DNA from: Candidatus Woesearchaeota archaeon
Lineage (GTDB): Archaea; Nanobdellota; Nanobdellia; Woesearchaeales; JACPBV01
DNA: 64,000 nucleotides
Assembly: GCA_016180135.1 (NCBI GenBank)
Contig: JACPBV010000004.1
Coordinates: 26,868-90,867 of the forward strand
Direction of reading: 5' to 3'
Part shown: positions 1 through 64,000 of the stretch, one piece after another
Position numbering within the stretch: the first letter of the stretch is position 1
How the letters are laid out: every line of letters begins with the position of its first letter
Translations under genes and position numbers: made by a program
Notes under the pieces: generated by a model
Databases searched by the model: none
The model's input: the letters and a program-made list of their open reading frames with translations, nothing else
Told to the model about the DNA's origin: nothing

Positions 1-1
1 T

Positions 2-241
2 TCCTGGCTCGAGACTGACCTGAAGGGCATAGCTCAGGAGCTCCTCTCGAAGGAGTCCCTCGCAAAGCGGAAGCTCTTCAGCTACAGCTATGTGGAAAAG
101 CTCTGGAACAGCTACAAAAGCGCAAAAGTCTATTACAGCCGCCAGCTTTGGACGCTGCTGAACTTTGAATTGTGGTCAAGAATCTACCTTGACAGGGAAG
201 ATATTGCTGACGGAGATATCCTGCTGAAGGATGTCCTTTAG
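2..241 (+). CDS. asparagine synthase-like protein, C-terminal fragment (gene starts upstream of window)
   Basis: Frame 2 is open from base 2 to TAG at 239-241. My translation ...LFSYSYVEKLWNSYKSAKVYYSRQLWTLLNFELWSRIYL... parallels the C-terminus of the full AsnB-type ORF at 7971-9884 (...GQKVWMLLNVEIWLREYF). Confidence 0.55.
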   Translation, partial: SWLETDLKGIAQELLSKESLAKRKLFSYSYVEKLWNSYKSAKVYYSRQLWTLLNFELWSRIYLDREDIADGDILLKDVL

Positions 242-248
242 TCGAATA

Positions 249-280
249 AACCTCCTAACCCCTAAACCTCCTAACCCCTA
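249..280. repeat. perfect 16-nt tandem duplication (aacctcctaaccccta x2) abutting the ATG at 281
   Basis: Read directly: 249-264 and 265-280 are identical. The tract is G-free. Confidence 0.8.
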
Positions 281-2002
281 ATGACTCCCATCATCCGCAT
301 AGGCAACGAGCTCCACCCCGTCTCCGGCATAGAAGGCTCCCCGAATGCCGAGATGATATTCCAGCACGCCCTGCTCAACGAAAACGAAAAGAGGGGGGAA
401 AGGGGGAAGGTCTCAGGAGAAAAGATCTTCAGCGATAAAAACCTTGGAGAGAAAACTGATAATTCAAAAATCCCCATGAAGAAATCACGGGAAGATGGAT
501 CCCAGGGAAATAAATCCCAATTTGAGTTTATAATGTTTTCAAGGCCGTTTTCCAAAGAGACAAAGCAGAAATGCCTCAATGATGCGTATGCCTCGGACAG
601 GGAGGTTTTGAACTTCCTCCTGTCCAGCGAAAGGTGGTATGGGCCGATGGTATCCAGCAAGGCCGAAGCCTGGGCTCTTATTCAAAACACCTATTTCATC
701 CCATGGACTTCTTTCGAAAGGCTTTGCTATTGGTTTGTAAAAAAATCATTTTTGAAAAGTTTTTTTTACGGGCTGCTGGCCATAAGCTACCATCGGAGAA
801 CTGCGTCAGCGATCCAAAAGCTCCGTCTCCAAGCTCCTATCATCCACCTGTATAACCGCCCGTTGGCATGGCTGATGAAACCGAAGTTGAAAGGCTGCAG
901 GCCGATTTTTGTTTTGGAGATGCAGAACAGCCATCTCGTGCAGAAGCATAGTATCTTCAAAGGCATCATTCAGAAATTGCTCAACAGTGCTGCTGCTCAG
1001 TTCAAAAAGATAATTTTTGTCAGCGATTTTCTCAGAGATGAGTATAGGGGAGAGTGTAAAGGAGAATGTAAAGGAGAATGTAGGGGAGAGTGTAAAGGAG
1101 AATGTAAGGGAGAGTGTAAGGAAGAGTGTAAAGGAGAATGTAAGGGAGAGTGTAAAACCGAATCTGCAGATGAAAAAATTGAAGAAAGCCGCCACAGCGA
1201 TTGCTCATGCTCACCTCATTTATCCCAATATTCCGTCGCATATAACGGAGTCTCAACAATACATCAGTATTTGGGAGCTCATCCTGCCTTATTGGCAGGA
1301 GATGGCCTGAGCCTCTCGCATTGGAAGTCCTCGCTGTTCCCGCAGTTGAAAAACCTCACTCCAGACACCAGCCTCCGCATCCTCTTCAGCGGAAGGATTG
1401 TGAGGGAAAAAGGCCTCCATATACTTTTGGATGCCCTCCGGCTTCTTGCTGATAGCCGGCAGAAAAGAAATTCGGTAAGGAAGAAGCAGATCCAGAAAAT
1501 AGAGCTGCGCATAGCCGGCTCGCCGTATTTTGGCAGAGAGGGAAGCTCCCCCTATGTTCGGGAAATCCTCCGGAAGATAAAGCAGCTTGAGCTGGAAAAT
1601 ATCAAGATAACCTTTATGGGATTCCTTGACAAATGCTCCCTCTCGAAGGAATACCTTGCGGCAGATATTCTCGTCGTTCCTTCATTATGGGACGAGCCCT
1701 TCGGCAACGTGGTTATCGAGGGGATGTATTTCAAATGCATTGTCGTTGCAGCAAGGAGTGGAGGGATTCCTGAGATACTAGAAAACAAAAAGACAGGATT
1801 CTTGGTCAGCAAAGGAAATGCTTCTGAGCTTTCCCGCCTGCTTGAAAATATCAGCCTGCGAACCCCAAGGGATGATGCCTCCCTTAAAGCCCTGGCCAGA
1901 AACGCAAAAAAGAGCGTTGAGCAGAAATTTCTGATGCAGCACCATTTCAGTGCCGTGATGGATGTTTACAGAGAGATTGTCAAAAATGAAACCTGGCGAT
2001 AG
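281..2002 (+). CDS. glycosyltransferase family 4 (GT-B, GT1-type C-terminal domain) with low-complexity insertions
   Basis: The C-terminal half has the classic GT4 pattern: RILFSGRIVREKGLHILLDAL ... ADILVVPSLWDEPFGNVVIEGMYFKCIVVAARSGGIPEIL..KTGFLV. The N-terminal start is uncertain. Confidence 0.8.
   Translation: MTPIIRIGNELHPVSGIEGSPNAEMIFQHALLNENEKRGERGKVSGEKIFSDKNLGEKTDNSKIPMKKSREDGSQGNKSQFEFIMFSRPFSKETKQKCLNDAYASDREVLNFLLSSERWYGPMVSSKAEAWALIQNTYFIPWTSFERLCYWFVKKSFLKSFFYGLLAISYHRRTASAIQKLRLQAPIIHLYNRPLAWLMKPKLKGCRPIFVLEMQNSHLVQKHSIFKGIIQKLLNSAAAQFKKIIFVSDFLRDEYRGECKGECKGECRGECKGECKGECKEECKGECKGECKTESADEKIEESRHSDCSCSPHLSQYSVAYNGVSTIHQYLGAHPALLAGDGLSLSHWKSSLFPQLKNLTPDTSLRILFSGRIVREKGLHILLDALRLLADSRQKRNSVRKKQIQKIELRIAGSPYFGREGSSPYVREILRKIKQLELENIKITFMGFLDKCSLSKEYLAADILVVPSLWDEPFGNVVIEGMYFKCIVVAARSGGIPEILENKKTGFLVSKGNASELSRLLENISLRTPRDDASLKALARNAKKSVEQKFLMQHHFSAVMDVYREIVKNETWR
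1047..1156 (+). repeat. in-frame 12-nt tandem repeat encoding (G-E-C-K/R)n inside the GT4 gene
   Basis: About 9 units of ggaga(a/g)tgtaa(a/g) translate to RGECKGECKGECRGECKGECKGECKEECKGECKGECK. They lie between the two Rossmann-like halves. Confidence 0.85.
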
Positions 2003-2229
2003 TAATCTTCCTCAACTTTATGCTGAAGTCGGGGATTTAGCCGGGAAGTAGTATGGTGCGCTCTGTTGTTCAGGTAATGCAGCAAAGAGGCAGGTGTATG
2101 TGCACAGTTTTTTACGTCTTACTTTTCTTGTGCCCATAACTTCTGATCTGGTCAATAATCAAGCCCGAGAACAAGATATCTCTCCATCACGCCAGATTTT
2201 ATAGCCCCTCATTCAATCTTAAAATAGGG

Positions 2230-3135
2230 TTATTCCCCAGAACCGCCATCCAGCCTCAACACTGCCGACATTACAGCCCCCAACCCATAAGCCAGCGCAG
2301 TCATCAGCGCTATTACTGTTCCTGCTGTAGAAGGATCGATATGCAGCGATGTGAGCATCACAAAAAGCGCAGACTCCCTCAATCCCAATCCAGAAAGCGT
2401 GAAGGGGACAAAAGACAGCAGCGTCGCAGTGTTGAACACCACCACCAGCATAAAAAAAGGCGCCTTTCCGCCAATCGCATAAAAAAGCAGCAGGGGAACA
2501 AGCCCGCCGACCGCTATTTTTGAGGCAGTAAATATCAGATTGAGCGCCAGCGCCTTCCTTCCGACAGTAAAATACCCTTTCAAAGTCCTGTAGAAGCCGG
2601 TGAACTGCGCATCATACTTTCCCAGCAGTCTTTTTCGGACAAATTTTCTGGCCTTTTCCGATGCCAGGAAAAAACCCCCCAGCGCAAGAGCCGCAGCTAA
2701 AAGAAAAAAGAGCCCCAAAGCCTGCCCCGGAAGGAAAAGATAAGCCCCGATTATTGCAATCAGAAGGGTAAAAAAAAGTGAAGTGATTTTATTTGTGATG
2801 ATTGCCGCCAGGCTTTCTCCGATAGTAAGCCCCCGTTTCCTGAAATAGGGGATGATAATAAGGTCGCCTGCCCTGCCCGGCAGCAGAAGCCCTGCGCTCC
2901 AGGAGTAAAGATACCCTTGGATAGTTCCCTTCAGCGAAACTTTGGGAAACTGGCTTACAAGCACAAAGAGGCTCATCCCGTCGATGAGCAGTGTTGCGAT
3001 GATGGCTGCGGCAGCTAAAAAGAGCAGCAGCAAATCTCCCTTCCCTAAAATCTCCAGAACTTCCGCAGCCCCAACTTTAAAAAAAAAGAATGCCAGCAGG
3101 GCAGCGCTGACGGTCAGCTTGATCCAGAGTTTCAT
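2230..3135 (-). CDS. flippase-like / LPG-synthase-TM (UPF0104) family membrane protein
   Basis: Polytopic. MKLWIKLTVSAALLAFFFFKVG...LLPGRAGDLIIIPYFRKRGL is typical of this family. I trimmed the ORF-track start (3429) to Met99 (3135), because the upstream 98 aa lie in a degenerate repeat and run into the neighbouring gene. Confidence 0.65.
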   Translation of the reverse strand: MKLWIKLTVSAALLAFFFFKVGAAEVLEILGKGDLLLLFLAAAAIIATLLIDGMSLFVLVSQFPKVSLKGTIQGYLYSWSAGLLLPGRAGDLIIIPYFRKRGLTIGESLAAIITNKITSLFFTLLIAIIGAYLFLPGQALGLFFLLAAALALGGFFLASEKARKFVRKRLLGKYDAQFTGFYRTLKGYFTVGRKALALNLIFTASKIAVGGLVPLLLFYAIGGKAPFFMLVVVFNTATLLSFVPFTLSGLGLRESALFVMLTSLHIDPSTAGTVIALMTALAYGLGAVMSAVLRLDGGSGE

Positions 3136-3169
3136 GGTAAGAGGTTTTATCTTCTGGGAAATCCATCTC

Positions 3170-3290
3170 AACAGTAATCTTCTTCCGATGGGCGCATTCT
3201 CCCGATGGAAGGGTGTCTCAACAGGAATCTTTTTCCTGTGAAATGCTCCCTTAATAGGAATCTTCTCCCGCTGGAAAGGCTCTCCCGAAG
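3170..3290. repeat. degenerate ~33-nt tandem repeat in the spacer between two minus-strand genes
   Basis: Minus-strand units are ttccagcgggagaagattcctattaagggagca / tttcacaggaaaaagattcctgttgagacaccc / ttccatcgggagaatgcgccc.... Identity is about 50-60 percent by eye. Confidence 0.35.
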
Positions 3291-3296
3291 GAAAAT

Positions 3297-4208
3297 TTAT
3301 CTTTTCAGCATATCCGCTAAAAAGCCAAACAGCGTTATCTGGATTCCCGTCATGATGAACAGCGCGCTTAAGATGACCCTTGGGATTCCGCCGACATTCC
3401 CTGCAGTCAGGACAGAATACACTATCCACGCCCCGAGAACTATCCCCAGTCCGATAAAGAACATCCCCACCGCCCCGAAAAACTTCAGTGGCTCATAATC
3501 CCTGTAGATGCGTAAGATATTCATTCCGGCCCTCCCTGCATAGGAGAAAGGATTGCTTATCAGCCTGCTCTTATCCTTCCTTCGTGCGAAATGCACGGGC
3601 ACCTCAGCTATTTTAAGCTTTTGCTTTACTGCCCGGATGATCTGCTCCTGGGTGTAAGTGTGGAGAGAATAAACTGGCAGTCTCGCAGCCTCCGCAGTGA
3701 ACGCCCTAAACCCAGTCTGGCTGTCAGTTATCTTCTTCCCTGCGATGCCCGACACAACCATCGAAAAAGCCTTATTCCCGAATCTTTTCACCAAAGGCAT
3801 GCTTTCAATATGCCCCGTAAAGCGTGAGCCTAACACCAGATCAGCTTTCTTCTCAATAATCGGCCTGAGCAGCGAAGGTATGTCTTTTGCCAGATACTGC
3901 CCGTCAGCGTCGATGTGGACGATGATCTCAGCCCCCAGCCGTAAAGCTTCCTTCATCTCAGTCCTGAACGTCTCCCCTAACCCCTTATTTGTAGGATGAG
4001 AAACCACCTTTGCCCCGAGGCCAAGCGCAATCTTTCTCGTGTTATCCTTGCTCCCGTCATCAGCAACGAGGATGATTGCCTGAGGCAATATTTCCCTGAT
4101 GCCAATGATTGCATTGCCGATAGTCTTCTCTTCATTAAATGCAGGGATAGTAACAACTATCCTGGGATTTTTCCCGCCCATAAATTTCTCCGCTTTCTCT
4201 CCGCCCAT
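3297..4208 (-). CDS. GT2 glycosyltransferase, dolichyl/polyprenyl-phosphate sugar synthase-like, with C-terminal TM helices
   Basis: VVTIPAFNEEKTIGNAI...LVADDGSKDNT...HIDADGQY matches the GT-A DxD-type pattern, and there are two C-terminal TM segments. The start is set at Met22 (4208), so a TATA-like box at 4231-4238 lies 23-30 nt upstream. Confidence 0.8.
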   Translation of the reverse strand: MGGEKAEKFMGGKNPRIVVTIPAFNEEKTIGNAIIGIREILPQAIILVADDGSKDNTRKIALGLGAKVVSHPTNKGLGETFRTEMKEALRLGAEIIVHIDADGQYLAKDIPSLLRPIIEKKADLVLGSRFTGHIESMPLVKRFGNKAFSMVVSGIAGKKITDSQTGFRAFTAEAARLPVYSLHTYTQEQIIRAVKQKLKIAEVPVHFARRKDKSRLISNPFSYAGRAGMNILRIYRDYEPLKFFGAVGMFFIGLGIVLGAWIVYSVLTAGNVGGIPRVILSALFIMTGIQITLFGFLADMLKR

Positions 4209-4228
4209 AAGGGAAACTAAAAGAGAAT

Positions 4229-4240
4229 CATTTAAATAGG
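4229..4240. promoter_or_regulatory. palindromic TATA-like box (catttaaatagg) between divergent genes
   Basis: The core atttaaat is its own reverse complement. It lies 23-30 nt from the minus-strand ATG (4208) and 33-40 nt from the plus-strand ATG (4271). Confidence 0.4.
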
Positions 4241-4270
4241 TTTCCAACCTTTGCATCTCAAGAGCAGCCA

Positions 4271-6202
4271 ATGAGCATTTTCACAATCTTGCTATTCTTC
4301 CTCTACACCTACGGCCTAGGCTTTTCCATAACCTTCTTCTTCAAAAACGCAGAAAACTTCTTCGAAAGGCACATCATGAGGGTAGGGATCGGCCTTGCAG
4401 TGCTCCCCTTTCTCCTCGTCGTCCTGGACATTTTCAGAATTCCCCTCGACTGGAAGCTGGTTTTAGGCCTTTCCTTAGCCATCCCCATCTACCGCCTTCT
4501 GAAGGGCAGAAGGGGCATACCATCTAGCCTCAGTCTTCCGCAGCTTAAGGTTACCAGGTCCGGGCTTAACGCTCTTATTATTTTTATAATCTTCGTCATC
4601 ACCTTCTATATGTATTCCTCAGGCGCATTCAGCTACGCTTACCTCGAGGATGATGACCCCTGGGCGCATGCCGTCGGCGTAAAGTATGTGGCGATGGAAA
4701 AAAATTTTGATGACCCTGAAAACAACCTCTTTTACATTAAGACGTATCCTCCGGGATATGACGGCCTGCTCGGCATCCTCCACCAGACTTCCCCATCATT
4801 GCTGTGGACGATGAAGTTCTTTAATGCGCTTATCATCTCTTTAGGCATTTTCTTCTTCTATTATTTCGCAAAAAATTTCATGCAGAGCGAAAGGAAAGCC
4901 CTTTATGCCGCACTTGCCCTTGCCATGCTTCCTTCCTACTTGAGCCATTTCATCTGGGCGCATAGCCTGGTCATCACCCAATTCATCGTCTCCCTGTATT
5001 GCATTGAGATGCTCAGGCAGGAAAAGCGCTGGTCGCTCCCCATCGCATTAACGATAGCGGGAGCAGCTGTCGTCCAGCCTGACCAGCCGATTAAATTCCT
5101 GGTGATGTATATTATCTATTTCGCCATTAGCAGCATCGCAGAAAAAAAGTTCCAGTGGAGGCTTGCGCTTGCCGTCAAGTCCGGCTATCTTCTTTCGCTG
5201 GCATGGTGGGGCTTTAACGCCGGTAATTTCTTTAGCAGATTCTTCTCTTACAACCGTGCAAGGGCAGGGATAGATGCAGCAGCCTCATCATCATTATCAT
5301 CATCGTCATTATCCTCATCTTTGCTGGAAAAGCCGCTGCTTGAAAAAGCCTGGAGCGCCATTACCTCTACGTTCCCCCCCAACAGCGGAACAGCGACAAG
5401 AGCCTACACCTTCAATGATTTTTTTGTCGCAAAATCCCAGAACCTGATCAACAATCCTATCGGCATCGGCATTGCGCTTTCCCTTCTTGCGGTTATCGGA
5501 ATCCTCCTTATCCTTGCAGCCTGGAAAACGATGGGCAGGGAAAAAAAGCGATGGACTGCAATTGCTCTTTTTTGGCTTCTCTTCGCTTTTCTGGGAGTCA
5601 ACAGCCTCACCTTCCACCTTCCCGTCGGGCTTTTTGCATTCCGTTTTTGGATGCTGATGGCCATCCCCCTCTCGATCTTAGCGGGAGAGGGCATTGATTC
5701 AGTCGCCCGGTTGGGGAAGGGCATAGGGATTCCAAGGGCGCTCACTTCCATACTCCTCATCACTGCACTATTCTTCACAGGGGGGGTCCAGAAATATGCA
5801 GTAAACACCGCTCAATGGTATCCCGGCCAGTTCTGGACTTCAAACGAAGAGATTCAGGGCTATGTCTGGCTTACCACGCTTCCCGTAAACACCAAAGTTT
5901 TCTCATACTCTAACGACGAACAGGTCATCGGGATGGACAAGTTCAGCTGCCAGTGGTGCAGCGAAGTTGTTGAATTCAGAAAAGGCCTGCTGGAAAAGAA
6001 TATCTCAGAAGCCTATCCCTGGCTGAAGCAGCAAAACTACGAGTATGTGATGGTAGACGGGATGACGGTCAAAAACTTTCAGGCGCAGTATGGCAATGCT
6101 ACAGCGCAGCTGGTGAACCAAAAGATAAGCGAAATTGCCTCATCAGGAAAATTCCAGCCGGCATTCCAGAATCAGGGCGTGGTAGTCTTTAAGGTCATTT
6201 AG
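4271..6202 (+). CDS. polytopic membrane protein, GT-C-fold glycosyltransferase-like (ArnT/PMT/STT3-like), with a soluble C-terminal domain
   Basis: There are more than 10 predicted TM segments. An acidic first-loop motif YLEDDDPWAHAVGVKY resembles the GT-C catalytic loop. No WWDYG motif is present. A Ser/Leu microsatellite stretch (SSSLSSSSLSSS) is also present. Confidence 0.5.
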   Translation: MSIFTILLFFLYTYGLGFSITFFFKNAENFFERHIMRVGIGLAVLPFLLVVLDIFRIPLDWKLVLGLSLAIPIYRLLKGRRGIPSSLSLPQLKVTRSGLNALIIFIIFVITFYMYSSGAFSYAYLEDDDPWAHAVGVKYVAMEKNFDDPENNLFYIKTYPPGYDGLLGILHQTSPSLLWTMKFFNALIISLGIFFFYYFAKNFMQSERKALYAALALAMLPSYLSHFIWAHSLVITQFIVSLYCIEMLRQEKRWSLPIALTIAGAAVVQPDQPIKFLVMYIIYFAISSIAEKKFQWRLALAVKSGYLLSLAWWGFNAGNFFSRFFSYNRARAGIDAAASSSLSSSSLSSSLLEKPLLEKAWSAITSTFPPNSGTATRAYTFNDFFVAKSQNLINNPIGIGIALSLLAVIGILLILAAWKTMGREKKRWTAIALFWLLFAFLGVNSLTFHLPVGLFAFRFWMLMAIPLSILAGEGIDSVARLGKGIGIPRALTSILLITALFFTGGVQKYAVNTAQWYPGQFWTSNEEIQGYVWLTTLPVNTKVFSYSNDEQVIGMDKFSCQWCSEVVEFRKGLLEKNISEAYPWLKQQNYEYVMVDGMTVKNFQAQYGNATAQLVNQKISEIASSGKFQPAFQNQGVVVFKVI

Positions 6203-6330
6203 GAAAAGATTTTAGAGTTGGGTGTTTGTCAAATCACGGGAAATCCCCCCTCCCCCCTTTAGGCGGGGACGAGGTCACGATGGGTATACCTTTCTCGTTG
6301 GGCATTATCTTTTTTAGGGCTGTAGAAATA

Positions 6331-7761
6331 TCATCGAGGGAAAAAACTCTTCAGGAGCTCCCTTTCTTCTTTATGGATCCCCCCTAATGATGCTAAAGCG
6401 ATGCCGTAGACGAGGACTGCAAGGGGGACAAGGACAGCAATAGGCAGGAAATCAAGCCGCACGATGGCTATCCCCATGATGGCTGCTGAAAGGATTGGCT
6501 TGTAGCTTAGCCTGATGAGGTCCAGCCTGTAGCCGTGCTTCTGTGCGGAAAGGTAGAGCAGGATGAAGCTCAGCGCCTGCGAGATTACTGTCGCAAAAGC
6601 CGACCCCAGATAGCTTAAGGGCGGAATCAGTGCGAGATTCAGGATCACATTTGCTATTGAGGAAACGATGATAGCTTTGGTGAATGCCTGCTGCTGGTTG
6701 ATCGAGCTCAGAAGGTAGCCTAAGATGAAGTTGACAAACAGGAAGATGAAGGATAACGAAAGGATCTGCAGGACAATCCCTGATTCAGTGAACTGATGCT
6801 TGTAGAAAAACAGGATAAACCGCTGGGCAAGCAGGAATGTTCCGACGGAGATGGGGGCAGATGCAGCAACCATATAGTAAAACGATTTTTCGTAAAGCTT
6901 CATCAGCTCTTTTTTTGCGTTGAAATGATGGAACCGTGACATCGCAGGCACCGTCGCATTGATCACCGCAACAGGGATGAAGGAAATGCCGGACACGAGT
7001 GCAGAGCCTGCGCTGAACCATCCTGTTGCCTGATAGCTCTTGAGCCACGTCAGCATGACTTTATCGGTTTGCTGATACATCACCTCAAAGACCCGTGCTG
7101 CCCAGAACGGCAGGGAATGCATTGCCATAGATTTCCAGAGCTGGATATCTGCGCTGATGGCGGGCCTGAAGAAAAATTTCCAGCAAAGGAATCCGCTGAA
7201 GAGCAGAGTGATAATCTTTCCAAGGATCAGCCCCGCTAATAATCCTAATATCCCATACCCCCATGCAAGCGCAGCTGCGCCAAACACTAAGGCAGTAATC
7301 CTGTCAACAGCCATGGTGGAGACAGTAAACTCATTCCGCTCAAATGCCTTGAACACTACTCCGAGCATGAGGTGCATCTGGGAGATGAGCTCATGCGCCA
7401 TCACCAGGAAGATGACCCACAGGATTTCCTGGGTCTTTGGCCAAAGATAGCCCAGCGCAGCAGCTGCAGCATAAGTCCCAAGGATAAGCGCTGCCCTCAA
7501 TCCAAGCGCATTGCCGATAAGCTGTTTTGCCCTGTCTTTGTGCCTCGAGATCTCCCTGAGGAGGTAGGCCATGATCCCTGCGTGGGAAAAGACAACAAAA
7601 AGCCCGATGAAAGCGAACGCAAACGCATACTTCCCGTAGCCCACATCACCAAGATAGCGGGTGATGAGGATAATAAGGATAAAGGAAAGTATCTTGTTGA
7701 TTATTTCTGCCGTAAAAAGATATCCGGTGTTTTTTGCGATGATCTTTGCGGTGGACATCAT
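6331..7761 (-). CDS. MOP-superfamily oligosaccharide/polysaccharide flippase (Wzx-like)
   Basis: 476 aa with about 12-14 TM segments. The N-terminus IAKNTGYLFTAEIINKILSFILIILITRYLGDVGYGKYAF is typical of polysaccharide biosynthesis (Wzx) proteins. Confidence 0.8.
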   Translation of the reverse strand: MMSTAKIIAKNTGYLFTAEIINKILSFILIILITRYLGDVGYGKYAFAFAFIGLFVVFSHAGIMAYLLREISRHKDRAKQLIGNALGLRAALILGTYAAAAALGYLWPKTQEILWVIFLVMAHELISQMHLMLGVVFKAFERNEFTVSTMAVDRITALVFGAAALAWGYGILGLLAGLILGKIITLLFSGFLCWKFFFRPAISADIQLWKSMAMHSLPFWAARVFEVMYQQTDKVMLTWLKSYQATGWFSAGSALVSGISFIPVAVINATVPAMSRFHHFNAKKELMKLYEKSFYYMVAASAPISVGTFLLAQRFILFFYKHQFTESGIVLQILSLSFIFLFVNFILGYLLSSINQQQAFTKAIIVSSIANVILNLALIPPLSYLGSAFATVISQALSFILLYLSAQKHGYRLDLIRLSYKPILSAAIMGIAIVRLDFLPIAVLVPLAVLVYGIALASLGGIHKEERELLKSFFPR

Positions 7762-7845
7762 CTCCCGAAGTGCCGGGGCAATTTATAAACCTTTGTTTAA
7801 GCCAATATTCTGCAGGATATGCTCTCAGCTTTGGTAAGAAAACTC

Positions 7846-7905
7846 CTATGAATCACTTTTCCGCAGGAGCGGCTCTGCCGCCTAAGGTCAAAACTCAATT
7901 GACAT
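7846..7905. mobile_element. solo 5-prime-arm fragment of the family-B hairpin element
   Basis: tatgaat...ccgcaggagcggctctgccgcctaaggtcaaaactcaattgac matches the B 5-prime arm (ccggcaagagcggctctgccatcctaaggtcaaaactcaact). No matching 3-prime arm follows. Confidence 0.5.
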
Positions 7906-7936
7906 TACTTTATCTGCAGGTTTTTTTTCAATAGCC

Positions 7937-7944
7937 TTTTTATA
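7937..7944 (+). promoter_or_regulatory. TATA-like box (tttttata) about 27-34 nt upstream of the asnB ATG
   Basis: Position and composition fit an archaeal TATA box with a leaderless or short-leader transcript. Confidence 0.45.
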
Positions 7945-7970
7945 CTTCCCCTCATTCGAAAGAAGAGTCT

Positions 7971-9884
7971 ATGTGCGGCATAGCTGGAATTTACAGCCTC
8001 AGCGGAAAGGAGGCACCCTCAGCAAGAGTCATCACAGAGATGGCAGACTCCATGGCTCATCGTGGCCCTGAAGATTCGGGGATCTATCTCGGCAAAGGGA
8101 TAGCATTTGGCCACAGGAGGCTTCGCATCCTTGATTTGTCAGAGAAAGGAAAGCAGCCGATGATGGACAGGGAAAAGGAGATAGTGATAACCTTCAACGG
8201 CGAAATTTACAATTTCCGGGATATCAGGGATGAGCTTATCAGCCTGGGATATTCTTTCTCTTCAGCGTCTGACACTGAAGTGATCCTCAGCGCTTACCGG
8301 CAGTGGGGGATTGAATGCATCCAAAGGTTCAACGGCATGTTTGCCTTTGGACTTTACGACGGGAGGAAGCAGAAGCTTTTTCTTGTGAGGGACAGGCTTG
8401 GGAAAAAGCCGCTTTACTATTCCATTGTGGATGGCGCTCTTATATTCGCTTCCGAAATTAAGGCGATTTTGAGATATCCTCATTTTGTTGCTGAGCCAAA
8501 TTGGAAAGCTATCTCTTCATATCTTTCTTTTAGGTATGTCCTCGGGAAAGATTCTTTCTTTAGCCGCATAGTAAAAGTCCTTCCCGGCCATTATCTTGAG
8601 ATCTCCGGCGGTAAGATTGATGAAAAAGAATATTGGGATATTCCGCTGGTTGCGAAAAAGGGTGATAGGGGCATAGCCTATTACAAAGCATCAATTAGAG
8701 AAAAATTAACCAGGGCAGTGAAGCTGAGGATGGTCAGTGATGTCCCTCTGGGGGCTTACCTGAGCGGCGGCCTTGATTCCAGCATAATTGTTGCCCTGAT
8801 GGCGCAGCTTACAGGAAAAGTGAGGACGTATTCTGTCGCATTTGACGTTGAGGGATATGATGAGCTGCAGTATGCTAAGCTCGTCGCAGAAAAGTTTAGC
8901 ACGGAGCACACGGAAATCAGGCTGAAGGCAGGAGACTATATGGGGGCGATGAAAGAGCTTATCAGATTCAAAGATGAGCCTCTTGCGGTCCCGAATGAAG
9001 TTCCCATCTACCTCATGTCAAAAGTGCTGAAAAAAGACATCACTGTTGTCCTCTCAGGGGAAGGCTCTGACGAGCTTTTCTATGGGTATGGGAGGCTTTT
9101 CAGGAGCCCCTTTGACTATGCCCGGCTGAAGATGCTTCCTGCAGGCCTGAGGAATTTATTTCTGAAATCTCTCGGAAAGAAATATGGCAGTAAATCATTC
9201 TCTTCTGAGATGGAGCATTTCCTTCACCTCTACAGCTATTTCCCGAATGGGGAGAAAAACAGCCTGTTCAATCCTTTTATGAAGTCGCTGTGCCGTGACG
9301 ATGAGGGCCTTCATGCGCTTTTCCGGAAATATTTTGACAGGGCGGAAAATCTAAATTATTATGACAAGATCAGCTATGTGTTTGAGAAGATCCACCTCGT
9401 CGGCCTTCTCGGAAGGCTGGATAATGCGACGATGGCTGCCGCTGTGGAGGCAAGGGCACCCTTTGTTGACCATGAGCTTGTCGAGTTTATGTTTAATGTC
9501 CCAAAAAAATACAAGCTGCACTGGAAGTCTGCTTTTTCTTTCTTCAGAGGTTTGCTCAAAAATTCTGACGAGATCAGCGAAAACCTGGATATCACCAAAT
9601 GGATATTAAGGGAAGCATTTAAGGATGATGTCCCCGAAAAGATTATCAGCAGGAAAAAACAGGGATTTCCTGTCCCGCTTGACGCATGGTTCAAGGGAAA
9701 ATTCATCAGCGACGCAAAGAAGTATCTTCTTGGCCCCGAAGCAAGGATAAGAAAGATTATTGACCAGCAGAATCTTGAATCATGGATAAACAGAAACCTT
9801 AATAACAGCGCAGGCACCTCCTTCGGTCAGAAAGTGTGGATGCTGCTGAATGTCGAAATATGGTTAAGGGAGTATTTTGGATGA
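7971..9884 (+). CDS. asnB: asparagine synthase (glutamine-hydrolysing) family amidotransferase
   Basis: The N-terminal MCGIAGIY has the catalytic Cys2. The PP-loop SGGLDSS is present. Length (637 aa) and C-terminal region are typical of AsnB. Confidence 0.9.
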   Translation: MCGIAGIYSLSGKEAPSARVITEMADSMAHRGPEDSGIYLGKGIAFGHRRLRILDLSEKGKQPMMDREKEIVITFNGEIYNFRDIRDELISLGYSFSSASDTEVILSAYRQWGIECIQRFNGMFAFGLYDGRKQKLFLVRDRLGKKPLYYSIVDGALIFASEIKAILRYPHFVAEPNWKAISSYLSFRYVLGKDSFFSRIVKVLPGHYLEISGGKIDEKEYWDIPLVAKKGDRGIAYYKASIREKLTRAVKLRMVSDVPLGAYLSGGLDSSIIVALMAQLTGKVRTYSVAFDVEGYDELQYAKLVAEKFSTEHTEIRLKAGDYMGAMKELIRFKDEPLAVPNEVPIYLMSKVLKKDITVVLSGEGSDELFYGYGRLFRSPFDYARLKMLPAGLRNLFLKSLGKKYGSKSFSSEMEHFLHLYSYFPNGEKNSLFNPFMKSLCRDDEGLHALFRKYFDRAENLNYYDKISYVFEKIHLVGLLGRLDNATMAAAVEARAPFVDHELVEFMFNVPKKYKLHWKSAFSFFRGLLKNSDEISENLDITKWILREAFKDDVPEKIISRKKQGFPVPLDAWFKGKFISDAKKYLLGPEARIRKIIDQQNLESWINRNLNNSAGTSFGQKVWMLLNVEIWLREYFG

Positions 9885-10020
9885 GATGCCCGGGGAGCAC
9901 AGCCGCCCCCTCACATCAAAAAACCAATCAACCATCACCACCACCATCACCCCCTCAACCAATACCCCCTCACCCATTAATCAATCAATTAACCAACAAA
10001 TCTAAAACGCCTCTGAAAAA

Positions 10021-10758
10021 ATGAAAGCGATACTCTTATCGGCAGGAAAGGGAACAAGGATGTTGCCTTTGACGAAAAATACCCCCAAATGCCTTTTGCA
10101 TGTCGGCAATGGGTTGACGGTGCTGGAAACTCAGCTGGAGACTCTGAAAAAAGCCTCAATAAAAGATATTTGTATTGTTACTGGCTATTTATCTGATCAG
10201 GTTGAGGCAAAAGTCAGGCCTTATGAAAAGGACCTGAATATCAGGATAATCTATAACCCGTTCTATGATATCTCCAACAACCTGGTCTCCCTGTGGACAG
10301 CCAGCAGCCAGATGGACGGCGATTTTATGATCATCAACGGCGATGACCTCTTTCAGAAGTCAGTCATTGAAAAGCTTCTTGCTGTAAAGAGCAGTAGGTG
10401 CATGGTCATCGACCAGGAGCCTCCCTATCGGGAGGGAGATATGAAAGTCGAGATAGCCGGCGGCAGGATTGTCCGTGTCAGCAAGCAGATTCCCTCAGAA
10501 AAAGCAGCAGGAGAATCTATCGGCATGATGAAATTCACCAACGGCTCAAACAAACTCATCCAGGCAGTGCTGGACAAGATGGTCAGGAAAAAAGAAAATC
10601 TCCAGTCATTTTACCTGGAAGCCGTCAACGAGCTGATCAAGGAAGGCCATACTTTAGATTTTATCGCTATCCCGGCAAAAGACTGGGCAGAGATTGATTT
10701 CCATCCGGATTATGAGTTAGTGATGAAGAATATCGATGGGTTCCATAGGGGGATGTGA
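10021..10758 (+). CDS. sugar/alcohol-phosphate nucleotidyltransferase (LicC / IPCT-like NTP-transferase family)
   Basis: MKAILLSAGKGTRMLPLTKNTPKCLL is the G-rich NTP-transferase signature. The C-terminal WAEIDFHPDY resembles cytidylyltransferases of the LicC/IPCT type. Confidence 0.8.
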   Translation: MKAILLSAGKGTRMLPLTKNTPKCLLHVGNGLTVLETQLETLKKASIKDICIVTGYLSDQVEAKVRPYEKDLNIRIIYNPFYDISNNLVSLWTASSQMDGDFMIINGDDLFQKSVIEKLLAVKSSRCMVIDQEPPYREGDMKVEIAGGRIVRVSKQIPSEKAAGESIGMMKFTNGSNKLIQAVLDKMVRKKENLQSFYLEAVNELIKEGHTLDFIAIPAKDWAEIDFHPDYELVMKNIDGFHRGM

Positions 10759-10794
10759 AAACTTTTTTCTAATAAAACCTTACTCTCCAAATAT

Positions 10795-10828
10795 TATTTC
10801 CACGCCTTTATCATCCAGCTCCCGCCCC
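10795..10828. repeat. 34-bp perfect direct repeat, copy 1 (flanks the PIN/AbrB cassette)
   Basis: tatttccacgcctttatcatccagctcccgcccc is identical to 11553-11586. Confidence 0.9.
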
Positions 10829-11242
10829 TTTATCGTGCTCAATTCTTGAAAGAAATTCCGCAGGCGTCAGGATAGAAACTCCCTGGTATTGTTTTAGTTT
10901 GAGAAGGTGCCTGTCTCCAGTCACAATGAACTCTGCCTTTGCGGCAATTGCGCAGGACAGCACCTTGTCATCCTTAGGGTCTTCTTGGACAGCAATAACT
11001 TGGATGGTAGGTTCGATTATTGTTGAAATTGTTTTGAAAAGGCTTATCTGACGTTGGATAAACTCTTCAGGCACATCAAAGTCCCTTTTTTGGCTTTCTT
11101 CCATCTCCAAAAGCATCTCTGGTGAGGTAAAGCTGCTGATCTGCTGCTGGAGCGCAAGCCGGACAATGGCGTGGGGTTTTCCTAGCTCCCAAAAAATTGA
11201 AGAGATCAGGATATTGGTATCCAGCACAACCCTTTCAGGCAT
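10811..11242 (-). CDS. PIN-domain toxin (VapC-like)
   Basis: VVLDTNILISS (N-terminal acidic Asp) ... FIVTGDRHLLKL... matches the PIN_3-type pattern. It lies immediately downstream of an AbrB-type antitoxin. Confidence 0.8.
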   Translation of the reverse strand: MPERVVLDTNILISSIFWELGKPHAIVRLALQQQISSFTSPEMLLEMEESQKRDFDVPEEFIQRQISLFKTISTIIEPTIQVIAVQEDPKDDKVLSCAIAAKAEFIVTGDRHLLKLKQYQGVSILTPAEFLSRIEHDKGAGAG

Positions 11243-11243
11243 C

Positions 11244-11504
11244 CTAAGCCCCTCTGCCCCGATGGATTTTTTTGACTACTGCTTCTTCATCTTTGATTCC
11301 CTTTTGCTGTGCAAATTTTTGCCCCCAGCGGGTAAGCTCTTGAAATTCCTTCTCAAGTTCAGTCATATTCATCTTTTTTATCACCACTGCATCACGTATT
11401 GTGCTGATGGCAACAGCAGTTCCTGGCATCAGGTCTAGCTCATTGCGGATTTCTAGGGGTATTACTACCTGCCCTTTAGTTGAAATCTTTGAAATTTCAG
11501 TCAT
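11244..11504 (-). CDS. AbrB/MazE/SpoVT-family antitoxin
   Basis: ISTKGQVVIPLEIRNELDLMPGTAVAIS is the swapped-hairpin AbrB motif. The start is moved to Met29 (11504) to avoid running into the upstream methyltransferase gene. Confidence 0.75.
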   Translation of the reverse strand: MTEISKISTKGQVVIPLEIRNELDLMPGTAVAISTIRDAVVIKKMNMTELEKEFQELTRWGQKFAQQKGIKDEEAVVKKIHRGRGA

Positions 11505-11551
11505 GGTAGTCCTCAAGTTGGAAAGTAATACTTTCTTACTTAAAAAACTTC

Positions 11552-12337
11552 CTATTTCCACGCCTTTATCATCCAGCTCCCGCCCCATATTTTCTCAAGC
11601 TGCCGCACAAGCCATTTATTGGGAAATTTGTCCCCGAGGGAATTGATCAGTGGCCTCCGCCAGACTTTAACTCTGCTGAACTGGGTGAACAGCCTTTTGA
11701 TTCCGGCTTTGGTATACACCCTTACCAAGGGCACATTCCCTTCAACTTCATAATGCTTATGGACGATTTCGCTCCAGCTGAGCCTGAAAAATTCCCCGCG
11801 CAATATCCCGTGCCACAGCGGAAAAAATAAGTAATACATCCACCCCCGTGCATAAAGCATGATGACTGCGCTCTTCCCCGGCTTTAAAGCGCGGTGAACT
11901 TCATTGATCGCTTTTCGTGTGTCCGGCGTATGGTGCAGAACTCCAAAGCTGTAGGCAAAATCAAAGGTATTGTCAGGAAACTCAAGATGCTCTGCATCCA
12001 TCCTTTTGAAATGCCCCCTCAACCCGTAGAGCTTGAATCTTTTTGCAGTAGTCTCGATGGCATTCTGGGTCAGATCGACCCCGTAAACTGCCGCGCCATG
12101 CTTCGCAAACATCAGGCTGTCGGTCCCGATGCCGCAGCCGACCTCCAGGATCTTCTCCCCGGCATGCCTGTTGAATTCTGCATCGCTGAGCAGGAAAGGA
12201 TATTGGGTGGTGAACCTCACCCGCTCCACCTCGTCATAGTATTCTTTGGTGCCGGCTTCCTTTTGAGAATACCACCGCTGGGGCAGTTTCCCTTCCCAGT
12301 ATCCCCTGATATTTTCCTTGTCTTTTACCGGCTTCAT
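11552..12337 (-). CDS. class I SAM-dependent methyltransferase
   Basis: ILEVGCGIGTDSLMFAKHGAAVYGVDL (motif I) and FDFAYSFGVLHHTPD are present. Confidence 0.8.
   Translation of the reverse strand: MKPVKDKENIRGYWEGKLPQRWYSQKEAGTKEYYDEVERVRFTTQYPFLLSDAEFNRHAGEKILEVGCGIGTDSLMFAKHGAAVYGVDLTQNAIETTAKRFKLYGLRGHFKRMDAEHLEFPDNTFDFAYSFGVLHHTPDTRKAINEVHRALKPGKSAVIMLYARGWMYYLFFPLWHGILRGEFFRLSWSEIVHKHYEVEGNVPLVRVYTKAGIKRLFTQFSRVKVWRRPLINSLGDKFPNKWLVRQLEKIWGGSWMIKAWK
11553..11586. repeat. 34-bp perfect direct repeat, copy 2 (covers the last codons and stop of the methyltransferase gene)
   Basis: Identical to 10795-10828. On the minus strand it encodes ...GGSWMIKAWK-stop. Confidence 0.9.
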
Positions 12338-13473
12338 TCCTTTAAAACCTCATCGTAAAGCTCTGAAAACTTCTTCTCCTGAATAGGGTAGTCCCATGAA
12401 TGCATGAGCTCCTGAAGCTCTCTCCCATAGCGCATCCGGAGATTTTTATCAGCATAATAAATTTCAAGATTGGATGCCAGCTTTTCAGCATCTCTCGGAA
12501 GATGATACAGCGCAAGCCCTTTAAAAACTGTCGTAAATGCGCCGATGTCAGAAAGGCAGAGCGCAATCCCGGAAGCAGCTGCTTCATACACCGCAATTCC
12601 CTGGGCTTCGGGGTCTGAGGAATTGACAAAGACATCGGAAAGATGATGAACTTCCCTGACTTCTTCTGTTGTGAGCGAGCCTGCCAAGGTTACACTATCC
12701 TGCAGCCCCAGGCTGTCAATCGCTTCTCTCACGGATCTCGGCCCCGGCTGCGTTTTCTGCTCTCTGAACATCTCGCTCTGGAGCATATCCTTCCCTGCCA
12801 GTATCAGGTGTGATTTCGGGTATTGGAAATGGAATTTTTTGAAAGCCTCCAGGATGATATCAATATTCTTGAACTTCCTGAAATTTGCGACTGTGCATGC
12901 GATGAAATCCCCTTCATGAAAACCGTATTTTGCTGCCAGGGATTTTTTATCGGTGGATATCTTCCGGGAGAAGTAAGCATAGTCAATTGCGCATGGCAGC
13001 AGCGCAACCTTCCTTGGGTCAAACCCTTCTTTAAGGTAGATCTCCATTTCATAGGGAGTCTGCGCAATAACTCTGTCATATCGCTTCATGCAGAGCTTTG
13101 AGATCCATGCGATGAGACTGTTGGAGCCGAGGATATAGGTTGAAGGTGTGATGATCCTTTTCTTGTTGAACAGAAATCCTGCAAGAAGTGAAGGGAGAAA
13201 AGGCCGTAAAAAAGAATGTATCATCTTGACATCCTTGTCCCAGAAAAGATTCCAGAGCATCGAAAGCGTGCTGGTATATCTTCTGACTTTGAACCCATGC
13301 ACTTCCTGTTCCGCAGGCAGCCCCTTTTCCGTAAGTGTTGCGATCTCGGCGTCAAAGCCCTTCTGCTGCATGATCACCAGCTTTCTCTCGATATAGTTCT
13401 CAGTAGGCAGGATTTGGTCAGTGCATGCGCCGGGATAGGCGCTTACAATCTTGATAAATTTCGGCTTCCCCAT
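12334..13473 (-). CDS. glycosyltransferase family 4
   Basis: The C-terminal domain reads LILAGKD...VTLAGSLTTEEVREVHHLSDVFVNSSDPEAQGIAVYEAAASGIAL. A 4-nt overlap links it to the downstream methyltransferase gene. Confidence 0.8.
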   Translation of the reverse strand: MGKPKFIKIVSAYPGACTDQILPTENYIERKLVIMQQKGFDAEIATLTEKGLPAEQEVHGFKVRRYTSTLSMLWNLFWDKDVKMIHSFLRPFLPSLLAGFLFNKKRIITPSTYILGSNSLIAWISKLCMKRYDRVIAQTPYEMEIYLKEGFDPRKVALLPCAIDYAYFSRKISTDKKSLAAKYGFHEGDFIACTVANFRKFKNIDIILEAFKKFHFQYPKSHLILAGKDMLQSEMFREQKTQPGPRSVREAIDSLGLQDSVTLAGSLTTEEVREVHHLSDVFVNSSDPEAQGIAVYEAAASGIALCLSDIGAFTTVFKGLALYHLPRDAEKLASNLEIYYADKNLRMRYGRELQELMHSWDYPIQEKKFSELYDEVLKE

Positions 13474-13501
13474 AGTTTCCTCTCGGAAAAATCCCTCTGC
13501 G

Positions 13502-13509
13502 TTTATAAA
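13502..13509 (-). promoter_or_regulatory. TATA-like box (tttataaa) 29-36 nt upstream of the GT4 ATG at 13473
   Basis: Read on the minus strand. Spacing is typical for an archaeal promoter. Confidence 0.4.
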
Positions 13510-13619
13510 TTATGCAGAAAAAACCGGCCAAATAGGCACTGCTTGCGGGGTAACCGGGACGTTGCATAACTTATTTTTACTCATAGCGCAGGTTTACTGT
13601 CCCGCACCCAAAAAACCCG

Positions 13620-14687
13620 CTAAGACATCGAATACATTGCAGCCTTTGCAAGCTGCGCAGGAGTTGAATAGATCGTGTTTAACGCCTCGCAGTCAGTCCA
13701 GCAGGAGCATTTCTCATTGGCGATGAACACTCTTGCGCTTTTCGCTTCCTCGGAATTCAGCACTTCAGCAAAAGTTTTGTCCTTGACATTCCCCAGCTTC
13801 TTGCTCAGCATGATGCAGGGGTAGATGTTCCCGTAGGGGTCGAGGAAATAGCTGTTGAATCCTGAATAGCATGGCAGCGGCTGTTTTTCAGGATGATCAA
13901 GATACCTGTCCCGGTAATACCTGTAAAAAAGGTTCATCGGCTGCTCCCGGATCAAAGTGGAAAATATATCCTTGACTTTAGGCATATCTTTCTCATCGAC
14001 AAACAGCTTGGTGGAGATGGTCTTATAGTAGATTGCAGAGCTTTGCGCCAGCCTGGTTGAAAAAACCACCCCAAGCTCACGGGCAAGCTTATGGACGTTG
14101 AGCACCTCATTGATGTTGTCCTTGCTGATCGTGTTGCTGATCCCGATGGTCAGCCTTTTGTCCTGCTTCTGAAGCTCCTGCAATGCCTTAATAGTCTTGA
14201 TGGCCTGCTGGAACGAGTCCTTGATGCCCCGCATAGTGTTGTGAACTTCCTCAAGCCCGTCGATGGAGATGCTCGCCCCAAGCTCATCAAAATGGTCCAT
14301 CGCAAGCATCTGTTTGTAAGCCTCGATGATTCTCCCCGTCAGCTGCCCATTGGTGGAGATAGTGATCCTTTTTGCCTTTACCGCCTTCACGATCTCGACG
14401 ATATCCTTCCGGAGAAACGGCTCCCCGCCGGTGATTCCCAGCGTGAGCAAATCAGGGATCTGCCCAAAAAAATGCTGTATCTGCTCCAGGCTCATTTCCT
14501 GCCGCAGAAGCGGCCTGTCTCTTTCCTCGAGATAAGTCTTCCAGATGTTGCAGAATTGGCACCTGAACCCGCAGTCATAGGTTATCGCAAAATTCATATT
14601 CCTCACCTGCAGGGGCAGGCCTAATGTCTTTCTGGCATAATGCCCTACCGATTGTGAAATCAGTTGGAGTTTGTTCATGTGCTTCAC
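13620..14687 (-). CDS. radical SAM enzyme with C-terminal SPASM/twitch-like Cys cluster
   Basis: CGFRCQFCNIW gives the CxxxCxxC motif, followed by GGEPFL. The C-terminal Cys set is PCYSG...YPCIM...KCSCWTDC. Confidence 0.85.
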   Translation of the reverse strand: MKHMNKLQLISQSVGHYARKTLGLPLQVRNMNFAITYDCGFRCQFCNIWKTYLEERDRPLLRQEMSLEQIQHFFGQIPDLLTLGITGGEPFLRKDIVEIVKAVKAKRITISTNGQLTGRIIEAYKQMLAMDHFDELGASISIDGLEEVHNTMRGIKDSFQQAIKTIKALQELQKQDKRLTIGISNTISKDNINEVLNVHKLARELGVVFSTRLAQSSAIYYKTISTKLFVDEKDMPKVKDIFSTLIREQPMNLFYRYYRDRYLDHPEKQPLPCYSGFNSYFLDPYGNIYPCIMLSKKLGNVKDKTFAEVLNSEEAKSARVFIANEKCSCWTDCEALNTIYSTPAQLAKAAMYSMS

Positions 14688-14961
14688 AAGCTTAAAAGAT
14701 ATCCAGCCATATAAATCTTCCTAAAACTTGACTATCGTTAACTAATTCCCGATATGGCCTCTTGAGATGGCTCCGGCCATTTTAGGGGATAGGGGGCGGT
14801 GAAGGTTGGTGTGATGGAAAATTTGAAAAATGGAATTGCTGCCAAGTCCCGGCCAATCTCAAAATCAATAAATTCTTCCCTCATTACACTCAATGTCATC
14901 AATCCTGATCCACAATCAATTCATCCCAAAATCAAAAAATTCTTCCCCCCTTCCCATTCTT

Positions 14962-15657
14962 CTAATCAATTCCCCGGGCATGCTTATATCCATAATAAGC
15001 GATATATCCTACCCAGACAAGGTTGAAGTAAACGGCATAAAACGCAAGGAAGATGTCAAGCCTCTGGGCAGCAGCTGAAATGCTCAGGATATGCAGCTGG
15101 ATGTCATAATCAAGAAAAAAGAGAAACATCCACACCAGCGGGTTTTTCTTAAGGTTGTCTTTCACCATATCTGTCTCGCTGTGCCCGGGATAATAGATAT
15201 CTGACGTCAGAGAGAGAAAGTGGTAGAGGTATTTCCCAAAGATATAGCTCAGCGTAAGATACAGTATTGCAGGATTCCCCGAAGTCTGAAAAAGCGAAAC
15301 CCCTATGGCGATGGCCCAGATATTGACAACAATCCTGTCTCCTGCCCGGTCAATCCATCCGCCAAAGTTTGACTTCATGCTTGTCAGCTTCGACAGCATC
15401 CCATCGGCCACATCAAGCGCATGGAACCATTGCACAAGGATGGCAAAAATGATAAGGGCAGCAGGCGTATGGGCACTGAGTAATATCCAGCCGGCAGCTG
15501 CGCTGGAGATGATATTGAACAGAGTGACCATATTAGGAGTGATTGGCGTCTTTGCAAGAATCCCTGCAAGAAACTCCCCGAATGGCTCGACGTAATATCG
15601 TGCCAGCGGATTCCACACAACCCTCCTGCCGCCGATGACTTTATCCATAGCCCCCAA
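14962..15657 (-). CDS. CDP-alcohol phosphatidyltransferase family membrane protein
   Basis: DVADGMLSKLTSMKSNFGGWIDRAGDRI fits D-x2-D-G-x(n)-G-x3-D-x3-D, with Ser-Lys in place of the usual Ala-Arg. About 6 TM segments. Confidence 0.7.
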   Translation of the reverse strand: MGAMDKVIGGRRVVWNPLARYYVEPFGEFLAGILAKTPITPNMVTLFNIISSAAAGWILLSAHTPAALIIFAILVQWFHALDVADGMLSKLTSMKSNFGGWIDRAGDRIVVNIWAIAIGVSLFQTSGNPAILYLTLSYIFGKYLYHFLSLTSDIYYPGHSETDMVKDNLKKNPLVWMFLFFLDYDIQLHILSISAAAQRLDIFLAFYAVYFNLVWVGYIAYYGYKHARGID

Positions 15658-15690
15658 GATTTAGGGGCGGTTTAAAAGCTTTATCCTCTG

Positions 15691-15864
15691 GTATGTATTA
15701 AGCTCCGGCAAGAGCGGCTCTGCCATCCTAAGGTCAAAACTCAACTATCAAACTAAATCGCGCTCGTCGTGGGGGGATGCCCCCTCGGGGACACAGAGCC
15801 CTTGCCAAATCAATTGGGAGTTTTGAAGAGGGCAGAGCCGCTCCAAGGGGAGCTTAATACATAC
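15691..15864. mobile_element. family-B long-hairpin MITE-like element, copy B1 (174 nt)
   Basis: The 16-bp terminal inverted repeat is gtatgtattaagctcc / ggagcttaatacatac. Inner perfect stems are gagcggctctgcc/ggcagagccgctc (13 bp) and tcaaaactc/gagttttga (9 bp). The GC-rich core is ggggggatgccccctcggggacacagagcc. The flanking 8-mers match only imperfectly (atcctctg vs cttctgca). Confidence 0.7.
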
Positions 15865-15937
15865 CTTCTGCAGGCCTCCCCGAATTAAGTTCAGATATAC
15901 AATAAACCCGCCTCAAATCTCTATCTCACCCAAACGC

Positions 15938-17926
15938 TCAGCAGTTCTTCAGGGCAGCAGCATCAATATCCAGAAAGGAGTATTTTTTCTTATCAGTAAA
16001 TTCACCTAACGTGCAGATCATCGTATCATGCGGAGCGCCTTTCTTCAGCAATAACCAGCTCCCCCGGACTTGAACAACACCATACCGTTCATCATTAAAC
16101 AGCGCATTCAGCTCAGAGGAGCTTAATTTCTGCCCATTCCTCTTCGGATCAGCCAGTGCCCTGCTTAAATCAACGATGATATACTCCGGCATTGGCCATT
16201 CTATAATTGGCTTTTTCTCACCAACTCTTCCATCCCCAGCATCACTAACCTTTCCATCAGTAAATCTTTCCCTGGAACCCCGCAGGAAATCCGCAAGGTT
16301 GTAGGCAAACTTCCTTTCGCTGAGATGCGGCAGCGCCCAATTGGGGGCGGCGACAGCAGCATTCTTCGGAATCAGGGAAATGACCTCTCTCCCGTTGAGT
16401 GCATAAGGTGAAGAAGCTGAAAAATCCCTGAGGTCATAGAGCAGCGCAAATGGCCCGTAGGAAGCGAAAGCGAAGATGCTGGCAAAAAACACAAACACGC
16501 ACCAGGAAAGGATTGTGCGGGAATTTTTGACAATCTTTCTCTTCATGAGGAAACCTAATCCCGATGCCGCTGCCAGATAGAGGAAAGGCACGATGACAAC
16601 AGGGTGATGATAGAGGATCTGCTGGAAACCAAGTGGGCTGTAAAGCAGGATCAAAGCAAACTCCGAAATCACCAAAAACAGCACAGGCAGCCCGAAAAGG
16701 GTCAAGACCCCAAACGGAAAGAACAGCAGCGACAGAAAGCCTATCTTCTCGAGCGTAAAGACATAAGGCAGGGTGATATCGGGCCTGAACAATGCGGTCA
16801 GGGCAGCCTCTCCGATGGTTTTTCCGAAGATGGGATTTACTTCAAGGAAGAAATTGGTGTGCTGCCCGAACAGCGGCATGATAAGATAAAAGTTTGCAAG
16901 AAACCACATAATCCCTGCAAGTAAAACCACGCTCCCCCAAAGCCTTTTCCGGTATTTCACAAAAGCAAATATCCCGAACGGAACCATCAGCAGGGGCAGC
17001 GTCTCTTTTACTGTTCCCGAGGCAGCAAGAAGCGCCGCCGTAATGCCAAATCTTCCCTTTTCCATAAAATAGAAAGCAAACAGCACTAATGGCACAGCAA
17101 GCGTATCTGGATGAAAATCGAAGAGATAGGTAAAATTTAACGTCGGAAAAAACAGGTAGCCCGCAGCAAAAAGCAGGCTCCAGAACTCTCTTTTCAGCAT
17201 CCTTCTTAAGATCAGGTAGAGGGGGATTGCGCTGAAGCTTAATACTGCCCCCTGCACGATAAGAAGAACCACAGGACTTTTGAAGGCAAGATACAAAGGC
17301 GCAAATATCCATAGTATCCAGTTGAGGTGCATGCTCAGCAGCGGAAACATCATCGTTGAATAGTATTGGCTGAGCTGGGTGTATCCAAAAACAACTTGGT
17401 CATAGACTCCAAGGTCATAGCCTGTCGAGAAAAAGGAATAATGCTTCATGATCGCAAGGGTTGTGAAGACAGTAAAATGAATTCCGGCAAGGATAAATAC
17501 CCATAGCAGCGAAGTTTTTACCTCAAGTTTTTTTGGAAAGAAATAAACCTTGAGTAACAGGAAGCAGGCGAAGGAAAATGCGAAGGGCAGGGTTGATTGG
17601 AGCAGCGAAAACGGCTCCAGCGATGGCGGCAACGGAAGAGTATGCCTCAGCGGAAAAAGCCCTAAGATTGCAAAAGGCAGGAACGTCAGTGCATCGTTGA
17701 AAAGAAATTTCCTGAACTGCTTCCCAAATGCTCTGGCGGTAAGGGCGCTATAAGCCGCCCACACCCCAAGGAACAAAACTGCCGAAGTGATGGAAAAAGA
17801 GAAGATGCCTGTCCAGGGGGCAGCTGAAATGCTTTTGAAGAAATAATCTGCCGAAAATATCCCTGCAAGTATCCCCAGTGCGCTGACCCACAGCCCTGCA
17901 AAAAGAATCGTATGGCGCTCATCCAC
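15938..17926 (-). CDS. DUF2079-like polytopic membrane protein (GT-C-like, putative glycosyltransferase)
   Basis: 662 aa with many TM segments. The loop motif FSTGYDLGVYDQVVFGY resembles the DUF2079 signature (D-L-G-x-F-D-Q). Confidence 0.55.
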   Translation of the reverse strand: MDERHTILFAGLWVSALGILAGIFSADYFFKSISAAPWTGIFSFSITSAVLFLGVWAAYSALTARAFGKQFRKFLFNDALTFLPFAILGLFPLRHTLPLPPSLEPFSLLQSTLPFAFSFACFLLLKVYFFPKKLEVKTSLLWVFILAGIHFTVFTTLAIMKHYSFFSTGYDLGVYDQVVFGYTQLSQYYSTMMFPLLSMHLNWILWIFAPLYLAFKSPVVLLIVQGAVLSFSAIPLYLILRRMLKREFWSLLFAAGYLFFPTLNFTYLFDFHPDTLAVPLVLFAFYFMEKGRFGITAALLAASGTVKETLPLLMVPFGIFAFVKYRKRLWGSVVLLAGIMWFLANFYLIMPLFGQHTNFFLEVNPIFGKTIGEAALTALFRPDITLPYVFTLEKIGFLSLLFFPFGVLTLFGLPVLFLVISEFALILLYSPLGFQQILYHHPVVIVPFLYLAAASGLGFLMKRKIVKNSRTILSWCVFVFFASIFAFASYGPFALLYDLRDFSASSPYALNGREVISLIPKNAAVAAPNWALPHLSERKFAYNLADFLRGSRERFTDGKVSDAGDGRVGEKKPIIEWPMPEYIIVDLSRALADPKRNGQKLSSSELNALFNDERYGVVQVRGSWLLLKKGAPHDTMICTLGEFTDKKKYSFLDIDAAALKNC

Positions 17927-18440
17927 CTTCCTTGAACCTCCATTTGCTGACTTCCATCATGGTAAACACTTTTTTCCTTGCAGCCCTTTCGCATTGTGTA
18001 AAAAGATAGGCATTAGCCTCCTCGAGCGTCATCTTGTGGTCGTCATGGGCAGTGGTGTATCCGGTAAGCATCATCCCGACGCTTGAGACCCAGTTTTCCG
18101 TCGGAAGGCCTGTCAGCAGGATTGCCCCGGGATTCATCTTTTTGAAATCAGCGATTATCTCTTTGAGCTGGGGCAGCGTCAGGTGCTCAAACACTCCGTT
18201 TGCAACGATCACCGACGGCTTCAGCCCCCGGTAGTCTTCAATCTCAGTATTTTCCGGAAGGAGATCATAGCCAACCACATTTCTGCCGGGCAGCATCCTC
18301 TTCAGATGGCCTACGCCGCAGCCAAAATCAAGAATAAGCCCTTCTTCACTCTTCAGGTTCCCCAATCGGATGATGGTGTTCAGGACCCTGCGGAAGTAGA
18401 TTCCTGCAATCCCAGTGTAATAGTCTTCCCTGTAGTCCAT
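17919..18440 (-). CDS. class I SAM-dependent methyltransferase
   Basis: ILDFGCGVGHLKRMLPGRNVVGYDL is motif I. An 8-nt overlap links it to the downstream gene. Confidence 0.7.
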   Translation of the reverse strand: MDYREDYYTGIAGIYFRRVLNTIIRLGNLKSEEGLILDFGCGVGHLKRMLPGRNVVGYDLLPENTEIEDYRGLKPSVIVANGVFEHLTLPQLKEIIADFKKMNPGAILLTGLPTENWVSSVGMMLTGYTTAHDDHKMTLEEANAYLFTQCERAARKKVFTMMEVSKWRFKEGG

Positions 18441-18442
18441 AG

Positions 18443-19318
18443 TTAACGGAAAAGGTAATGCGCCATCTCTTTAAGAATATTTCCTATCAGCGAAGGGGTT
18501 ATCCTGACGCTGGAAACCCCCTGCGCTCTCAGCGTGTAGGGTATTCCCATCTCTTTCCACCGGAACCCTTTCCTTTTCAGCTCAGAAAGCAGCTCTGCAG
18601 AGAAGAAGAACGTATTTGCCCTGAGGTCAAGCTCCCGGGCAGCATCCCTCCGGACCATCTTAAAAGAGAAGTTGACATCATGGACTTTCAGCCCAAGCAG
18701 ATGCCGTGTGAGAAAATTATAGCTTTTGGAGTAGAACCACCGTGTGAAATTTTCCCGGTGCCCGATGCGGTAGCCTATCACCGCATCGCAGTCCCTGATG
18801 AGCGGCAGCGCCCTTTTGATCTCATCGATGGAAAACGGCTCATCCCCGTCCATATACAGCACGATATCTTTTGCGCTCTCCCTGAATCCATACCGGATGG
18901 CGCTCCCCAGCCCTTTCTTTGCGCCCTCATGGAACACTTTGCAGTGTCGCATGGTTTTTGCAAGCGTATCGACAATTGCCCCGGTGCTGTCGGTGCTTCC
19001 GCTCTCGATAATGATGATCTCATAATCATCGGTCAGCCCCCGCAGCGCTTTTTCCAGTGATCCGATGACTCTTAAAGCGTTCCGTTCCTCATTATACATC
19101 GGGACAACGATAGAGAGACTCTCCCGGATTTCCCCTCCTTGGGTATGGCTTCCCGCTTCGTTTCCCCCCTCCCCATCTCTCCTCCCCGCTCCGCTCCCAT
19201 CCCTCCCAAATCCCCTTCTCCCGGTTACTCTATTTCCACGAGCCATGCCCCAATTGCCTGAGTCAATTTTATGAGTGTCCTTGACCATACCTCTGCCTCT
19301 GCCTTTGCCCCGGTTCAT
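18443..19318 (-). CDS. GT2 glycosyltransferase with Arg/Gly-rich N-terminal extension
   Basis: LSIVVPMYNEERNA...IIIIESGSTDSTGAIV...LYMDGDEPF is a GT-A core. The start is chosen at Met21 (19318), which makes an ATGA overlap with the upstream stop. About 70 aa of RG-rich sequence precede the catalytic domain. Confidence 0.8.
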   Translation of the reverse strand: MNRGKGRGRGMVKDTHKIDSGNWGMARGNRVTGRRGFGRDGSGAGRRDGEGGNEAGSHTQGGEIRESLSIVVPMYNEERNALRVIGSLEKALRGLTDDYEIIIIESGSTDSTGAIVDTLAKTMRHCKVFHEGAKKGLGSAIRYGFRESAKDIVLYMDGDEPFSIDEIKRALPLIRDCDAVIGYRIGHRENFTRWFYSKSYNFLTRHLLGLKVHDVNFSFKMVRRDAARELDLRANTFFFSAELLSELKRKGFRWKEMGIPYTLRAQGVSSVRITPSLIGNILKEMAHYLFR

Positions 19319-20235
19319 GCCTTCTTCCCCCGCAGTGCAAGCGTAAGCCCTGCATCGATGCTGATGGTCGGCTCCCACCTCAATTCTTTTTTTGCCTTTG
19401 CGATGTCTGCCCTGCAGTCCATAACTTCATTTTTTCTCCGCTCGCCGGAAAATGTCATCTTCACAGGTTTCCCATGCAGTTTTGCAAGCTTCTCAGCTAT
19501 CTCCCTGACGCTGTAGCTTTTTCCCGAACCGATATTGAACACTCCCTCCCCCGGAAACGCCATCGCCCGGAGGTATGCCTCAACCGCATCTTCAACAAAA
19601 GTGAAATCTCTTTTTGGCTCAGGGTCCCCAAGCTCAACAGCCGCCCCCCCTGTCCCTGCCTCCGCCCCCAGCTGGCTTATGATCTTTCCGATAAGAAAAT
19701 CTTTTCCCTGCCCCGGCCCGTAGATATTGAACATTCTCAGGATGATCGCTTTCATCCCAAAATCTTTTTGGTAGGCTTTGATGAATTCCTCTGCAAGGTA
19801 TTTGGAATGCGCATAGGGGTTAAACGGGTTTAAAGGGTGCTTCTCGTCAACAGGAAGGTATTGGGGCGCCCCATACAGGTAAGAGCTTGCGAAAATAAGC
19901 CTTGCGCCGGTGATCCTGCACAGCTCGCACACATTAAGTGTTCCGAAGCTGTTCACTTCAAAATATTCCCGTGGCTTTTCCCGGGAAGCTCCCACCGCAG
20001 CAAGCCCTGCCAGATGGAAAACATGGCTGATGCCGTTAGTGCTCTTTGTTCCGTTAACTCCCTTTGTTCCGCTGGCTTCTGCAGCAATCCCCTTCAGGTC
20101 TTCCCAACGTGCCACAGACTTTCCTTCTGTGTGGTCAAATTTCAGGACAGGTATCCCCTTGCGCTCCAAAGCCCGGACTAGCCATTTGCCTACAAACCCG
20201 CTGCTTCCCGTGACTAAAACTGATGCTTTTTTCAT
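19315..20235 (-). CDS. NAD-dependent nucleotide-sugar epimerase/dehydratase (SDR family)
   Basis: VLVTGSSGFVGKWL is the Rossmann GxxGxxG motif. YAHSKYLAE is the YxxxK motif. Confidence 0.85.
   Translation of the reverse strand: MKKASVLVTGSSGFVGKWLVRALERKGIPVLKFDHTEGKSVARWEDLKGIAAEASGTKGVNGTKSTNGISHVFHLAGLAAVGASREKPREYFEVNSFGTLNVCELCRITGARLIFASSYLYGAPQYLPVDEKHPLNPFNPYAHSKYLAEEFIKAYQKDFGMKAIILRMFNIYGPGQGKDFLIGKIISQLGAEAGTGGAAVELGDPEPKRDFTFVEDAVEAYLRAMAFPGEGVFNIGSGKSYSVREIAEKLAKLHGKPVKMTFSGERRKNEVMDCRADIAKAKKELRWEPTISIDAGLTLALRGKKA
20023..20066 (-). repeat. in-frame imperfect 18-nt tandem repeat inside the epimerase gene (GTKGVN/GTKSTN)
   Basis: ccgttagtgctctttgtt / ccgttaactccctttgtt / ccgctggc.... 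These encode ...SGTKGVNGTKSTNG..., an insertion not expected in the SDR fold. Confidence 0.5.
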
Positions 20236-20948
20236 GGCAGAAATCTTGAAGGGTTTTTGCTGAACTCTTCAACAGCGATCGCATAATCATCCGGCCTCCC
20301 GATATCCAGCCAGTATCCTTCGAACGGATAGGCTATCACTTTCTCCTTCCTGCTGATGAGGATTTTTATCAGGTCAGGAAAATCCAGCTTCCCCTGCTGT
20401 TCGACAGCTTCTCTGATGATTCCGATGACCTTAGGCTCCATCACATTGATGCCGATGCTGACGGTGTATTGGAGCGTCGGCTTTTCAGTGTAGCCTCTGA
20501 CCTCCTGCCCGTTTCCCACCTCGATGATCCCATAATCGATAGGAACTTTTCTTTGGTGGACAGCGATAGTCACTGCAGCCTTATGCTTCTTGTGATAGCT
20601 CATCAGGTCTTTATAGTTCAGGTCCGTCAGGATGTCCCCATTCATCACCAGGAACGCCTCAGTAAGCCCCTTTATCTGCCCCAATGGCCCCGATGTCCCT
20701 AAAGGCTTGTCTTCCTTTGAATATTTAATCGGCACCCCGTGCTTCTGCCCGTCGCCAAAATAAGCCATGAACAGCTCAGAGAGATAACCGACGGCAAGAG
20801 TGATATCGGTGAAGCCGTTTTTCTTCAGCTGCGCAATGACCACTTCGATGATTGCCCTGTCCCCGATGGGCATCAATGGCTTAGGGATGACAGTGGTATA
20901 AGGCTTCAGCCGAGTCCCTTTCCCGCCCGCTAAGATTGCCGCTTTCAT
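20232..20948 (-). CDS. sugar-1-phosphate nucleotidyltransferase
   Basis: MKAAILAGGKGTRLKPYTTVIPKPLMPIG is the canonical signature (RfbA/RfbF/GlmU-N type). Confidence 0.85.
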   Translation of the reverse strand: MKAAILAGGKGTRLKPYTTVIPKPLMPIGDRAIIEVVIAQLKKNGFTDITLAVGYLSELFMAYFGDGQKHGVPIKYSKEDKPLGTSGPLGQIKGLTEAFLVMNGDILTDLNYKDLMSYHKKHKAAVTIAVHQRKVPIDYGIIEVGNGQEVRGYTEKPTLQYTVSIGINVMEPKVIGIIREAVEQQGKLDFPDLIKILISRKEKVIAYPFEGYWLDIGRPDDYAIAVEEFSKNPSRFLP

Positions 20949-21003
20949 AAGGAAAACCTGAGATGGGAAAAACTGAGAGTGTATTTAAAGATTTGTGTGT
21001 TTG

Positions 21004-21177
21004 GTATGAATTAAGCTCCGGCAAGAGCAGCTCTGCCATCCTAAAGTCAAAACTCCATCCAAAAAGACAGCCAGCCCGTTGCGGGGGGTTGTCCCTTACG
21101 GGGACGCAGGGCCATCGCCAGACTTATCGGGAGTTTTGAAGATGGCAGAGCCGCTCCGAGGGGAGCTTAATTTATAC
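21004..21177. mobile_element. family-B long-hairpin MITE-like element, copy B2 (174 nt)
   Basis: The inverted repeat is gtatgaattaagctcc / ggagcttaatttatac. The same 13-bp and 9-bp inner stems are present. The core is gcggggggttgtcccttacggggacgcagggcc. The flanking 8-mers tgtgtttg / ggtgtttg match 7 of 8. Confidence 0.75.
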
Positions 21178-21234
21178 GGTGTTTGAAGTGTTGAGAGCAG
21201 AACTTACGATATGGGCCTTTAGTTTACCTTAGAA

Positions 21235-22224
21235 CTATTCAAACCCCTTCCCGCCCTTCTGAAAAAAGTCCCAATACCACTGCACGGTCTTCTTCACGCC
21301 TTCCTTCCACCCGACAGCAGGCCTGTAGCCAAGAAGCTTCCTGGCCTTAGAAATGTCAGGGCATCTTCTCGAAACGCTTCCTGAAGGCGCTTTTTCAGAT
21401 GAATATCTCCCTTTAAACCCGACAACTGAGCCGATAAACCTCACAAGTTCATCGACGGTAATCTCCTCTTCAGCCCCGATATGGAATATCTCCCCGTCTC
21501 CCTTGCTGCTCTCCATCGCCAGGACAGTTCCCTGCACCGCATCATCCACATAGCAGAAGCTTCTCGTCTGCTCTCCGCCGATGATCGAAAAAGGATTTTC
21601 CTTCTCATAAAACCTTTTCACCACCTGGGGGATCACATGCTTGAACCCCATCCTTTCGCCGTAGACATTGTGGTATCTGGCCACAACAGGAATAAACCCA
21701 TACGTTTTTGCATAGGCAAACAATCCTGACTCTCCGAGCATCTTTGTGGCAGCATAGGTAAACCTTGGATGCCTGATGTCAGCGATGCACAGCGGCACTT
21801 CCTCATCCGTCGGCACTTTATAGCCAAACTTCTCGACGCTGCCGGCATAGCATTCGCTTGTTGACGAAAAAATCACTTTCCTGCATTGAGCAGTTTTCAG
21901 CCATTCCAGCAGGTTTACCATCAGCAGGGTATTGATCCTGATGATCTCAGCAGGCATCTTCTCCGTATAGCCGACGCCGACCACTGCAGCAAGCATATAT
22001 ACGCAGTCATAATGTTCGCCCAGCTTGGAAAATGCTTTTGCGTCGGTGCAGTCTGCCTTGACAATCTTCACCCCTCCCTTCTCCAGCGCCTTCAGCTCAT
22101 CATCCATCTTCCCCCTGAAGAAATTGTCAATGATCGTGACTGCATACCCTTTCTGCCCAGAAAGATGCTTCGCAAGGCGGTGGCCGATAAAACCAGCTCC
22201 GCCGATGATCAGTGCTTTTTTCAT
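21235..22224 (-). CDS. NAD-dependent nucleotide-sugar epimerase/dehydratase (SDR family)
   Basis: ALIIGGAGFIGHRLAKHL and YAATKMLGE (YxxxK) are present. A 4-nt overlap links it to the upstream dehydrogenase gene. Confidence 0.85.
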   Translation of the reverse strand: MKKALIIGGAGFIGHRLAKHLSGQKGYAVTIIDNFFRGKMDDELKALEKGGVKIVKADCTDAKAFSKLGEHYDCVYMLAAVVGVGYTEKMPAEIIRINTLLMVNLLEWLKTAQCRKVIFSSTSECYAGSVEKFGYKVPTDEEVPLCIADIRHPRFTYAATKMLGESGLFAYAKTYGFIPVVARYHNVYGERMGFKHVIPQVVKRFYEKENPFSIIGGEQTRSFCYVDDAVQGTVLAMESSKGDGEIFHIGAEEEITVDELVRFIGSVVGFKGRYSSEKAPSGSVSRRCPDISKARKLLGYRPAVGWKEGVKKTVQWYWDFFQKGGKGFE

Positions 22225-23693
22225 ATGTCCCCCCTCCCGATGACCTTGATACTATGCTTAGCCTTAAACAATGCAATGGTTCCCTTATCGAGTATTCCGA
22301 CGGAATCGACGATGATGCACCTCTTCATCCCCATGATGCTTTCCTGCAGCGCCTTGTTATTCCTATAGCCCTTGTGGTTTGTGCAGAAGATGATGATGTC
22401 AAAAACTCCCTCAACAGGGATGCGCTGCTCAACCTTAACGTTCTTCTCTGGCCAGGTGGTAAGATAAGGGTCCTGCAATGAAATGGTGCACCCCTCCTTT
22501 TTCAGAAGGTCATAAAGCATTCCGACAGGAGTGCTTCTTGTATCGCCGACTTCGCTCCGGTAGGATACTCCGTAAAGAAGGGCTTTTTTCCCTTTGAGAT
22601 TTCCCTGCGCCAGCCTCTTTGCAGCATCGAACGTATGTTTAGGCATCATATCATTGATGGCAACTGCATGCTCGCTTTCTCCCAGCCCTGCTTTGCTCCC
22701 AAAAATATTTTTTTTCGACCAGCTTGCCATCAAAGGGTCTTTGGTGAGGCAATACCCTCCAACACCTAATCCCGGCAGCATGATGTTCCTGTGCGTCGGC
22801 CTTTTCCTGATGGCATCAACAACAGCATACAGGTCAACCCCTGCTTCCTCGGCAAACTCTGTCCATTCCTCGATAAACGCAATGTTCATCGCCCGGAAGG
22901 AATTTTCCAGCACTTTTGCCATCTCAGATGCGGTGGTGGAATGCAGCCGAGTCAGCGGAAACTGGTCTGTCCTGACAATTGTCTTGAGAAATTTTTCAGT
23001 TTCCTGAGCGCTCCCCTCATCGATGCCGGCATACACCCTGTAAAAATTTTGTATAGAATCGATGTATTCAGGCCCTGGCATGACTCTCTCAAAAGAATGC
23101 CCGAGAAAATATTTAGAGATCCCCCTTTCCTGGAATGCTTTGTCCAGAATGGGCTTGACAATCTTCTCGCATGCCCCGGGAGGGACAGTTGTCTCAATCA
23201 GAACCAACACCCCTTCCTTCGCAGACTTCCCGATCGCCACGATAGCTTTCCTGAACCCGCTAAGGTCAACGTCAAACGATTTTCCTTTCTTCGGGTTCTT
23301 CTGGACGTCGAGATTGATGTCCACGATAATCACATCAGCAAGGGAATAAGCATGCGGGTCGCATGTTGCGGTGAAATTTTTCTTCTTTCTTGCCACCTCG
23401 TAAAACTCCAGAACTTTCGGGTCTTCGGCCTTAACCGGAAACTGCCCTTCATTCAGTGCCATGACTTTCCAGTATGATTCAGGAGCAGCAAGATCAACGC
23501 CGATGACCGCATAATCTCCCCGGTAAGCGTTGGCAGCAGCCATCGCCATTGCAGCTCCGACAAATCCAAGTCCCTGGACTGCGATAACCTTTTTCCCGGC
23601 ATTGCCGGAGATAAACTTATCAAGAGCCTTCCGGTCATCTATTGTTTCGGGGATACCATAGCTTCTGCCTGAGTTGGGGTCTTTTGATTCCAT
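22221..23693 (-). CDS. nucleotide-sugar 6-dehydrogenase (UDP-glucose/GDP-mannose dehydrogenase family, WecC/Cap5O-like)
   Basis: VIAVQGLGFVGAAMAMA is the N-terminal Rossmann motif. The catalytic region is GVGGYCLTKDP. Confidence 0.85.
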   Translation of the reverse strand: MESKDPNSGRSYGIPETIDDRKALDKFISGNAGKKVIAVQGLGFVGAAMAMAAANAYRGDYAVIGVDLAAPESYWKVMALNEGQFPVKAEDPKVLEFYEVARKKKNFTATCDPHAYSLADVIIVDINLDVQKNPKKGKSFDVDLSGFRKAIVAIGKSAKEGVLVLIETTVPPGACEKIVKPILDKAFQERGISKYFLGHSFERVMPGPEYIDSIQNFYRVYAGIDEGSAQETEKFLKTIVRTDQFPLTRLHSTTASEMAKVLENSFRAMNIAFIEEWTEFAEEAGVDLYAVVDAIRKRPTHRNIMLPGLGVGGYCLTKDPLMASWSKKNIFGSKAGLGESEHAVAINDMMPKHTFDAAKRLAQGNLKGKKALLYGVSYRSEVGDTRSTPVGMLYDLLKKEGCTISLQDPYLTTWPEKNVKVEQRIPVEGVFDIIIFCTNHKGYRNNKALQESIMGMKRCIIVDSVGILDKGTIALFKAKHSIKVIGRGDI

Positions 23694-23763
23694 ATTGATT
23701 CCACGGGAATAACTTGCTGATGAAGAAAATCACTTAACTCTATTTAAACCATTCGCAAAATCA

Positions 23764-23930
23764 GCGGCTCCGTTCAAAATATAGGTTAGCAGCCTAAAGT
23801 AAAAATCATTTGCCCTCTGAATCCAGCTGACAAGGGGGACGCCCCCAACGGGGAATGTCAGCAACTGAAAAATCACTTTGGGATTTTTAAGCTGCTAACC
23901 CGAGCGAAGCGAGATTTTGAACGGAGCCGC
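23764..23930. mobile_element. family-C long-hairpin MITE-like element (167 nt)
   Basis: Terminal inverted repeat gcggctccgttcaaaat / attttgaacggagccgc (17 bp). Inner stems are ggttagcagc/gctgctaacc and gctgaca/tgtcagc. The core is agggggacgcccccaacgggg. An 11-bp direct repeat gcaaaatcagc sits at 23755-23765 and 23929-23939. Confidence 0.7.
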
Positions 23931-23934
23931 AAAA

Positions 23935-24525
23935 TCAGCCTTTCTCCGCCCTCACAACATTCGTTATTGGATCAGCTTTCCTGTCTTCATATATCCTAAA
24001 CCCGGCATGGGCAAGCAGTCTGTGCAGCCCGTTTCTTGAAAACAGCCGTATCCTCACCCCATGGCTCAGGTGGAATGCTTTATACAGAAAGCCGGCCGGG
24101 CTTGTTCGTGGATAGATACAGACAAAAACTCCCCCTCTCTTCAAAGATTCATAGATATTCTGCGCTCCTTGTTCAGGATGCCTCATGAATTCCAATGCCC
24201 CTGCGCAAAGCGCTTTATCAAACACCCCTTTTGGCCGCTCCAGCTCGATGTTGCAGACTTCAGCTGCAATCCCAAGCTTCCTTGTTTCCAGGACCATCTT
24301 GGGAGCGATGTCAATCCCGAAGGGAACCCCATGAGCTTCCCTGATCAGGGCACCGTAATGCCCGCTGCCGCACCCGACGTCGAGGACAGATTCGTTGGCC
24401 TTCACTGCCAAAAGCTCAAGGGCAATCTCCTGCTCTTTCTTAACAAGCTTCCCGATGAAGCCAGTCCCTCCCCGCTCACCGGCATACACCGATGCCTTCC
24501 TGTCAAAATACTCGCCTGCTTTCAT
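23935..24525 (-). CDS. class I SAM-dependent methyltransferase
   Basis: VLDVGCGSGHYGALI...GIDIAPKMV is motif I with post-I. Confidence 0.75.
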   Translation of the reverse strand: MKAGEYFDRKASVYAGERGGTGFIGKLVKKEQEIALELLAVKANESVLDVGCGSGHYGALIREAHGVPFGIDIAPKMVLETRKLGIAAEVCNIELERPKGVFDKALCAGALEFMRHPEQGAQNIYESLKRGGVFVCIYPRTSPAGFLYKAFHLSHGVRIRLFSRNGLHRLLAHAGFRIYEDRKADPITNVVRAEKG

Positions 24526-24714
24526 GTTTGCTGACTCTCCTTTTGATAATCTATACTTACGGAAAAAAATAATTATACAATTGTTGTCCGTTCGTAATAA
24601 GCCAACGACAACTTTTTGTCTAAATATTTGCGTCGTTGGCTATATTATATGCTCAGGAATTATTCCGCAAAGTCTGAACCCTCTTTCAAATTCATCAAAT
24701 AAATTAGCGCTATA

Positions 24715-24829
24715 GAAAATTTCAACAACCTCGGCGAGGCGAGGCTGGGGGTCGCCCCATCGGGGTAGCCGAGCAGGGCAAATTTCCAGAGGAAATTTGA
24801 CCGTCGAGCCATGTGTTGTTGAAATTTTC
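24715..24829 (+). repeat. family-A structured repeat, copy A1 (115 nt)
   Basis: A 15-bp closing stem gaaaatttcaacaac / gttgttgaaattttc encloses ctcggc...gtcgag, a GC hairpin (ggctg-ggggtcgccccatcgggg-tagcc) and the hairpin caaatttcc-aga-ggaaatttg. Confidence 0.75.
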
Positions 24830-24858
24830 GCGCATTGCACCTCATAAGAGGTGTCTTT

Positions 24859-24955
24859 AAATGCAAACATTTAATCATTCTCCTGCTAATCGGATTTTTT
24901 TTTTGAATGCAAATATTTAATGATTCTCTGGATGGTGGTGGCCGGATTTCGTTTA
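24859..24955 (+). repeat. degenerate family-D-like element (D3), adjacent to A1
   Basis: aaatgcaaacatttaatcattctc and gaatgcaaatatttaatgattctc resemble the D 5-prime end aaatgcaaatattcc. ggtggccggatttcgttt resembles the D 3-prime end ggtggtcggatttctttt. Confidence 0.35.
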
Positions 24956-24988
24956 ATCTTTCTATGCTAAATGCTTCTTCTACTTGCC

Positions 24989-25789
24989 TTATTTTCCTTC
25001 TTCCCGCATAAGCTCCCTGACAGTCATTGGCATCATCCCTTGGGTTATGCACCACTGGACAAATTCCTCAAATTTCTTAACAAATGGCTGCCCGGTTTTT
25101 CTGACAACAAGCGATGGATGCACAGCAAACCCGGACACATTGATGAACTCCCACGGATGGAAATAAAGGTTAAGATACCCCCCACTAATAAGCGAAAGCC
25201 TCGAACACGCCTTTGCATATGCTAACGGCATATTCCTCAGCCATATCCATGAAAAAGGCAGCCTCAATAACGGGCTTACTGATACCGGAATCACAGTTAT
25301 GCCTTCAGTAGTATGAATTTTTCTCGTCTTGAAAAAAAGATTGTAGTGCCCGGGAATATATGTTGGATGGTAAGAGCTGTCATAAAGTAACCCTAACCTC
25401 CCCAGGACGGGGTAGGGCGGGCGTGACATCTGCGGAGCCCGGAACGAAACAACCTTCATACCGGCAATCCCCTCGAGCTTTTCCTTTGCCTTATGCAGCC
25501 GTGCATAAGCCTCTTCTTCTTTCATCTTCCCATACCTGTCTTTATGCGAGTATCCATGCAGCCCTATCTCATGCCCCCGGGCAATTGCTTTTTTCATAAG
25601 CTCAGGGCAATATGCGGCAAACTCAGCTGTTGTAAAGAGCGTCGCTTTGCAGCCATTCCTCTCTAATATCCTCAGGATCTGCTGGAATCCTTTCTTGCTG
25701 ATCTCCATGCAGACTTCCATCGGAACCTGAAGCCCAAACTCATTGGCGATAAACTCTTCGAGGTCAAAAGTCAGGAGCAGGTATTTCAT
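24989..25789 (-). CDS. polysaccharide deacetylase family protein (NodB-like / DUF3473-type)
   Basis: LLTFDLEEF...ATLFTTAEFAAYCPELMKKAIARGHEIGLHGYSH has the TFD and H-x-x-H style motifs. Confidence 0.8.
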   Translation of the reverse strand: MKYLLLTFDLEEFIANEFGLQVPMEVCMEISKKGFQQILRILERNGCKATLFTTAEFAAYCPELMKKAIARGHEIGLHGYSHKDRYGKMKEEEAYARLHKAKEKLEGIAGMKVVSFRAPQMSRPPYPVLGRLGLLYDSSYHPTYIPGHYNLFFKTRKIHTTEGITVIPVSVSPLLRLPFSWIWLRNMPLAYAKACSRLSLISGGYLNLYFHPWEFINVSGFAVHPSLVVRKTGQPFVKKFEEFVQWCITQGMMPMTVRELMREEGK

Positions 25790-26823
25790 TTTCCCAGCAC
25801 CTCAAGGATTGCATCGGCAAATGACTGGACATCAGCTGCCCCTGCATGCCTTCCATCCTTTAAGGTCACAAGCCTCCCTTCCTTCAGGACTTCCCTGTGC
25901 GATCCGACGTCAAAGGCCACAGCAGGCCTGCCGCAGGCAGCTGCCTCCGCAATGGGGATGTCAAACCCTTCCCAGAGTGATGCAGTCACATAGGCGTCGC
26001 ATGCAGCATAATACGCAGGCAGCTCAGTATCGGGAACAAACCCTGCAAAGATAATGCCCGGTGCTGCCATCTCCTGAAGTTTCCTTGTGTAGGCCGGAAA
26101 GGTATGCTTCCCGATGATGATTAGCTTTACCGCAGGCTTTTTTCCCTGGACAATCTTGAATGCATCTATCAGGAGGTGGATCCCTTTATGTGGGCTGATT
26201 CTTCCGACGTAAAGCAATATCCGCTCCTGCCTGCCGATGCCGTGGATCTTCCTGACAGCGCTCCCGTCAGTCCCTTTGTGGAACCTTCTGGCATCTACAG
26301 GAACATACTCCACTCTGCTGGCAATGCCCGTCTCCCGCTCAAATTCCGCCTGGAGAAATTTTGAGATCGAGATAGCAGTATCGCACTTCTTTGCATAATG
26401 GTTATTCAGCGCATTGAACATTGTAAGGTAGAGCTTTTCAAAAAACGAATACGTATCGGTGATGCCAACGCCTGCATGATGATAAATATATTCAACTTTG
26501 GGATTCAGCCGTTTTGCGGAAGCTGCAAGCAGGGTCATCGGATACAGGTGTGCGATAATCCGGTCATAAGCGCTGAGTTTCCTTGCGTAAGCCCTCACAA
26601 TAGGGAAGTCTAAAAACATCAGAAGCCGGTAGATCCTCTGCCAGAAAGGCTTTTTCGGCATCCCCAGGATAACCACTTTAGCCCCTTTTGGCTTGATGCT
26701 CCCGTCGAGAGTGAACACATCGACAGTATGCCCTTCTTTCACAAGCTGCAGAGCCTGCTGCTCGACCAGCCGGTCTATGCCGGAATACTCAAAGAATGTT
26801 GGCGTCAGGATGGCGATTTTCAT
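25786..26823 (-). CDS. glycosyltransferase family 4
   Basis: MKIAILTPTFFEYSGIDRLV... ILLYVGRISPHKGIHLLIDAF...ACDAYVTASLWEGFDIPIAEAAACGRPAVAFDVGSHREV. Confidence 0.85.
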   Translation of the reverse strand: MKIAILTPTFFEYSGIDRLVEQQALQLVKEGHTVDVFTLDGSIKPKGAKVVILGMPKKPFWQRIYRLLMFLDFPIVRAYARKLSAYDRIIAHLYPMTLLAASAKRLNPKVEYIYHHAGVGITDTYSFFEKLYLTMFNALNNHYAKKCDTAISISKFLQAEFERETGIASRVEYVPVDARRFHKGTDGSAVRKIHGIGRQERILLYVGRISPHKGIHLLIDAFKIVQGKKPAVKLIIIGKHTFPAYTRKLQEMAAPGIIFAGFVPDTELPAYYAACDAYVTASLWEGFDIPIAEAAACGRPAVAFDVGSHREVLKEGRLVTLKDGRHAGAADVQSFADAILEVLGK

Positions 26824-26853
26824 TGTTGAGTCAGCATCTCCCTGCGGGCGGTT

Positions 26854-27003
26854 AAATGCAAATATTCCACCAGTCTTTGACTGGTGGTTGACGCTCGATT
26901 AGACGTTGGGAATATTTGCCTTCTCAGAAATCCGACCCGAGCGACCGAAGGGAGCGAGCAATCCCCCCCGTCTGTGACGGGGGGTGGTCGGATTTCTTTT
27001 GAA
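26854..27003 (+). repeat. family-D two-domain structured repeat, copy D1 (~150 nt)
   Basis: Domain 1 is gcaaatattcc/ggaatatttgc enclosing ccaccagtc-ttt-gactggtgg. Domain 2 is agaaatccgacc/ggtcggatttct enclosing cgagcgaccgaagggagcgagc and ccccccgtc-tgt-gacgggggg. Confidence 0.7.
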
Positions 27004-27058
27004 GTGTCTCCTCTGCCCTCCGCCAGAGATAAGAGGGGCGCCGCAGTAAAACCTCCAG

Positions 27059-27628
27059 CTATTTTTTTAGCCTGCACCGGACGACGAGAGACTGCCCGAA
27101 GAGCCTGCTGGAGATAAACGGAACTCTAATCACAGGAATAAATCCTCTGTTAAAGGTGATTTTCTCGATGGTGAAAAAATCGGGGAGCTGCCAGAGGAAG
27201 AAGGGGTTGACGTGGTGGGGCTGCTCCCGTGCATTGAATTCGATGAACTTGTTCCGGAAAAGATACAGCGCCCGGTTGAAGAGATTATTGATATTAGGGG
27301 TCGAAAATACAAATATTCCGCCGTTCTTCAGGATTCTCTTTACTTCTCTGAAGAAATGATACTTGTTTTCCAGATGCTCAACAACTTCTGTGGAGATTGC
27401 CGCATCAAAGCTCCCGTCAGGATAATCTATGCTCTTGTTGAAATCCATAATCTTTGCTTTTCCGTCAAAATTATCAGCAAGGTCGCAGTAGCTCACATGG
27501 GTAAACCCTTTCTTCCAGAGCTCAGTCACAATAAACCCCCGTCCGCAGCCAAGATCCACTATCTTTTTCTCCCTTCCGACATCGTCAAGAAGCCCCAGTG
27601 CAGCCTCATAAGTCCCCGGATACGCCAT
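27059..27628 (-). CDS. class I SAM-dependent methyltransferase
   Basis: IVDLGCGRGFIVTELWKKGFTHVSYCDL and GGIFVFSTPN are present. Confidence 0.75.
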   Translation of the reverse strand: MAYPGTYEAALGLLDDVGREKKIVDLGCGRGFIVTELWKKGFTHVSYCDLADNFDGKAKIMDFNKSIDYPDGSFDAAISTEVVEHLENKYHFFREVKRILKNGGIFVFSTPNINNLFNRALYLFRNKFIEFNAREQPHHVNPFFLWQLPDFFTIEKITFNRGFIPVIRVPFISSRLFGQSLVVRCRLKK

Positions 27629-27688
27629 GCTGCTGAAATTTCAGCAATGTTTAAAAAGGTTCCTCTATTCGAAGAATAAGGAAAAATC

Positions 27689-27987
27689 GTATGTATTAAG
27701 CTCCGGCAAGAGCGGCTCTGCCATCCTAATGTCAAAAACTGTTGTTTTTGAGCATGCTCAGAAATCGTAACTATTATAATAAGATATGACGATTTCTGAC
27801 AGGTCAAAACTCAACTGTCTAACTGAATCACGCTCGTAGTGGGGGGATGCCCCCTCGGGGACACAGAGCCCCTGCCAAATCAGTCAAGAGTTTTGAAAAC
27901 CCTAAGAAGCGAAGTTTCGTGGGTGCCAATAATGCGCAAGCATTATTAAGCATGGCAGAGGCGCTCCAAGGGGAGCTTAATACATAC
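27689..27987. mobile_element. family-B element, copy B3 (299 nt), carrying two nested insertions
   Basis: Same 16-bp inverted repeat and core as B1. Perfect 8-bp flanking duplication gaaaaatc (27681-27688 and 27988-27995). Relative to B1 there are extra segments of about 70 nt in the 5-prime arm and about 55 nt in the 3-prime arm. Confidence 0.8.
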
Positions 27988-28000
27988 GAAAAATCACAAA

Positions 28001-28990
28001 ATGGCGCAGAAAAAAGCCCTTATAACAGGAATCACCGGCCAGGACGGCTCGTATTTGGCAGAATTGCTCCTGAAGAAAGGCTATCAGGTCTTTGGGATGT
28101 TCAGGCGCTCGAGCAATGACCCCTTTGACAGGATCAGAAATATCCTGGGAAAAATTCAGGTTATGGGCGGCGACCTCACGGACCAGGCCTCAATGCTTGA
28201 GATCATCAAAAAAGTTCATCCCGACGAAGTCTATAATCTTGCTGCGCAGAGTTTTGTCCCGACGTCCTGGGAGCAGCCCATCCTCACGGGAGAGGTGACT
28301 GCTTTGGGCGTTACCAGGATTCTCGAAGCGATCAGGCACGTTGACCCTAAGATCAAGTTTTACAATGCCGCATCCAGCGAGATGTTCGGCAAGGTCACCC
28401 AGACGCCTCAGAATGAGTCCACTCCCTTTTATCCGAGAAGCCCCTATGGTGTCTCAAAGGTCTATGGGTTTTACATCACAAAAAATTACCGGGAAAGCTA
28501 CGGGATGTTTGCCGTCAACGGTATCCTCTTCAATCACGAAAGCCCGAGGCGTGGCCTGCAGTTTGTGACGAGGAAGATCTCTCACGGTGTTGCATGCATC
28601 AAGCTTGGCCTTCAGAAAGAGCTCCTGCTCGGCAATCTGGATGCGAAGCGTGACTGGGGATATGCCCCTGAATACACTGAAGCGATGCATCTGATGATGC
28701 AGCATAAGCATCCCGAGGATTTTGTCATTGCCACCGGAGAGATGCACAGCGTCAGGGAATTCTGCGAGGCAGCATTCACCCACGCCGGCCTTGACTACAG
28801 AGATTATGTAAAAACAGACCCATTATTCCTCAGACCCGCAGAAGTCGACCTTCTTGTTGGCGATATCTCAAAAGCCAAAAAGCTCTTGGGCTGGCAGCCA
28901 AAAGTGAAGTGCAGAGAATTGGCAGAGCTGATGGTTGATGCGGATTTGGCTCTGATGAAGGGCGCCCACAAACCCCAAAGTCTTTCTTAA
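28001..28990 (+). CDS. gmd: GDP-mannose 4,6-dehydratase
   Basis: [44 protein letters not shown] and NHESPRRG are hallmark Gmd motifs. Confidence 0.93.
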
Positions 28991-29078
28991 GTTCAATTCT
29001 AAACCTAATCTTATCATTTTAGGCTTCATCCCCTGACGTTAGGGAAATGAAGGCTAGCGCACAATAAACGTTTTTTTT

Positions 29079-29230
29079 GAAAATTTCAACAACATCGGCG
29101 AGGCGAGGGAGGGCCGCCCTCCGTCCGCAGACCGGAACGCTGGATTATCCCTCCGTCCGCAGACCGGAACGCTGGATTATCCCTCCGTCCGCAGACCGGA
29201 ACGCTTTTTTTTCCCTCCGTCCGTTTTCTC
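29079..29230 (+). repeat. family-A element, copy A3: 5-prime half only, followed by tandem expansion
   Basis: It starts gaaaatttcaacaacatcggcgaggcgaggg as other A copies do, then runs into 32-nt tandem units. No gttgttgaaattttc 3-prime arm is present. Confidence 0.6.
29117..29223 (+). repeat. perfect 32-nt tandem repeat (ccctccgtccgcagaccggaacgctggattat), 2 full units plus 24-nt and 11-nt partial units
   Basis: Units read directly at 29117-29148, 29149-29180 and 29181-29204, then T8, then ccctccgtccg. Confidence 0.9.
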
Positions 29231-29258
29231 AGAACTAAGCCAACAGGTATCAGCAAGA

Positions 29259-29266
29259 TTTATATA
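29259..29266 (+). promoter_or_regulatory. TATA-like box (tttatata) 24-31 nt upstream of the ATG at 29290
   Basis: Position and composition. Confidence 0.45.
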
Positions 29267-29289
29267 ACCTCCCCGACCTGATTCAGTGA

Positions 29290-30507
29290 ATGAAACCTGA
29301 TATGATGAGGCATATTGACAGATGGGCAGGCATCCCGTTATGCTTCCTTTTTTCAGTCCTCAACAGTATCGGGCGCCTCATCCGGGTAAGGAATCTTCCA
29401 AAAAACTTCAGGCCGAAAAACATCCTTTTTATCGAGCTCTCGGAGATGGGAAGCACCGTCCTTGCCTACAGCGCTATGAAAAAAGCCAAAGAGCTTTTCA
29501 GCGCAAACCTCTTTTTCATGATCTTCAGGGAAAATGCGGAAAGCGTGAAGCTGTTGGGCATCATCCCGAAAGAAAACATCATCACGGTCAGGAGCAAAAA
29601 TATCTTTGCATTGGCTTGGGACACCCTCGCTGCCATCATAAAGATGCGCAGGAAAGGCATTGACACCGTCGTTGATCTGGAGCTCTTTTCACGCTTCACT
29701 TCCCTGCTCAGCTATTTTTCCGGCGCTAAGGCAGTTTCCGGCTTTTACAAATACCACATGGAAGGGCTGTATCGTGGAAATTTCCAGACTCACAAAGTCC
29801 AATACAACCCATTCTACCATATCAGCCAGAGCTTTGTGGCCCTCGTGTATGCCCTTGCAGAAGACCCTCGCCAGCAGGTGCCTCTCCTCAAGAGGGCAAT
29901 CCCCTTATCGGAGATTGTCGCCTGCAGTAAGCCATCTTCTCATCAGGAAAAGAAAAGGCTGCTTGCAAAGCTGCAGCATAGTAATCCAGGCATCAGCGAA
30001 AAATCAAATATAATCCTTCTCAACCCCAATGCCTCCCAGCTTCTTCCCCTAAGGAAGTGGCCGATAGAAAATTTCAAACAGCTGGCAAAAAAACTGCTCC
30101 ATGCCCCAGACACCTTCGTCATCATAACGGGCGTAGCTTCAGAAAAGCCCGACGCAGAAGCAATCTGCAGGTATGTCGCCAGCGACAGATGCATTGACTT
30201 TACCGGCCAGACAACATTAAGCGAGCTCATCTGCTTGTTCAATATCGGCAAAGCCCTAATAACCAATGATTCCGGTCCAGCGCATTTTGCCTCCCTCACC
30301 CAAATCAAAATTTTTGTCTTCTTCGGCCCTGAAACCCCTGCCCTCTACAGGCCGTTAAGCGCAAACTGCACGCCTCTTTACAGCAATTTTGCGTGCTCCC
30401 CCTGTGTCTCAGCCTTCAACCACAGAAAGACACCATGCGCCGATAATAAGTGCCTCCAGGCGATTAGCGTTGAGGATGTTTTTGAGAAAGTGAAGAAAAA
30501 TCTGTAG
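29290..30507 (+). CDS. glycosyltransferase family 9 (heptosyltransferase-like)
   Basis: ILLNPNASQLLPLRKWPIENFKQLAKKLL...FVIITGVASEKPDAEAI...FTGQTTLSELICLFNIGKALITNDSGPAHFASL matches the GT9 C-terminal pattern. Confidence 0.75.
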   Translation: MKPDMMRHIDRWAGIPLCFLFSVLNSIGRLIRVRNLPKNFRPKNILFIELSEMGSTVLAYSAMKKAKELFSANLFFMIFRENAESVKLLGIIPKENIITVRSKNIFALAWDTLAAIIKMRRKGIDTVVDLELFSRFTSLLSYFSGAKAVSGFYKYHMEGLYRGNFQTHKVQYNPFYHISQSFVALVYALAEDPRQQVPLLKRAIPLSEIVACSKPSSHQEKKRLLAKLQHSNPGISEKSNIILLNPNASQLLPLRKWPIENFKQLAKKLLHAPDTFVIITGVASEKPDAEAICRYVASDRCIDFTGQTTLSELICLFNIGKALITNDSGPAHFASLTQIKIFVFFGPETPALYRPLSANCTPLYSNFACSPCVSAFNHRKTPCADNKCLQAISVEDVFEKVKKNL

Positions 30508-30530
30508 CCCAATAAATGGCGTATTTCTTT

Positions 30531-30655
30531 TTCTCAAATAATCGAGTTACCCCTACACTTTAAACGGTCTCTGATTTTTGTAGGGGTAACCGCCATTGGC
30601 AAGGGTGCAATCCCCAATTGCGCTAACCCTGGCAAAAGCGAAATTTTGAACCTAG
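30531..30655. repeat. hairpin-rich intergenic element (E), partly related to family C
   Basis: Hairpins are gttacccctaca...tgtaggggtaac and gcaat-cccca-attgc. The 3-prime end aagcgaaattttgaacc resembles the family-C end aagcgagattttgaacgg. Confidence 0.35.
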
Positions 30656-30705
30656 CTTCCTTCCACAACAAAGCTTATTAACCAAAAAGAAACACGGGAA
30701 ATAAA

Positions 30706-32274
30706 ATGGGAATTAACCCTAAGCTCGAAGGGCTTCTTGTAACCCTGCTCTACTTCACCGCTCTTTACTTCTGGACGCTCCCTATCCAGAAAAGCCCTTT
30801 GCCCTACGGTGAGGTCGATGCTGCATCCCACTATGCTGTTGCTGAATTCACCTTATGGCAGGGCCGCTCGATTACCCTCCTGCCCCATTATATCGATGTA
30901 AGATACGGCGACGACAATGTCTACCAAAACCACGTCCTCTGGTATCCCCCGCCGTTCCATACCGGCCTGGCGTTAGGCGGCTTTTTTGGAGCTCCTAATC
31001 AGGGAATCTATATCGCAAATGCGCTCTTCTCAACGCTGATCATCCTGAGCGTTTATTTCCTGATGCGGAATCTCTATGGGATCCTCATCGCATTGCTCTC
31101 CTCTTTTTTCCTCATGTTCTCCATGCGTGACATCCTCACTTTTCTTTGGGGCCAGTGGCCGGAGCGCATGGGCTTTGCGTTTATCCCCCTTGTTCTGTGG
31201 TGCCTGTATGCATACTACTCTTCAATAAAGGAAAAAACGCCGAAGAGCAGCTACCTATACCTCATAGCGGTTTTCCTTGCCTCCGCCCTGTTCATCCATC
31301 CGATGGCCTTCTTCCATGCTCTCGCTGCCATCAGTGTTTTGTCTGTCTTCTTCCTGCTCAGGGAGAAGAGATTTTTTTTCAGCCTCAGGCATATTGTATT
31401 CTCTTCCTTGGTTTTCCTTATCATCATCTCAGTCTTCCCCGACCAGACCCTCAATGTGTTTGCAACCCTCAAGTCCGAGAGGACAGACGAGCCCGGCAAA
31501 GGGGATTTTTCAAGGCTGTTCCGATGGTTCAAAGCCCAGGAAAATGCAGGCGTTCCCGAAGAATACTTCTCTTACCGGGCGATGATCGGCCCCGTATGGA
31601 CAATCCCCATAATCCTCATCGCAGTAATCTTCCTTTTGCTGAGAAGATCTCCCAAAGACCTTGTCATGCTCGCCTGGCTCGTCAGCTTATACATCATGCT
31701 TCATCTTGATTTTATCGGCAAAGGCAGAGTCCACCGCTCACTGTCAGCAACAGCCCATCTTTTTTATCCCTTGATCGTTCTCGGCATATGGTTCTTGCTC
31801 AACTCCATCCCTGTTAAAGGCCGTCTGAAAGCTATCCTGAAATACGGCCTCTTATCGCTCTTCGCAGTTTTCCTGGCGCTCGCAGTCGCCCCTCCTGCCT
31901 TCACAGCATTAAGCTCCTCTTATCAGGGAGTTAACAGGCTCAACCCTTCCCAATACGAAATTGCCCAATGGCTGAAATCAGGCGAAGGCATGGCCATGCT
32001 GCCGGAAACTTCAAGGATTTACCATCTTGGGTCAGTGTCCCTCGCAAAATCAAGATGGCTGTCTATGGCGGGCCACCACGAATTCCTTTTTGAGCCGAAC
32101 AAGTCTCCGAAAGATGCAAACGCATCGCACGTTGCAGTTGACACCTCAGACTTTGCGTTGGCTGGCAGGCAGGACTTAGTCCAGCAGCTTGAAGCGCTCG
32201 AGCGGCAGTCTTTTGCCAACCAAACTTCCCTCTACAATAAAAACGGCATCAGGGTGTATCAAGTTGGAAGCTGA
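30706..32274 (+). CDS. polytopic membrane protein, GT-C-like (putative glycosyltransferase)
   Basis: 522 aa with more than 10 TM segments. The first-loop motif YGEVDAASHYAVAEF parallels those of the ORFs at 4271 and 34243. Confidence 0.45.
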   Translation: MGINPKLEGLLVTLLYFTALYFWTLPIQKSPLPYGEVDAASHYAVAEFTLWQGRSITLLPHYIDVRYGDDNVYQNHVLWYPPPFHTGLALGGFFGAPNQGIYIANALFSTLIILSVYFLMRNLYGILIALLSSFFLMFSMRDILTFLWGQWPERMGFAFIPLVLWCLYAYYSSIKEKTPKSSYLYLIAVFLASALFIHPMAFFHALAAISVLSVFFLLREKRFFFSLRHIVFSSLVFLIIISVFPDQTLNVFATLKSERTDEPGKGDFSRLFRWFKAQENAGVPEEYFSYRAMIGPVWTIPIILIAVIFLLLRRSPKDLVMLAWLVSLYIMLHLDFIGKGRVHRSLSATAHLFYPLIVLGIWFLLNSIPVKGRLKAILKYGLLSLFAVFLALAVAPPAFTALSSSYQGVNRLNPSQYEIAQWLKSGEGMAMLPETSRIYHLGSVSLAKSRWLSMAGHHEFLFEPNKSPKDANASHVAVDTSDFALAGRQDLVQQLEALERQSFANQTSLYNKNGIRVYQVGS

Positions 32275-32305
32275 AACCCTTCATCAGGAAACTGTCAAAA
32301 ATAAG

Positions 32306-32620
32306 GTGGCAGATGCAAAGCTCTTCGGGCTTATCTTTTTATTGATCGCCGTCTTCTCAACGTTCGCCTTTGGAGTTTCCGGCTTTAAAACTATCATGGG
32401 AATAATTTTTGCTTTCTTCCTCCCAGCATACCTTATTCTCAAAAAAAGCGCCTTTTCCGAAAACGAGAAATTATTTTTTTCAATTTTCCTAGGCGCAGTC
32501 CTTTTTCCCGCCTTAATCTATTGGCCTGCCGTCATCATGCCGTTGAAGGCAGCTGTTCCCTTAGTATTTCTGCTTGTCTCAGGAGCGGGATTAATTTTTC
32601 TTCTGAAATCAAAGAAATAG
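32306..32620 (+). CDS. small 3-4 TM membrane protein paired with the upstream GT-C-like gene
   Basis: The ORF-track frame 32189-32620 overlaps the upstream gene by 86 nt. GTG at 32306 is a plausible start, but the start is uncertain. Sequence: ...FLPAYLILKKSAFSENEKLFFSIFLGAVLFPAL.... Confidence 0.4.
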   Translation: MADAKLFGLIFLLIAVFSTFAFGVSGFKTIMGIIFAFFLPAYLILKKSAFSENEKLFFSIFLGAVLFPALIYWPAVIMPLKAAVPLVFLLVSGAGLIFLLKSKK

Positions 32621-32627
32621 TTTCTTC

Positions 32628-32791
32628 GTATTTGTTTAGCATCCTAAGATCGAAACGCTTCTGGGCTTACCGTTGGGTCCGTCGCGGGGGCCGCCCTCCT
32701 TCCCGAAGGGACAGGAACGTTTTTCCACCCCTACGGGGACGCAGGACATCCATATCTCCCGTCGAGCGTTTCGAAGATGCTAAACAAATAC
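32628..32791. mobile_element. family-F long-hairpin MITE-like element (164 nt), related to family B
   Basis: 16-bp perfect inverted repeat gtatttgtttagcatc / gatgctaaacaaatac. Perfect 8-bp flanking duplication gtttcttc (32620-32627, 32792-32799). The core is cacccctacggggacgcagg. Confidence 0.8.
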
Positions 32792-32861
32792 GTTTCTTCA
32801 GGAAAATCAGGAATTTCCCCTCAAAACAAAAAGCCCCAAACCCCCCAATCCGAAAAAAGAA

Positions 32862-33800
32862 TCAGTTTTTCAGCAGCCTTCTGAAATAACTGATTGTCTC
32901 CCGCAGCCCATCATCCAGCTCTACCTTTGGCTCCCATCCAAGCTTCTCTTTTGCCAGGGAGATATCAGGGTTCCTCCTTTCAGGGTCATCTTCAGGCAGC
33001 GGCTTGAAGGAAATCTTTGATGTTGAGCCCGCTAAAGATATTATCTTTTCCGCAAGCTCAAGGATGGTGAGCTCATGGGGATTCCCCAGATTCACAGGGC
33101 CGATAAAATCAATAGTATTGTCCATCATGGTTATCATTCCGTCGACGAGGTCAGCGGCAAAGCAGAAGCTCCTGGTCTGCTTTCCCTTGCCGTAGATGGT
33201 TATCGGCTCATTCCGGAGCGCCTGCACGATGAAGTTAGACACAACCCTCCCGTCATCCATCGCCATGTTTGGCCCGTAGGTATTGAAGATCCTCACGATC
33301 CTGATCGGAATCTTATGCTCACGGTGGTAATCCATCATAAAGGTCTCCGCCACCCTCTTCCCTTCGTCATAGCACGCCCGTGGCCCGAGCATATTGACAT
33401 TGCCCGGGTATTTTTCAGTCTGGGGATGCACAGCAGGGTTCCCATAGACTTCAGATGTTGAAGCCTGCAGTATTTTTGCCCTGCACCTTTTTGCTATCCC
33501 GAGCATATGGAACATCCCTACCGTCGAAGTAAGCAGCGTCTTGATGGGGTCGAACTGGTAATGTTTCGGAGACGCCGGGCATGCCAGATTATAGATCTCA
33601 TCAACTTCCAGAACAATCGGCTGGATAATATCGTGCCTGGCCACCTCAAAATCTTTGTTCCCCATAAGATGGTTGATATTCCTCTGGCTCCCGGTAAAGA
33701 AATTGTCCAGGCAGATGACATGGCTGCCCTTCTTCAGGAGCGCTTCGCAGAGATGGCTGCCGATAAACCCTGCCCCGCCAGTGACCAAGATTGTTTTCAT
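32862..33800 (-). CDS. uxs: UDP-glucuronate decarboxylase (UDP-xylose synthase)
   Basis: [48 protein letters not shown] and YDEGKRVAE are all typical UXS motifs. Confidence 0.9.
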
Positions 33801-33872
33801 GAAAAGAAAGATTCCCCCGTTGTTTAAAAAGATTGCTGGGATTTAAGATGTAATCTCGGGATGCCAATACTT

Positions 33873-34274
33873 CTAACTGTGATGGTTGCTCTTCTCTGGG
33901 CTTTCCGCAGATTTTTCCCTTCTCGACAGGGCAAACGCCCCGATGCCTATTCCCAAGATCGGCAGCAGCCATGCCTGGTAAATTGCTGCCATCCCAATAA
34001 TCCTGAGATTATAGCCAATCACGCCAAAAAAAGCCATGCCTAAGATAGTTCCCATCACAAAACGCTCCAGGAAAGGCATTTCCTTCCGGAAAAGATACAG
34101 CAGAAAAAATCCCGGAATAACGAAAAGCCAGAAAAGCGACAAGCTCATCTTAAAGATGACAAAAAAACTTCCCCTGTAAAAAACAGCTTGAAGGAGGATA
34201 GCAGCTGCTGCAAACCCTAATCCTATCTTCTTCCCGTCTTCCTTAAGCTGTTGCAGCATTGCCAAAGCAGTCAA
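33873..34274 (-). CDS. small 4-TM membrane protein paired with the upstream GT-C-like gene
   Basis: It overlaps the 3-prime end of 34243-36009. ...VIPGFFLLYLFRKEMPFLERFVMGTILGMAFFGVIGY... is similar to the 32306-32620 product and to the N-terminus of the 4271 ORF. Confidence 0.45.
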   Translation of the reverse strand: MTALAMLQQLKEDGKKIGLGFAAAAILLQAVFYRGSFFVIFKMSLSLFWLFVIPGFFLLYLFRKEMPFLERFVMGTILGMAFFGVIGYNLRIIGMAAIYQAWLLPILGIGIGAFALSRREKSAESPEKSNHHS

Positions 34275-36009
34275 CTCCCGGTTTTGTATTCTCTACGATA
34301 GACACAAGCGGATTGGAATAAACCTCCTTTAACCACTCATTTTTCAGCAGCATGTCCCTGATTGCCAGATTATACTGGGCAAGCGCAGGCTGTGAGGCTG
34401 CCTTGTCGAAATAATAATATTCCGCAGCGCATAAATCTTTGAGCTGCTCTTCCTGAGGCACAGGATTATAGGGCTGATATTCCGCCAGGCAGGAATAAGA
34501 ATTGTTCTTCGGCTTGAGATTAAAGTCAAAATAACAGAAGGAAAAAAAGCCGTTCGGATGGAGATACACTGGATACCCGTCAACAAGGTTGAACTCATAG
34601 GCTCTCCTTAATTCCTTCGACTGAAGCGCCTGGATGTAAGGCTTCACCCTGATGTTGAACGCAACCCTCTCAGAGTTATAGAGCGGCGCATTATGGGTCA
34701 GCGCATCAGAGTAAAAATAATGGACAGCAGATTCTTTAGGGATGTTTTTTGATATCCACTGCAGCCCTTCCCAGTCGTAAGCGTTCATGATCCCCTGCCC
34801 GACGTTGGTGTTCCCGAATACAGACTGCCCAAAAATTCCGATGAGGATGATAGAGGCGATGAACACTATCGGCGATGGGGTTTTTTTCAGCAATAATCCT
34901 ATTGTGCTATAGGCGGCAAATCCAAAAAAGAACGACAGGTAAATGAACCAGAATAACCGGTGCGCATACGCCCTCTTCCCGAAGCCCAGCAGGATGAGAT
35001 AGCCTAAAAGAAAGCAGAACAGCGAGATGAGCGGCGCAAGGATATGCTCTTTTTTGGACAGGAGGAAAAACACAATCCCTGCCAGCGCAATGATCCCGAA
35101 GATGCCGAGGTTGATGAGGTTAAATTCAGGATACCCTCCTGCCCACTGCGCAGGATCCCAGGTGCTTCTGAACCCCTCAGAGAGGAGGAATGATTTGGAA
35201 AATACCATGAGAGAATAAAAGCTGAGGATGCCGGTAAGCAAAGCCAGCAGGATAATTTTTTTAAAAAGCCCCGATTCAATGTTCTTTGCCTTCCAGACAT
35301 GAAATCCTATCATTCCGGCAAAAAACAATCCTGCCCAGGTGAATTCCGGCTGGTGCACTAATGCAGTAGCAGAAAAAAACAGCGCAAGAGGCGCCACAGA
35401 GCGTTCCTCATGAAACTTGGCCATCGCCCAAAAAGCAGCCAGCATCGTCATAATTCCCGCTAACAGCAGCCAATATCCCCAGAAGATGAGCGGGGTGAGC
35501 TTAGCGGACAGCATCAGCAGTCCTGCAGGCAGCGCAAGCATCGCGATCTTTTTGCTCGACCGCCTCCAGATGAAATATGCTGCAAGGATCGCAAGGAGGA
35601 AAGACAGCACCGCTAGAAAAGGCAGCGCATCAAAAACCTCAATTCCTGCAGCTATGCTGAGTGTCGCAGCGAGGTGATACAGCAATGGCGGATGGGTGTC
35701 TAACACTCCCTCATAGCCCCCGATAGACCATGGAGCTGCCCATTTCACCCCGCCTGTTTCCTTTGCATATTGCGTCATCGCCTGGTGGAAAAATGCATCG
35801 GACGCAAGATACGATGTTGGAAACTCATGCTCAATCTTATGCTGCCATGGCTGCCCTAAAGCGATAAAGAGGAACACGATTGAAAAAATGACTATCAGCC
35901 CGGCCTCAAAATCAAAGAGTCTTTTTTTCTTTGGCTGCAGAAGATTGAGGGAAGATGGCGTAGGCAGTACATCGGGCGTATGAAGATTATGCTGGTGCTC
36001 TTCCTCCAT
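34243..36009 (-). CDS. polytopic membrane protein, GT-C-like (putative glycosyltransferase)
   Basis: 588 aa with more than 10 TM segments. First-loop motif: YLASDAFFHQAMTQY. A TATA-like ggtatataaacc lies at 36031-36042, upstream on the minus strand. Confidence 0.5.
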   Translation of the reverse strand: MEEEHQHNLHTPDVLPTPSSLNLLQPKKKRLFDFEAGLIVIFSIVFLFIALGQPWQHKIEHEFPTSYLASDAFFHQAMTQYAKETGGVKWAAPWSIGGYEGVLDTHPPLLYHLAATLSIAAGIEVFDALPFLAVLSFLLAILAAYFIWRRSSKKIAMLALPAGLLMLSAKLTPLIFWGYWLLLAGIMTMLAAFWAMAKFHEERSVAPLALFFSATALVHQPEFTWAGLFFAGMIGFHVWKAKNIESGLFKKIILLALLTGILSFYSLMVFSKSFLLSEGFRSTWDPAQWAGGYPEFNLINLGIFGIIALAGIVFFLLSKKEHILAPLISLFCFLLGYLILLGFGKRAYAHRLFWFIYLSFFFGFAAYSTIGLLLKKTPSPIVFIASIILIGIFGQSVFGNTNVGQGIMNAYDWEGLQWISKNIPKESAVHYFYSDALTHNAPLYNSERVAFNIRVKPYIQALQSKELRRAYEFNLVDGYPVYLHPNGFFSFCYFDFNLKPKNNSYSCLAEYQPYNPVPQEEQLKDLCAAEYYYFDKAASQPALAQYNLAIRDMLLKNEWLKEVYSNPLVSIVENTKPGVDCFGNAATA

Positions 36010-36154
36010 ATGTTCCAGAAAAATTCGTCGGTATATAAACCATTCGCTAAATTCTTTTCCTTTCTTCCCTCGATAAAGGTGGGCATATTATCTTTGCACA
36101 CCCTACAGCCCTATCCGCACTAACAGCACAACATCTCTAACCGCACTAACGGCC

Positions 36155-36919
36155 CTAAACATACTCCCCGCCATCGGCAGGCAGGTCATAATGGGTGATC
36201 ACAGCAAAAGCCAAAAATCGCCCGAATTTATAGGAGAATCCTGAAGTAGTTATTTTTCCAACCTCTGCGCCGTTGATTGTCACCCTCTCAGGAATCTTGG
36301 TATAAGCTATTCTCACCAGCTTTCTGGCCGGCCTGCCAAGATTCCTCACCCTTGCCATCACTTCCTGGCCGGGATAGCATCCCTTTGAAAAAGAGGCCTC
36401 ATCCTCCCGGGCAATCTCAAGGAACATCTGCTGGTCAAAATCAATGCCCTGAACCGCCATATTGTTCTCAAGCCGAAGCGCAGTATATACTCCCTCAGAA
36501 ATTTCCTTGATCCCCTGGATGATTGAGAGCCTGTCGGTAAGCGCAAGATACCCGAGAGGCTGGGGAATCCTCAGGGTTCCGGCAGCATGGTTCCCAAAGA
36601 TGTGCAGCACCCTCAGCGGCATCTCCTCAATGGCGACTTTTGCAAGCTTCGCATATTTCTCAGCCGATTCCAAAAACCTCCCTTTGAACCTGTCTTCAAA
36701 AGCCAAATAAACTTCATCACCGGTAACCAACTGATCAAAAAGAACTGTTAGTTTTCCAAAACGGTCAAGCAGTGCATTTTTTGTCTTATCAAGCGTATTG
36801 CAGGATATCCTCTCAAGAAGCTGCTTCCCGCCCTTGCCAAACCTAAACACCGCTTTGGCCAGAGGCTTATAGCCTCCGGTGATCATTGCGCTGGTGTATT
36901 CTTCGAGGATAGAGTCCAT
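36155..36919 (-). CDS. ygfZ: YgfZ/IBA57-family folate-binding protein (GcvT-like)
   Basis: The family signature KGCYPGQEVMARV is present, and the length is about 250 aa. Confidence 0.8.
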   Translation of the reverse strand: MDSILEEYTSAMITGGYKPLAKAVFRFGKGGKQLLERISCNTLDKTKNALLDRFGKLTVLFDQLVTGDEVYLAFEDRFKGRFLESAEKYAKLAKVAIEEMPLRVLHIFGNHAAGTLRIPQPLGYLALTDRLSIIQGIKEISEGVYTALRLENNMAVQGIDFDQQMFLEIAREDEASFSKGCYPGQEVMARVRNLGRPARKLVRIAYTKIPERVTINGAEVGKITTSGFSYKFGRFLAFAVITHYDLPADGGEYV

Positions 36920-36949
36920 AAGTCTTGAAAAGTGCTCAGCATTAAAAGC

Positions 36950-37702
36950 TTACCCAAAAGAATGTCCGCATCCGCAGCTTGTCTTGGCATTGGGGTTTGA
37001 TATCTTGAAGCCGGAAGCCTGCAGGTTCTCGATGTAATCGATTTTTGCTCCTTTGAGCATATCCATGCTTGCAGCATCCACAAAGAACTTCACGCCGCCT
37101 TCCTCGATGACAAAATCATCCGCCTGATCCATATCTTCAGATTGCCCCCTATTTTCAGCTTGTCCCTTCTTCTCAGCCTGCTGCTTCTTCTCAAAAGAGA
37201 ACTCGTATTCAAAACCTGCGCATCCGCCGGGAATGACTGCAATCCTGATGCCTGATACATCATCTCCTTCCTTGCTCAAAATATCCCTTACTTTTTCAGC
37301 TGCCTCCTTGGTGACTGTCAGGGACAGACTGCCATCCCCCCCAGCTTCCCGGTTGGATGCTTCCTTCCTCGCTGCCTCAACTGCCTCATTTAACTTTTCC
37401 ACAACAGCATCCGCATCTTCAGCGCTTCTCCCGTGCCCCATCAGCCCTTGCTCTATCGTCTCAAAATAGGATGCGCCGCAGCCGATGCAATGCACCCCTT
37501 CAGCAAGCAGAGGCTCAATCGCTTCAGGGTAAGACTGGACTAAATCCCCGATAAGCATATCTTTGGTGATTTTATTAATAACTTCGGCTGATTTGTGTTC
37601 ATTTCCCATCTGCTCGGTTTTCTCTTCCATCTGTTGAGTTTTCTGTCCCGCCTGCTGGGCCTGAGAGCGTTCCATGCTTCCTCCGATGCAGTTAGCAATC
37701 AA
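36950..37702 (-). CDS. fusion protein: DUF1858 (redox-disulfide, hybrid-cluster-protein-associated) domain + IscA/HesB A-type Fe-S carrier
   Basis: The N-terminal half ITKDMLIGDLVQSYPEAIEPLLAEGVHCIGCG is DUF1858-like. The C-terminal half ...GIRIAVIPGGCAGFEYEFSFEK...NPNAKTSCGCGHSF has the three A-type carrier Cys residues. Confidence 0.8.
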   Translation of the reverse strand: MIANCIGGSMERSQAQQAGQKTQQMEEKTEQMGNEHKSAEVINKITKDMLIGDLVQSYPEAIEPLLAEGVHCIGCGASYFETIEQGLMGHGRSAEDADAVVEKLNEAVEAARKEASNREAGGDGSLSLTVTKEAAEKVRDILSKEGDDVSGIRIAVIPGGCAGFEYEFSFEKKQQAEKKGQAENRGQSEDMDQADDFVIEEGGVKFFVDAASMDMLKGAKIDYIENLQASGFKISNPNAKTSCGCGHSFG

Positions 37703-37734
37703 TAAACAATTCTTAACAATAGTTAAATCAGGAA

Positions 37735-37746
37735 CCTATAAAAAGG
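37735..37746. promoter_or_regulatory. TATA-like box (cctataaaaagg) between divergent genes
   Basis: It lies 24-31 nt upstream of the ATG at 37768 (plus strand). On the minus strand tttttata lies 33-40 nt upstream of the ATG at 37702. Confidence 0.4.
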
Positions 37747-37767
37747 TTTCTTAAAATCAATCTTAAA

Positions 37768-38166
37768 ATGATAGGATTTGTCAACAACAACCGCTGCTTT
37801 GCCTGCGGCAAAGAGAACCCTGTCGGATTAAAGCTGGACTTCAGGCTAGAAAACGGCCAATACAAAGCAGCCTTTACTCCAAAGCCGGAGCATCAGGGAT
37901 ATAAAGGCATTGTGCATGGGGGTATTGTCGCCACAGTCCTGGACGAAGCGATGGGAAGGCTGATGTTTGAACTTAACAAGAATGCGGTGACCGGCTCTTT
38001 CTCCGTAAGGCTCAACAGGCCGGCGCTGACGGGAAAAACTTATACTGCCGTCGGAGAGATTGTAGCGGAGCAGGAGAGGAAGATACTCACAAAATCAAGG
38101 CTGGTTGATGATGCAGGGGTTGTTGTGGCGGAAGCTGAGGGAGTGATGGTAAAATTGAAGCAATAG
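37768..38166 (+). CDS. PaaI-family hotdog-fold thioesterase
   Basis: CFACGKENPVGLKL...HQGYKGIVHGGIVATVLDEAMG is the PaaI/4HBT-type motif. Confidence 0.8.
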   Translation: MIGFVNNNRCFACGKENPVGLKLDFRLENGQYKAAFTPKPEHQGYKGIVHGGIVATVLDEAMGRLMFELNKNAVTGSFSVRLNRPALTGKTYTAVGEIVAEQERKILTKSRLVDDAGVVVAEAEGVMVKLKQ

Positions 38167-38207
38167 AAATCACCTCCCGATAACCTTCACCCCATGAAAA
38201 CCGTCAG

Positions 38208-38218
38208 ATTTAAATATA
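38208..38218 (+). promoter_or_regulatory. TATA-like box (atttaaatata) 21-31 nt upstream of the ArsR-family gene
   Basis: Position and composition. Confidence 0.45.
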
Positions 38219-38258
38219 AGATATGATCTTCTAATCATATGATTTGCAATTCATATGA
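38219..38258. promoter_or_regulatory. candidate operator: repeated tcatatga palindromes over the transcription and translation start of the ArsR-family gene
   Basis: Perfect 8-bp palindromes tcatatga at 38235-38242 and 38251-38258, plus a partial copy atatgatc at 38221-38228. They lie between the TATA box and the first codons. Confidence 0.3.
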
Positions 38259-38562
38259 GCGCTTTTTTAAGACGCTGGCAGAGCCGGCAAAGCTGGAGAT
38301 CATCAACCTGCTGAGCAAAGGGCCGTTGAATGTCTCGCAGCTCTCCAAAAAGCTCAACTTTGAGCAGTCGAGAGCATCCCATAATCTCAAGGCGCTTGCT
38401 GACCGGCATTTTGTCCTTGTCGAAAGGAAAGGAAAAGAACGTTATTATTCGCTCGATAAAACCATCATCGCCCCTATCCTCAGGCTCATCGATGCCCACG
38501 TCGAAAAGTATGAGAAGCATTACTGCAAATGCAAAGGCATACCCTGGAGGAAAAAGGAGTAG
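38239..38562 (+). CDS. ArsR/SmtB-family metal-responsive transcriptional regulator
   Basis: FKTLAEPAKLEIINLLSKGPLNVSQLSKKLNFEQSRASHNLKALADRHFVLVERKGKERYYSL is a winged HTH. A C-terminal Cys pair (YCKCKG) is present. Confidence 0.85.
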   Translation: MICNSYERFFKTLAEPAKLEIINLLSKGPLNVSQLSKKLNFEQSRASHNLKALADRHFVLVERKGKERYYSLDKTIIAPILRLIDAHVEKYEKHYCKCKGIPWRKKE

Positions 38563-38631
38563 GATACCCAAACAAGATACCTCAACAAGATACCCAAACA
38601 AGATACCTCAACAAGATACCCAAACAAGATA
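38563..38631 (+). repeat. 13-nt tandem array (gatacccaaacaa / gatacctcaacaa alternating, 5 units plus a partial) starting right after the ArsR stop codon
   Basis: Units read directly. The effective period is 26 nt, about 2.6 copies. Confidence 0.85.
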
Positions 38632-38722
38632 GATGAGTATGATGCACGAGTAATGCGGGAGGTAAGATAAGGTGTATCGGGGTTGCAGGACTGGAAAATA
38701 CAACTATTTTGGAGGAAAAAAC

Positions 38723-39154
38723 ATGATAAAACTTATAAAAGAAAAATTGGTTGGATGGGCTGGCAGCATTTCAAGCGCTGCAAGCATCATGGGCTCGTGG
38801 CAGATATGCCATAGCATCTGCTTAGGCCTGATCTCGCTGCTGAGCATCATCGGCATTACGGTAGCGGGGATGCCTCTGCTCTTCCTTACTGAAATCGCTG
38901 TTCCGATGTGGACGGTTGCGTTGGCAATTTTCATCATAACCCTGTGGCTCTACCTCACAAAAAAATGTATCTCTCCTAAGCTTTTGCTGCTTAATGCCGG
39001 GCTCATCATCGCAGGCACTCCTTTCCAGCAGCTCCGGCAATTCCAGATTTATTTCTGGGCAGTTGGTGGCCTGATTGCCGCCGGAGCAGTCGGCTGGTAT
39101 CTCAAAGACAGGCTTGCCGGGAAAATCCCGCACCAAAAAGGGGGGAAGAGATGA
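38723..39154 (+). CDS. small membrane protein with intramembrane CxxxC motif (putative metal-handling accessory protein)
   Basis: [15 protein letters not shown]...[16 protein letters not shown], with 4 TM segments. ggagg lies 8 nt upstream of the ATG at 38723. Its stop overlaps the copA ATG (ATGA). Confidence 0.5.
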
Positions 39155-41745
39155 AACACTCAAAAAATCGGAGCATGATAAATCCTGCCAAGAGCATGTC
39201 AAGGTCCGGATCAGGTGAGCTGGCAGCGGCAGATAAATCCTCCAGAAAAATAACACTGTCAATCAGCGGGATGCACTGCGCTTCCTGCGCCGCAAATATT
39301 GAAAAAGCGCTCGGCAGGACGGAGGGGGTAAAGACTGGCACGGTGAACTTTGCGTCCGAAAAAGCCACGATTGTTTTTGACCCGGAAAAAACTGATGAGC
39401 CTAAGCTGAAAGCTGCTATCATCAAAACGGGCTACAAGGTTGTTGAGCAGGGAAATGCTCAGGAACCTAAGCAGGGTGGGCAGGGGATGGGGCAGGAAAA
39501 GGGGAATGCCGGTAGCAAAGGCGGATTCAGCGAGCTCCGGCTTAAGGTTGTTGGGATGGATAACCCTCATTGCGTCTCAACGGTTGGCGATGCCCTGAAT
39601 CTTGTCAAGGGCATCATCTCAAAAGAGCTGTCTGCCAGCCAGAATGCTGTCATCACATTTGACTCATCAAAGGCATCTCCGGATGAGATAAAAAAAGCGA
39701 TAGCCAAAGCAGGCTATGAGCCCGTCGAGCTGTCTCCTCAGCTTGCGGACAGGGAAAAGGAAGCAAGGGCAAAGGAGATCGGAAGGCTCAAGAAAGAGAT
39801 TATCTTTGGGTTTATCTTAAGCATCCCAATTTTTATCCTCTCTTTTCCGCAGTGGTTTAAAATAATGCTCCCCTATAATCACTACATTCTTTTTATCCTG
39901 ACAACGCCTGTCCAGCTGATTCTAGGAAGGCGTTTCTATACCGGCGCTTACATCGCATTGATGAATAAATCTGCTAATATGGATTCCCTTATCGCAATCG
40001 GGACTTCGGCTGCCTATGTCTACAGCTCGTTAGGGACTTTTTTCCCTTCAACATTTGGCGATGCGATGTATTATGACACTGCGGCAGTGATTATCACATT
40101 CATCCTTCTTGGCAAATACCTTGAGGCAGTCACCAAGGGAAAAGCATCGGAGGCGATCAGGAAGCTCATCGGGCTGCAGGCAAAGACTGCCGTCATCATA
40201 CGGGGCGGGAAAGAAGTGGAAATCCCCGTCGATCAGCTTCAGGTGGGAGACATTTTCCTTGTAAAGCCCGGAGAGAAGATTGCGACGGATGGGATTGTCG
40301 CTTCAGGCGCTTCTTTTGTTGACGAGTCTATGGTCACTGGCGAGAGCATTCCCGTAAAGAAAGGGATGGATGATGCTGTTATCGGATCAACCATCAACAA
40401 GCACGGGCTCCTGAAAGTCAGGGCAGCAAAAGTCGGCAATGAGACGATGCTTTCCCAGATCATCAGGCTGGTTGAGGATGCGCAGGGCTCGAAAGCCCCT
40501 ATCCAGAGGCTGGCTGACAAAGTTTCAGGGATTTTTGTGCCCGCAGTAATAGCGATAGCTGTCATCTCATTTTTGTTCTGGAACTTCATGGCGCCGCAAT
40601 GGCTTTCGTTATCCCCCACACCATTCTTGTTTTCATTGGTCATCTTCATCTCGGTCCTTATCATTGCATGCCCCTGCGCTCTCGGGCTTGCGACGCCGAC
40701 AGCCATCATGGTCGGCACAGGAAAAGGCGCTGAGCATGGCATCCTCATCAAGAATGCCGAAGCATTGGAGACTGCCCATAAGATTACAACTGTTGTTTTT
40801 GATAAGACCGGCACACTGACAAAAGGCGAGCCGTCGGTAACTGATATTATCCCATTGGGCTCAAGTCTCAACCGGCAGGAGCTTCTTTTTTATGCTGCCG
40901 TCGCAGAAAAAGGCTCTGAGCACCCGTTGGCTGAAGCGATAATGAAAAAAGCGAAATCTGAGAAACTGATTGTTCCTGATGCATCCTCCTTTTCAGCAGT
41001 CCCGGGAAAAGGCGTTATAGCAAAGCACAAAACCCATTCCCTGCTCGCAGGCAGCCCGAAATTCCTCTTGCAGAAGAAAATTTCTTTTCCTCAGGGGGCT
41101 GAAGAGCAGATTGCGAAGCTCGAAGGCGAAGGAAAGACCACCATTGCTCTTGCCGTCGATGAAAAGCCAGCCTGCCTCATTGCGGTTGCCGATACCCTGA
41201 AGGAGAGCTCGCAGGAGGCATTACGCTCCCTGAACAGCCTGGGCATTGAAACCATTATGATCACGGGAGACAACGAAAGAACTGCAAAAGCAATCGCTTC
41301 CAAGGTTGGAATCAGCAAGGTTCTCGCAGAAGTCCTCCCTCAGGACAAGGAAAAAGAGATCAAAAAGCTCCAGTCCCAGAACAATGTAGTTGCGATGGTC
41401 GGCGACGGCATCAATGATGCTCCGGCCCTTGCCCAGGCAGACGTCGGCATAGCGATAGGCGCCGGGACAGACGTTGCCATAGAGACTGGCCAGATAGTGT
41501 TGATAAAAAGCGACTTGCGTGATGTGGTCACTGCAATTAAGCTGAGCTCCTACACCATAAAAAAGATCAAGCAGAATCTCTTCTGGGCGTTTGGCTACAA
41601 CACCTTAGGGATACCGATCGCAGCCGGCATCCTGTATCCGTTTACTGGCTTCCTCCTAAATCCGATCATCGCAGGCGCTGCGATGGCATTCAGCTCCGTC
41701 TCTGTCGTCGGAAACAGCCTGCTGATGAGAAGGTGGAAAGGGTGA
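39151..41745 (+). CDS. copA: copper-translocating P1B-type ATPase
   Basis: An HMA domain ([15 protein letters not shown]) and a second, degenerate HMA domain are present. The CPC motif ([10 protein letters not shown]), DKTGTLT and [10 protein letters not shown] are all present. Confidence 0.95.
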
Positions 41746-41749
41746 AGTT

Positions 41750-42157
41750 TTACTTAAAAAAACCCAAAGACCTCAAATAAAGATAAAATAGGACTATAAG
41801 GATTCCCATGAAAACCCATTTTGGGTCGATAGCAAATGCCTTTCTGTTTCTTCTAAATGCTTCTAATATTGATATTCTCTTCTCTATTTCATAAAGTCTT
41901 TTTTCTTCGTCCATTTTATCTTTTATATCCTCAATATCCTTTTTGTTTTTATTCACCTGATTAATATAAAATTTAACTTTATTTGAAATCCAAACAGAGC
42001 CATACAAAAAGCTTACATATCCTAAGATGGCTAAAAAATATATTAAGCTGTTTTGTTGGTCTTTTGCAGTTTTCGGTGGAAATATCTGTAAGATTATTGC
42101 AAATAAGGTTATTATAAACATTATTTTTTCCACGAGACCTATTTTCTCTTTTTCCAT
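41750..42157 (-). CDS. hypothetical membrane / coiled-coil protein in an AT-rich islet
   Basis: 135 aa. Two N-terminal TM segments, a charged helix (KNKKDIEDIKDKMDEEKRLYEIEKRISILE) and one C-terminal TM. I recognise no family. Confidence 0.4.
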   Translation of the reverse strand: MEKEKIGLVEKIMFIITLFAIILQIFPPKTAKDQQNSLIYFLAILGYVSFLYGSVWISNKVKFYINQVNKNKKDIEDIKDKMDEEKRLYEIEKRISILEAFRRNRKAFAIDPKWVFMGILIVLFYLYLRSLGFFK

Positions 42158-42357
42158 GTTGTTTTGAACCTATTCTGCAACAATAATAATGCCTTCTTTT
42201 TCCATCAATAATCTCAATAAACTCCTGAAGTATCTCAATCCCATTTATACCTGTGGTGTGCCTACCTAAATTAAACTCCCCATCCCCTTCTTTAAATTTC
42301 ATTAATGCCTCTTTTTATCCTTTAATTTTTCTCCTAACAAAGTCAATGGCCTTATTT

Positions 42358-43017
42358 TTATACCTCAAACCCATATTTTCCATACATCGGCGTAAACAGG
42401 AACTGCCCGAGAAATTCCAAAGCGATTGTCCCGTCTTTCCGCTTGATGCCCCTTACCATCTCCTGCTCACGTGCATCACCCACAGGGCCGAGGATGATTC
42501 CATCCGTCTTGAGCTGCCCCAAGAGTTCTTTGGGAAATTCCCTGCATGCAGCAGTGATGATGATTTTGTCAAAAGGGGCTTCAGGGGCAATTCCTTTGCT
42601 GCCATCATCCTCAAAGATCTCAACATTCCTCACACCGGTCTTCATTAGGTTCCCCCGTGCAAAATTGACCAGCTCCGGGATGACCTCGGTGCTGACAACC
42701 TTCCCCTTCGGGCCGACAATTTTTGCAAGGATTGCCGCCTGATAACCGGAGCCCGTCCCAACTTCAAACACTTTATCTCCTGCCTCCAGCTCTAATGCAT
42801 GAGTCATTATCATCACGGTTGTTGGCTGTGAGATTGTCTTTCCCCGCAGCAGCGGCAGAGGCCTGTCATCGTAGGCAAACCCCTTCATTTCAGCAGAGAT
42901 AAAATGCTCCCTCTTGACTTCAGAAAATGCCAGTATCTCCCGGGGAGAGAACTTGAAATGCTCCGTCCAAAACCGCATCAGCGTCTCTTTTTGGATTTGC
43001 ATAAGCGTATGAATCAA
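42358..43017 (-). CDS. pcm: protein-L-isoaspartate O-methyltransferase
   Basis: ISQPTTVMIMTHALELEAGDKVFEVGTGSGYQAAILAKIVG is the classic PIMT motif set. Confidence 0.9.
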   Translation of the reverse strand: MIHTLMQIQKETLMRFWTEHFKFSPREILAFSEVKREHFISAEMKGFAYDDRPLPLLRGKTISQPTTVMIMTHALELEAGDKVFEVGTGSGYQAAILAKIVGPKGKVVSTEVIPELVNFARGNLMKTGVRNVEIFEDDGSKGIAPEAPFDKIIITAACREFPKELLGQLKTDGIILGPVGDAREQEMVRGIKRKDGTIALEFLGQFLFTPMYGKYGFEV

Positions 43018-43065
43018 TCCAACTATATAAAGATTTCATTTTGGAGTATGGATTAAACTGTAAAA

Positions 43066-43184
43066 GAAAATCCCAACAACAAAGGGCTCGACGGTCAAAT
43101 TTTTCTCTGAGAAAAATTTGCCCTGCTCGGGCACCCCGATGGGGCGACCCCCGCCCTCGCCTCGCCGATGTTGTTGGGATTTTC
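43066..43184 (-). repeat. family-A structured repeat, copy A2 (119 nt, inverted orientation)
   Basis: The closing stem is gaaaatcccaacaac / gttgttgggattttc. It differs from other copies by three compensatory pairs. The inner modules are conserved in reverse complement. Confidence 0.75.
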
Positions 43185-43238
43185 CAAATGCAGTCTATTT
43201 TTTTCTTCGACGGAGCTTAATACCTGCATTTCAGGGTT

Positions 43239-45143
43239 CTAACTTCCCTTGATTTCCGGCCCTTCCGGAAAATGTTTCTTAAAGAACGCTTCAATCTCCC
43301 CCTTGTAATCCTGCGTCACCTCTATGTCGTATTCTGCAGGAAAGCAGTCAAGTATTCCCTGTGAAGCATACCGCTCGTCCAGGAAAACAACAACTCCTTT
43401 GTCGGTGGCGCTTCTGATAAGCCTCCCGGCATTTTGTATTGTCCTGATGATCGCAGGGAAGATATAGCCATACTCCATCCCTTTGCCGAACTTTGATTCA
43501 TAGTAATTGACAAGTTCCTTGACCTCCAGGGAAGGCTTTTCAAGCGGTAAGCCGACGACGATAACCCCCTTCAGATACGCCCCGGGCAGGTCCACTCCCT
43601 CGCCGAAAGAGCCGGAAGCGATGGCCAGCAGTATTGCCCCGTCCCGGTGATGCGCCTTGAACTCCTCAAGCAGCTGATGTTTTGCTTCTTTGCTCAGGCC
43701 GGGCTGCTCAATCAGGATTTTTTTCCTGCAGGCTTCCTGGAAATAGGGATAGACTTTATTCCGAAGGTCATAGCTTGGGAAAAACATCATCACATTTCCC
43801 GGGATTGAGTTTGCGATATCCGCCGCAAGCGCTCCGGTTTTCTTGAATTCCCCCTCGCTTCTTCTCGCATATTTCGAGCTTGTCTCCGGAACAACCAGGC
43901 TCAGCCGGTGGTGTTTCGGGAACGGCGATAGATACGTGGCCTGCTTGGCATTCCTGAACCCAAGGAGGTCTGCATACATCTCTGTCGGAAGGAGTGTCCC
44001 GGACATGCATAAAACACTGTAAGCCGAATCAATGACCTCTCTGCTGACAAGGCTGGGGTCAAGGCACTGGTAGAGCACCGTGAAAAAGATTTCCTGCCTT
44101 CCCTGCTTCATCTGGAATATCCTTGCAAATCCAGAATCCTCCCCTTTCCATGCCCGCAGGAATTCTCCGATGCTTCCGAGATAGCTGATCCTTTGTTCTT
44201 TCCTGACGATAGCTGCGGCATCATCGAGCATCTCGACAAGCGCATCATATTCCGCTGCTTCGCTGATAAGCGCAGAGAGCTGCTCACGCTGGATGAGAAT
44301 CTCCTGCTGCCCTTCCTCAAGGGCTTCCCCGAGTTTCTCAAAGACACTACTTAATTTCCTGAAAATCTTTTCGATGTCTGCGATGCCGAATTTAATCGCT
44401 TCCTTGATGCCCCGGTCAACCATGACTGAGCTCAGCTCATAGCTTAAGAGCTCACGGCAGCGTTTGGGAAGATTGTGGGCTTCATCTACGATGATGATGC
44501 TTTTCTCCAGCGCGCAGTCGATCTTTGGCAGGAGCGCTTTCCGTATTGCCGGGCTGAACAGGTAAAAATAATCCCCGATGATGACGTGCGCTTTCTTTGC
44601 CGCCATCTCTGCAGTGTAATAGGGGCAGATTTTTTCCTGCCTGCACAAACTGATGAAATCCTCAACATGCACCGGCCCGATCTGCTGGGACTTGCTGATA
44701 GTCTGTTCGGCTCCGAGCGAAGGCAGCCCCATAGTATTTTTGGTGTTCAGGAAGAACGTGCACTGCCTTTTTTCCCTGAGGCTCTTGCAGTATTCCATGA
44801 AATCGTTGTTCGGCAGCCCCCGGATCCCTTCCTGGAGGCACATCCCGTGCTTTCCGATAAGGTCGCATGCGCTTAGTTCCATGTCAAACTTTTTCCGGAT
44901 TGCCCGTAAGGTCTCGATGCAGAGGTGATGGTGGGAATGCCTCGAGGTGAGGAAGAAGACTTTAAGGCCGTTGGCGATGGCAAAATCAAGGACTGCGCTT
45001 AAGCTTGCTGCAGTTTTTCCGAGCCCGGTGGGTGCATGCCCCAGAAAATGCTTTTTTTCCCTCACACAGCCGGCAATGTCCTGAATGAGCTCATGCTGCG
45101 CCTTTCTGATCTCTGAGAACGGAAAAAGTATTTTTTCCTCCAT
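43239..45143 (-). CDS. xpd: XPD/Rad3-family (DinG-like) Fe-S DNA helicase
   Basis: Walker A (GHAPTGLGKTAASL), DEAH box (VDEAHNL) and four Cys between them (GMC...EYC...RQC...ICPYY) for the 4Fe-4S domain. Confidence 0.9.
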   Translation of the reverse strand: MEEKILFPFSEIRKAQHELIQDIAGCVREKKHFLGHAPTGLGKTAASLSAVLDFAIANGLKVFFLTSRHSHHHLCIETLRAIRKKFDMELSACDLIGKHGMCLQEGIRGLPNNDFMEYCKSLREKRQCTFFLNTKNTMGLPSLGAEQTISKSQQIGPVHVEDFISLCRQEKICPYYTAEMAAKKAHVIIGDYFYLFSPAIRKALLPKIDCALEKSIIIVDEAHNLPKRCRELLSYELSSVMVDRGIKEAIKFGIADIEKIFRKLSSVFEKLGEALEEGQQEILIQREQLSALISEAAEYDALVEMLDDAAAIVRKEQRISYLGSIGEFLRAWKGEDSGFARIFQMKQGRQEIFFTVLYQCLDPSLVSREVIDSAYSVLCMSGTLLPTEMYADLLGFRNAKQATYLSPFPKHHRLSLVVPETSSKYARRSEGEFKKTGALAADIANSIPGNVMMFFPSYDLRNKVYPYFQEACRKKILIEQPGLSKEAKHQLLEEFKAHHRDGAILLAIASGSFGEGVDLPGAYLKGVIVVGLPLEKPSLEVKELVNYYESKFGKGMEYGYIFPAIIRTIQNAGRLIRSATDKGVVVFLDERYASQGILDCFPAEYDIEVTQDYKGEIEAFFKKHFPEGPEIKGS

Positions 45144-45334
45144 ATCAGATGGAGAGCTTGGCAGTTTTTATAGGTTTGGAATTGGCCCCCAATCCTTCTG
45201 AATCAATTTCTCAAATCATTTCCAACTAACCCCCCCACGTTCCAATCATCAACGTAACCCTTACCTTTCCAATTCCTATATTCCATCACCTAAAATCTTA
45301 TATATCTCATCTCCCTAATGGCGATTTAAGCAGG

Positions 45335-45790
45335 ATGGAAAGAAAAATATCTCCTCTTACCGCCTTACTCTTGATTTTATTAGTAGCTCTCATACAGGCC
45401 TGTGGCAGGACGCAGACCACCCCATCAAATCGGGCAGCAGTTCTCAGCGATCAGCCCGCACTTCCTGGAGAAGACGCCGACCTTCTCGCTCCGGAAGGCT
45501 CCTTCAATGGTGCAACGCACAATGTCGTAATAAAAAATTTCCGTCTCGACCCCCAGGAAATTACGATCAGAAAAGGCGACAGGGTTATCTGGCAGAATGA
45601 TGACATGTGGCGTGAAGAGGGAATCTACCACCAGTTTTTTGCCCACAACAACAGGTTCAGGACACCAAAATTCTTCAGCGGCGAATCAGCAAACCTGACG
45701 TTCGAAGAGCCGGGCACGTATACTTACTTTGACGTCATCTACAAAGAAAGGGAATTCCTGAGGGGGAAGATAACGGTCTTAGGGGGATAA
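45335..45790 (+). CDS. cupredoxin-like secreted/lipid-anchored protein lacking the canonical Cys copper ligand
   Basis: A signal peptide with LIQAC lipobox-like Cys is present. HNVVIKNFRLDPQEITIRKGDRVIWQNDD...PGTYTYFDVIYKEREFLRGKITV follows the plastocyanin-like pattern, but Asp sits where the ligand Cys is expected. Confidence 0.5.
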   Translation: MERKISPLTALLLILLVALIQACGRTQTTPSNRAAVLSDQPALPGEDADLLAPEGSFNGATHNVVIKNFRLDPQEITIRKGDRVIWQNDDMWREEGIYHQFFAHNNRFRTPKFFSGESANLTFEEPGTYTYFDVIYKEREFLRGKITVLGG

Positions 45791-45812
45791 AGGGGAGGTA
45801 TTTTTCCCAAAA

Positions 45813-45933
45813 GAAAATTTCAACAACATCGGCGAGGCGAGGGCGGGGGTTTGTCCCTTACGGGGTGCCCGAGCAGGGCAAAATTTCCACAGAGGAAATT
45901 TTGACCGTCGAGCCCTTTGTTGTTGAAATTTTC
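45813..45933 (+). repeat. family-A structured repeat, copy A4 (121 nt)
   Basis: Same closing stem as A1. The inner hairpins are gggcg-ggggtttgtcccttacgggg-tgccc and caaaatttcc-acaga-ggaaattttg. Confidence 0.75.
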
Positions 45934-46032
45934 GCACATTGCAACCTAAAACTGCAGTTATGGGGAAGTGCGTTGATTGGGGGACACAATAGGGATTTAC
46001 ATCAATCCCCTTTACAACACCATTCGAGTATT

Positions 46033-46180
46033 AAATGCAAATATTCCACCAGTCTCTGACTGGTGGTTGACTCTCGATTAGCCATTGGGAATATTTGCCT
46101 TCTCAGAAATCCGACCCGAGCGACCGAAGGGAGCGAGTAATCCCCCCGTCTGTGACGGGAGGTGGTCGGATTTCTTTTGA
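46033..46180 (+). repeat. family-D two-domain structured repeat, copy D2
   Basis: More than 90 percent identical by eye to D1 (26854-27003), with the same four stems. Confidence 0.7.
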
Positions 46181-46254
46181 ATAATTGCGGCAAATGTAGC
46201 ATAACTACTGCAATTATCTATATTTTTCTGATGTAGAAGTTTTATCCAATATCT

Positions 46255-46262
46255 TTTTATAA
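46255..46262 (+). promoter_or_regulatory. TATA-like box (tttttata) 22-29 nt upstream of the ATG at 46284
   Basis: Position and composition. Confidence 0.45.
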
Positions 46263-46283
46263 TAGAATCTCCTAAACCCCCTT

Positions 46284-46913
46284 ATGGCGCAAAGCTTCTC
46301 ACCATCGCTGTTTAAGAAAGAGCTTGCCGAGTTGATAAGGCTGAAAGATGGCCTTGAAAACGAACTGAGAAGAAAAACTAACCAGTTCAGCGCTTATGCG
46401 GATGCAGCAAAGAAAGCCTTTTCTCTGATGGGGAAGAAATACCCTAGCCTTTCAGTTGGTCTCAGCGTAAAGCCCGCAGGCATTTCTGTAAAAATTCTCA
46501 TCAGGGAACGCTCATGCAAGGATGCTTTTTTGCAGGCCGCCAGGATTGAAGGCCTCAGTGCGATAGGAACCTCTTCTTTCAACCAGGTGAAGGTTGAGGA
46601 GACAGATAAATTTTCCAAGGAGATTGACCGCCTGAAAAACCGCCTCTTCCTTACCTATGGCGCCCAAAATGCCATGAGGTCAACGATGCTTCTGAGCTCA
46701 GCGAAGAAAGGCTGGATTGAAGTAGCGGCCGATTTTGACATAGCCTTAAACAACCCCCTAATAGCCCTGCTGCTCCAGTATGCCTCCCGGGGAACGCAGA
46801 AGAAGCTCAGTATCCTGGAATTCACCAGAAGCATTGGTTTCACAGAAAACCCTCATCTCGAGCAGGCAAGATCATACTTCAAAGGATTTGACCCTAAGAT
46901 GGATGATATCTAA
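46284..46913 (+). CDS. hypothetical protein
   Basis: A 209-aa ORF with its own TATA-like box. It is helical/charged and I recognise no family. Confidence 0.5.
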   Translation: MAQSFSPSLFKKELAELIRLKDGLENELRRKTNQFSAYADAAKKAFSLMGKKYPSLSVGLSVKPAGISVKILIRERSCKDAFLQAARIEGLSAIGTSSFNQVKVEETDKFSKEIDRLKNRLFLTYGAQNAMRSTMLLSSAKKGWIEVAADFDIALNNPLIALLLQYASRGTQKKLSILEFTRSIGFTENPHLEQARSYFKGFDPKMDDI

Positions 46914-47211
46914 AATTAGAGTGCAGCAATCTTTGCCCTTCTTTGTTGCATGGCTCCCCCCTCTCCCCTGAAACACAAATTTCTTCCCCCACATCCCTCC
47001 CCCCCCACTAACCCCCATTTCTTCCCCCTTACCCTCACTCTTCGAGGTATAAATATCCCCTTTCCAAGCATCAATCCTATTAGATAAGAACAACCAAGAA
47101 AAACTTCCTATCATCTGCGACGAGTCTCTAACCCCTATATCTTCCCATCTTCTTACTATATACCATAAATAACCAATATCTTTATAAACAAATCCCATAG
47201 AATAAGAACTC

Positions 47212-47502
47212 TTGGCTTCAAAAGAAGGCATGGAGACGGATGTAGACAGAGTTCTTGCTAGTGTCAGGAAGAAGCGTTTGCTGATGGAAGTCGAGGTCAA
47301 GGGCCTCATCGAGAAGAAGGAAGAGGAAATTTCCATCCCCTTAAGCATTTTCTCGGAGAGATTAGGCATGCTTGAGTCTATCGTTCATTATCTCAGGGAT
47401 TCTCATGGGCTTTCTTTTACAGAGATTGCAGGGCATCTAAAGCGGGACTACAAGACAGTCTGGGCGACATATCAGCAGGCAAAGAAAAAGTATAAGCGAT
47501 GA
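47212..47502 (+). CDS. small helix-turn-helix protein (sigma-70 region-4 / LuxR-like HTH), translationally coupled to the giant ORF
   Basis: LGMLESIVHYLRDSHGLSFTEIAGHLKRDYKTVWATYQQAKKK looks like an HTH. The stop overlaps the giant-ORF ATG (ATGA at 47499-47502). The start may be TTG 47212 or ATG 47230. A TATA-like ctttataaac lies at 47181-47190. Confidence 0.55.
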   Translation: MASKEGMETDVDRVLASVRKKRLLMEVEVKGLIEKKEEEISIPLSIFSERLGMLESIVHYLRDSHGLSFTEIAGHLKRDYKTVWATYQQAKKKYKR

Positions 47503-50500
47503 AACAATCCAGCAAAGTTAAGGAAATCAGCGCAGGCATAAGGGAGCTCAGGCTCTCAGGGAAAAATGCCGATAATGCCAGAAAGAGCTATGCAAGGCTG
47601 CTGGAAGCCTTGCTTCAGGAAAAAGAAAAACTGCAGTCTCATCTCAGCAAAGGGATTCTATCAGAGCAGAACTATGATCAGATTCTCCAGGAAAATCTTG
47701 ACGGCAAAACCAGGATGCAATGGATTGCCTATTGTGAAAATATCCTTGGCAGCGCAGATTCCAAAAAACAGCAGTATCGCCGATGGGTCGGAGTTCTTGA
47801 GGACGACATTGGCCGGATTAAACGATCTTTCAGGAAGGGAAGCATCTCCCAGGAAGCATACCATCATCTCCTGAACCAGAAGATTGAGGGAAAAACCAGG
47901 GAAGGATGGATTGTATCCGCAAAAATGGCGTTGTATGGTCTGGAAGAGGGTGAATCCCTGGCGGGCGCTCAGGGAATTTTAAGCCGCAGCGCATCGTCAG
48001 TAATCAGAGCATCAAAATCGCTGCTAGAAGAGAAAAAGGAACTCCTCGTTAACACCGCCCCTATAATATTGATGCTCTTGCTTCTCAGCCTCTCAGCTTT
48101 TTTTATCAGCCCGGCGCACACCGGATTTGCAGTCATAAGCATAGAGAATGGATTTGAGGATTCCTTAAACCTCTCCCTCAACGGGTCATCCTCATTCCTC
48201 TGGGCCCCGGCCAGCCACGGAATGATAACGAACATTGCAGTCAGCGGAAGGCTTTCAAAAGGTGCCGGAGCAAAAATCTACCTCGAAAAGGCCGGCAGGC
48301 TTTATCTGCTCCTTGATACTGAAGCTGGCTTGAAGACAGAAACAGTTTTGCAGGAAATTCCCGGCATTGCTGCTGGAATCAGTTCCCTCCCGCAGCAAAA
48401 GATCCCCCTCACCGGAGAGATTGAAAACCTATCTGTTGCCCTTATCGGCTCAGGGCCAGTTCAATCAGCAAATGATATATTTAAATTCGGCTTGAAGCAA
48501 AGGGCAGGATTAGACAACAGCTCTTCAGTCCCTGATGAGAACTTCTGCGCACTATGGAAAGTGAACAATGTTTCGGCAGAGTGCTATGGAAATGCTGACT
48601 GCTGCAGTTTTGCGGGCCTCGAAGCCAGTGGCTCCTGGAATGATACGTTCTACCTGTATTCCGGAAGATTCAGCGCAAAGAAAGACAATCTCATTGAGCC
48701 AATCCTTATCTCTTACGATGTCAATCTGAGCATCCCGAAGTCCGATATTAGGATTTCCTCCGCAGTTGCGGAAGCCCATTTTGCGGATGAGCTGGAGAGA
48801 TTCAGCCTTGCATGCATGGAAACGTGCAGCGGCCTGGAGTTTAACGAATCGCGATACTCTCTTGTTGTCTCTTTGGCAATTGGCTCGCTCATCCTTGACA
48901 GCATCTCTTACAAAATGGCCGAAAGCTATAACGTATCAGAAAATTCCCCTCTGCTCCAAAAGAACATCTCTAATGTGTCGCTCTACCAAAACGAAAACAT
49001 CACGTTAAGCCTTAATGATTTCTTTGCCGATGCAGACTCCGATGCGCTGGTATACTATGCTTATCCTGCAGAAAATATCAGCTTTTCTTTTTACCAGGGG
49101 AACATCACCGTCATCCCTGATAAGGATTTCCTCGGCAAAGCATCAACATTTTTTACTGCCTCAGACGGCTTTTTTAATGCCACTTCAGGAATAATTGATA
49201 TTGAGGTTGCTGAAAAGCCGCTCCTCCCGGCTCAGGTATCGGTCACCCAAACTCCCATAAAACCCAAGGTAAGGGTCAATGAGCCGGTGAAATGGGTTAC
49301 AAGAGTTAATTCCACCAGGAAAGTCATAAACCTCACGATGAGCCTGGCGCACGGGGCTGAGAACATCTCCGTCAGAGAATTGACTCAGGGCAGCATTGAT
49401 ACCTCAAGAGTCATTGATACATCCAAAGTGATTGATACATCCAAAGTGATTGATACCTCAAGAGTCATTGATACTGCTGGATTCATGAATCTTAAATCAG
49501 TATTTGTCAGCGAGCAGGGCCAGACTAAAAACCTCTCGCTCTATAATGCCGAAAAGTATTTGGCCAGGCTTGAATCCAGGGAGGAGATGCTTATTGAAAC
49601 CAAAAGGGGAAAGATTAAAAATGACCCGACGGAAATTGAAGCTCTGAAATCTCTTAACACCCAATTGCGTGATGTTGAAAACGAGAAAAACCGGATTACA
49701 GGATTTGTTGTTGCCCAAAGAGGGCAGAAAGGCATTATAACCCGATTTTTTGAATGGCTCATCCAATCAGACCTCGTCGGATTTGCCATCCTCAACGCCC
49801 CATTAGCTCCAATCACCACTCCCTCCACTAATCTCATCCCCACCCCCACAACTAATCACGCCACTAACTCCTTCCCCACTCCCTCCACTAATCTCATCCC
49901 CACCCCCACAACTAATCTTGAAGAGCCTGGCGAAAATGCCCATCCCCCAGTATTGACGATTGCCGAGGGGATTAAAGAAGCCGAGATTACTTATTTCACG
50001 GAAGCTCCGGTTGCCGAGGAATTCAATCTGTCAGAGTCAGGCAAGCGCATTATCATCAGCTCAGACATCCACTATGAAAACATTACGGCTTTCACTTACC
50101 TCCCCGGCGAATATGCCTCTTCAGGCATCCATCTGTATTGGATGAAAAACGGCTCAAGGGAAGAGGTAAATTTCACAGCATTTGATGAAAACAATAACGG
50201 CAGGATTGATTATATCGAATGGATCATCCCCTCGTTGTCAAACCAGACATATGATCTCTCCCTCACCATCATCACACTGAAGAGTTATCCTATCATTGGA
50301 AGAAACTGGACGACAGAGTTTAATGTTTCCGGCACAGCAAACCTCACGATCACTGCAGTCAACAGCACAAGTTTTGGCCAGGTCTACGTTGACAATTTCT
50401 CCTCGGAAGACGACCTCTATCTCAGGGAACTGAAATGCGGTAATCTCACCGTATGGAACAACGGCACAAATTATTCATCAGGCAATGTTTTCTTCGTCCT

Positions 50501-53500
50501 CAGCAATGGCACCGAGGCAGCCTGGAGCGAAACATTCGGAAACAGCCTTCCAGTAACTTCCTTAAAAGTTGTTGACTTCAGCTGCAGCAGTTCAGCGTAT
50601 CACATTGTCAAGGTTGAAACCCACGGGGACCATGTCCAGGAATTCACTTTTGGAAATATCACAAAATATGCTTACAATCATGCAGGGGGGACAGCATGCG
50701 GTTCAGACGGCCTCGGCTCAACCTGCCAGGGAGGGGGAAATGCCAGCCTTGACACGTGCATTGATACTGACAGCTCTAACACGCTTGATGGGTCGGATTT
50801 CTGCCATGGCGCTAACCAATGCCTTGATTCCCATATCGGCGCTTCCTGCAACTATGCCACCGGCCCGACATCAGGGCTCTGCGCCTACAACGGTGCAACC
50901 TCTGCAACCTGCTCAAACCTCGTAATCTCCGGGGAGTATGGCACAGGCATAACTGGCGGTTCTTCAGTAAACTTCCACAGCGGCAATGAAAATTCATCAT
51001 GCTCCCCTGCATCAGAGATGATGGTCTGCAATATCTCTACGGGATACAACCCTCAGGGCGGTGATCTCTGCCTCGACTCATCATGCACGGATCCTGCAAG
51101 CGGGATTGTTTCCCTTAACTGCATCGATCAATCCTGCTCAACGTCGGATGTCAGTGATGCGGCAGTATTCGGCGACTGTAATGCCACGGGCGGAGGCTGG
51201 GCCTGTGACAGCAGCCTTGGCTCATCAGGGTTTGCCCAGGACGGGATTTGCTCAGTGACCTCTGGATTTAACACCTATGGGTGCGCAGCTTCCGGATATA
51301 TCTGCAATGCTACCTCGGGCCCTTTTGCCGGAACTATCTTCAAAAATGGCTGCGGTGTTGGCATGGAGTGTTCAGACAACGATCCCTGCGACTCCTCATT
51401 GACAGACGGCAATTTCAATAAGGCAGCAGGCACATGCTCGGGCACAGACTGTGTCGGTGTCGCAGTTGCCAGCATCTATGCATTCAACCACTCTAAAACC
51501 TCGCCGACAAGCCTCTACCTCGTGAACGGCTCAGTGAACTCCTCCGTCATCAACGGAACAAATATAACCCATAATCAGACCTTAAACTTTACCCACCCGA
51601 CGTTTGGCCTTCGGCTCCAGATTATCGCAAACTTCTCAAGCTGGGATGTTGACATTTCCAACCTTACCATTGACGCAAACAACTTCAGCACTGCCGTGAA
51701 TTGGACATTTGTTGACCAGAGAGCTGTCCCCAAGAATCACACGCTCTACGTCCCCAACACCCTCCAGCTTGGCGTGTATGCATGCGGAACAGCAAACAGC
51801 ACAGGGGAAGTTTTCCCAAAATGCCCGAACAGGACGGTCTGGACGGACTCGGAATTGGGGGCAGGCTCGGTCGTCGTAAGGAATGGGCTCGTAGCGTATG
51901 AGCTTTCTAATCGTTACGTTGTCTCCAACCTTTCGGGCTCCGGAATAGGTCAGGGTGTTGCAGAATGCGGAGCGCTAAACCGTGAGAACGTCACCTATAA
52001 CCTCCTTCAGTCAGTCACTGATACTGACACCTGTTTCACAATCTCCGCCAATAATGTTACGCTTGACTGCAACAATTTTTCCATCACTTATGCAACTGCA
52101 GCTAACGGTAATGGCATCACCGTCAGCAATGTAAACAGGACAACGATCAGGAACTGCACCTTCATCAAGACCTCCGGTCAGGGCTCCTCATATGCCGTTC
52201 AGTTGTCTGGAGCAAACAATGCATCCATCAGCAACAGCTCATTCACTGCTGCTTCTTTAATTTCTTACCCGATTTACCTGACTTCATCCTCAAGGACAAA
52301 CCTGATTCAGAACAACAACATCACCGCTTCAGGAGGGAGCCCCGGAATCTATATTGATTCTTCCTCGGGACAGAACATCATCCTTAACAACAACATTACG
52401 ACTGTCGCAGCCTCGGCGCCTGCTGTTTACATCACTGGCTCTTCCAACAACACCCTTGACGGGAACAATATCACCACCGCCGGAAAAGCATCGTTCGGCA
52501 TACAGCTTGATGCCTCATCTTTTAACACAACTATAATCTTTAACAACATTACGACCGAAGGGAACTCATCTCACGCAGTCTATATCCTTGCAGCCTCAAA
52601 CTTTACCAAAGTATTGAAAAATGTAATCATCACAAAAGGATGGACATCATCCGGTATCATGATTTCTGATGCGTCATACAATATGGCCGAGAACAACTCC
52701 CTGGATATCCTCAACAGCACTAACGCAGCCTTTTACATCAACCAAAGCTCGCTTGCAAACAGCTTTTCAAAAAACAATGTGACTTTCTCAAGAGGGGACG
52801 CAATCCATATCATCTATGACCCGAAGCCGACCTCAGATGGGGGGCCTGTCCCGAGGTTCAATAATTTCTCGAACAACACGTTCTCCAATATATCCGGCTT
52901 TGACCTGATGCTCACCCCTATGATAAGTGCTCCCGGAGTTTCCCAGATAAACCTTACCACCCTGATTGACCAGCCCATAAAGAGATACAACTTCACCAAT
53001 TATGGCGGCTTGTTTGCCATAAGGTCATCCGAATTTGGGGAAATCGCTTTTTTCACCGTCATCAACGGCTCAGGAACAAATTTCAGCAATGATATTATCA
53101 TCAAAAATAATTCTATCACAGTTAATGCTTCAGCAGGGAATGGAATATTCAACAGCTCAGCAAACCTTACATTCTTTAACCTAGGGGACAGGGGCTTTGC
53201 CAATCCCGCCATTCTTTACAACGGTGGAACGTGTGATTTAACCACCTCCCCGCTCTGCCTGAACTTTACCGGCCTTACTGCTGCGACGGTCATCTTGAAT
53301 GTTACTCATTTCAGCAATTACAGCATCGGGGGTCAGGTTGATTTAAGCACACCTACTGTCTCTGTCATCTCGCCAACGCACAGGAACTACACGCTAAGGC
53401 AGATCGACTTCAACATTTCCCTGAATGAGGCAGGGAGCGCATGCAAAATGGCATTGGACAGCGAGGGAAATATCACGATGAGCGCTGTAAACAGCTCTTA

Positions 53501-59500: not shown

Positions 59501-62465
59501 AACACTCCCTGATTTTAATCAGGAAATTAACCTCCCCTCTACTGATGATCCTCAGTATACTCCTCCCGGGGATAATCCTCCATCAGAATTCCCATCTCCT
59601 CCAGTCAGTCCTCTTCCTCAGCTTCCCCTTATCCCCCTTTTCCCGCCATCATCTCCACCCATTGTTCCTCAGCTCCCGCTTATTCCTATCGCGCCTCTTT
59701 TCCCCTTCCTTCCGGAATTGCCTCCTGTCATTCAGCTTCCCCCGATTTATATCTTCCCGCCTGAAATCATTGTTCCTCAGCTTCCCCCTCAGCTGCCTTT
59801 GATTCCATTCCTTCCACAGCCGGCCCCGGAACTTATTCCTCAGCCGCCTTTGACACCTCCAGATCTGATTCCCCTTATGCCGCCGGAATTCCCTGCCCCG
59901 CCGGAACAGCCTGCTCCGGAATTAGTTCCGCCTCAGGAACCCATCATAAGTCCGGAATCTCCCGTCAGTCCGGTAGCCCCAATAACTCCAGAAGCACCTG
60001 TAACTCCGGAATCTCCGGAAACTCCAGAGCAATATGCTGAACGATTGAAAGATTTGGAAGCAGGCGCAAGAAGCATATCTGAAAACACATTCCCCTGCAG
60101 GTTCGCAAATATCACCAGCATTAATTCTTCAATTGCGCTTAAGAAAGGAAAAGTTACCAGGGAATACATCCCTAAAGGGTATGATCTTATTTTAGAGCCC
60201 TTCTTTGTTTCCTGCAGCGGCCAGTCCCTCCAGCTGACATTGAGCATTCCGGAAAACTACACTGATGTCCGGCTGTTTAAATGCGCCGAGGGAAAATGTG
60301 AGCCAAGGGCCCTTACCACGACCCAGGACCTGAGATGCCTCCCGAACGGCTCAAATGAGATCAGGCGCGTCAATGATTATCTTGAGCCAGAGTTCATCAA
60401 TGTCCAGACAAAAGAAGTTAAGGCAAATATCACCCAGCTCTCAACTATTCTGGCTTCAGGAAATAGGTCAGTCCAGTTTAAGGGCGGCGCTATAGAGAAC
60501 ATCACTGCCCAGCTGGTTAAGTCCCTTAACCCCGTGGAAGAGCCAAAGAACAAGTTTCTGAAGATTGTTGGCATCCCCCTTATCATCAAAGTGGGCGATG
60601 AGGGCAGCGTTGGGGACAGCCAGGGGGATAATCAAGAGGATAATCAAGAGGATAATCAAGAGGATAACCTTAGGGATAGCTATGAGGATATCAATGAGGA
60701 TAGCCATGAGGATAGCAATGGGAATAGCCGGGGGGACAGCAATGAAGTGAAGATCACACTCCCTTTCTCAAAAACCGATATTGGATATGTTGACGAAAAA
60801 AGCCTGTCGCTTTACGGGAAAGTCCCTGAAGGATGGTCATGGATTCCAAGCGCTATATCCTTGGACCATAGCTCTGTGTCAGCAGTTATCTCAAACATGA
60901 GCGCTTATCTTGATGGCAGCAGCACCGCTACCTTTGCTGTTATGGGAACAATCTGCCAGAACTGCACGAACACCGTGCTTGAGAGAGTTTACAACGGAAC
61001 CTCAAGGAAAGCATTGCTTTTGGTCCACGGCTTTGCAAGCTCCCCCGAAACATTCTCTGAGATCCTCGGAGATATCAGGCAGACAAAGCAGGAATTCCAG
61101 GTATGGACATTTGCTTACAGCTCCAGCCTGCCCCTGCAGCAGATTACCGATGAGCTGATAAGCCAGCTTCAGCGCAGTTCTTTTGAGTTCGACATCCTTT
61201 ACATCGGTGCCCACAGCCTCGGAGGCATTGTTGTCCAAAAAGCCCTTGACGATGCCTCGTCAAGAAACAAGGAAGTATTCACCTACTCCTTCCTGCCGAA
61301 AGTGAAAAAAGTCATTATCGCAGGAGCCCCTAATGAAGGCTCAATACTCTTAAGGGCCTATGAATCAATCTACAATTTCCTGATTAACCATGCAAGCAGG
61401 CTCAACAATCTTTTCAACCCAAGCCCCGACTTTGTTGAGATCCTCAGGAAAGGCCTGCTTGTCCCCCGCCTTGAGGGAGTTGAATATTATGTTATCGCAG
61501 GAACAAACCCTGATGAGTTCCCCGGATTCTTGAACCTCATCAGGGTCAATGACACCAACGACGGCCTTGTCACAGCAAAAAGCGCGCAGCATATCGGCGA
61601 TGCTGTCCTTGATGACCGCTGCGCTAATTTCTGGGACATCAATGTTTCCCACACGAAGCTTATCGATGATGACGTGTCAAGGAAGCTGATTGAGCGCATC
61701 GTCGCAAAAGAGATATTTCAGGAAGGCGATGACCTTGCTCTCGGCCATACGAAATATTTTGAAGTCAATGTCCCCTTGTGCAGGCCTGATGAAAAGTATA
61801 TCCTCATCGGAAAGCCGGTTCCTGCTGCGGCGATAGAAGACCCTACAGGATGCCTCTGCGGGAACGGTGTCTGCGGCATCGGTGAGACAGAGCTGAACTG
61901 CCCGTCAGACTGCTTTGTAAGTCTATCCCCTCAAAGATTCTTAACCGTCGGATGGCCGCTGTTCCTGCTGCTGCTTCTGTTGATGGGGTCAGGTGCAGTA
62001 TATCTTCAGCGGAGAAAGATTCATTACTGCGCTGAGCTTTCCTATTATCAATTCCTCCGGCAGGATTGGGCAGCGGTAAGGGGAATGCATGTGAAGAAAG
62101 CGGTCCAGGCATACCGCCGCCTGTTGCTCATCTATAGGGCGCTTCTCGGGCATGCCGGAAAGTTCCACCAGCTTGTCCTGTATTGGAAGGTAAAAAAAGT
62201 CTACACTGCCCTCATGGGATTGAGCATTGAGGAGCGGAAGCTTCTGGCCTTTGCCGATAAGGTCGAGGCAGCAGTCAGGCGCCGCCATCCTTCAGCCCAA
62301 AAACTTTATCGTTCATTGGAACAGCAATACGAGAGTCTCCTGCAGGAAAGGATTGCAGAGGAGAACAAAAAGCAGGGCCTGTTTGCCAGGCTGGCTATGA
62401 AACGAAGGGATAAAAAAATCTACGGAAGAGTCCTGGGGATTTACAGGCAGTTGAAAGGGAAGTAG
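47499..62465 (+). CDS. giant (4,988 aa) doubly anchored, sequon-rich multidomain surface protein
   Basis: A single uninterrupted ORF. There are hydrophobic anchors near both ends. In between are Cys-rich modules, parallel beta-helix (PbH1-like) repeats, a LamG-like lectin domain, Ig/FN3-like repeats, a Pro-rich linker and an alpha/beta-hydrolase domain (GAHSLGG). Confidence 0.9.
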   Translation: MKQSSKVKEISAGIRELRLSGKNADNARKSYARLLEALLQEKEKLQSHLSKGILSEQNYDQILQENLDGKTRMQWIAYCENILGSADSKKQQYRRWVGVLEDDIGRIKRSFRKGSISQEAYHHLLNQKIEGKTREGWIVSAKMALYGLEEGESLAGAQGILSRSASSVIRASKSLLEEKKELLVNTAPIILMLLLLSLSAFFISPAHTGFAVISIENGFEDSLNLSLNGSSSFLWAPASHGMITNIAVSGRLSKGAGAKIYLEKAGRLYLLLDTEAGLKTETVLQEIPGIAAGISSLPQQKIPLTGEIENLSVALIGSGPVQSANDIFKFGLKQRAGLDNSSSVPDENFCALWKVNNVSAECYGNADCCSFAGLEASGSWNDTFYLYSGRFSAKKDNLIEPILISYDVNLSIPKSDIRISSAVAEAHFADELERFSLACMETCSGLEFNESRYSLVVSLAIGSLILDSISYKMAESYNVSENSPLLQKNISNVSLYQNENITLSLNDFFADADSDALVYYAYPAENISFSFYQGNITVIPDKDFLGKASTFFTASDGFFNATSGIIDIEVAEKPLLPAQVSVTQTPIKPKVRVNEPVKWVTRVNSTRKVINLTMSLAHGAENISVRELTQGSIDTSRVIDTSKVIDTSKVIDTSRVIDTAGFMNLKSVFVSEQGQTKNLSLYNAEKYLARLESREEMLIETKRGKIKNDPTEIEALKSLNTQLRDVENEKNRITGFVVAQRGQKGIITRFFEWLIQSDLVGFAILNAPLAPITTPSTNLIPTPTTNHATNSFPTPSTNLIPTPTTNLEEPGENAHPPVLTIAEGIKEAEITYFTEAPVAEEFNLSESGKRIIISSDIHYENITAFTYLPGEYASSGIHLYWMKNGSREEVNFTAFDENNNGRIDYIEWIIPSLSNQTYDLSLTIITLKSYPIIGRNWTTEFNVSGTANLTITAVNSTSFGQVYVDNFSSEDDLYLRELKCGNLTVWNNGTNYSSGNVFFVLSNGTEAAWSETFGNSLPVTSLKVVDFSCSSSAYHIVKVETHGDHVQEFTFGNITKYAYNHAGGTACGSDGLGSTCQGGGNASLDTCIDTDSSNTLDGSDFCHGANQCLDSHIGASCNYATGPTSGLCAYNGATSATCSNLVISGEYGTGITGGSSVNFHSGNENSSCSPASEMMVCNISTGYNPQGGDLCLDSSCTDPASGIVSLNCIDQSCSTSDVSDAAVFGDCNATGGGWACDSSLGSSGFAQDGICSVTSGFNTYGCAASGYICNATSGPFAGTIFKNGCGVGMECSDNDPCDSSLTDGNFNKAAGTCSGTDCVGVAVASIYAFNHSKTSPTSLYLVNGSVNSSVINGTNITHNQTLNFTHPTFGLRLQIIANFSSWDVDISNLTIDANNFSTAVNWTFVDQRAVPKNHTLYVPNTLQLGVYACGTANSTGEVFPKCPNRTVWTDSELGAGSVVVRNGLVAYELSNRYVVSNLSGSGIGQGVAECGALNRENVTYNLLQSVTDTDTCFTISANNVTLDCNNFSITYATAANGNGITVSNVNRTTIRNCTFIKTSGQGSSYAVQLSGANNASISNSSFTAASLISYPIYLTSSSRTNLIQNNNITASGGSPGIYIDSSSGQNIILNNNITTVAASAPAVYITGSSNNTLDGNNITTAGKASFGIQLDASSFNTTIIFNNITTEGNSSHAVYILAASNFTKVLKNVIITKGWTSSGIMISDASYNMAENNSLDILNSTNAAFYINQSSLANSFSKNNVTFSRGDAIHIIYDPKPTSDGGPVPRFNNFSNNTFSNISGFDLMLTPMISAPGVSQINLTTLIDQPIKRYNFTNYGGLFAIRSSEFGEIAFFTVINGSGTNFSNDIIIKNNSITVNASAGNGIFNSSANLTFFNLGDRGFANPAILYNGGTCDLTTSPLCLNFTGLTAATVILNVTHFSNYSIGGQVDLSTPTVSVISPTHRNYTLRQIDFNISLNEAGSACKMALDSEGNITMSAVNSSYYNFTNVSVSTAFHNVTFFCNDTSNNFGIVTGYFRVSINATCAFGLNCSQHFGLDACVDTTADNTPDSCQNETRDCASYIGKSCDLSNNSQGICTNNSRCEGNLLVAGEYGLGIVGGSLGDFHSGNETAGCSGGTEAMICNASINSSYSPKAWSYCADNSCIEPATTSAVSFDCKDNECSIADISAAAFQPSCVSGWACDSPVNGSGWSQDGICDSSGTPQCIIDGRGNVCNSSSGTLVNSSCGSSCAANDPCDATLADGNFNRSYGACQGSSCTQITANGKPSVSVPAFNTSSPSSTDVIRAQVNYSDPDANQGDVFIFWFSNNTNIYNRTFSRVSNGSVLNATLGPLNFTRGRVINVTVNATDGQLYSLTNASIPLTIGNAPPALASPALNISTPSEIDSIKVNTTYSDQDNDTGSVNITWYVNQVPKFNQSFQGVANGTVLTSNFSLGNFNETDKINVSIIANDSSSNGSLVWSRSAIITPGPNVSSCGNLSLNQTTFTLQQDVSAAQTCFSLSGEDIVFDCAGKSINYSSGYWGSAFNNSLGFSNITIKNCVINQQNQTAGSSPALDIKNAENMTIQNVSITTFGSSSYAISIDTGQNITISGSTLKTNGSNAFAIYLTGGRGNITIINNTIETNGSAADGIDSTGVDSQNIFGNTITVRGADSRAIDPGVSDDNSIKANIINASGADAYGISVGGASHIDNTVGNNIIDLYGTGSIGIFLGVDGFASHANNTITARGSSSIGIDISNTRYTEIYNNTINISGSSGRGIRSDTTPDNMNIRENLITITGSGGMGAYLKQATSFNFTNNTILVNAGTSTGIYTETSSALNISLNTINATGSSTRAVVIWRTERSVFKYNNITYAGLDAFFIDNGNGNSYYNNFTGNSIGGSGGHDFFFDDPNILGTRFIDQTVREINLTTGGMEMYIENTTFGEIYFFKNTTGDSVDLNSNLIIGNNTVSVNSASIPGFNTSANISLYALGSRGFSVPVILRDSDTVCNRTSAPQCTNFTGLDANVVRFNVTSWSNFSIADSGVSTPSIYFPANGKNHSSVPYLNFSSFDSNGNPITYNVYINGTLNATTTTNITSWNASDGYYNMTVSASAGGLGSANATYTFFRKDGVQPSFADNQTNVTSAKINDIIQFNLTVMDNASGLSYYLFSWNGTGAWDNLTNASLTGAGRKLVLNKTLAVSSGNTIGYRWFVNDSAGNMNETETRIFSIGNTAPNLTAPQLNDSSLYASEDIQASATYEDADGSAGTVVFQWFRNNSLIFNQSFHGLANGTTPYSNLSRSNYSAGDLINVSVFANDSSQASAVVNMNINALTVQETEVPQIRFIGPTPPNGTKTPINFTVVNISLEESNLNILKLDWNGSNYTLFNNTLVLALNFDNRSSLGENNSLVKDISRNYYPGILSGPVFGSASGIYGGAYTFDGLDDNITFPHTGHFDINNGSFTMESWIKMNPNATGPRHIMGKRSDDGGNWTRLYSLDGDVRFEFTGGVAVQAPGPFNDTLWHYIIATRLANGTSILYVDANLTYAGTNPGNVSNQANFTIGRWSYENSFNGTIDEVRFWNRSFTEKEVNITYHSNLKKLNQSGYGLIYNATGLLDNRTYNYSAYAQDDAGNENRTETRSISIDATPPSFSLNQTNASQAAKNGNISFNITLADSFTGLSFYLFSWNGTGAWENLTNGSLSAASSQSLSLNKSTNLTNGSVVAYQWFANDSAGNKNSSGEGSFIIINAAPSTPVVAAPVSGSNLTNVAINFSSSDTDGHQITFRIFINNTLNITTTANITAWNASDGFYNLTITATDGSTSSQNSTVIFFRLDTTAPGFSGNQTNSSAARQDGNITFNITMTDLGAGLSSFIFSWNGTGAWENLTNGSLNGASSQFLNINKSPAVAANKVVGYRWYANDSANNFNSTETGTFSILPTCGDSLCDSSEATSCAADCDWCGDSVCSSGETCSSCSSDCGSCPGGEYHSPAPSPPSSAPGSGYSAPPNVQPPSVTLPDFNQEINLPSTDDPQYTPPGDNPPSEFPSPPVSPLPQLPLIPLFPPSSPPIVPQLPLIPIAPLFPFLPELPPVIQLPPIYIFPPEIIVPQLPPQLPLIPFLPQPAPELIPQPPLTPPDLIPLMPPEFPAPPEQPAPELVPPQEPIISPESPVSPVAPITPEAPVTPESPETPEQYAERLKDLEAGARSISENTFPCRFANITSINSSIALKKGKVTREYIPKGYDLILEPFFVSCSGQSLQLTLSIPENYTDVRLFKCAEGKCEPRALTTTQDLRCLPNGSNEIRRVNDYLEPEFINVQTKEVKANITQLSTILASGNRSVQFKGGAIENITAQLVKSLNPVEEPKNKFLKIVGIPLIIKVGDEGSVGDSQGDNQEDNQEDNQEDNLRDSYEDINEDSHEDSNGNSRGDSNEVKITLPFSKTDIGYVDEKSLSLYGKVPEGWSWIPSAISLDHSSVSAVISNMSAYLDGSSTATFAVMGTICQNCTNTVLERVYNGTSRKALLLVHGFASSPETFSEILGDIRQTKQEFQVWTFAYSSSLPLQQITDELISQLQRSSFEFDILYIGAHSLGGIVVQKALDDASSRNKEVFTYSFLPKVKKVIIAGAPNEGSILLRAYESIYNFLINHASRLNNLFNPSPDFVEILRKGLLVPRLEGVEYYVIAGTNPDEFPGFLNLIRVNDTNDGLVTAKSAQHIGDAVLDDRCANFWDINVSHTKLIDDDVSRKLIERIVAKEIFQEGDDLALGHTKYFEVNVPLCRPDEKYILIGKPVPAAAIEDPTGCLCGNGVCGIGETELNCPSDCFVSLSPQRFLTVGWPLFLLLLLLMGSGAVYLQRRKIHYCAELSYYQFLRQDWAAVRGMHVKKAVQAYRRLLLIYRALLGHAGKFHQLVLYWKVKKVYTALMGLSIEERKLLAFADKVEAAVRRRHPSAQKLYRSLEQQYESLLQERIAEENKKQGLFARLAMKRRDKKIYGRVLGIYRQLKGK
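48058..48117 (+). other. N-terminal transmembrane anchor of the giant protein
   Basis: The hydrophobic run PIILMLLLLSLSAFFISPA follows about 185 aa of charged, Lys/Glu-rich sequence. Confidence 0.7.
49395..49475 (+). repeat. in-frame 18-nt tandem repeat (IDTS[RK]V x4.5) in the giant ORF
   Basis: attgatacctcaagagtc / attgatacatccaaagtg / attgatacatccaaagtg / attgatacctcaagagtc / attgatactgct.... Confidence 0.9.
49817..49917 (+). repeat. in-frame 60-nt-period repeat (perfect 41-nt core x2; TPSTNLIPTPTTN)
   Basis: cactccctccactaatctcatccccacccccacaactaatc occurs at 49817-49857 and 49877-49917. Confidence 0.85.
50685..51465 (+). other. Cys-rich module 1 of the giant protein
   Basis: GGTACGSDGLGSTCQGG...CIDTDSSNTLDGSDFCHGANQCLDSHIGASC...GTDCVG. 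It is homologous to module 2 at 53615-54335. Confidence 0.7.
52032..52820 (+). other. parallel beta-helix (PbH1-like) repeat region 1
   Basis: A period of about 22-23 aa, e.g. NNNITASGGSPGIYIDSSSGQNIILNNNITTVAASAPAVYITGSSNNTLDGNNITTAGKASFGIQLD. Confidence 0.7.
53615..54335 (+). other. Cys-rich module 2 of the giant protein
   Basis: ATCAFGLNCSQHFGLDACVDTTADNTPDSCQNETRDCASYIGKSC...GSSCTQ is collinear with module 1. Confidence 0.7.
55035..56180 (+). other. parallel beta-helix (PbH1-like) repeat region 2
   Basis: ITIKNCVINQ...NVSITTFGSSSYAISIDTGQNITISGSTLKTNGSNAFAIYLTGGRGNITIINNTIETNGSAADGID... has periodic N-x-I/T turns. Confidence 0.7.
57639..58235 (+). other. LamG / concanavalin-A-like lectin domain (Laminin_G_3-type)
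   Basis: LALNFDN...GGAYTFDGLDDNITFPH...FTMESWIKMN...WHYIIATR...LYVDANL...FNGTIDEVRFWNRSFTEKEV is the canonical pattern. Confidence 0.8.
60612..60743 (+). repeat. in-frame 12-nt tandem repeat (11 units, 3 near-perfect) encoding an acidic [DE]-[DS]-x-[QNE] tract
   Basis: ggggataatcaa gaggataatcaa gaggataatcaa gaggataacctt ... translates to GDNQEDNQEDNQEDNLRDSYEDINEDSHEDSNGNSRGDSN. Confidence 0.85.
61011..61672 (+). other. alpha/beta-hydrolase (lipase/esterase, PGAP1-like) domain
   Basis: LLLVHGFASSPETF (oxyanion region), the nucleophile elbow GAHSLGG (61206-61226), and later NDGLV and SH as candidate Asp/His. Confidence 0.7.
61941..62007 (+). other. C-terminal transmembrane anchor of the giant protein
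   Basis: WPLFLLLLLLMGSGAVYL is followed by RRK and about 150 aa of basic helical tail. Confidence 0.7.
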
Positions 62466-62554
62466 GGAAATCAAGGTTTCATCCCAAAAAGTCCGAGAAT
62501 AGGGTGCACAATTCCCCATAGGGCATTTCTTAAAAGTAATTATCGTTTTTTTTC

Positions 62555-62603
62555 AATGCAACCATTCCATCCGGTCTTTGACGGGGGGGTCGGATTATTT
62601 TGA
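62555..62603 (+). repeat. internally deleted family-D derivative (D4), abutting A5
   Basis: aatgcaaccattccatccggtctttgacgggggggtcggattattttga joins the D 5-prime end (aatgcaaatattccaccagtctttgac) directly to the D 3-prime end (gacggggggtggtcggatttcttttga). Confidence 0.5.
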
Positions 62604-62608
62604 AAAAA

Positions 62609-62844
62609 GAAAATTTCAACAACATTGGCGAGGCGAGGGTGGGGCCGCCCTCCGTTGCGAAGCAACCGGAACGCAGGATTATTCCTCCGTCCGCAGACCG
62701 GAACGCTTTTCCCCCCCATCGGGGTGCCCGAGCAGGGCAAAATTTTCGCGGAGAAACCTCCGAGCGGTAGCGAGCGAGGCACAAAAAACCCTAAAGGGTT
62801 TTTTCGTGAATTTGACCGTCGAGCCCTTCGTTGTTGAAATTTTC
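62609..62844 (+). repeat. family-A structured repeat, copy A5 (236 nt, expanded)
   Basis: It has the canonical closing stem. Two copies of the ccctcc-hairpin-ggaacgc submodule are inserted in the GC hairpin, and the AT hairpin is enlarged. Confidence 0.7.
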
Positions 62845-62935
62845 TGCGCAATGCAGCTTATAAAGAACCCACAAAACCTGTTTTATTTAACCGTCTTTTT
62901 CAGAAAGCTTTAAAACAATTCTTTGACTTATGCCT

Positions 62936-63214
62936 GGCGGGAAGGCTAGGCCGGGATGCTAGTGCCACCCTGTCACCTGAAACGCACTTCAGCAGGGGCC
63001 GAAGCTTTGCAAGCGGCATTTTGCTTTGCTGGTGGTCTTTGCCCGTACGTCGAAGCTCTGTCCTTTGGGATTGCCTGTTCAGTGAACCTGGTCAGGCCCG
63101 GAAGGGAGCAGCCATAAGCTGGATGGATGATGCTCAAGGGGTAGCGGAGTGGAGGAAAGGCAGAGGCAGCCATCATCAGGGTAGATTGTCCATTGCGGGG
63201 CATGCTTTCCCGCT
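62936..63214 (+). ncRNA. ffs: signal recognition particle RNA (archaeal-type 7S / SRP RNA)
   Basis: The helix-8 motif ggtcaggcccggaagggagcagccataag lies at 63089-63118. The terminal helix gcgggaagg (62937-62945) pairs with ctttcccgc (63205-63213), including one G-U. A length of about 280 nt fits the archaeal long form. The ends are approximate. Confidence 0.8.
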
Positions 63215-63239
63215 CTTATATTACCGGCAGAAAGGCAGG

Positions 63240-63572
63240 CTATAACTCAAAAATCAGTTTAAGTTTATGATCAACATCTTCTATTTTGCTTTCTTTCAGC
63301 GAACCAATTTTATAGGAGATTATAGATTTTTCTGCGGTGAAAATTCTATTCGGCCGAATCCTGCTTTCAACCTGCAGTCTTCCAGCCTTAAAGTCGGAGT
63401 CATTGAGGACAACTGAGTATTCATCTGTCCTCGCTTCGCTGGTAATCTGGCAAAGAACAACATCGTCACCTGTAAGCGCCGCAATAATCAAAGCTGGCCT
63501 TTTCTTTGAGCCGCTTAAGTCGGAGAATGGAAATGGTAGGACTACAACTTCCCCCTTTACAAATGTGCCCAT
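63240..63572 (-). CDS. mazF: MazF/PemK-family type II toxin (endoribonuclease)
   Basis: GEVVVLPFPFSDLSGSKKRPALIIAALTGDDVVLCQITS is the PemK signature. Confidence 0.85.
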   Translation of the reverse strand: MGTFVKGEVVVLPFPFSDLSGSKKRPALIIAALTGDDVVLCQITSEARTDEYSVVLNDSDFKAGRLQVESRIRPNRIFTAEKSIISYKIGSLKESKIEDVDHKLKLIFEL

Positions 63573-63805
63573 GCTTTGTCTTCCTCTTTGGTGCTCCAGT
63601 CTTTTGCCAAAACCTTTTCGGAAGCAAGGGCAGTCAGAATTGGTTCGTTTAATTTTTTTAAAGGCCTTAACTCCACCTTATCCTGAAATGCCAAGATTGC
63701 CACCTTTGACCCTACCCTGAACCCCTCTCTTTTTCTAATATCGAGGGGAATTGAGATTTGGCCTTTTTCTGTGATGGTGACTGTTTTAATTTCCAGCAGC
63801 GGCAT
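63557..63805 (-). CDS. AbrB/MazE/SpoVT-family antitoxin
   Basis: TVTITEKGQISIPLDIRKREGFRVGSKVAILAF is the motif. A 16-nt overlap links it to the toxin gene. ggaggt lies 7 nt upstream of the ATG. Confidence 0.8.
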   Translation of the reverse strand: MPLLEIKTVTITEKGQISIPLDIRKREGFRVGSKVAILAFQDKVELRPLKKLNEPILTALASEKVLAKDWSTKEEDKAWAHL

Positions 63806-64000
63806 TGGTTACCTCCCTGTTTCTTTCAGGTAAGGAAAGTAAGAAGAGATATAAATGTTTCTGTTACGGGCGGTGAAATGTTCTCATTTATTCGTCTTGA
63901 CAGGGATTAATATCTCCGGTTAATCACTAAGAAACAACCGTCAGCCATCCCTCATATTTCTTATTCCTTCCGTGCACTACATCGAGATAAATCTCCTTCA

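What the first reader, a model, noticed from the sequence alone, without database searches (positions are those of the whole stretch)
15683..15872. Family B: 174-nt near-perfect long-hairpin element, recurring between glycosylation genes
B1 folds on paper into one long hairpin.
- Stems: 16 bp (gtatgtattaagctcc / ggagcttaatacatac), 13 bp (gagcggctctgcc / ggcagagccgctc) and 9 bp (tcaaaactc / gagttttga).
- These surround a GC-rich core (ggggggatgccccctcggggacacagagcc).
- Full copies occur at 21004-21177 and 27689-27987, and a solo arm at 7846-7905.
- All sit in spacers of an otherwise tightly packed gene array, where neighbouring genes often overlap by 4-8 nt.
- No transposase is present in the window, so these behave like non-autonomous (MITE-like) elements.

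I cannot assign them to a named family.
Basis: seen in the sequence. Interest (0 to 1): 0.75.

Follow-up and report, generated by a model that had tools for sequence, protein, structure and literature searches.

The report
IS66-type MITE in a Woesearchaeota genome
The 174-nt hairpin repeat is a real miniature, non-coding transposon (a MITE) in a DPANN archaeon. It carries the same end sequences and leaves the same 8-bp insertion footprint as a 1.6-kb IS66-family insertion sequence. This makes it an ordinary kind of selfish DNA, although this particular family has not been named.

Summary
Three full copies (15691-15864, 21004-21177, 27689-27987) and one decayed left arm (7847-7905) lie in intergenic spacers of a glycosylation gene island. 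The contig belongs to a Candidatus Woesearchaeota MAG.

The MITE interpretation is also correct, and it can now be made specific:
- Fifteen more copies occur at unrelated loci in two other groundwater Woesearchaeota MAGs.
- Eight of the 15 copies with both flanks readable have a perfect 8-bp target-site duplication, and two more match 7/8.
- An orthologous methyltransferase/GDP-mannose-dehydratase spacer in a related MAG is empty (51 bp against 372 bp).
- The 16-bp terminal repeat GTATG(T/A)ATTAAGCTCC also bounds 1.56-1.60-kb insertion sequences. Their 438-479-aa ORF is a Pfam DDE_Tnp_IS66 transposase, and the copies with called genes also carry a small DUF2080 ORF. One of these IS has a perfect 8-bp duplication, and one sits in another Woesearchaeota MAG.
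- Two other MITE families (166 nt and 101 nt) share only these termini.

No Rfam family matches, and covariation is minimal.

Verdict: a new member of a known kind, of modest interest. One side observation is unexplained. The GC-rich tip and a 32-nt structured unit are shared by at least four MITE families with different ends.

The parts
15691..15864 (+). Copy B1, full 174-nt MITE. The terminal inverted repeats (TIRs) are 15691-15706 and 15849-15864 (GTATGTATTAAGCTCC, perfect). Its target-site duplication (TSD) has decayed.
   Evidence: It lies between the start of a CDP-alcohol phosphatidyltransferase gene (14962-15657, -) and the stop of a DUF2079 gene (15938-17926, -).
20996..21185 (+). Copy B2 (21004-21177, 174 nt) with its flanking 8-bp duplication, TGTGTTTG (20996-21003) and GGTGTTTG (21178-21185), matching 7/8. 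It belongs to the 'A-variant' of the termini (GTATGAATT...), and its core belongs to subfamily 2.
   Evidence: It lies between the start of an NTP_transferase gene (20232-20948, -) and the stop of an epimerase gene (21235-22224, -).
27681..27995 (+). Copy B3 (27689-27987, 299 nt) with a perfect 8-bp TSD, GAAAAATC, at 27681-27688 and 27988-27995. It contains two optional internal modules (about 27729-27800 and about 27898-27950).
   Evidence: The orthologous spacer in L158 (JACPBU010000110.1) is 51 bp and lacks the element. The insertion sits between a conserved TTTAAAAA box and the ATG of the GDP-mannose dehydratase gene.
7847..7905 (+). Solo left arm, decayed and truncated (TATGAATCACTTTTCCGCAGGAGCGGCTCTGCCGCCTAAGGTCAAAACTCAATTGACA). 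There is no right arm.
   Evidence: (D10). It lies between a divergent flippase gene (6331-7761, -) and an Asn-synthase gene (7971-9884, +).
43212..43227 (-). Possible relic of a family B left terminus (GCAGGTATTAAGCTCC, 2 mismatches, followed by GTCGAAG). It abuts a family A element.
   Evidence: The surrounding sequence was read. This was not followed further and could be chance.
32628..32791 (+). Related family D MITE. It has different 16-bp termini (GTATTTGTTTAGCATC, perfect) and a perfect 8-bp TSD (GTTTCTTC). Its interior is homologous to the family B interior, and it carries one 32-nt tip unit.
   Evidence: A second copy in L014 2755-2919 has the TSD CATTTTTC.

Best explanation
Family B is a non-autonomous DNA transposon, a MITE of 174 nt in its basic form and up to 332 nt with optional internal modules. 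It encodes nothing.

**Proposed mechanism (inferred).** Its two 16-bp terminal inverted repeats, GTATG(T/A)ATTAAGCTCC, are the binding and cleavage sites of a DDE transposase supplied in trans. The supplier is a 1.56-1.60-kb IS66-family insertion sequence with a 438-479-aa TnpC-like transposase; the copies with called genes also carry a 44-46-aa DUF2080 ORF. Integration makes staggered cuts 8 bp apart, which leaves an 8-bp target-site duplication.

**Shown here:**
- the termini are identical to those of such IS;
- both the MITEs and an IS copy carry 8-bp duplications;
- copies are dispersed at unrelated intergenic sites in three Woesearchaeota genomes;
- one orthologous site is empty.

**Inferred, not shown:**
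- that the transposase acts in trans on these ends;
- that a cognate IS is present in the same genome. MAGs usually lose IS copies, so its absence from the data is not informative.

**The long hairpin.** It follows from the palindromic build of the element: extended imperfect inverted arms of about 50 nt around a GC-rich tip. There is no evidence that it is an RNA under selection.

**Likely side effects (untested).** Copies accumulate in spacers of the glycosylation island because insertions there are tolerated. B3 separates the GDP-mannose dehydratase ORF from its ancestral promoter box by 307 bp.
For: - **Dispersed copies.** A pattern scan found 15 further copies, all in two Woesearchaeota MAGs (JACPBU, JACPII), at loci with no synteny to the window or to each other.
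- **TSDs.** Of 15 copies with both flanks, 8 have perfect 8/8 duplications (window B3, L001, L002, L003, L008, L010, L011, L015). Two have 7/8 (B2, L006), and two more match with a 1-nt offset (L009, L014). Chance per perfect match is 4^-8.
- **Empty site.** L158 carries the orthologous divergent gene pair. The methyltransferase is 72% identical at the protein level and the GDP-mannose dehydratase 78%. Downstream synteny (GT9, PMT_2, epimerase) is retained. Its spacer is 51 bp against 372 bp in the window, which equals 65 + 299 + 8. The flanking sequence GAAATTTCAGCAAyGTTTAAAAAGGTTCCT is conserved up to the insertion point.
- **Autonomous partner.** Inverted pairs of the same terminus bracket 1559-1600-bp units in L059 (the whole contig), L043, L048, L160 (Woesearchaeota MAG JACPJP) and L161 (which has a perfect TSD, GGATTATG). 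L163 and L164 carry the same 1593-bp kind of unit with more diverged termini (4 mismatches). The single long ORF of the three scanned (L059, L043, L048) hits Pfam DDE_Tnp_IS66 at E 3e-38 to 5e-42, and the precomputed annotation of the other loci lists the same family. It contains the CWAH motif. A DUF2080 ORF precedes it.
- **Matching terminal variants.** The T-variant and A-variant of terminal position 6 each occur on both ends of MITEs and on both ends of IS.
- **Other families with the same ends.** Independent MITE families of 166 nt (Hainich groundwater) and 101 nt share only these termini and also have perfect 8-bp TSDs.
- **Literature.** An ISBst12-group IS66 element with a 449-aa transposase makes an 8-bp direct repeat (PMC12898284).
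- **Not a known RNA.** No Rfam match, even at E <= 1.
Against: - No IS66-type transposase was found in the window, in the 8-kb stretches around the other 15 copies, or demonstrably in the same MAG. The link to the transposase therefore rests on terminal identity and TSD length.
- Only the outer 16-19 bp are shared with the IS, so descent from these IS by deletion is not shown.
- The 13-bp and 9-bp inner stems are invariant across subfamilies whose other internal sequence is only about 62% identical. Pure neutrality does not predict this.
- B1 has no recognisable TSD.
- Only one empty orthologous site was found. It lies in a different species rather than a sister strain.
Confidence: 0.9

Rival explanations
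1. The element is a structured non-coding RNA gene or a cis-regulatory RNA (leader, terminator or stabiliser). It would be conserved for its fold and placed next to the promoters of glycosylation genes.
For: - The fold is very stable on both strands.
- All four window copies have the same orientation, with the left end 33-86 nt from the start of a minus-strand gene.
- The inner stems are invariant, and 90.5% of cells are paired.
Against: - There is no Rfam hit.
- Only 3 of 58 pairs show a change on both sides. Two of those are in the termini and mirror the IS variants. The number of covarying pairs is no better than in shuffles.
- Both strands fold equally well, as expected for a DNA palindrome.
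- Across 17 copies, orientation relative to neighbouring genes is mixed, with gene starts, gene stops and distances from -11 to 719 nt.
- The perfect TSDs and the empty orthologous site indicate insertion, not a conserved UTR.
Confidence: 0.04
2. The element is a MITE by origin but has been exapted. Copies would act as insulators or terminators between glycosylation operons, or as recombination sites that shuffle glycosylation cassettes. This would explain their clustering in the island.
For: - Three full copies and a relic lie within 20 kb of a glycosylation island, and none lies in the remaining 36 kb.
- B1 and B2 lie in direct orientation around a 5.1-kb, 5-gene cassette.
- B3 sits between a conserved promoter box and the GDP-mannose dehydratase ATG.
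- Strong hairpins can block transcription or stabilise mRNA (general knowledge).
Against: - In the other two MAGs the neighbours are unrelated genes.
- B2 has its own 7/8 TSD, B1 has none recognisable, and the outer flanks of the B1-B2 pair do not match. The cassette therefore did not move as a composite unit.
- The longest T run in the element is T4, which is weak for archaeal termination (sequence).
- The sample is too small to show enrichment.
Confidence: 0.12
3. The element is mobilised by a transposase of another family that also makes 8-bp duplications (for example ISL3, IS6, IS1595 or IS256). On this reading the terminal match to IS66-type IS is coincidental.
For: - Several IS families make 8-bp TSDs (own knowledge).
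- No transposase was found in the same genome.
Against: - The 14-16-bp identity holds at both ends in at least 5 independent IS copies, and two more carry diverged versions of the same termini.
- The T and A terminal variants match between IS and MITEs.
- One IS lies in a Woesearchaeota MAG from the same aquifer study.

Confidence: 0.03

Closest known systems
IS66 family, ISBst12-like group (a single TnpC-type DDE transposase, without tnpA/tnpB), for example ISDge4 of Deinococcus geothermalis
   Same: - The partner IS found here encode a 438-479-aa protein matching Pfam DDE_Tnp_IS66.
- They are about 1.6 kb long, have 14-16-bp terminal repeats beginning GTA, and make 8-bp duplications.
- ISDge4 has a 449-aa transposase, termini beginning GTGAC/GTAAC and an 8-bp direct repeat (PMC12898284).
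   Different: - The element in the window is the non-coding passenger, not the IS.
- The archaeal IS carry an extra 44-46-aa DUF2080 ORF upstream of the transposase.
- The termini read GTATG rather than the GTAAGCG typical of the family (own knowledge).
- No ISfinder comparison was possible.
Archaeal MITEs (Sulfolobus SM1-SM4, Haloquadratum and Methanosarcina MITEs), and the 2024 census of prokaryotic MITEs
   Same: - They are short, non-coding, bounded by TIRs, flanked by TSDs, intergenic and dependent on an IS transposase.
- The census reports that a Woesearchaeal genome is among the most MITE-dense archaeal genomes, at 105 MITEs per Mb (PMC11602168).
   Different: - There is no sequence relationship to the named families (own knowledge; not testable here).
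- The census did not characterise families or their partner IS, and its sequence files are not held.
- I found no paper linking IS66-type IS to MITEs in DPANN archaea.
Bacterial long-hairpin MITEs (Neisseria Correia elements, pneumococcal RUP, enterobacterial ERIC/IRU)
   Same: They are 100-200-nt elements that are almost wholly self-complementary, lie in intergenic spacers and can end up in transcripts. This is the same general architecture.
   Different: - They have different hosts, termini and TSDs. Correia and RUP duplicate TA.
- Their partner transposases are different or unknown.
(own knowledge)

Membership tests
MITE (miniature inverted-repeat transposable element) | Short and without coding capacity | tested here: met
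   Copies are 174-332 nt. tblastn with the cognate transposases finds nothing in them.
MITE (miniature inverted-repeat transposable element) | Terminal inverted repeats | tested here: met
   The 16-bp termini are perfect in B1 and B3 and have 1 mismatch in B2. Terminal helix 1 is 94% paired over 16 copies.
MITE (miniature inverted-repeat transposable element) | Target-site duplication of fixed length | tested here: met
   The TSD is 8 bp. Of 15 copies, 8 are perfect and 2 match 7/8.
MITE (miniature inverted-repeat transposable element) | Many copies at unrelated loci | tested here: met
   There are 3 full copies plus 1 relic in the window, at least 10 in JACPBU and at least 5 in JACPII. The loci share no synteny.
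MITE (miniature inverted-repeat transposable element) | Presence/absence at orthologous sites | tested here: met
   The B3 site is empty in L158. This is one site only, in a different species.
MITE (miniature inverted-repeat transposable element) | Autonomous element with the same termini in the same genome | not testable with these tools
   IS with the same termini were found in metagenome contigs and in other DPANN MAGs. The MAGs that carry family B could not be scanned as whole genomes.
IS66 family (as the mobilising partner) | DDE transposase of the TnpC type (Pfam DDE_Tnp_IS66) | tested here: met
   E-values are 3e-38 to 5e-42 for three IS scanned here. The precomputed Pfam annotation lists the same family for the transposases of five further loci.
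IS66 family (as the mobilising partner) | 8-bp target duplication | tested here: met
   The IS in L161 is flanked by GGATTATG on both sides. The MITEs show the same length.
IS66 family (as the mobilising partner) | Accessory tnpA and tnpB genes of canonical IS66 | tested here: not met
   Only a 44-46-aa DUF2080 ORF precedes the transposase. The organisation is ISBst12-like rather than canonical IS66.
IS66 family (as the mobilising partner) | Transposase acts on the MITE ends | not testable with these tools
   This needs a biochemical or genetic assay.
Any Rfam RNA family | Covariance-model match | tested here: not met
   At gathering thresholds the only hit in the window is Archaea_SRP at 62939-63211. 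The element gave no hit at E <= 1.
REP/BIME-type repeats (RAYT-mobilised palindromes) | 20-40-nt palindromes without TSDs, associated with a Y1 (RAYT) transposase | tested here: not met
   The element is 174 nt and has TIRs and 8-bp TSDs. No RAYT-like gene was seen in the Pfam scans.

The most novel reading that the evidence does not exclude
The GC-rich tip of the hairpin, G5-6 N3-5 C3-5 N2-4 G4, may not belong to family B at all. It could be a separate module specific to this lineage.

What was observed:
- The same tip, in the same two sequence variants, sits at the centre of at least four MITE families with unrelated termini (A, B, C and D).
- In all four families the tip is the docking site of a 32-nt unit: CCCTCC, then a 5-bp stem whose sequence varies between copies while pairing is kept, then CGGAACGC.
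- That unit is present in 0 to 3 tandem copies.

Two readings fit this. One is a micro-element that targets hairpin loops, a parasite of MITEs. The other is a functional cargo exchanged between MITE families by recombination.
Probability: 0.25. Interest if true: 0.6.

Novelty: new member of a known kind. Interest (0 to 1): 0.33.

Why it matters
MITEs and IS66-family elements are well known, so the finding does not change any concept. Its value is practical:
- It names a repeat family that breaks DPANN assemblies. Logan contigs of this strain end inside the copies.
- It ties that repeat family to a specific transposase type.
- It shows recent transposition in a small Woesearchaeota genome, inside a cell-surface glycosylation island.
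- One insertion (B3) displaces a gene from its promoter, which can be tested with metatranscriptomes.

The layered sharing of core modules among MITE families with different ends is the only part that might teach something new about how MITE families arise.

Tried and rejected
- **Paralogous flanks.** I tested whether the repeat was copied along with duplicated genes. The flanking genes belong to different Pfam families, so this is rejected.
- **Rfam and tRNA.** Both were negative for the element.
- **Viral contigs.** The scan of the terminus gave only single 16-nt matches with no further similarity, consistent with chance.
- **Second 'empty site' for B2.** In L158 an NTP_transferase and an epimerase are adjacent, but they are only about 25% identical to the window genes. 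They are not orthologous, so I rejected this site.
- **L157.** This contig holds the closest GDP-mannose dehydratase homologue, but it ends in a tandem repeat just upstream of the gene, so it is uninformative.
- **Logan contigs.** Contigs carrying identical proteins are the same strain and break inside the MITE, so they offer no empty site.
- **Composite transposon (B1 + B2 moving the 5-kb cassette).** Rejected, because the outer flanks do not match and B2 has its own TSD.
- **Locating the IS in the same MAGs.** The listing of cluster members gave no accessions. Four look-ups of NCBI-sourced transposases led to other MAGs.
- **MITE census supplement.** The sequence files are not held.
- **Covariation.** The test found too little variation to argue for or against a selected structure.

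Full report
**1. The observation**

The sequence at 15691-15864 is a 174-nt element. It has perfect 16-bp termini (GTATGTATTAAGCTCC / GGAGCTTAATACATAC), then a 13-bp stem and a 9-bp stem, around a GC-rich centre.

It folds into one long hairpin on either strand. The z-scores are -6.7 and -8.5, and none of 200 shuffles folded as well.

The repeat finder, MAFFT and BLAST recover three more pieces:
- a copy at 21004-21177;
- a copy at 27689-27987, which is 299 nt because of two extra internal modules;
- a decayed left arm at 7847-7905.

The terminus occurs in three inverted pairs, against 0.09 matches expected by chance.

The window is archaeal, since it carries an SRP RNA at 62939-63211. Its GDP-mannose dehydratase is identical to an NCBI protein of a Candidatus Woesearchaeota MAG, on a 117,852-bp contig.

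The region from 0.3 to 34 kb is a glycosylation island with overlapping genes. The genes flanking the copies are not paralogues.

**2. What it is**

An exact-pattern scan of one genome per species found 15 more copies. All lie in two other groundwater Woesearchaeota MAGs, with 10 in JACPBU and 5 in JACPII. They sit at loci with no similarity to the window or to one another outside the element.

When the ends are lined up, 15 copies have both flanks readable:

| TSD state | Copies |
|---|---|
| Perfect 8-bp direct duplication | 8 (window B3 = GAAAAATC, L001, L002, L003, L008, L010, L011, L015) |
| 7/8 match | 2 (window B2, L006) |
| Match with a one-base offset | 2 (L009, L014) |
| None recognisable | 3 (B1, plus L004 and L012, which lie at contig-end junctions) |

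All copies are intergenic or clip an ORF end by at most 11 nt. Their orientation relative to neighbouring genes is mixed.

**3. Empty site**

The closest non-identical GDP-mannose dehydratase (78% identity) lies on JACPBU010000110.1 (locus L158). It is divergently paired with a methyltransferase that is 72% identical to the window's. Downstream come the same GT9, PMT_2-like and epimerase genes.

The spacer there is 51 bp. In the window it is 372 bp, which equals 65 + 299 (MITE) + 8 (TSD). The sequence GAAATTTCAGCAAyGTTTAAAAAGGTTCCT is conserved in both, right up to the insertion point.

A second apparent empty site, for B2, was rejected because the genes are only about 25% identical.

**4. The autonomous partner**

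I scanned metagenome contigs for the 16-nt terminus. It gave inverted pairs at two kinds of spacing.

*Pairs 101 or 166-167 nt apart.* These are two further MITE families. They share only the outer 16-19 bp with family B, and each has perfect 8-bp TSDs.

*Pairs 1559-1600 bp apart.* These enclose one long ORF of 438-479 aa. It hits Pfam DDE_Tnp_IS66 at E 3e-38 to 5e-42 and contains the CWAH motif.

Homologues of this transposase are numerous and often sit on contigs of about 1.6 kb. The named ones come from Woesearchaeota and Nanoarchaeota. Look-ups of four of them showed the same organisation each time: a 44-46-aa DUF2080 ORF, then the transposase.

- In L160 (Woesearchaeota MAG JACPJP) the IS is 1561 bp. 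Its ends are GTATGAATTAAGCTCT ... GGAGCTTAATTCATAC, the same A-variant as B2, L010 and L014.
- In L161 the IS is 1577 bp and is flanked by a perfect GGATTATG duplication.

An ISBst12-group IS66 element is reported with a 449-aa transposase and an 8-bp direct repeat (PMC12898284).

Family B is therefore the MITE counterpart of an IS66-family IS that lacks tnpA/tnpB. Only the termini are shared, so it is not a simple deletion derivative of the IS copies found. No such transposase is present in the window or near the other copies. Whether one exists elsewhere in the same genomes could not be tested.

**5. RNA alternative**

No Rfam family matches, even at E <= 1. On an alignment of 16 copies, 90.5% of cells pair, but almost entirely through invariance:
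- Only 3 of 58 pairs change on both sides.
- Two of those are in the termini and mirror the IS variants.
- The number of covarying pairs is no higher than in shuffles.

Together with the TSDs, the empty site and the mixed orientation, this makes a selected RNA unlikely.

One feature remains unexplained. The 13-bp and 9-bp inner stems are invariant between subfamilies whose remaining interior is only about 62% identical. This may reflect subterminal transposase contacts or a requirement for the hairpin.

**6. Possible consequences (inferred)**

In L158 a central TTTAAAAA box lies 20-22 nt from both start codons. That arrangement looks like a bidirectional promoter for leaderless mRNAs. In the window, B3 is inserted between this box and the dehydratase ATG.

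The gene must therefore either be read through a leader of about 320 nt that contains the hairpin, or use a new start site. The TTAATACA within the right terminus lies at -24 to -17 from the ATG. That is somewhat too close for a standard archaeal TATA box. This can be tested with transcriptomes.

**7. Comparison and novelty**

Archaeal MITEs and IS66-family IS are established. A 2024 census already lists a Woesearchaeal genome among the most MITE-dense archaeal genomes (PMC11602168). I found no description of this family, or of IS66-linked MITEs in DPANN archaea. It is a new member of a known kind.

**8. Side observation**

The window holds at least three other hairpin MITE-like families:

| Family | Window coordinates | Notes |
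|---|---|---|
| A | 24704-24850, 29068-29230, 43066-43188, 45802-45943, 62598-62854 | |
| C | 23764-23930 | |
| D | 32628-32791 | Perfect 16-bp termini and perfect 8-bp TSD |

- All of them carry the same central tip motif as family B, in the same two variants.
- Family D also shares the wider interior of family B while having different ends.
- In the other genomes and in families A, C and D, the tip contains 1-3 tandem copies of a 32-nt unit. The unit's 5-bp stem varies between copies while keeping its pairing.
- At the orthologous GMD-GT9 spacer, the window has a family A copy and L158 has a family C copy. Both carry such units, in opposite orientation.

I cannot yet say how unrelated termini come to surround the same core.

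Noticed in passing
window 24704-24850, 29068-29230, 43066-43188 (-), 45802-45943, 62598-62854: Family A is a second hairpin repeat, with ends GAAAATTTCAACAAC...GTTGTTGAAATTTTC. Its centre carries the same GGGGG-N3-CCCC-N3-GGGG tip as family B, including the TTGTCCCTTACGGGG variant seen in B2. The copy at 29068 is truncated. The copy at 62598 carries extra modules.
   Followed up: partly
window 29117-29223, 62648-62710, 32694-32730; L011 2861-2960; L002, L003, L009, L010, L013, L015 tips; L158 about 6257-6335: A 32-nt unit sits in the hairpin tips of four different MITE families, as 1-3.3 tandem copies. It reads CCCTCC, a 5-bp stem with a 3-5-nt loop, CGGAACGC, and then GGATTAT (if another unit follows) or a T-run. 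The stem sequence differs between copies while pairing is kept (GTGCC/GGCAC, GTTGC/GCAAC, TCCC/GGGA). There is no Rfam match.
   Followed up: partly
window 23764-23930; L158 about 6170-6420: Family C is a hairpin MITE with ends GCGGCTCCGTTCAAAAT... and a 7-9-bp duplication (CAAAATCAG). In L158, a family C copy occupies the same GMD-GT9 spacer that holds a family A copy in the window.
   Followed up: partly
window 32628-32791; L014 2755-2919: Family D is a MITE with perfect 16-bp termini (GTATTTGTTTAGCATC) and perfect 8-bp TSDs (GTTTCTTC in the window, CATTTTTC in L014). Its interior is homologous to that of family B, but its outer arms are different.
   Followed up: partly
L008 tip (family B) and window 62760-62812 (family A): A module of about 50 nt, CCTCCGAGCGGTAGCGAGCGAGGCAC-A6-hairpin-T6-CGTG, is shared between copies of two different families.
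   Followed up: no
L160 2370-2504, L161 273-410, L162 1663-1803, L163 1513-1653: In all four looked-up DPANN IS66-type IS, a 44-46-aa ORF matching Pfam DUF2080 lies immediately upstream of the transposase and overlaps it. This suggests a conserved accessory protein.
   Followed up: no
window 47499-62465 (+): There is a single ORF of 4988 aa with several internal tandem repeats (for example 49394-49474, 49812-49918, 60625-60745). It may be a giant surface protein of the kind reported in DPANN genomes. It was not analysed.
   Followed up: no
window 1040-1156, 38563-38631: There are short-period tandem repeats: 12/36-nt GGAGAGTGTAAA units inside the glycosyltransferase ORF 281-2002, and a 13/26-nt array at 38563-38631.
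   Followed up: no
window 26852-27003 and 46031-46181: A repeat of about 150 nt occurs in two copies at 96-98% identity. It contains a CCCCCCGTCTGTGACGGGGGG hairpin. A similar sequence follows a family B copy in L012.
   Followed up: no
window 27640-27690 versus L158 5088-5138: A conserved central TTTAAAAA box lies 20-22 nt from both divergent start codons. It looks like a bidirectional promoter for leaderless transcripts.
   Followed up: partly

What the first reader, a model, noticed from the sequence alone, without database searches (positions are those of the whole stretch)
15771..15800. A common GC-rich core hairpin unites otherwise unrelated repeat families
All families carry C3-5 / 2-4-nt loop / G4, usually preceded by a G-run.
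- B1/B3: ggggggatg-ccccc-tc-gggg-acacagag.
- B2 and A4: gtccc-ttac-gggg.
- F: cacccc-tac-gggg-acgcagg.
- A1/A2: gcccc-atc-gggg.
- C: gccccc-aac-gggg.
- D: ccccccgtc-tgt-gacgggggg.
- A weaker look-alike occurs at 6246-6275 (ccccctttaggcgggg).

Different terminal arms with a shared inner core suggest one of three things: a protein- or RNA-recognition module carried by several vehicles, recombination among families, or a common ancestor with rapidly evolving ends. The G-run / C-run / G-run arrangement allows alternative pairings.
Basis: partly seen in the sequence, partly recalled or inferred. Interest (0 to 1): 0.7.

Follow-up and report, generated by a model that had tools for sequence, protein, structure and literature searches.

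The report
Shared GC core in archaeal MITEs
Several small mobile repeat families in this uncultured Woesearchaeota genome carry the same short G-run/C-run/G-run hairpin module, closed by a stem that co-varies, because the families are related mosaics rather than unrelated elements; this is a modestly interesting new variant of miniature transposons.

Summary
The three-part motif (G4, 2-6 nt, C3+, 2-4 nt, G4) occurs 6 times against 0.24 expected, always inside intergenic repeats.

The phrase "otherwise unrelated families" is wrong.
- B, C and F are inverted-repeat MITEs with 8-bp target-site duplications.
- They share an asymmetric CUAARG/A internal loop, an AU-rich stem, and (B and F) similar GTAT termini.
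- In A, B, C and F the core lies inside a 4-bp closing stem that co-varies (59 of 60 cells paired).
- A second module, X, lies between the G-run and the C-run in both A and F copies.
- Core and X variants cut across family boundaries.
- One A subfamily is carried between B-type ends.
- D's hairpin and the look-alike at 6246 are not the same motif.

The window comes from a Candidatus Woesearchaeota MAG. The same families occur in a relative whose XPD helicase is only 59% identical. There is no Rfam match and no transposase in the window.

Best reading: a mosaic superfamily of non-autonomous transposons shares a structured central domain by descent plus exchange between families. Whether that domain works as RNA, as single-stranded DNA or as a protein-binding site is unresolved. 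The A family looks RNA-like.

The parts
15691..15864 (+). B1, a foldback MITE of family B. The core domain is 15762-15799: closing stem GCTC/GAGC, G-run 15771-15776, C-run 15780-15784, G4 15787-15790.
   Evidence: 38-nt inverted arms (I3). Fold of -89 kcal/mol, z = -8.8. Copies listed. Core-domain hit. The target-site duplication is degenerate.
21004..21177 (+). B2, family B. The core domain is 21074-21112 (GCCC...GGGC) with the core variant GGGGGGTTGTCCCTTACGGGG.
   Evidence: (I2). The flanks TGTGTTTG and GGTGTTTG match at 7 of 8 positions.
27689..27987 (+). B3, family B with two internal insertions. The core domain is 27832-27869.
   Evidence: (I1). A perfect 8-bp target-site duplication, GAAAAATC, lies at 27681-27688 and 27988-27995.
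7860..7898 (+). Fragment of a family B 5' arm (GAGCGGCTCTGCC..CCTAAGGTCAAAACTC).
   Evidence: (D10).
23764..23930 (+). C, a single-copy foldback MITE. The core domain is 23829-23859 (GACA...TGTC; GGGGG-ACG-CCCCC-AAC-GGGG). Its inner arms are F-like (TTAGCAGC-CTAAAG-TAAAAATC).
   Evidence: 27-nt inverted arms (I4). Fold z = -6.1. AAAATCA flanks the element directly on both sides. Shared arm module.
32628..32791 (+). F, a single-copy MITE with termini GTATTTGTTTAGC.../...GCTAAACAAATAC. The core domain is 32677-32747 (GTCC...GGAC), with module X at 32691-32724 between the G-run and the C-run.
   Evidence: A perfect 8-bp target-site duplication, GTTTCTTC, lies at 32620-32627 and 32792-32799. Homologues in L003 and L015. 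Module X alignment.
24714..24849 (+). A1, family A. The core domain is 24743-24770 (GGCT...AGCC).
43066..43184 (-). The core domain is 43129-43156. It sits between a B-type left terminus (about 43201-43222) and a B-like right terminus (about 43038-43051).
   Evidence: Left-end match p < 0.005; right-end match 12 of 14, p = 0.065.
45812..45953 (+). A4, family A. The core domain is 45841-45870, with the core variant GGGGGTTTGTCCCTTACGGGG (almost the same as B2's).
62608..62863 (+). Family A copy with two insertions. Module X (62645-62710) lies between the G-run and the C-run. A second insert lies in hairpin P3. The core domain is 62637-62729.
   Evidence: (D5, D6).
29079..29223 (+). Truncated family A copy: the 5' half plus three tandem 32-nt X units. 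It has no C-run/G4 and no 3' half.
   Evidence: (D6).
26852..27003 (+). D1. Its hairpin CCCCCCGTC-TGT-GACGGGGGG (26964-26984) is not the shared core.
   Evidence: (D7, D16). There is no preceding G-run, and the descriptor finds no closing-stem architecture here.
46031..46181 (+). D2, 95% identical to D1. The hairpin carries an uncompensated G-to-A change.

Best explanation
The hairpin is the tip of a conserved central domain shared by one mosaic superfamily of non-autonomous DNA transposons (MITEs) in a Candidatus Woesearchaeota genome.

Shown:
- B, C and F are foldback elements with long inverted arms and 8-bp target-site duplications, so they were inserted by a cut-and-paste (DDE-type) transposase supplied in trans.
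- In A, B, C and F the centre holds the same small domain: a 4-6 bp family-specific closing stem, then a G-run, a short loop, a C-run, two to four nt ending in C, and GGGG.
- The C-run can pair with the downstream GGGG (the beta hairpin, possible in every copy) or with the upstream G-run (the alpha hairpin). The two are nearly iso-energetic.
- The G-run/C-run junction is the one place where extra modules (X, or another insert) are tolerated.

Inferred:
- The domain is shared for two reasons. B, C and F descend from one ancestor. Copies of different families also exchange their central parts by recombination or template switching at the shared GC-rich stretch, which gives chimeras such as A interiors between B-type ends.
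- The domain is kept because the element must fold as a single strand, whether as a transcript or as single-stranded or cruciform DNA. The GC hairpin is the stable nucleation point of that fold.
- Its exact molecular partner is unknown.
For: Target-site duplications and inverted arms.
- The inverted arms are listed.
- 8-bp duplications: B3 GAAAAATC, F GTTTCTTC, C AAAATCA(+1) and B2 7 of 8; L003-B CCACTGCC and L003-F GAAAAATG.
- B and F have similar termini: GTATGTATTAAGC and GTATTTGTTTAGC.

Shared arm module in B, C and F (CUAARG/A loop plus two stems).
- 69 of 70 cells are paired and 7 of 14 pairs show changes on both sides.

Closing stem around the core, in 15 distinct copies from 4 families.
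- 59 of 60 cells are paired.
- 3 of 4 pairs show changes on both sides.
- For the closing stem and beta hairpin counted together, the covariation score is 0.52 against 0.16 in shuffles (0 of 500), and the slid controls collapse.

The two alternative hairpins.
- Beta is present in all copies and has one compensatory change (L003-A, CUCC/GGAG).
- Alpha is impossible in L005-A.
- Their energies are close.

Exchange between families.
- Module X lies at the same junction in A copies (62645, 29105, L002) and in F copies (32691, L003, L015). Its two variants each occur in both families.
- Core variants do the same. A4 nearly equals B2, and L006-A nearly equals C.
- A interiors lie inside B-type ends in the window and in L002, with a 7 of 8 target-site duplication in L002.

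Mobility.
- The A copy between XPD and PCMT is absent at the syntenic site of GCA_016180165.1.
- The F-like copy there is absent at the syntenic window site.
- B is 89% identical between genomes whose XPD is 59% identical.
- Logan contigs break inside the repeats.

The motif occurs only in repeats.
Against: - No transposase gene lies in the window or in the fetched loci, so the autonomous partner is unseen.
- Standard A copies show no convincing target-site duplication.
- A copies have invariant unpaired blocks, co-varying internal helices and a variable-length hairpin. That pattern is more typical of a functional RNA than of a decaying MITE.
- Only about 16 core domains from five sources were available.
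- The core-domain and arm alignments (A3, A6) were normalised by hand to the proposed structure, which favours it.
- Co-variation between the two arms of an inverted-repeat transposon can arise from descent from different symmetric masters, without selection on folding.
- Exchange between families is inferred from incompatible character patterns. It was not observed directly.
Confidence: 0.55

Rival explanations
1. The elements, family A in particular, are genes or cis-elements for a structured RNA. On this view the G/C/G core domain is one arm of a three-way-junction RNA. The alternative alpha and beta pairings act as a conformational switch or a protein-binding site. The interspersed copies are a multi-copy RNA family, possibly spread by transposition.
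For: - The RNAalifold consensus of six compact A copies from four sources has 44 pairs, 16 of them with compensatory changes.
- The blocks GGCGAGGCGAGG, CCGAGYAGGRC and GACCGTCGAGCC are invariant across sources, while helices P1, P2 and P3 vary and co-vary.
- P3 varies from 3 to more than 10 bp, and large inserts are tolerated only at helix tips.
- All nine A copies fold 1-7 kcal/mol better on the G-run-first strand.
- 4 of 5 window copies point the same way as their flanking genes.
Against: - No Rfam family matches even at E <= 10.
- There is no conserved gene neighbourhood and no conserved promoter-like sequence at a fixed distance.
- One A copy is antisense to its neighbours.
- B, C and F have target-site duplications and 40-55 nt near-perfect arms, which is typical of MITEs.
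- A interiors occur inside B-type transposon ends.
- The strand energy differences are small and reverse in B, C and F.
Confidence: 0.2
2. The core is a recognition site for a protein, such as the transposase, a structure-specific nuclease or recombinase, or a host factor. Different families carry it because each needs that protein. On this view the sharing reflects selection for a binding site rather than descent or exchange.
For: - The G-run, the C-run and the CGGGG stretch are kept almost invariant while everything around them varies.
- Both alternative helices are preserved.
- In L003-A all three runs changed together: GGAGGG, CUCC and GGAG.
- Only a few core variants recur across families.
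Against: - No candidate protein gene was found next to any copy.
- DDE transposases normally bind the termini, not the centre.
- L005-A has lost the G-run and L003-F has changed G4, yet both keep the rest.
- B, C and F share long stretches beyond the core, which descent explains more simply.
Confidence: 0.15
3. The resemblance is convergent or due to chance. Any stable foldback element tends to have a short GC hairpin at its tip, so the shared pattern carries no information.
For: - The loose motif is not enriched over the whole window: 15 against 9.8 +/- 3.1.
- D's hairpin and the 6246 site show that unrelated GC hairpins do occur here.
Against: - The three-part motif occurs 6 times against 0.24 expected (0 of 300 shuffles), and only in repeats.
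- Stretches of 13-20 nt are identical across families: A4 with B2, and L006-A with C.
- Module X is shared at the same junction.
- The closing stem co-varies in every family.
Confidence: 0.05

Closest known systems
Prokaryotic MITEs with long foldback arms (for example Neisseria Correia/NEMIS elements, enterobacterial ERIC/IRU, Sulfolobus SM-type MITEs). The comparison rests on my own knowledge of these families.
   Same: - Size of 120-300 nt and non-coding.
- Long inverted arms that fold into one hairpin.
- Target-site duplications of fixed length.
- Intergenic location and several copies per genome.
- Larger variants made by insertions at fixed internal sites, as in ERIC.
   Different: - Several families with different termini share one small co-varying central domain and a second insert module (X).
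- Chimeras between families are seen.
- The host is an uncultured DPANN archaeon.
- No partner insertion sequence has been identified.
REP/BIME mosaic elements mobilised by RAYT (REP-associated tyrosine transposases; PMC2817692, PMC3184786)
   Same: - Short GC-rich hairpins in intergenic regions.
- Combination with other short motifs into mosaics.
- A possible role as single-stranded hairpins.
   Different: - There is no conserved GTAG-type tetranucleotide.
- The hairpin is embedded in 120-300 nt elements that have inverted arms and 8-bp duplications.
- No RAYT gene was seen.
- Copy density and arrangement differ.
Integron attC sites (recalled from memory as having been reported in archaeal MAGs; not checked against a paper here)
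   Same: - Imperfect palindromes between gene cassettes.
- Conserved asymmetry, with unpaired bases on one arm.
- Structure is conserved more than sequence.
- The genes in between are cassette-like (glycan genes, toxin-antitoxin pairs).
   Different: - The R''/R' boxes (RYYYAAC/GTTRRRY) are absent.
- Orientations and families are mixed.
- No integrase gene is present.
- Target-site duplications indicate transposition, not site-specific recombination.
IS200/IS605-type palindrome-associated elements (PATEs and MITEs with TnpB omega-RNA ends)
   Same: - Conserved hairpins shared by otherwise different small elements.
- Action as a single strand.
- Common in archaea.
   Different: - B, C and F have terminal inverted repeats and 8-bp duplications, which IS200/IS605 elements lack.
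- There is no tnpA or tnpB nearby.
- No omega-RNA or Rfam match was found.

Membership tests
MITE (inverted-repeat, transposase supplied in trans) | Short (< about 500 bp) and without coding capacity | tested here: met
   The elements are 119-300 nt and lie in intergenic gaps of the ORF map.
MITE (inverted-repeat, transposase supplied in trans) | Terminal inverted repeats | tested here: met
   B has 38-42 nt arms and C has 27 nt arms. F has CGTATTTGTTTAGCATC arms. A has a 15-nt terminal stem.
MITE (inverted-repeat, transposase supplied in trans) | Direct target-site duplication of constant length | tested here: met
   8 bp for B3, F, L003-B and L003-F (perfect), B2 and the L002 chimera (7 of 8), and C (7-8). 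Not met for B1 or for standard A copies.
MITE (inverted-repeat, transposase supplied in trans) | Multiple dispersed copies and presence/absence differences between related genomes | tested here: met
   Copy lists. A is absent at the syntenic XPD-PCMT gap of GCA_016180165.1, and an F-like copy is present there but absent in the window. The genomes are distant, so these are not clean empty sites.
MITE (inverted-repeat, transposase supplied in trans) | A full-length insertion sequence with the same termini in the genome | not testable with these tools
   No transposase was found in the window or the loci.
REP/BIME with RAYT | 20-40 nt palindrome with a conserved 5' tetranucleotide (GTAG-like), standing alone or in BIME arrays | tested here: not met
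   The core has no conserved GTAG and is always embedded in a larger element that has inverted arms.
REP/BIME with RAYT | A RAYT (Y1 transposase) gene flanked by the repeats | tested here: inconclusive
   None was found in the 64-kb window or in about 50 kb of relatives. The rest of the genome was not seen.
Integron attC | R'' RYYYAAC and R' GTTRRRY boxes at the base of the palindrome | tested here: not met
   Read directly from the sequence. The A ends ...CAACAAC/GTTGTTG... and the B/C/F stems do not fit the boxes.
Integron attC | Uniform orientation in an array next to an intI gene | tested here: not met
   Families and gene orientations are mixed and there is no integrase hit.
Any Rfam 15 RNA family | Covariance-model score at or near the gathering threshold | tested here: not met
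   Only the archaeal SRP RNA at 62939-63211 passes. Local scans at E <= 10 give only noise.
IS200/IS605-derived small elements | No terminal inverted repeats, no target-site duplication, and subterminal hairpins at both ends | tested here: not met
   B, C and F have inverted arms and 8-bp duplications. For A the test is inconclusive: no duplication was found, but the ends are complementary to each other.

The most novel reading that the evidence does not exclude
Family A, and perhaps the whole set, is a previously undescribed class of structured mobile nucleic acid. It would be a roughly 110-nt three-way junction with invariant junction blocks (GGCGAGGC/GUCGAGCC with tandem G-A, and GAGYAG). 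It would also carry a bistable G-run/C-run/G-run arm that acts as a switch or as a docking site for inserted modules. It would function as RNA or as single-stranded DNA (for example a ribozyme, a guide-like RNA, or a hairpin-recognised transposon end) and could be carried by different transposon ends.
Probability: 0.15. Interest if true: 0.75.

Novelty: new variant of a known kind. Interest (0 to 1): 0.45.

Why it matters
If the reading holds, these DPANN archaea carry a small mobilome built from interchangeable parts: termini, arms, a GC core domain and an insert module. That would be a clear natural case of module shuffling among MITEs. It would also mark a conserved structured domain whose partner (RNA, single-stranded DNA or protein) is unknown.

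In the glycan-biosynthesis region of the window, about 15-33 kb, an element sits in seven of the intergenic gaps between genes or gene groups. The elements could therefore drive cassette shuffling of surface-glycan genes in episymbiotic archaea.

Family A also offers a concrete candidate for a new structured RNA, testable with existing groundwater metatranscriptomes.

On the practical side, the repeats break short-read assemblies exactly at the core.

Tried and rejected
- **Known RNA families.** Rfam at gathering threshold, and at E-value thresholds on the whole window and on two sub-regions, gave no family for any repeat.
- **tRNA or tmRNA origin.** ARAGORN found none.
- **Known ribozymes and K-turns.** I compared the A junctions by eye with hammerhead, HDV-like and K-turn consensus patterns. 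None fits: there is no CUGANGA/GAAA core, no P1/P1' complement, and no 3-nt bulge next to the tandem G-A.
- **attC sites.** The R boxes are absent.
- **REP/RAYT.** There is no GTAG and no RAYT gene.
- **Collection scans.**
  - Viral contigs gave 0 hits for the A and B patterns.
  - The GTDB genome scan for the A pattern gave only 3 loci, in two Woesearchaeota MAGs.
  - The metagenome scan gave 2 loci.
  - A large copy set was therefore unobtainable.
- **Extending the source genome.** The look-up of encoding contigs returned only short Logan contigs that end in the repeats, plus 10 kb downstream that holds no repeat.
- **Target-site duplications for standard A copies and for D.** None was convincing.
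- **B-type ends around A copies.** These are significant only for the CCC-variant subfamily.
- **Transposase genes.** None was found in the window or the loci.
- **Insertion-sequence family.** The GTAT termini and 8-bp duplication resemble my recollection of IS66-type ends (GTAA, 8 bp). I could not verify this from the literature search, so it remains a lead only.
- **Strand asymmetry of folding energy.** The differences are small and point in opposite directions in A and in B/C/F, so this does not decide between RNA and DNA.

Full report
**Source and setting**

The window is archaeal. It holds an archaeal SRP RNA at 62939-63211, no tRNA, and has about 48% G+C. Two of its proteins are 100% identical to NCBI proteins of a Candidatus Woesearchaeota MAG with a 117,852-bp contig.

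The nearest sampled relative is GCA_016180165.1 (JACPBU01). Its XPD helicase is only 59% identical.

Positions 1-33 kb are mostly glycan-biosynthesis genes. There is no transposase, integrase or RAYT in the window.

**Check of the observation**

| Motif | Observed | Expected from shuffles |
|---|---|---|
| C3-6/N2-4/G4, whole window | 15 loci | 9.8 +/- 3.1 (25 of 300 shuffles reach it) |
| Same, intergenic sequence only (11% of window) | 9 loci | mean 1.7, maximum 7 |
| G4-N2-6-C3-N2-4-G4 | 6, all in repeats | 0.24 (0 of 300) |
| Three-part motif plus a closing stem | 8, all in known repeats | 1.6 |

Copies within a family are not independent, so the real sample is four families (A, B, C, F). 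That is still far beyond chance.

Two items do not belong:
- D's hairpin (CCCCCCGTC-TGT-GACGGGGGG) has no preceding G-run and a different stem.
- The site at 6246 has a 7-nt spacer and is not repeated.

**What the repeats are**

Self-comparison defines the following families.

| Family | Copies in the window |
|---|---|
| A | 24714, 45812, 43066 (minus strand), 62608 with two inserts, 29079 truncated |
| B | 15691, 21004, 27689 with two inserts, a fragment at 7860 |
| C | 23764 |
| D | 26852, 46031 |
| F | 32628 |

B, C and F are classical foldback MITEs:
- Their inverted arms are 27-42 nt long.
- Their folds are very stable: B1 at -89 kcal/mol with z = -8.8, and C with z = -6.1.
- They have 8-bp target-site duplications. 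B3 has GAAAAATC, F has GTTTCTTC, and C has AAAATCA directly on both sides. B2 matches at 7 of 8.
- In the relative's contig L003, a B copy has CCACTGCC and an F-like copy has GAAAAATG.
- B and F termini are alike: GTATGTATTAAGC and GTATTTGTTTAGC.

**The families are not unrelated**

B, C and F share an arm module. It consists of a stem, an asymmetric internal loop (5' CUAARG opposite a single A), and an AU-rich 8-9 bp stem. In five distinct copies 69 of 70 cells pair, and 7 of 14 pairs show changes on both sides. The slid controls fall to 32-45% paired. C's inner arms (TTAGCAGC-CTAAAG-T...) are F-like at the sequence level.

Within B the arms are the conserved part (91-94% identity). The centre is the variable part (about 62% identity). 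This is the opposite of 'rapidly evolving ends' within a family.

**The core is part of a larger domain**

In all four families the G-run/C-run/G4 stretch lies inside a short closing stem that is family- or copy-specific:

| Family | Closing stems seen |
|---|---|
| A | GGGC/GCCC, GGCU/AGCC, GGUC/GACC, GGGG/CCCC |
| B | GCUC/GAGC, GCCC/GGGC |
| F | GUCC/GGAC, GCGC/GCGC |
| C | (CU)GACA/UGUC(AG) |

On a hand-normalised alignment of 15 distinct copies, 59 of 60 closing-stem cells are standard pairs. Three of the four pairs have changes on both sides. For the closing stem and beta hairpin counted together, the covariation score is 0.52 against 0.16 in shuffles (0 of 500). Because I fitted the alignment by eye, the count leans towards the structure. 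The slid controls (35-70% paired) argue that the stem is real.

Inside the closing stem the C-run has two possible partners:
- **Beta hairpin (C-run with the downstream GGGG).** It is possible in every copy. It has one compensatory change (L003-A, CUCC/GGAG). It is the only option in L005-A, where the G-run is reduced to GGG-U.
- **Alpha hairpin (C-run with the upstream G-run).** It has no compensatory change in a fixed register. It would explain why the G-run is kept in 15 of 16 copies. It would also explain why all large inserts lie exactly between the G-run and the C-run.

The two pairings are nearly iso-energetic and the winner differs from copy to copy. Which pairing matters remains open.

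**Module exchange between families**

- **Module X.** A second module (GGG-CCGCCCUCCG-hairpin-CCGGAACGC-U run, sometimes as 32-nt tandem units) lies at the G-run/C-run junction in A copies (62645-62710, 29105-29223, L002). It lies at the same junction in F copies (32691-32724, L003, L015). Each of its two variants occurs in both families.
- **Other inserts.** L004-A has a different insert at the same spot.
- **Core variants.** These cut across families too. A4 has GGGGGUUUGUCCCUUACGGGG and B2 has GGGGGGUUGUCCCUUACGGGG. L006-A has GGGGGACGCCCCCAUCGGGG and C has GGGGGACGCCCCCAACGGGG.
- **Chimeras.** The minus-strand A copy of the window and the A copy of L002 are homologous well beyond A. Both are flanked by a B-type left terminus (p < 0.005), and the window copy by a B-like right terminus. 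The L002 chimera has a 7 of 8 eight-bp duplication. An A-type interior can therefore travel between B-type ends.

These incompatible character patterns point to recombination or template switching between families, in addition to common descent.

**Mobility and distribution**

- The A pattern was found in only two Woesearchaeota MAGs among 185,579 species genomes, in two metagenome contigs, and in no viral contig.
- JACPBU01 carries A, B (89% identical to B1 and B3) and F-like copies. Outside the repeats it shares no detectable nucleotide similarity with the window.
- At the syntenic XPD-PCMT gap the relative lacks the A copy.
- After the syntenic 254-aa gene the relative has an F-like copy that the window lacks.
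- Logan contigs of the same organism end inside the repeats. Three of them end at 15772-15776, inside the B1 core.

**Family A looks RNA-like**

Six compact A copies from four sources give a consensus three-way junction with these parts:
- a terminal stem with an invariant inner part, CAACAAC/GUUGUUG;
- an invariant imperfect helix that can be drawn as GGCGAGGC/GUCGAGCC with tandem G-A and a G-U;
- the closing stem with the core;
- a GAGYAG junction;
- a hairpin of 3 to more than 10 bp that co-varies.

Of the 44 predicted pairs, 16 have compensatory changes. All nine A copies fold slightly better on the G-run-first strand.

Against an RNA gene:
- There is no Rfam match.
- There is no conserved neighbourhood or promoter-like sequence at a fixed distance.
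- One copy is antisense to its neighbours.
- No target-site duplication was found for standard A copies, so their mode of spread is unknown.

**Conclusion**

The finding is a real, non-random feature. It is best explained as the conserved central domain of a mosaic superfamily of MITEs in Woesearchaeota, shared by descent (B, C, F) and by exchange between families (A with B and F). It is probably kept because the elements must fold as single strands.

The RNA-gene and protein-site rivals remain open. I give them about 0.2 and 0.15 respectively.

The feature is a new variant of a known kind of element. It matches no described family. It is of moderate interest.

Noticed in passing
window 10795-10828 and 11553-11586: A perfect 34-nt direct repeat brackets a PIN-domain toxin gene plus a small upstream ORF (10811-11588) at the 3' end of a methyltransferase gene. 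It looks like a toxin-antitoxin cassette inserted with duplication of its target.
   Followed up: no
window 47499-62465: A single ORF of 4988 aa with several internal repeat families, probably a giant surface protein. It was not annotated further.
   Followed up: no
window 1028-1183: A 12-nt tandem array (GAGTGTAAAGGA-like, about 12 units) lies inside the glycosyltransferase ORF 281-2002.
   Followed up: no
window 62939-63211: Archaeal SRP RNA gene (155.6 bits). A family A element with two inserts ends about 75 nt upstream of it.
   Followed up: partly
window, all repeat elements: 11 of the 12 A, B, C, D and F elements have the same (+) orientation in the window. In L003 the orientations are mixed. 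This could be chance or a replication-related bias.
   Followed up: partly
window 24857-24960 and 62550-62600; D elements at 26852 and 46031: Short D-like units (TTNAATGCAAAYATT ... CGGATTTNNTTTNAA) lie next to A copies in three places. Full D elements look like the same unit with a roughly 100-nt insert.
   Followed up: partly
window 26940-26960, 23903-23916, 62759-62780; L005 about 8420-8455: A short CGAGCG..AGCGAG motif recurs in D, in the 3' arm of C, in the P3 insert of the 62608 A copy, and upstream of the A-like copy in L005. It may be another shared module.
   Followed up: no
L005 6997-7851 (Ga0209575_10001634): The metagenome contig with an A-like copy encodes a protein with sigma-70 regions 1.2 and 2. 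Its closest named relative is bacterial, at 37% identity. The taxon of this contig is therefore unclear, and the A family may not be confined to archaea.
   Followed up: partly
L012-L014 ends, window 15772-15776; L001, L007, L015 ends: Public short-read assemblies of this organism and its relative break inside these repeats. Three contigs end within the B1 core itself.
   Followed up: yes
window 15-33 kb: Within the glycan-biosynthesis genes, a repeat element occupies seven of the intergenic gaps between genes or gene groups. The layout is cassette-like and could favour recombination between the repeats.
   Followed up: partly
L006 about 900-960 (minus strand): The A copy in L006 is interrupted inside its GUC-GA-GCC block by a roughly 53-nt insert with inverted-repeat ends (AAAAACTTTTTGGTCAC...GTGACCTAAAAGTTTTT). 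It may be a still smaller nested foldback element.
   Followed up: no

Follow-up and report, generated by a model that had tools for sequence, protein, structure and literature searches.

The window analysed here is a 64,000-nt stretch of contig 44 of a Woesearchaeales genome (G000; 1.51 Mb, 88% complete), with an archaeal SRP RNA at 62939-63211. Two genes on the minus strand, one for a sugar nucleotidyltransferase (20232-20948; Pfam PF00483) and one for an NAD-dependent epimerase/dehydratase (21235-22224), are separated by a 174-nt element, B2, at 21004-21177. B2 can fold into a long interrupted hairpin on either strand and is located 57 nt downstream of the epimerase stop codon. The interval 20996-21185, which the original prediction had singled out, corresponds exactly to this element plus the 8-mers on its two sides, TGTGTTTG on the left (20996-21003) and GGTGTTTG on the right (21178-21185). 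Repeat finding and alignment gave three copies in the window: B1 (15691-15864), B2 and B3 (27689-27987). Directly left of the left 8-mer, and outside the element, we recognized an A-rich BRE-like pentamer, CAAAT (20991-20995, minus strand), and a TATA-like box, CTTTAAATA (20982-20990, minus strand), that ends 33 nt before the ATG at 20948. These motifs are presumed to be the promoter of the nucleotidyltransferase gene. Because both adjoin the 8-mer, B2 abuts the upstream edge of a putative promoter that would fire away from the element.

The hairpin is built from nested stems, given here on the plus strand. The left terminal inverted repeat, GTATGAATTAAGCTCC (21004-21019), is also the 5′ half of the outer stem S1 and pairs with the right terminal inverted repeat, GGAGCTTAATTTATAC (21162-21177), through 15 Watson-Crick pairs and one G-T, in which T21173 faces G21008. 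Its first 14 nt correspond to an IS66-type end, and the terminal consensus of the family is GTATGTATTAAGCT, with A at position 6 in B2. Stem S2 is formed by GAGCAGCTCTGCCATC (21025-21040) and GATGGCAGAGCCGCTC (21141-21156) and has one A-C mismatch (A21029/C21152); its sequence differs in the copies of genomes G001, G007 and G009, with pairing retained. A 6-nt asymmetric bulge, CTAAAG (21041-21046), is present in the left arm only and faces a single A at 21140. The family consensus of this bulge is CTAAGG, and CCTNAGG is the form retained by almost every family with the core described below. Stem S3 (TCAAAACTC, 21047-21055, with GAGTTTTGA, 21131-21139) leads to two spacers, CATCCAAAAAGACAGCCA on the left (21056-21073), which cannot be aligned with B1, and CATCGCCAGACTTATCGG on the right (21113-21130), which is about 68% identical to its B1 counterpart. 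Between the spacers lies a GC core (21074-21112). It consists of the closing stem S4 (GCCC-GUU-GCG, 21074-21083, with CGC-A-GGGC, 21105-21112), which encloses a G-run (21084-21088) followed by UUGU, and the apical hairpin S5 (CCCU-UAC-GGGG, 21093-21103). The hairpin type that had been read at the tip is present as described (GUCCC-UUAC-GGGG, then ACGCAGGGCC).

Thermodynamic folding supports the overall hairpin. The predicted RNA fold of B2 has -86.0 kcal/mol on the plus strand (z -5.8 relative to shuffled sequences) and -89.2 kcal/mol on the minus strand (z -8.4), and with DNA parameters the value is -42.1 kcal/mol (z -5.9). The single minimum-energy folds of the B1 and B2 centres differ, so the shared structure that folding was expected to reveal does not appear in either fold by itself. 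It emerges from comparison of copies, and for this reason we did not rely on single folds of the centre. B2 has no credible open reading frame, only short non-conserved ones. With the Rfam 15 covariance models, the only match in the window at gathering score is the SRP RNA, elsewhere in the window, and a search of five copies with E-values up to 5 returned nothing credible. Two named motifs were considered for the CTAAGG bulge and rejected by eye: a kink-turn, for which tandem G-A on both strands is missing, and a loop-E/sarcin-ricin motif, which does not fit.

B2 belongs to a sizeable repeat family. In this genome, 87 BLAST matches fall into 40 loci that comprise about 21 complete copies plus fragments, and the complete copies (149-330 nt, on 14 contigs) all begin with GTATGnATTAAGCTCC and finish with its complement. 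Terminal position 6 covaries with its partner (T-A, A-T or G-C) among copies of this one genome. We compared the 8-mers that flank the 21 complete copies. The two sides are identical in 11 copies, match at 7 of 8 positions in six, including B2, and at 6 of 8 in one; the remaining three have duplications in another register, of 6, 9 and 12 nt. For a single pair of 8-mers, the chance of at least 7 matches is about 4e-4 (our own arithmetic, for uniform base composition). It is the family-wide pattern that is decisive, and because of it we interpret the 8-mers as a target-site duplication. The 8-bp duplication proposed from the B2 flanks alone is thus confirmed, and a low-complexity coincidence is refuted, by the 17 of 21 copies with 7 or 8 matching positions. 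The differing flanks and clean duplications suggest that the family has been mobile.

The ends of the family point to its origin. Elements of about 1.57 kb with a PF03050 transposase of 439-454 aa are present in three Woesearchaeal genomes, with the ends GTACTTATTAAGCT (G007:C113), GTACGTATTAAGCT (G142:C23) and GTATCTATTAAGCT (G186:C76); PF03050 matches of Woesearchaeal transposases have E-values of 2e-42 and 8e-37. The terminal 14 nt of the B elements are identical to these IS ends at 11-13 of 14 positions, and the likeness to the IS copies examined is confined to these ~14 nt. According to ISfinder, members of the IS66 family make 8-bp target duplications and have ends that start with GTA. 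Because the IS-end match and the 8-bp duplication occur together, we assigned the B family to the IS66-type MITEs. Judged by its sequence, B2 is such a MITE, and the ends of all complete copies are shared with IS66 elements of the same order. The B family has no name so far, and an IS66-type MITE is itself a known kind of element. Neither Woesearchaeota MITEs nor archaeal MITEs derived from IS66 were the subject of any paper in the literature that we searched.

The Woesearchaeal IS elements have one long open reading frame on the transposase strand (cutoff of at least 150 aa) and lack the accessory tnpA and tnpB genes. With this single long frame they resemble the single-ORF (ISBst12-like) group. 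IS copies with both flanks readable (in G142 and G105) show no clean duplication. We detected no IS66 transposase in G000 or in the congeneric genome G001 (a groundwater MAG, 62% complete) with the PF03050 profile, and a Woesearchaeal transposase used as query gave no match in either. Repeats often fail to assemble, which bears on the missing transposase in assemblies that are 88% and 62% complete. We found no autonomous copy in G000, where all unpaired ends are short truncated remnants beside ordinary genes. PF03050 genes do occur in G002 and G007, which belong to the same family as the host, and a search of 301 genomes of the order with the G007 transposase as protein query brought up relatives in 12 of them. 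Since neither G000 nor G001 yielded a transposase, the mobilising enzyme is inferred from other genera.

The position of B2 next to a putative promoter is typical of the family in this genome. Of 20 B copies, 14 have a TATA-like box that ends 11-17 nt outside their left end and one has a box so placed at the right end; the background is 6.4% of random intergenic positions. The left-side gene reads away from the element in at least ten copies. The short families described below and the copies of six relatives have a box on either side, with no such orientation bias. A symmetric transpososome does not account for the 14:1 bias between left and right in this genome. The promoter-edge habit may reflect target choice or the survival of harmless insertions, and the data are compatible with both alike.

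We then compared B2 with the other copies in detail. Its arms are 92-97% identical to those of the copies compared and 92.9% identical to those of B1, in agreement with the near-identity originally reported. The single arm changes named at that time, a G-T in the outer stem and an A-C in S2, are both present and both private to B2. That the centre is largely different was a real observation, somewhat overstated since the 75-nt centre remains 64.5% identical to that of B1. The GC core of about 40 nt and the right spacer are clearly homologous in the two copies, and only the 18-nt left spacer is unalignable. The same variant centre recurs elsewhere. It is 90.7% identical to that of C15:4774-4947 and 84% identical to that of C9:1398-1624, the two other copies of this type (beta) that lack a central insert; a third, C23:37718-37922, carries an insert. 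Identity is 78-86% to copies in G004, a genome of a different genus, 61-66% to B1-type (alpha) copies and 71% to C39, a mosaic alpha copy with a beta-type apical loop. The whole of B2 is 85-88% identical to the G004 copies and 89-94% identical to the G001:C42 copy; the SRP RNA genes of G000 and G004, as a yardstick, share 84% identity. The left spacer is specific to the beta type and common to B2, the three beta copies just named and the G004 copies.

The differences between the two centres preserve the fold. From alpha (GCUC-GUC-GUG / CAC-A-GAGC) to beta (GCCC-GUU-GCG / CGC-A-GGGC), S4 has undergone two U-A to C-G exchanges, both compensated, and the two types also differ in the apical loop. 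In G003 and G007, copies with a beta-like left spacer have a closing stem of the alpha type, and given these combinations alpha and beta look like diverged lineages of one ancestor rather than the result of a cassette swap. The notion of a replaced interior needs correcting: relative to B1, the B2 centre shows substitutions, compensation at two stem pairs and a single spacer (18 nt) that has been replaced, and it is mostly a diverged lineage of a homologous core. The companion claim, that simple decay does not explain the centre, stands. The contrary reading, in which B2 is a decayed copy of B1 whose flanking 8-mers are alike by chance, can appeal to the B2-private G-T in S1, A-C in S2 and CTAAAG in place of CTAAGG, and to the imperfect duplication. 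It is refuted by the variant centre in three other copies of the genome and in those of G001 and G004, by the compensated stem differences, by the identity values and by the duplications across the family, and we give it practically no weight. By comparison of the sequences, the centre of B2 represents a second ("beta") subfamily of the same fold.

Whether the element is modular depends on the level considered. The family has three optional inserts: M1 (~70 nt), which follows the CTAA in the bulge; M2 (53 nt), which precedes the 3′ half of S2; and M3 (~31 nt), located at the tip. M3 is doubled in copy C2:15538-15829, and the family-A repeats in the window have it as well. The plain apical loops are of three types, and the apical hairpins overall of three or four. 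M2, M3 and the loop types b and c are each found in alpha as well as in beta copies, a distribution that an exchange-free tree cannot yield and that implies exchange among the copies or else more than one insertion at a given spot. In this genus, alpha and beta copies have the same arms, and the beta copies of G004 have G004-type arms. Because alpha and beta share arms and exchange apical hairpins and inserts, the family appears to evolve as a mosaic. Modularity is therefore a property of the family, whose inserts and apical types occur with both centre types, and not of B2 itself, which lacks any optional module.

To follow the fold beyond the genus, we used two covariance models, one of the whole element (R1) and one of the core only (R2). 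R1 has matches in 12 of the 14 genomes of the family, among them G004 (77), G000 (69), G011 (67), G001 (46) and G013 (35). Many of these matches span only the inner part of the model. They correspond to other families, of 131-135 nt, whose ends begin with GTATTTGTTTAGCA or GTATGTGCATAGCA and whose flanking duplications are perfect (8/8) in 24 of 37 copies and 7/8 in six. The shared inner domain of about 105 nt comprises the CTAAGG bulge opposite a single A, S3, the two unpaired spacers, S4 with its GUY bulge and A bulge, and S5, with a G-run/C-run/G-run tip. Of the 301 genomes sampled from the order, 52 have R2 matches, as do 42 of its 217 sampled genera; scores in distant families are about 100 bits, about equal to those in this genome, and the core was found under several further end types. 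G002, which has seven IS66-type transposase genes, has no match to R1, so its IS copies appear to be without the core; we saw no core by eye in the left leader of the G007 IS either.

Covariation was assessed in 54 distinct cores, taken from 11 genomes and aligned with MAFFT (1183 cells), with counts that ignore phylogeny. Standard pairs make up 98.4% of the cells, compared with 35-47% when partners are slid by 1-3 columns. Two-sided changes, again counted without regard to phylogeny, affect 12 of 22 pairs (160 cells), and none of 500 shuffles reached the observed covariation. In S3, 100% of cells pair and 4 of 9 pairs covary; its variants AAAACUC, GAAACGC, AAAAUUC, GAAAUCC, GAAAUUC and AAAGUUC each have an exact complement. 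Covariation extends to 6 of 7 pairs in S4. In S5, one pair (60-70 in alignment A4) changes from C-G to U-A, which favours pairing of the C-run with the 3′ G-run at the tip. RNAalifold on 14 copies instead paired the 5′ G-run with the C-run. The two pairings are mutually exclusive, and both are possible. We note that the covariation of S1, S2 and the short families partly reflects matching terminal repeats. The "conserved arms" on which the modular interpretation was built include the terminal inverted repeats, and their symmetry is expected of a DDE transposon and is not evidence of an RNA. S3 may be part of extended ends, whereas S4 and S5 are truly internal. Because the ~105-nt fold is conserved across the order under several end types, we consider it to be selected in its own right.

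The kind of pairing bears on what the fold might do. Outside the apical pair, G-U accounts for three of about 1100 cells, and a wobble is fixed in none of the lineages; such near-absence of G-U pairs is atypical of RNA families. Mismatches in S2-S4, counted in a model-based alignment, are G-T in 25 cases and A-C in 16, about equal and without strand preference. Mainly because G-U pairs are nearly absent and strand bias is lacking, the core reads as a DNA-level hairpin more than as an RNA. The alternative is a cis-acting or small structured RNA: the ~105-nt core would be carried on MITE ends and transcribed by read-through from the neighbouring gene, with a role as 3′-end stabiliser, terminator, insulator between transcription units or protein-binding RNA. 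In that case, compensatory changes would have preserved the function of the B2 centre as an RNA variant. The strong covariation in S3, S4 and S5, the sequence conservation of the asymmetric bulge and the stem bulges, and a core that is conserved across the order under variable ends would all fit this alternative. So would the location of about 12 of 21 copies between co-directional genes, with the right-hand gene reading into the element, and the C-run of S5, where U stands opposite G in 32 cases vs two with A opposite C. Beyond the scarcity of G-U and the balanced mismatches, it has to contend with short families that lie in both orientations relative to adjacent promoters, with the lack of an evident internal promoter and with the absence of a matching Rfam family, and we regard it as doubtful. 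Among the sequencing runs searched for the B2 region, only DNA runs contain the sequence.

The near-perfect Watson-Crick pairing, the lack of wobble intermediates and the lack of strand bias would equally suit a fold without any function. Arm complementarity would in that case be maintained by templated mutation and gene conversion, through intra-strand template switching or mismatch correction in hairpin DNA, giving compensation without selection, and the B2 centre would be one lineage of this process. The joint change of terminal position 6 with its partner and the pervasive shuffling of segments between copies are in line with this explanation. Against it, the unpaired parts have not been symmetrised: the 6-vs-1-nt bulge, the 5 × 5 internal loop, the GUY and A bulges of S4 and the ~18-nt spacers all persist. 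For some of them, the sequence is conserved in at least 40 families of the order, and core scores of about 100 bits in distant families are hard to square with neutrality. We consider a functionless fold improbable.

We prefer a DNA-level role, in which the fold, as a hairpin, a cruciform or single-stranded DNA, would aid synapsis or recognition of the ends during mobilisation. Taking these lines together, we rate a DNA-level role in mobilisation as an even prospect, an RNA-level role as a tentative possibility and the absence of any role as unlikely. The conserved bulge (CTAAGG opposite a single A) and the bulges of S4 could likewise belong to an RNA or to a site of protein binding. A broader and rather speculative proposal is that the core is a portable structured nucleic-acid module, marked by the CCUNAGG bulge and by a G-run/C-run/G-run tip that a covarying stem closes, which is itself selected and is present under several transposon ends in about a sixth of Woesearchaeales genomes. 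If this were true, the module may steer insertion to the upstream edge of BRE/TATA promoters or aid synapsis as a DNA hairpin, or alternatively act as an insulator or stabiliser in read-through transcripts; it would not be passive filler between IS ends.

We also examined how long B2 may have been in place. Its private changes amount to four or five in the arms and bulge and one base in the duplication. We found no empty-site allele in four groundwater metagenomes, and each of the four runs has contigs that lead into the element from either flank; the depth of the repeat in these metagenomes, a sum over all organisms, exceeds that of the flanks 50- to 100-fold. A search for an orthologous locus in five relatives found none: matches were confined to the MITE part, and the flanking glycosylation genes have no counterpart at the DNA level. 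The private changes and the missing empty site indicate a fixed and not very recent insertion.

Overall, B2 is most probably a fixed, slightly decayed, non-autonomous DDE transposon (a MITE) with IS66 ends, of the beta lineage, inserted at a promoter edge. According to the history that we propose, an IS66-type transposase supplied in trans would have recognised the GTATGnATTAAGCT ends. A staggered cut of 8 bp in the target, followed by repair, would have placed TGTGTTTG on both sides, and one base of the duplication would have changed since insertion. The cut would have fallen between two co-directional glycosylation genes, where the BRE/TATA promoter of one of them, the nucleotidyltransferase gene, has its upstream edge, and promoter upstream edges seem to be the usual landing place of the B family in this genome. 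The beta centre, which shares the S3-S4-S5 fold with alpha, would have diverged by compensated substitutions in the stems and turnover of an unpaired spacer.

For the genome, B2 is probably ordinary: a fixed selfish insertion between two sugar-pathway genes, beside a promoter. The family is of wider interest. MITEs normally share their ends and vary in their interior, whereas here the folded interior is the most widely conserved part, and one fold is maintained by compensatory changes under several ends in 42 of 217 sampled genera of a DPANN order. Copies lie at the upstream edge of archaeal core promoters with near single-base regularity. The family may therefore offer a tractable case for what a folded interior does for a DDE-type MITE and for how an archaeal transposon reads promoter architecture. 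It is also a warning that strong covariation in such genomes does not by itself identify an RNA gene.

We compared the B family with known repeat systems. With the single-ORF (ISBst12-like) group of IS66 it shares the 8-bp duplication, ends with 5′-GTA and the match over the terminal 14 nt, and like other IS66-derived MITEs it is short, non-coding and multi-copy. It differs in its interior, a conserved structured core that is lacking in the IS copies examined. The Correia/NEMIS repeats of Neisseria and the enterobacterial ERIC/IRU repeats are long-foldback, MITE-like, intergenic imperfect palindromes of 100-200 nt that fold on either strand, have subfamilies with internal variants and are often co-transcribed with their neighbours. 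Correia elements duplicate TA, and effects on adjacent transcripts have been reported for them (hairpin processing and promoter activity). The B family resembles these repeats in size range, intergenic location, folding on either strand and subfamilies with internal variants, but it has distinct ends and a distinct duplication, an archaeal host, a core common to several end types across an order, and insertion at the upstream edge of BRE/TATA elements. The pneumococcal BOX elements (boxA-boxB(n)-boxC) are modular and are not known to have clear terminal repeats or such a target duplication. The optional and repeatable modules M1, M2 and M3 of the B family, of which M3 is the one found doubled, recall this organization, whereas its terminal repeats and duplication do not, and B2 has no optional module. 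REP/REPIN hairpins are mobilised by RAYT (Y1/HUH) enzymes and their structure acts as (single-stranded) DNA; REPINs are not known to leave a target duplication or to have DDE-type terminal repeats. The B family is like them in that its hairpin stems stay complementary, and unlike them in its 8-bp duplications.

Within one genome, copies of family B, an IS66-type MITE, differ from each other in their terminal inverted repeat at position 6. Across all of the copies, this position and its partner always change jointly, as T-A, A-T or G-C; in copy B2 the pair is formed by window positions 21009 and 21172. Such joint change is unexpected if transposase binding were the sole requirement on the ends. 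The insertions also show a strong orientation bias: 14 of the 20 copies have a TATA-like box beside their left end and 1 has it beside the right, a bias that a symmetric transpososome would not give. At the left flanks (for example, window 15667-15690 and 20982-21003) the spacing is constant, with the box followed by ~5 nt, NTTTN, and then by the 8-bp target. Three copies have duplications other than 8 bp, namely those at C10:5113-5286 and C39:6118-6292 in G000, the genome that holds the window, and copy B1. These duplications measure 12 nt (TATTCCAGCTGA/TATTCCAGCGGA), 9 nt (TCGTAAGGA) and, at B1 (window 15683-15872 with flanks), just 6 nt in register, CCTCTG/CTTCTG.

Related sequences were found in the same genome. 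The family B core (the inner ~105-nt fold with stems S3, S4 and S5) also lies inside a second MITE family of G000, which is 131-132 nt long, has the form GTATTTGTTTAGCATCC...GATGCTAAACAAATAC and is flanked by 8-bp duplications (C27:10417-10547, C10:65019-65150, C23:3662-3793, C42:22853-22983, C12:115-275 and C3 at ~18900). Relative to family B, the differences in stems S3 (GTCGAAACGC/GCGTTTCGA) and S4 (GTCC/GGAC) are compensated. A truncated left-arm relative, ...CCGCAGGAGCGGCTCTGCCGCCTAAGGTCAAAACTCAATTGACATT, lies at window 7838-7905; its outer arm (CTATGAATCAC) is different and it has no recognisable right half. This sequence is probably what remains of a broken copy from a related family. 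Within copy B3, the optional ~70-nt insert M1 (window 27725-27810) has GTCAAAA repeated on both sides and holds further inverted repeats within it (TCAGAAATCG/CGATTTCTGA and TGAGCATGCTCA); M1 resembles a smaller element that inserted into the larger one. Elsewhere in the window, tandem arrays with a 12-nt period at 1028-1183 (GAGTGTAAAGGA-like) and 60605-60676 (GAGGATAATCAA-like) probably encode repeats of large surface-protein genes.

In four groundwater metagenomes (X1-X4), the summed depth over B2 (window 20992-21196) is 50-100x that of its flanks, and assemblies from these runs end within B2. The groundwater community therefore contains large numbers of repeats of this superfamily, a likely cause of fragmented MAGs and missing IS copies.

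Copy B2 (window 21004-21177) shares 85-88% identity with copies of the same central subfamily, beta, in G004, a Woesearchaeota genome of a different genus (C36:68-233, C78:6962-7130 and C9:27509-27684). The two genomes are about equally similar in their SRP RNA genes (84% identity), and the genes flanking B2 have no DNA-level similarity to those flanking the G004 copies. Together, these comparisons suggest either strong constraint or transfer among co-occurring Woesearchaeota.

Follow-up and report, generated by a model that had tools for sequence, protein, structure and literature searches.

A hairpin-forming, noncoding sequence separates a dehydrogenase gene from a methyltransferase gene in the genome of an uncultivated groundwater archaeon, and the same 11 bp stand on both sides of it. 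The locus raises two questions: whether the hairpin is a mobile element that inserted there and, if so, what determined the position at which it came to rest. The source genome is a 1.51-Mb Woesearchaeota MAG of 44 contigs and 88% completeness, and the window, i.e., the whole stretch of 64,000 nucleotides that was analysed, corresponds to C44:26868-90867 of the source assembly. The best explanation of the locus as a whole, which is very probably correct, is that the hairpin is a MITE moved by an IS5-type element and inserted at the edge of a promoter.

Anatomy of the element and of its insertion site

The element occupies positions 23766-23928 of the window (163 bp), with boundaries taken from approximately 45 genomic blastn matches and the family alignment; full-length matches start and stop at exactly these bases. 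It spans GGCTCCGTTCAAAAT...ATTTTGAACGGAGCC, which form a perfect 15-nt terminal inverted repeat, comprising a left ('L') end on the plus strand at 23766-23780 (GGCTCCGTTCAAAAT, then ATAGGTTAGC) and a right ('R') end on the minus strand at 23914-23928, where it reads GGCTCCGTTCAAAATCTC. A sequence-only reading of the locus had described this repeat as a 17-mer: the perfect 15-mer is real, whereas the outer GC is borrowed by chance from each copy of the flanking duplication. In a repeat search of the window, the outer inverted repeat extended to 27 nt at 85% complementarity, and the terminal-repeat word has many more sites than shuffles predicted. The nested inner stems noticed in the same reading were recovered within an internal foldback (23784-23900, repeat search), which consists of a 15-nt stem (23784-23798 with 23886-23900, 93% complementary) and a 7-nt stem (GCTGACA/TGTCAGC, 23826-23832 with 23856-23862), the arms of the latter enclosing a G/C core (23833-23855). 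The element folds strongly both as DNA (-36.6 kcal/mol, z -5.5 vs shuffles) and as RNA (-65.7 kcal/mol, z -5.8 vs shuffles). No ORF lies inside the 163 bp, and an Rfam scan of this locus and of four other copies returned nothing relevant. Runs of T5 are present on both strands of the element.

The flanking 11-mer, GCAAAATCAGC, is located at 23755-23765 and 23929-23939, as first noticed. The longest direct repeat returned by the repeat search measures 12 nt (CGCAAAATCAGC, 23754-23765 and 23928-23939), but the additional C on the right belongs to the element, as its final base, and the true duplication is therefore 11 nt long. Its right copy holds the last codons and, as had also been observed, the stop codon (TCA on the plus strand, 23935-23937) of a class I SAM-dependent methyltransferase gene encoded on the minus strand (23935-24525; ORF list; Pfam Methyltransf_23/11/12). 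On the other side, the insertion adjoins the promoter of a minus-strand gene of the UDP-glucose/GDP-mannose dehydrogenase family (22221-23693; Pfam PF03721, PF00984, and PF03720). The TATA box of this gene (TTTAAATA on the minus strand) is located at 23741-23748 and is separated from the left copy of the duplication by a 6-nt minus-strand spacer (23749-23754, GAATGG), which takes the BRE position of the dehydrogenase promoter; the 11 duplicated bases therefore directly precede its BRE/TATA. The dehydrogenase ATG lies 47 nt past the TATA box, compared with the typical 22 nt, which indicates a gene with a leader. The insertion leaves both the methyltransferase stop codon and the dehydrogenase promoter preserved.

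Dispersed copies and their duplications

Searching the genome with blastn yielded about 45 matches to the element, distributed over some 30 loci on at least 20 contigs, and for 20 copies a single contig contains both ends. Of these paired copies, nine are 162-164 bp long and the rest range from 194 to 459 bp, the longer variants having a G/C core enlarged by modules of approximately 31 nt. A duplication of 9-12 bp, different in sequence each time, flanks 17 of the 20 paired copies (9 bp in seven, 10 bp in five, 11 bp in four, and 12 bp in one), with one mismatch in five of the 17; the remaining three copies have no clean duplication. Since 17 of the 20 copies carry different duplications, the 11-mer at the locus is a target-site duplication, neither part of the element nor a coincidence. 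The sequence-only reading had proposed an insertion directly 3' of a coding region and a comparison with the flanks of other copies, where a general lack of duplications would have spoken against it; the unrelated duplications found there lend the insertion support. Its statement that the duplication is longer than those of the MITE families B and F of this genome also holds, both being 8 bp compared with 11 bp here.

The element is shorter than 600 bp and noncoding, carries terminal inverted repeats, is flanked by duplications of unrelated sequence, occurs in dispersed copies, and has an autonomous partner with the same termini. It is therefore a MITE, i.e., a small non-autonomous transposon, belonging to an undescribed Woesearchaeota family (here 'family C'). 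In four metagenomes, the k-mer depth of the element was 30-130 times that of its flanks. The uninterrupted junction with a single GCAAAATCAGC, which had been suggested as a further check in relatives, was found neither there nor in metagenomes: the joined flanks had no match in a DNA search of the 13 other genomes of the family, five related genomes contained no dehydrogenase ortholog, the joined form was absent from the Logan contigs of four groundwater runs, and the junction pattern was absent from JGI metagenomes. As these searches revealed neither an empty site nor a polymorphic insertion, it is from the anatomy that we infer mobility.

A related insertion sequence

Seven contig ends of the assembly break off 81-99 nt within sequences that open with the MITE terminal repeat. 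Four belong to 'type A' (GGCTCCGTTCAAAAAGTCATCC...) and three to 'type B' (GGCTCCGTTCAAAATCTCATAAGAATTAAATACC...); the outermost 14 nt of type A and 18 nt of type B are those of the MITE as well. At the locus, the first 14 nt of the L end are the same as in the insertion-sequence ends at contig ends, and 18 nt of the R end are the same as in the transposase-start ('B') end found at the ends of contigs C31, C32, and C16. The type B end has an ATG at nt 83 from the terminus, and the reverse complement of the type A end translates to VSSVKFSAQRAEMYCRAIAHNL, identical in 13 of 22 positions to residues 240-261 of a transposase from a related genome, G004. With their two types, the seven contig ends represent both termini of a repetitive insertion sequence at which the assembly broke; its internal part is absent from the MAG.

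A complete element of 900 bp was found in G004 (Candidatus Woesearchaeota archaeon NC_groundwater_436), which belongs to another genus of the same family, with near-identical end types, a 10-bp duplication, and an ORF of 278 aa. This ORF matched NCBIfam NF033579 (IS5_2) with an E value of 2e-32 and 112.8 bits, below the curated cut-off of 140, and Pfam DDE_Tnp_1 with 19.2 bits, below the cut-off of 23; PF01609 is precomputed for many of the homologues of the transposase, and the Y(2)R(3)E(6)K signature can be read in the ORF as Y-WE-R-NCS-E-YNNSSL-K. A tblastn search against plasmids returned 147 records, all archaeal and annotated as 'IS5 family' or 'IS5-like element ISHvo2/ISHma10', with identities of 28-30% over 93-99% of the query. 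Membership of the IS903 group was considered and rejected, these plasmid relatives being exclusively archaeal with no IS903-type match at E<1e-3.

The transposase family comprised 249 matches, mostly on metagenome contigs of approximately 1 kb and with NCBI names that include Woesearchaeota, and 36 of the 301 genomes sampled from the order contained it. Complete relatives in related genomes measure about 0.9 kb and encode one DDE transposase of approximately 275-290 aa. None of the 120 homologues listed has MKNEA at its start or the A-end peptide at its C-terminus, the transposase is also absent from the congeneric genome G001, and the pattern of the insertion-sequence ends was absent from JGI metagenomes and, among species genomes, occurred only in G004. 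The putative partner of the MITE is thus best described as a divergent IS5-family insertion sequence, linked to it through its two ends and its relatives.

Position of the insertions relative to promoters

A TATA box was scored as the octamer TTTAWATA or its complement, with at most one mismatch, ending 14-18 nt from one terminus of the element. Such an octamer was present in 17 of the 20 paired copies, and in 19 of them when two mismatches were allowed; the strict definition applies to 5.4% of intergenic background positions (binomial p ~2e-19 for 17/20). Genome-wide, TATA boxes show a sharp peak at 22 nt from start codons, and the promoter matrix of the genome, consisting of AAA (-35 to -33), NN, TTTAWAWA (-30 to -23), 22 nt, and T/ATG, reads as a BRE and TATA box followed by a leaderless start.

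The insertion sites share one layout, in which an ATG pointing away from the element is followed, towards the element, by the TATA box, a 6-nt spacer containing the BRE AAA, the duplication, and the element itself. In 8 of the 17 copies, exactly 22 nt separate the ATG from the TATA box, and in 3 more the distance is 23-26 nt; among the 15 copies whose duplication is clear, 14 have a 6-nt spacer between it and the TATA box. A check that is independent of TATA box calling is to measure from the ATG to the near edge of the duplication: this distance is 36 nt in eight copies, the duplications of which are 9, 9, 9, 10, 11, 11, 11, and 12 nt long. Because the duplications vary in length at this constant distance, it is the promoter-side joint that is fixed and the far joint that varies. 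Conservation is limited to one side of the target. The opposite arrangement, with the element placed between a TATA box and its gene, was rejected, the away-pointing ATG lying 22 nt past the TATA box and the BRE AAA being on the element side.

Elements occur in both orientations relative to the promoter, with approximately 18 L ends and 9 R ends facing it. Among the unpaired ends, i.e., single MITE ends and insertion-sequence ends, 12 of 19 are TATA-adjacent, and in nine of these 12 the ATG lies 21-25 nt beyond the TATA box. The rule is also obeyed in long noncoding regions (C18:35486 and C12:14555; gaps of 129-551 nt). Beside insertions without a nearby ORF, no tRNA or ncRNA was found with Rfam, ARAGORN being uninformative with zero tRNAs genome-wide. 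At the locus, it is the promoter of the next gene, more than the end of the preceding one, that defines where the element sits.

Other genomes and other element families

The MITE is present in the congeneric genome G001 (78-85% identity) and in G004, G009, G012, and G013. A TATA box was located at 14-17 nt in 17 of the 20 copies fetched from these five genomes, where target-site duplications also flank MITE copies. Autonomous elements follow the same arrangement. At L040, the ATG of an aS21 gene is followed by 22 nt, TTTATAAA, ggttac, a 9-bp duplication, and the insertion sequence; L043 reads in the reverse order, with a 9-bp duplication, aaaaag, TATTTAAA, 22 nt, and ATG; and L045 shows GTCGGTTAC, gaaacg, and TTTATAAA. 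L041 and L042 fit the rule as well, and L044 does so approximately. More distant relatives, at 30-40% identity and with other termini (GGCTCTGTAGAAA, GGCTCTGTCCTGAAT, and GGGTTTGTCCCAAG), mostly display a 9-bp duplication, 6 nt, and a TATA box.

When 41 sites were aligned without gaps, with the outer edge of the duplication as anchor, the consensus was C/RAAANN/TWTWTAWA, and about half of them had an ATG 22 nt past the TATA box. The first TATA position was T in all 41 sites, the third BRE position was A in 39 of 41 (vs 72% genome-wide), and the last duplicated base was C in 25 of 41. An orthologous promoter has been taken twice, in G000 (C31:13360) by the B end of the insertion sequence and in G001 by a MITE inserted 1 nt further, and there are metagenome contigs in which nothing but the 10-nt target GTGCTCAAGG (site C25:99) lies between two element ends. 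The shared promoter and these tandem ends indicate repeated use of the same spot.

The offset recurs in family B MITEs, which have unrelated termini (GTATGTATTAAGCTCC) and an 8-bp duplication: their TATA peak lies at 14 nt, equal to 6+8, and it is always the 'GGCAAG' end that faces the TATA box. An IS66 transposase (PF03050), sought as the partner of family B, was not found in this genome. Family F MITEs of the same genome, also with an 8-bp duplication, exhibit no TATA association. The positional rule is a property of the transposon clade and not of this genome alone.

Discussion

The mechanism that would account for these observations involves mobilisation of the MITE in trans by an IS5-family insertion sequence of approximately 0.9 kb with the same 14-18-nt termini. 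Integration would proceed through a staggered cut, repaired into the 9-12-bp duplication (11 bp at the locus). The choice of target is not random: one strand-transfer point lies at a constant 6 bp upstream of the TATA box, where the BRE begins (approximately -37 in leaderless genes), and the other cut falls 9-12 bp further upstream. Elements therefore land behind the upstream gene and in front of a core promoter, that of the next gene, which stays intact. Since two families with different termini and a different stagger share the 6-bp offset, a landmark set by the host is favoured, and our preferred candidate, to which we assign an even chance, is promoter DNA bound or bent by TBP/TFB. The fuller proposal holds that the Woesearchaeota IS5-type clade uses TBP/TFB on BRE/TATA as its landmark, that the unrelated MITE family with the 8-bp duplication does so independently, and that both insert at the first accessible bp upstream of the BRE; in this complete form it is plausible but falls somewhat short of an even bet.

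The termini of IS903 start with GGC, as do those described here. This member of the IS5 family prefers the target WTTYA-N9-TRAAW, in which RAA adjoins the 9-bp duplication (PMC2577343, table 1); an A-rich flank, RAAA, likewise stands directly outside the duplication in the present sites. The likeness gives substance to the idea that the transposase itself reads the sequence or shape of BRE and TATA box, through a one-sided and extended IS903-like preference that involves no host protein, and so do target sites that, at the third BRE position, come closer to the consensus than the average promoter does, the C/G bias at the joint, and a transposase with no domain beyond those of haloarchaeal relatives that are similar in length. 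However, the target here is conserved on one side only and includes the TATA box, which lies 7-14 bp outside the duplication and hence beyond the 5-bp flanks of the IS903 motif (PMC2577343, table 1), and the identical 6-nt offset of family B, with its other termini and 8-bp duplication, is more easily explained by a host landmark. Direct reading by the transposase is accordingly a serious candidate, albeit a rather doubtful one.

The remaining readings dispense with targeting or with transposition altogether. In a compact genome that is approximately 87% coding, near-random integration followed by purifying selection could leave insertions only where they do little harm, and at the locus merely some 6 nt are free between stop codon and BRE. 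Around seven positions would have been equally harmless there, yet the one at the BRE edge was used, and selection would have to produce single-nucleotide precision even in long intergenic regions, the departure from the intergenic background given above, and independent use of the same promoter in two species, although family F MITEs survive elsewhere in the genome with no link to a TATA box; we regard this origin of the fixed position as very improbable. It is still harder to credit that the element is a structured RNA gene of the host or a regulatory or terminator hairpin, with the 11-mer belonging to it or arising by coincidence. The strong folding and the T5 runs on both strands are what such a hairpin might show, but every copy sits in a different duplication, the termini are those of a transposase-bearing insertion sequence, copies face both ways, and Rfam contains no match.

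In terms of known systems, the closest analogue is the bacterial TnGBS and ISLre2/ISKra4 elements, which have Mutator-like DDE transposases and integrate 15-17 bp ahead of the -35 box of sigma-A promoters (PMC3942029). In both cases, a constant short distance separates the insertion from the first promoter element downstream of it, the promoter is left intact, and the behaviour is a property of a transposase clade. The present elements work alike but are not members of that group: their transposase is IS5-type and not Mutator-like (p-MULT 3/4), the promoters concerned are archaeal BRE/TATA and not sigma-A promoters, and insertion takes place in both orientations instead of one. A eukaryotic parallel is offered by Ty3 and the Dictyostelium element TRE5-A, for which the Pol III factor TFIIIB, composed of TBP and Brf1, acts as the guide (PMC5911963, PMC5006619, PMC5391098). 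Position-specific integration at the edge of a TBP-containing complex, providing a 'safe haven' in a gene-dense genome, is the common feature; those elements are, however, retroelements that rely on an integrase or on target-primed reverse transcription, and the protein tether proven for them is a hypothesis here. If TBP/TFB is indeed the landmark, the Woesearchaeota elements would represent the archaeal DNA-transposon counterpart of TFIIIB-guided Ty3/TRE5-A integration and, in uncultivated DPANN archaea, would be natural markers that locate promoters to the single nucleotide.

Among named elements, the haloarchaeal IS5-like ISHvo2 and ISHma10 are the closest relatives. They likewise measure approximately 0.9-1.1 kb, and the one protein encoded is a DDE transposase of about 275 aa that bears the Y(2)R(3)E(6)K signature. 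Their termini read GGCTCTGTTGAAATCC vs GGCTCCGTTCAAAATC here, and they differ from the present clade in that identity is only approximately 29% and the transposase described here does not reach the cut-offs of NCBIfam and Pfam. Two complete haloarchaeal copies were examined, one of ISHma10, with an 8-bp duplication, and one of a related, unnamed IS5-family element in Haloferax gibbonsii; neither had a TATA box at the fixed offset. Among archaea, MITEs are listed for Sulfolobus, Halobacterium, and Haloquadratum (PMC10969869). Prokaryotic MITEs resemble the family described here in being small, noncoding, multicopy, and intergenic, with insertion-sequence termini, duplications, and a strong foldback, and the element type itself is ordinary, selfish DNA of a known kind. 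What sets this family apart is the variable 9-12-bp duplication, the modular and expandable core, and the nucleotide-exact position relative to promoters.

For promoter-adjacent, position-specific integration, no archaeal precedent was found in the searchable literature, the only hint being ISH6, which targets an AT-rich motif (PMC3942029). Within that literature, the single-nucleotide promoter-edge targeting by this IS5-type clade is new for archaea. The rule that links target, the 6 bp RAAANN, and TATA box is base-exact, is kept across an order of DPANN archaea, and is common to elements with different termini and stagger. Targeting the promoter edge may explain how mobile DNA persists in genomes of 1-2 Mb without killing the host, and it raises the testable question of whether the transposase docks on the TBP/TFB complex. 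For organisms without transcriptomes, the insertions amount to a free annotation of promoters. A regulatory effect is also conceivable, as each insertion shifts regulator sites located upstream of the BRE to a distance of approximately 170 bp or more from the promoter.

Promoter layout and the family B and F elements

Promoters of the source Woesearchaeota genome have a very regular layout genome-wide, consisting of AAA at positions -35 to -33, TTTAWAWA at -30 to -23, exactly 22 nt and then T directly followed by ATG, as exemplified by the region at window positions 23693-23748; most genes therefore appear leaderless. Family B MITEs of this genome have different termini (TIR GTATGTATTAAGCTCC in the copy at window 15711-15884) and an 8-bp duplication. 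Across this copy and 55 other family B ends in the genome, the distance from the TATA box to the end of the element peaks at 14 nt (6 + 8), and it is always the 'GGCAAG' end that faces the TATA box. For family F (window about 32648-32811), a link to the TATA box was absent in this genome.

Modular core and differing ends of the family C MITE

The core of the family C MITE is modular, with units inserted or amplified between the arms: a unit of about 31 nt (e.g., CCGCCCTCCGTTGCGAAGCAACCGGAACGCTGGATTATCCC) and, likewise, other hairpin cassettes, giving variants of 194-459 bp, among them contig C16:4894-5352, C44:103829-104252, C23:47950-48270 and C22:22862-23132. The C44 copy, 424 bp long, lacks a duplication, and on either side of it a TATA box lies at the canonical offset; this points to recombination between two copies.

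In copies from different genera (loci L096-L111; related genomes G013, G012, G009 and G004), a scaffold of about 165 nt is retained with 72-79% identity, and the terminal repeats vary (GGCTGTGTTGAAAAT, GGCTCTGTAGAAAAT and GGCTCTGTCCTGAAT), matching variants of insertion-sequence terminal repeats found elsewhere in the order. This pattern suggests that the ends have been swapped or are co-evolving with the mobilising transposase.

Insertion-sequence ends and individual insertion sites

The IS5-type insertion sequence with MITE-like termini breaks the source assembly 81-99 nt inside its ends, at C1:29829, C11:88, C25:99 and C43:99 for type A and at C31:13360, C32:49540 and C16:33114 for type B, the transposase-start end. 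At least four copies are present; the interior is absent from the bin. At C16:33096-33131, a full B end is directly preceded by an 18-nt terminal-repeat fragment.

One orthologous promoter (…GGCTGTTTAAATAGTTTGTGTTTTTTTCT…) carries an insertion-sequence B end in the source genome (C31:13300-13458) and, 1 nt further away, a MITE L end in the congeneric genome G001 (C172; L095), a different species; the two insertions arose independently at a single site.

At C29:18127-18289, the reconstructed empty site has a single TATA box with an ATG 22 nt away on either side, belonging to ORFs of 219 and 88 aa; this TATA box may be shared and bidirectional, and the MITE now stands between it and the 88-aa ORF, provided that this ORF is real.
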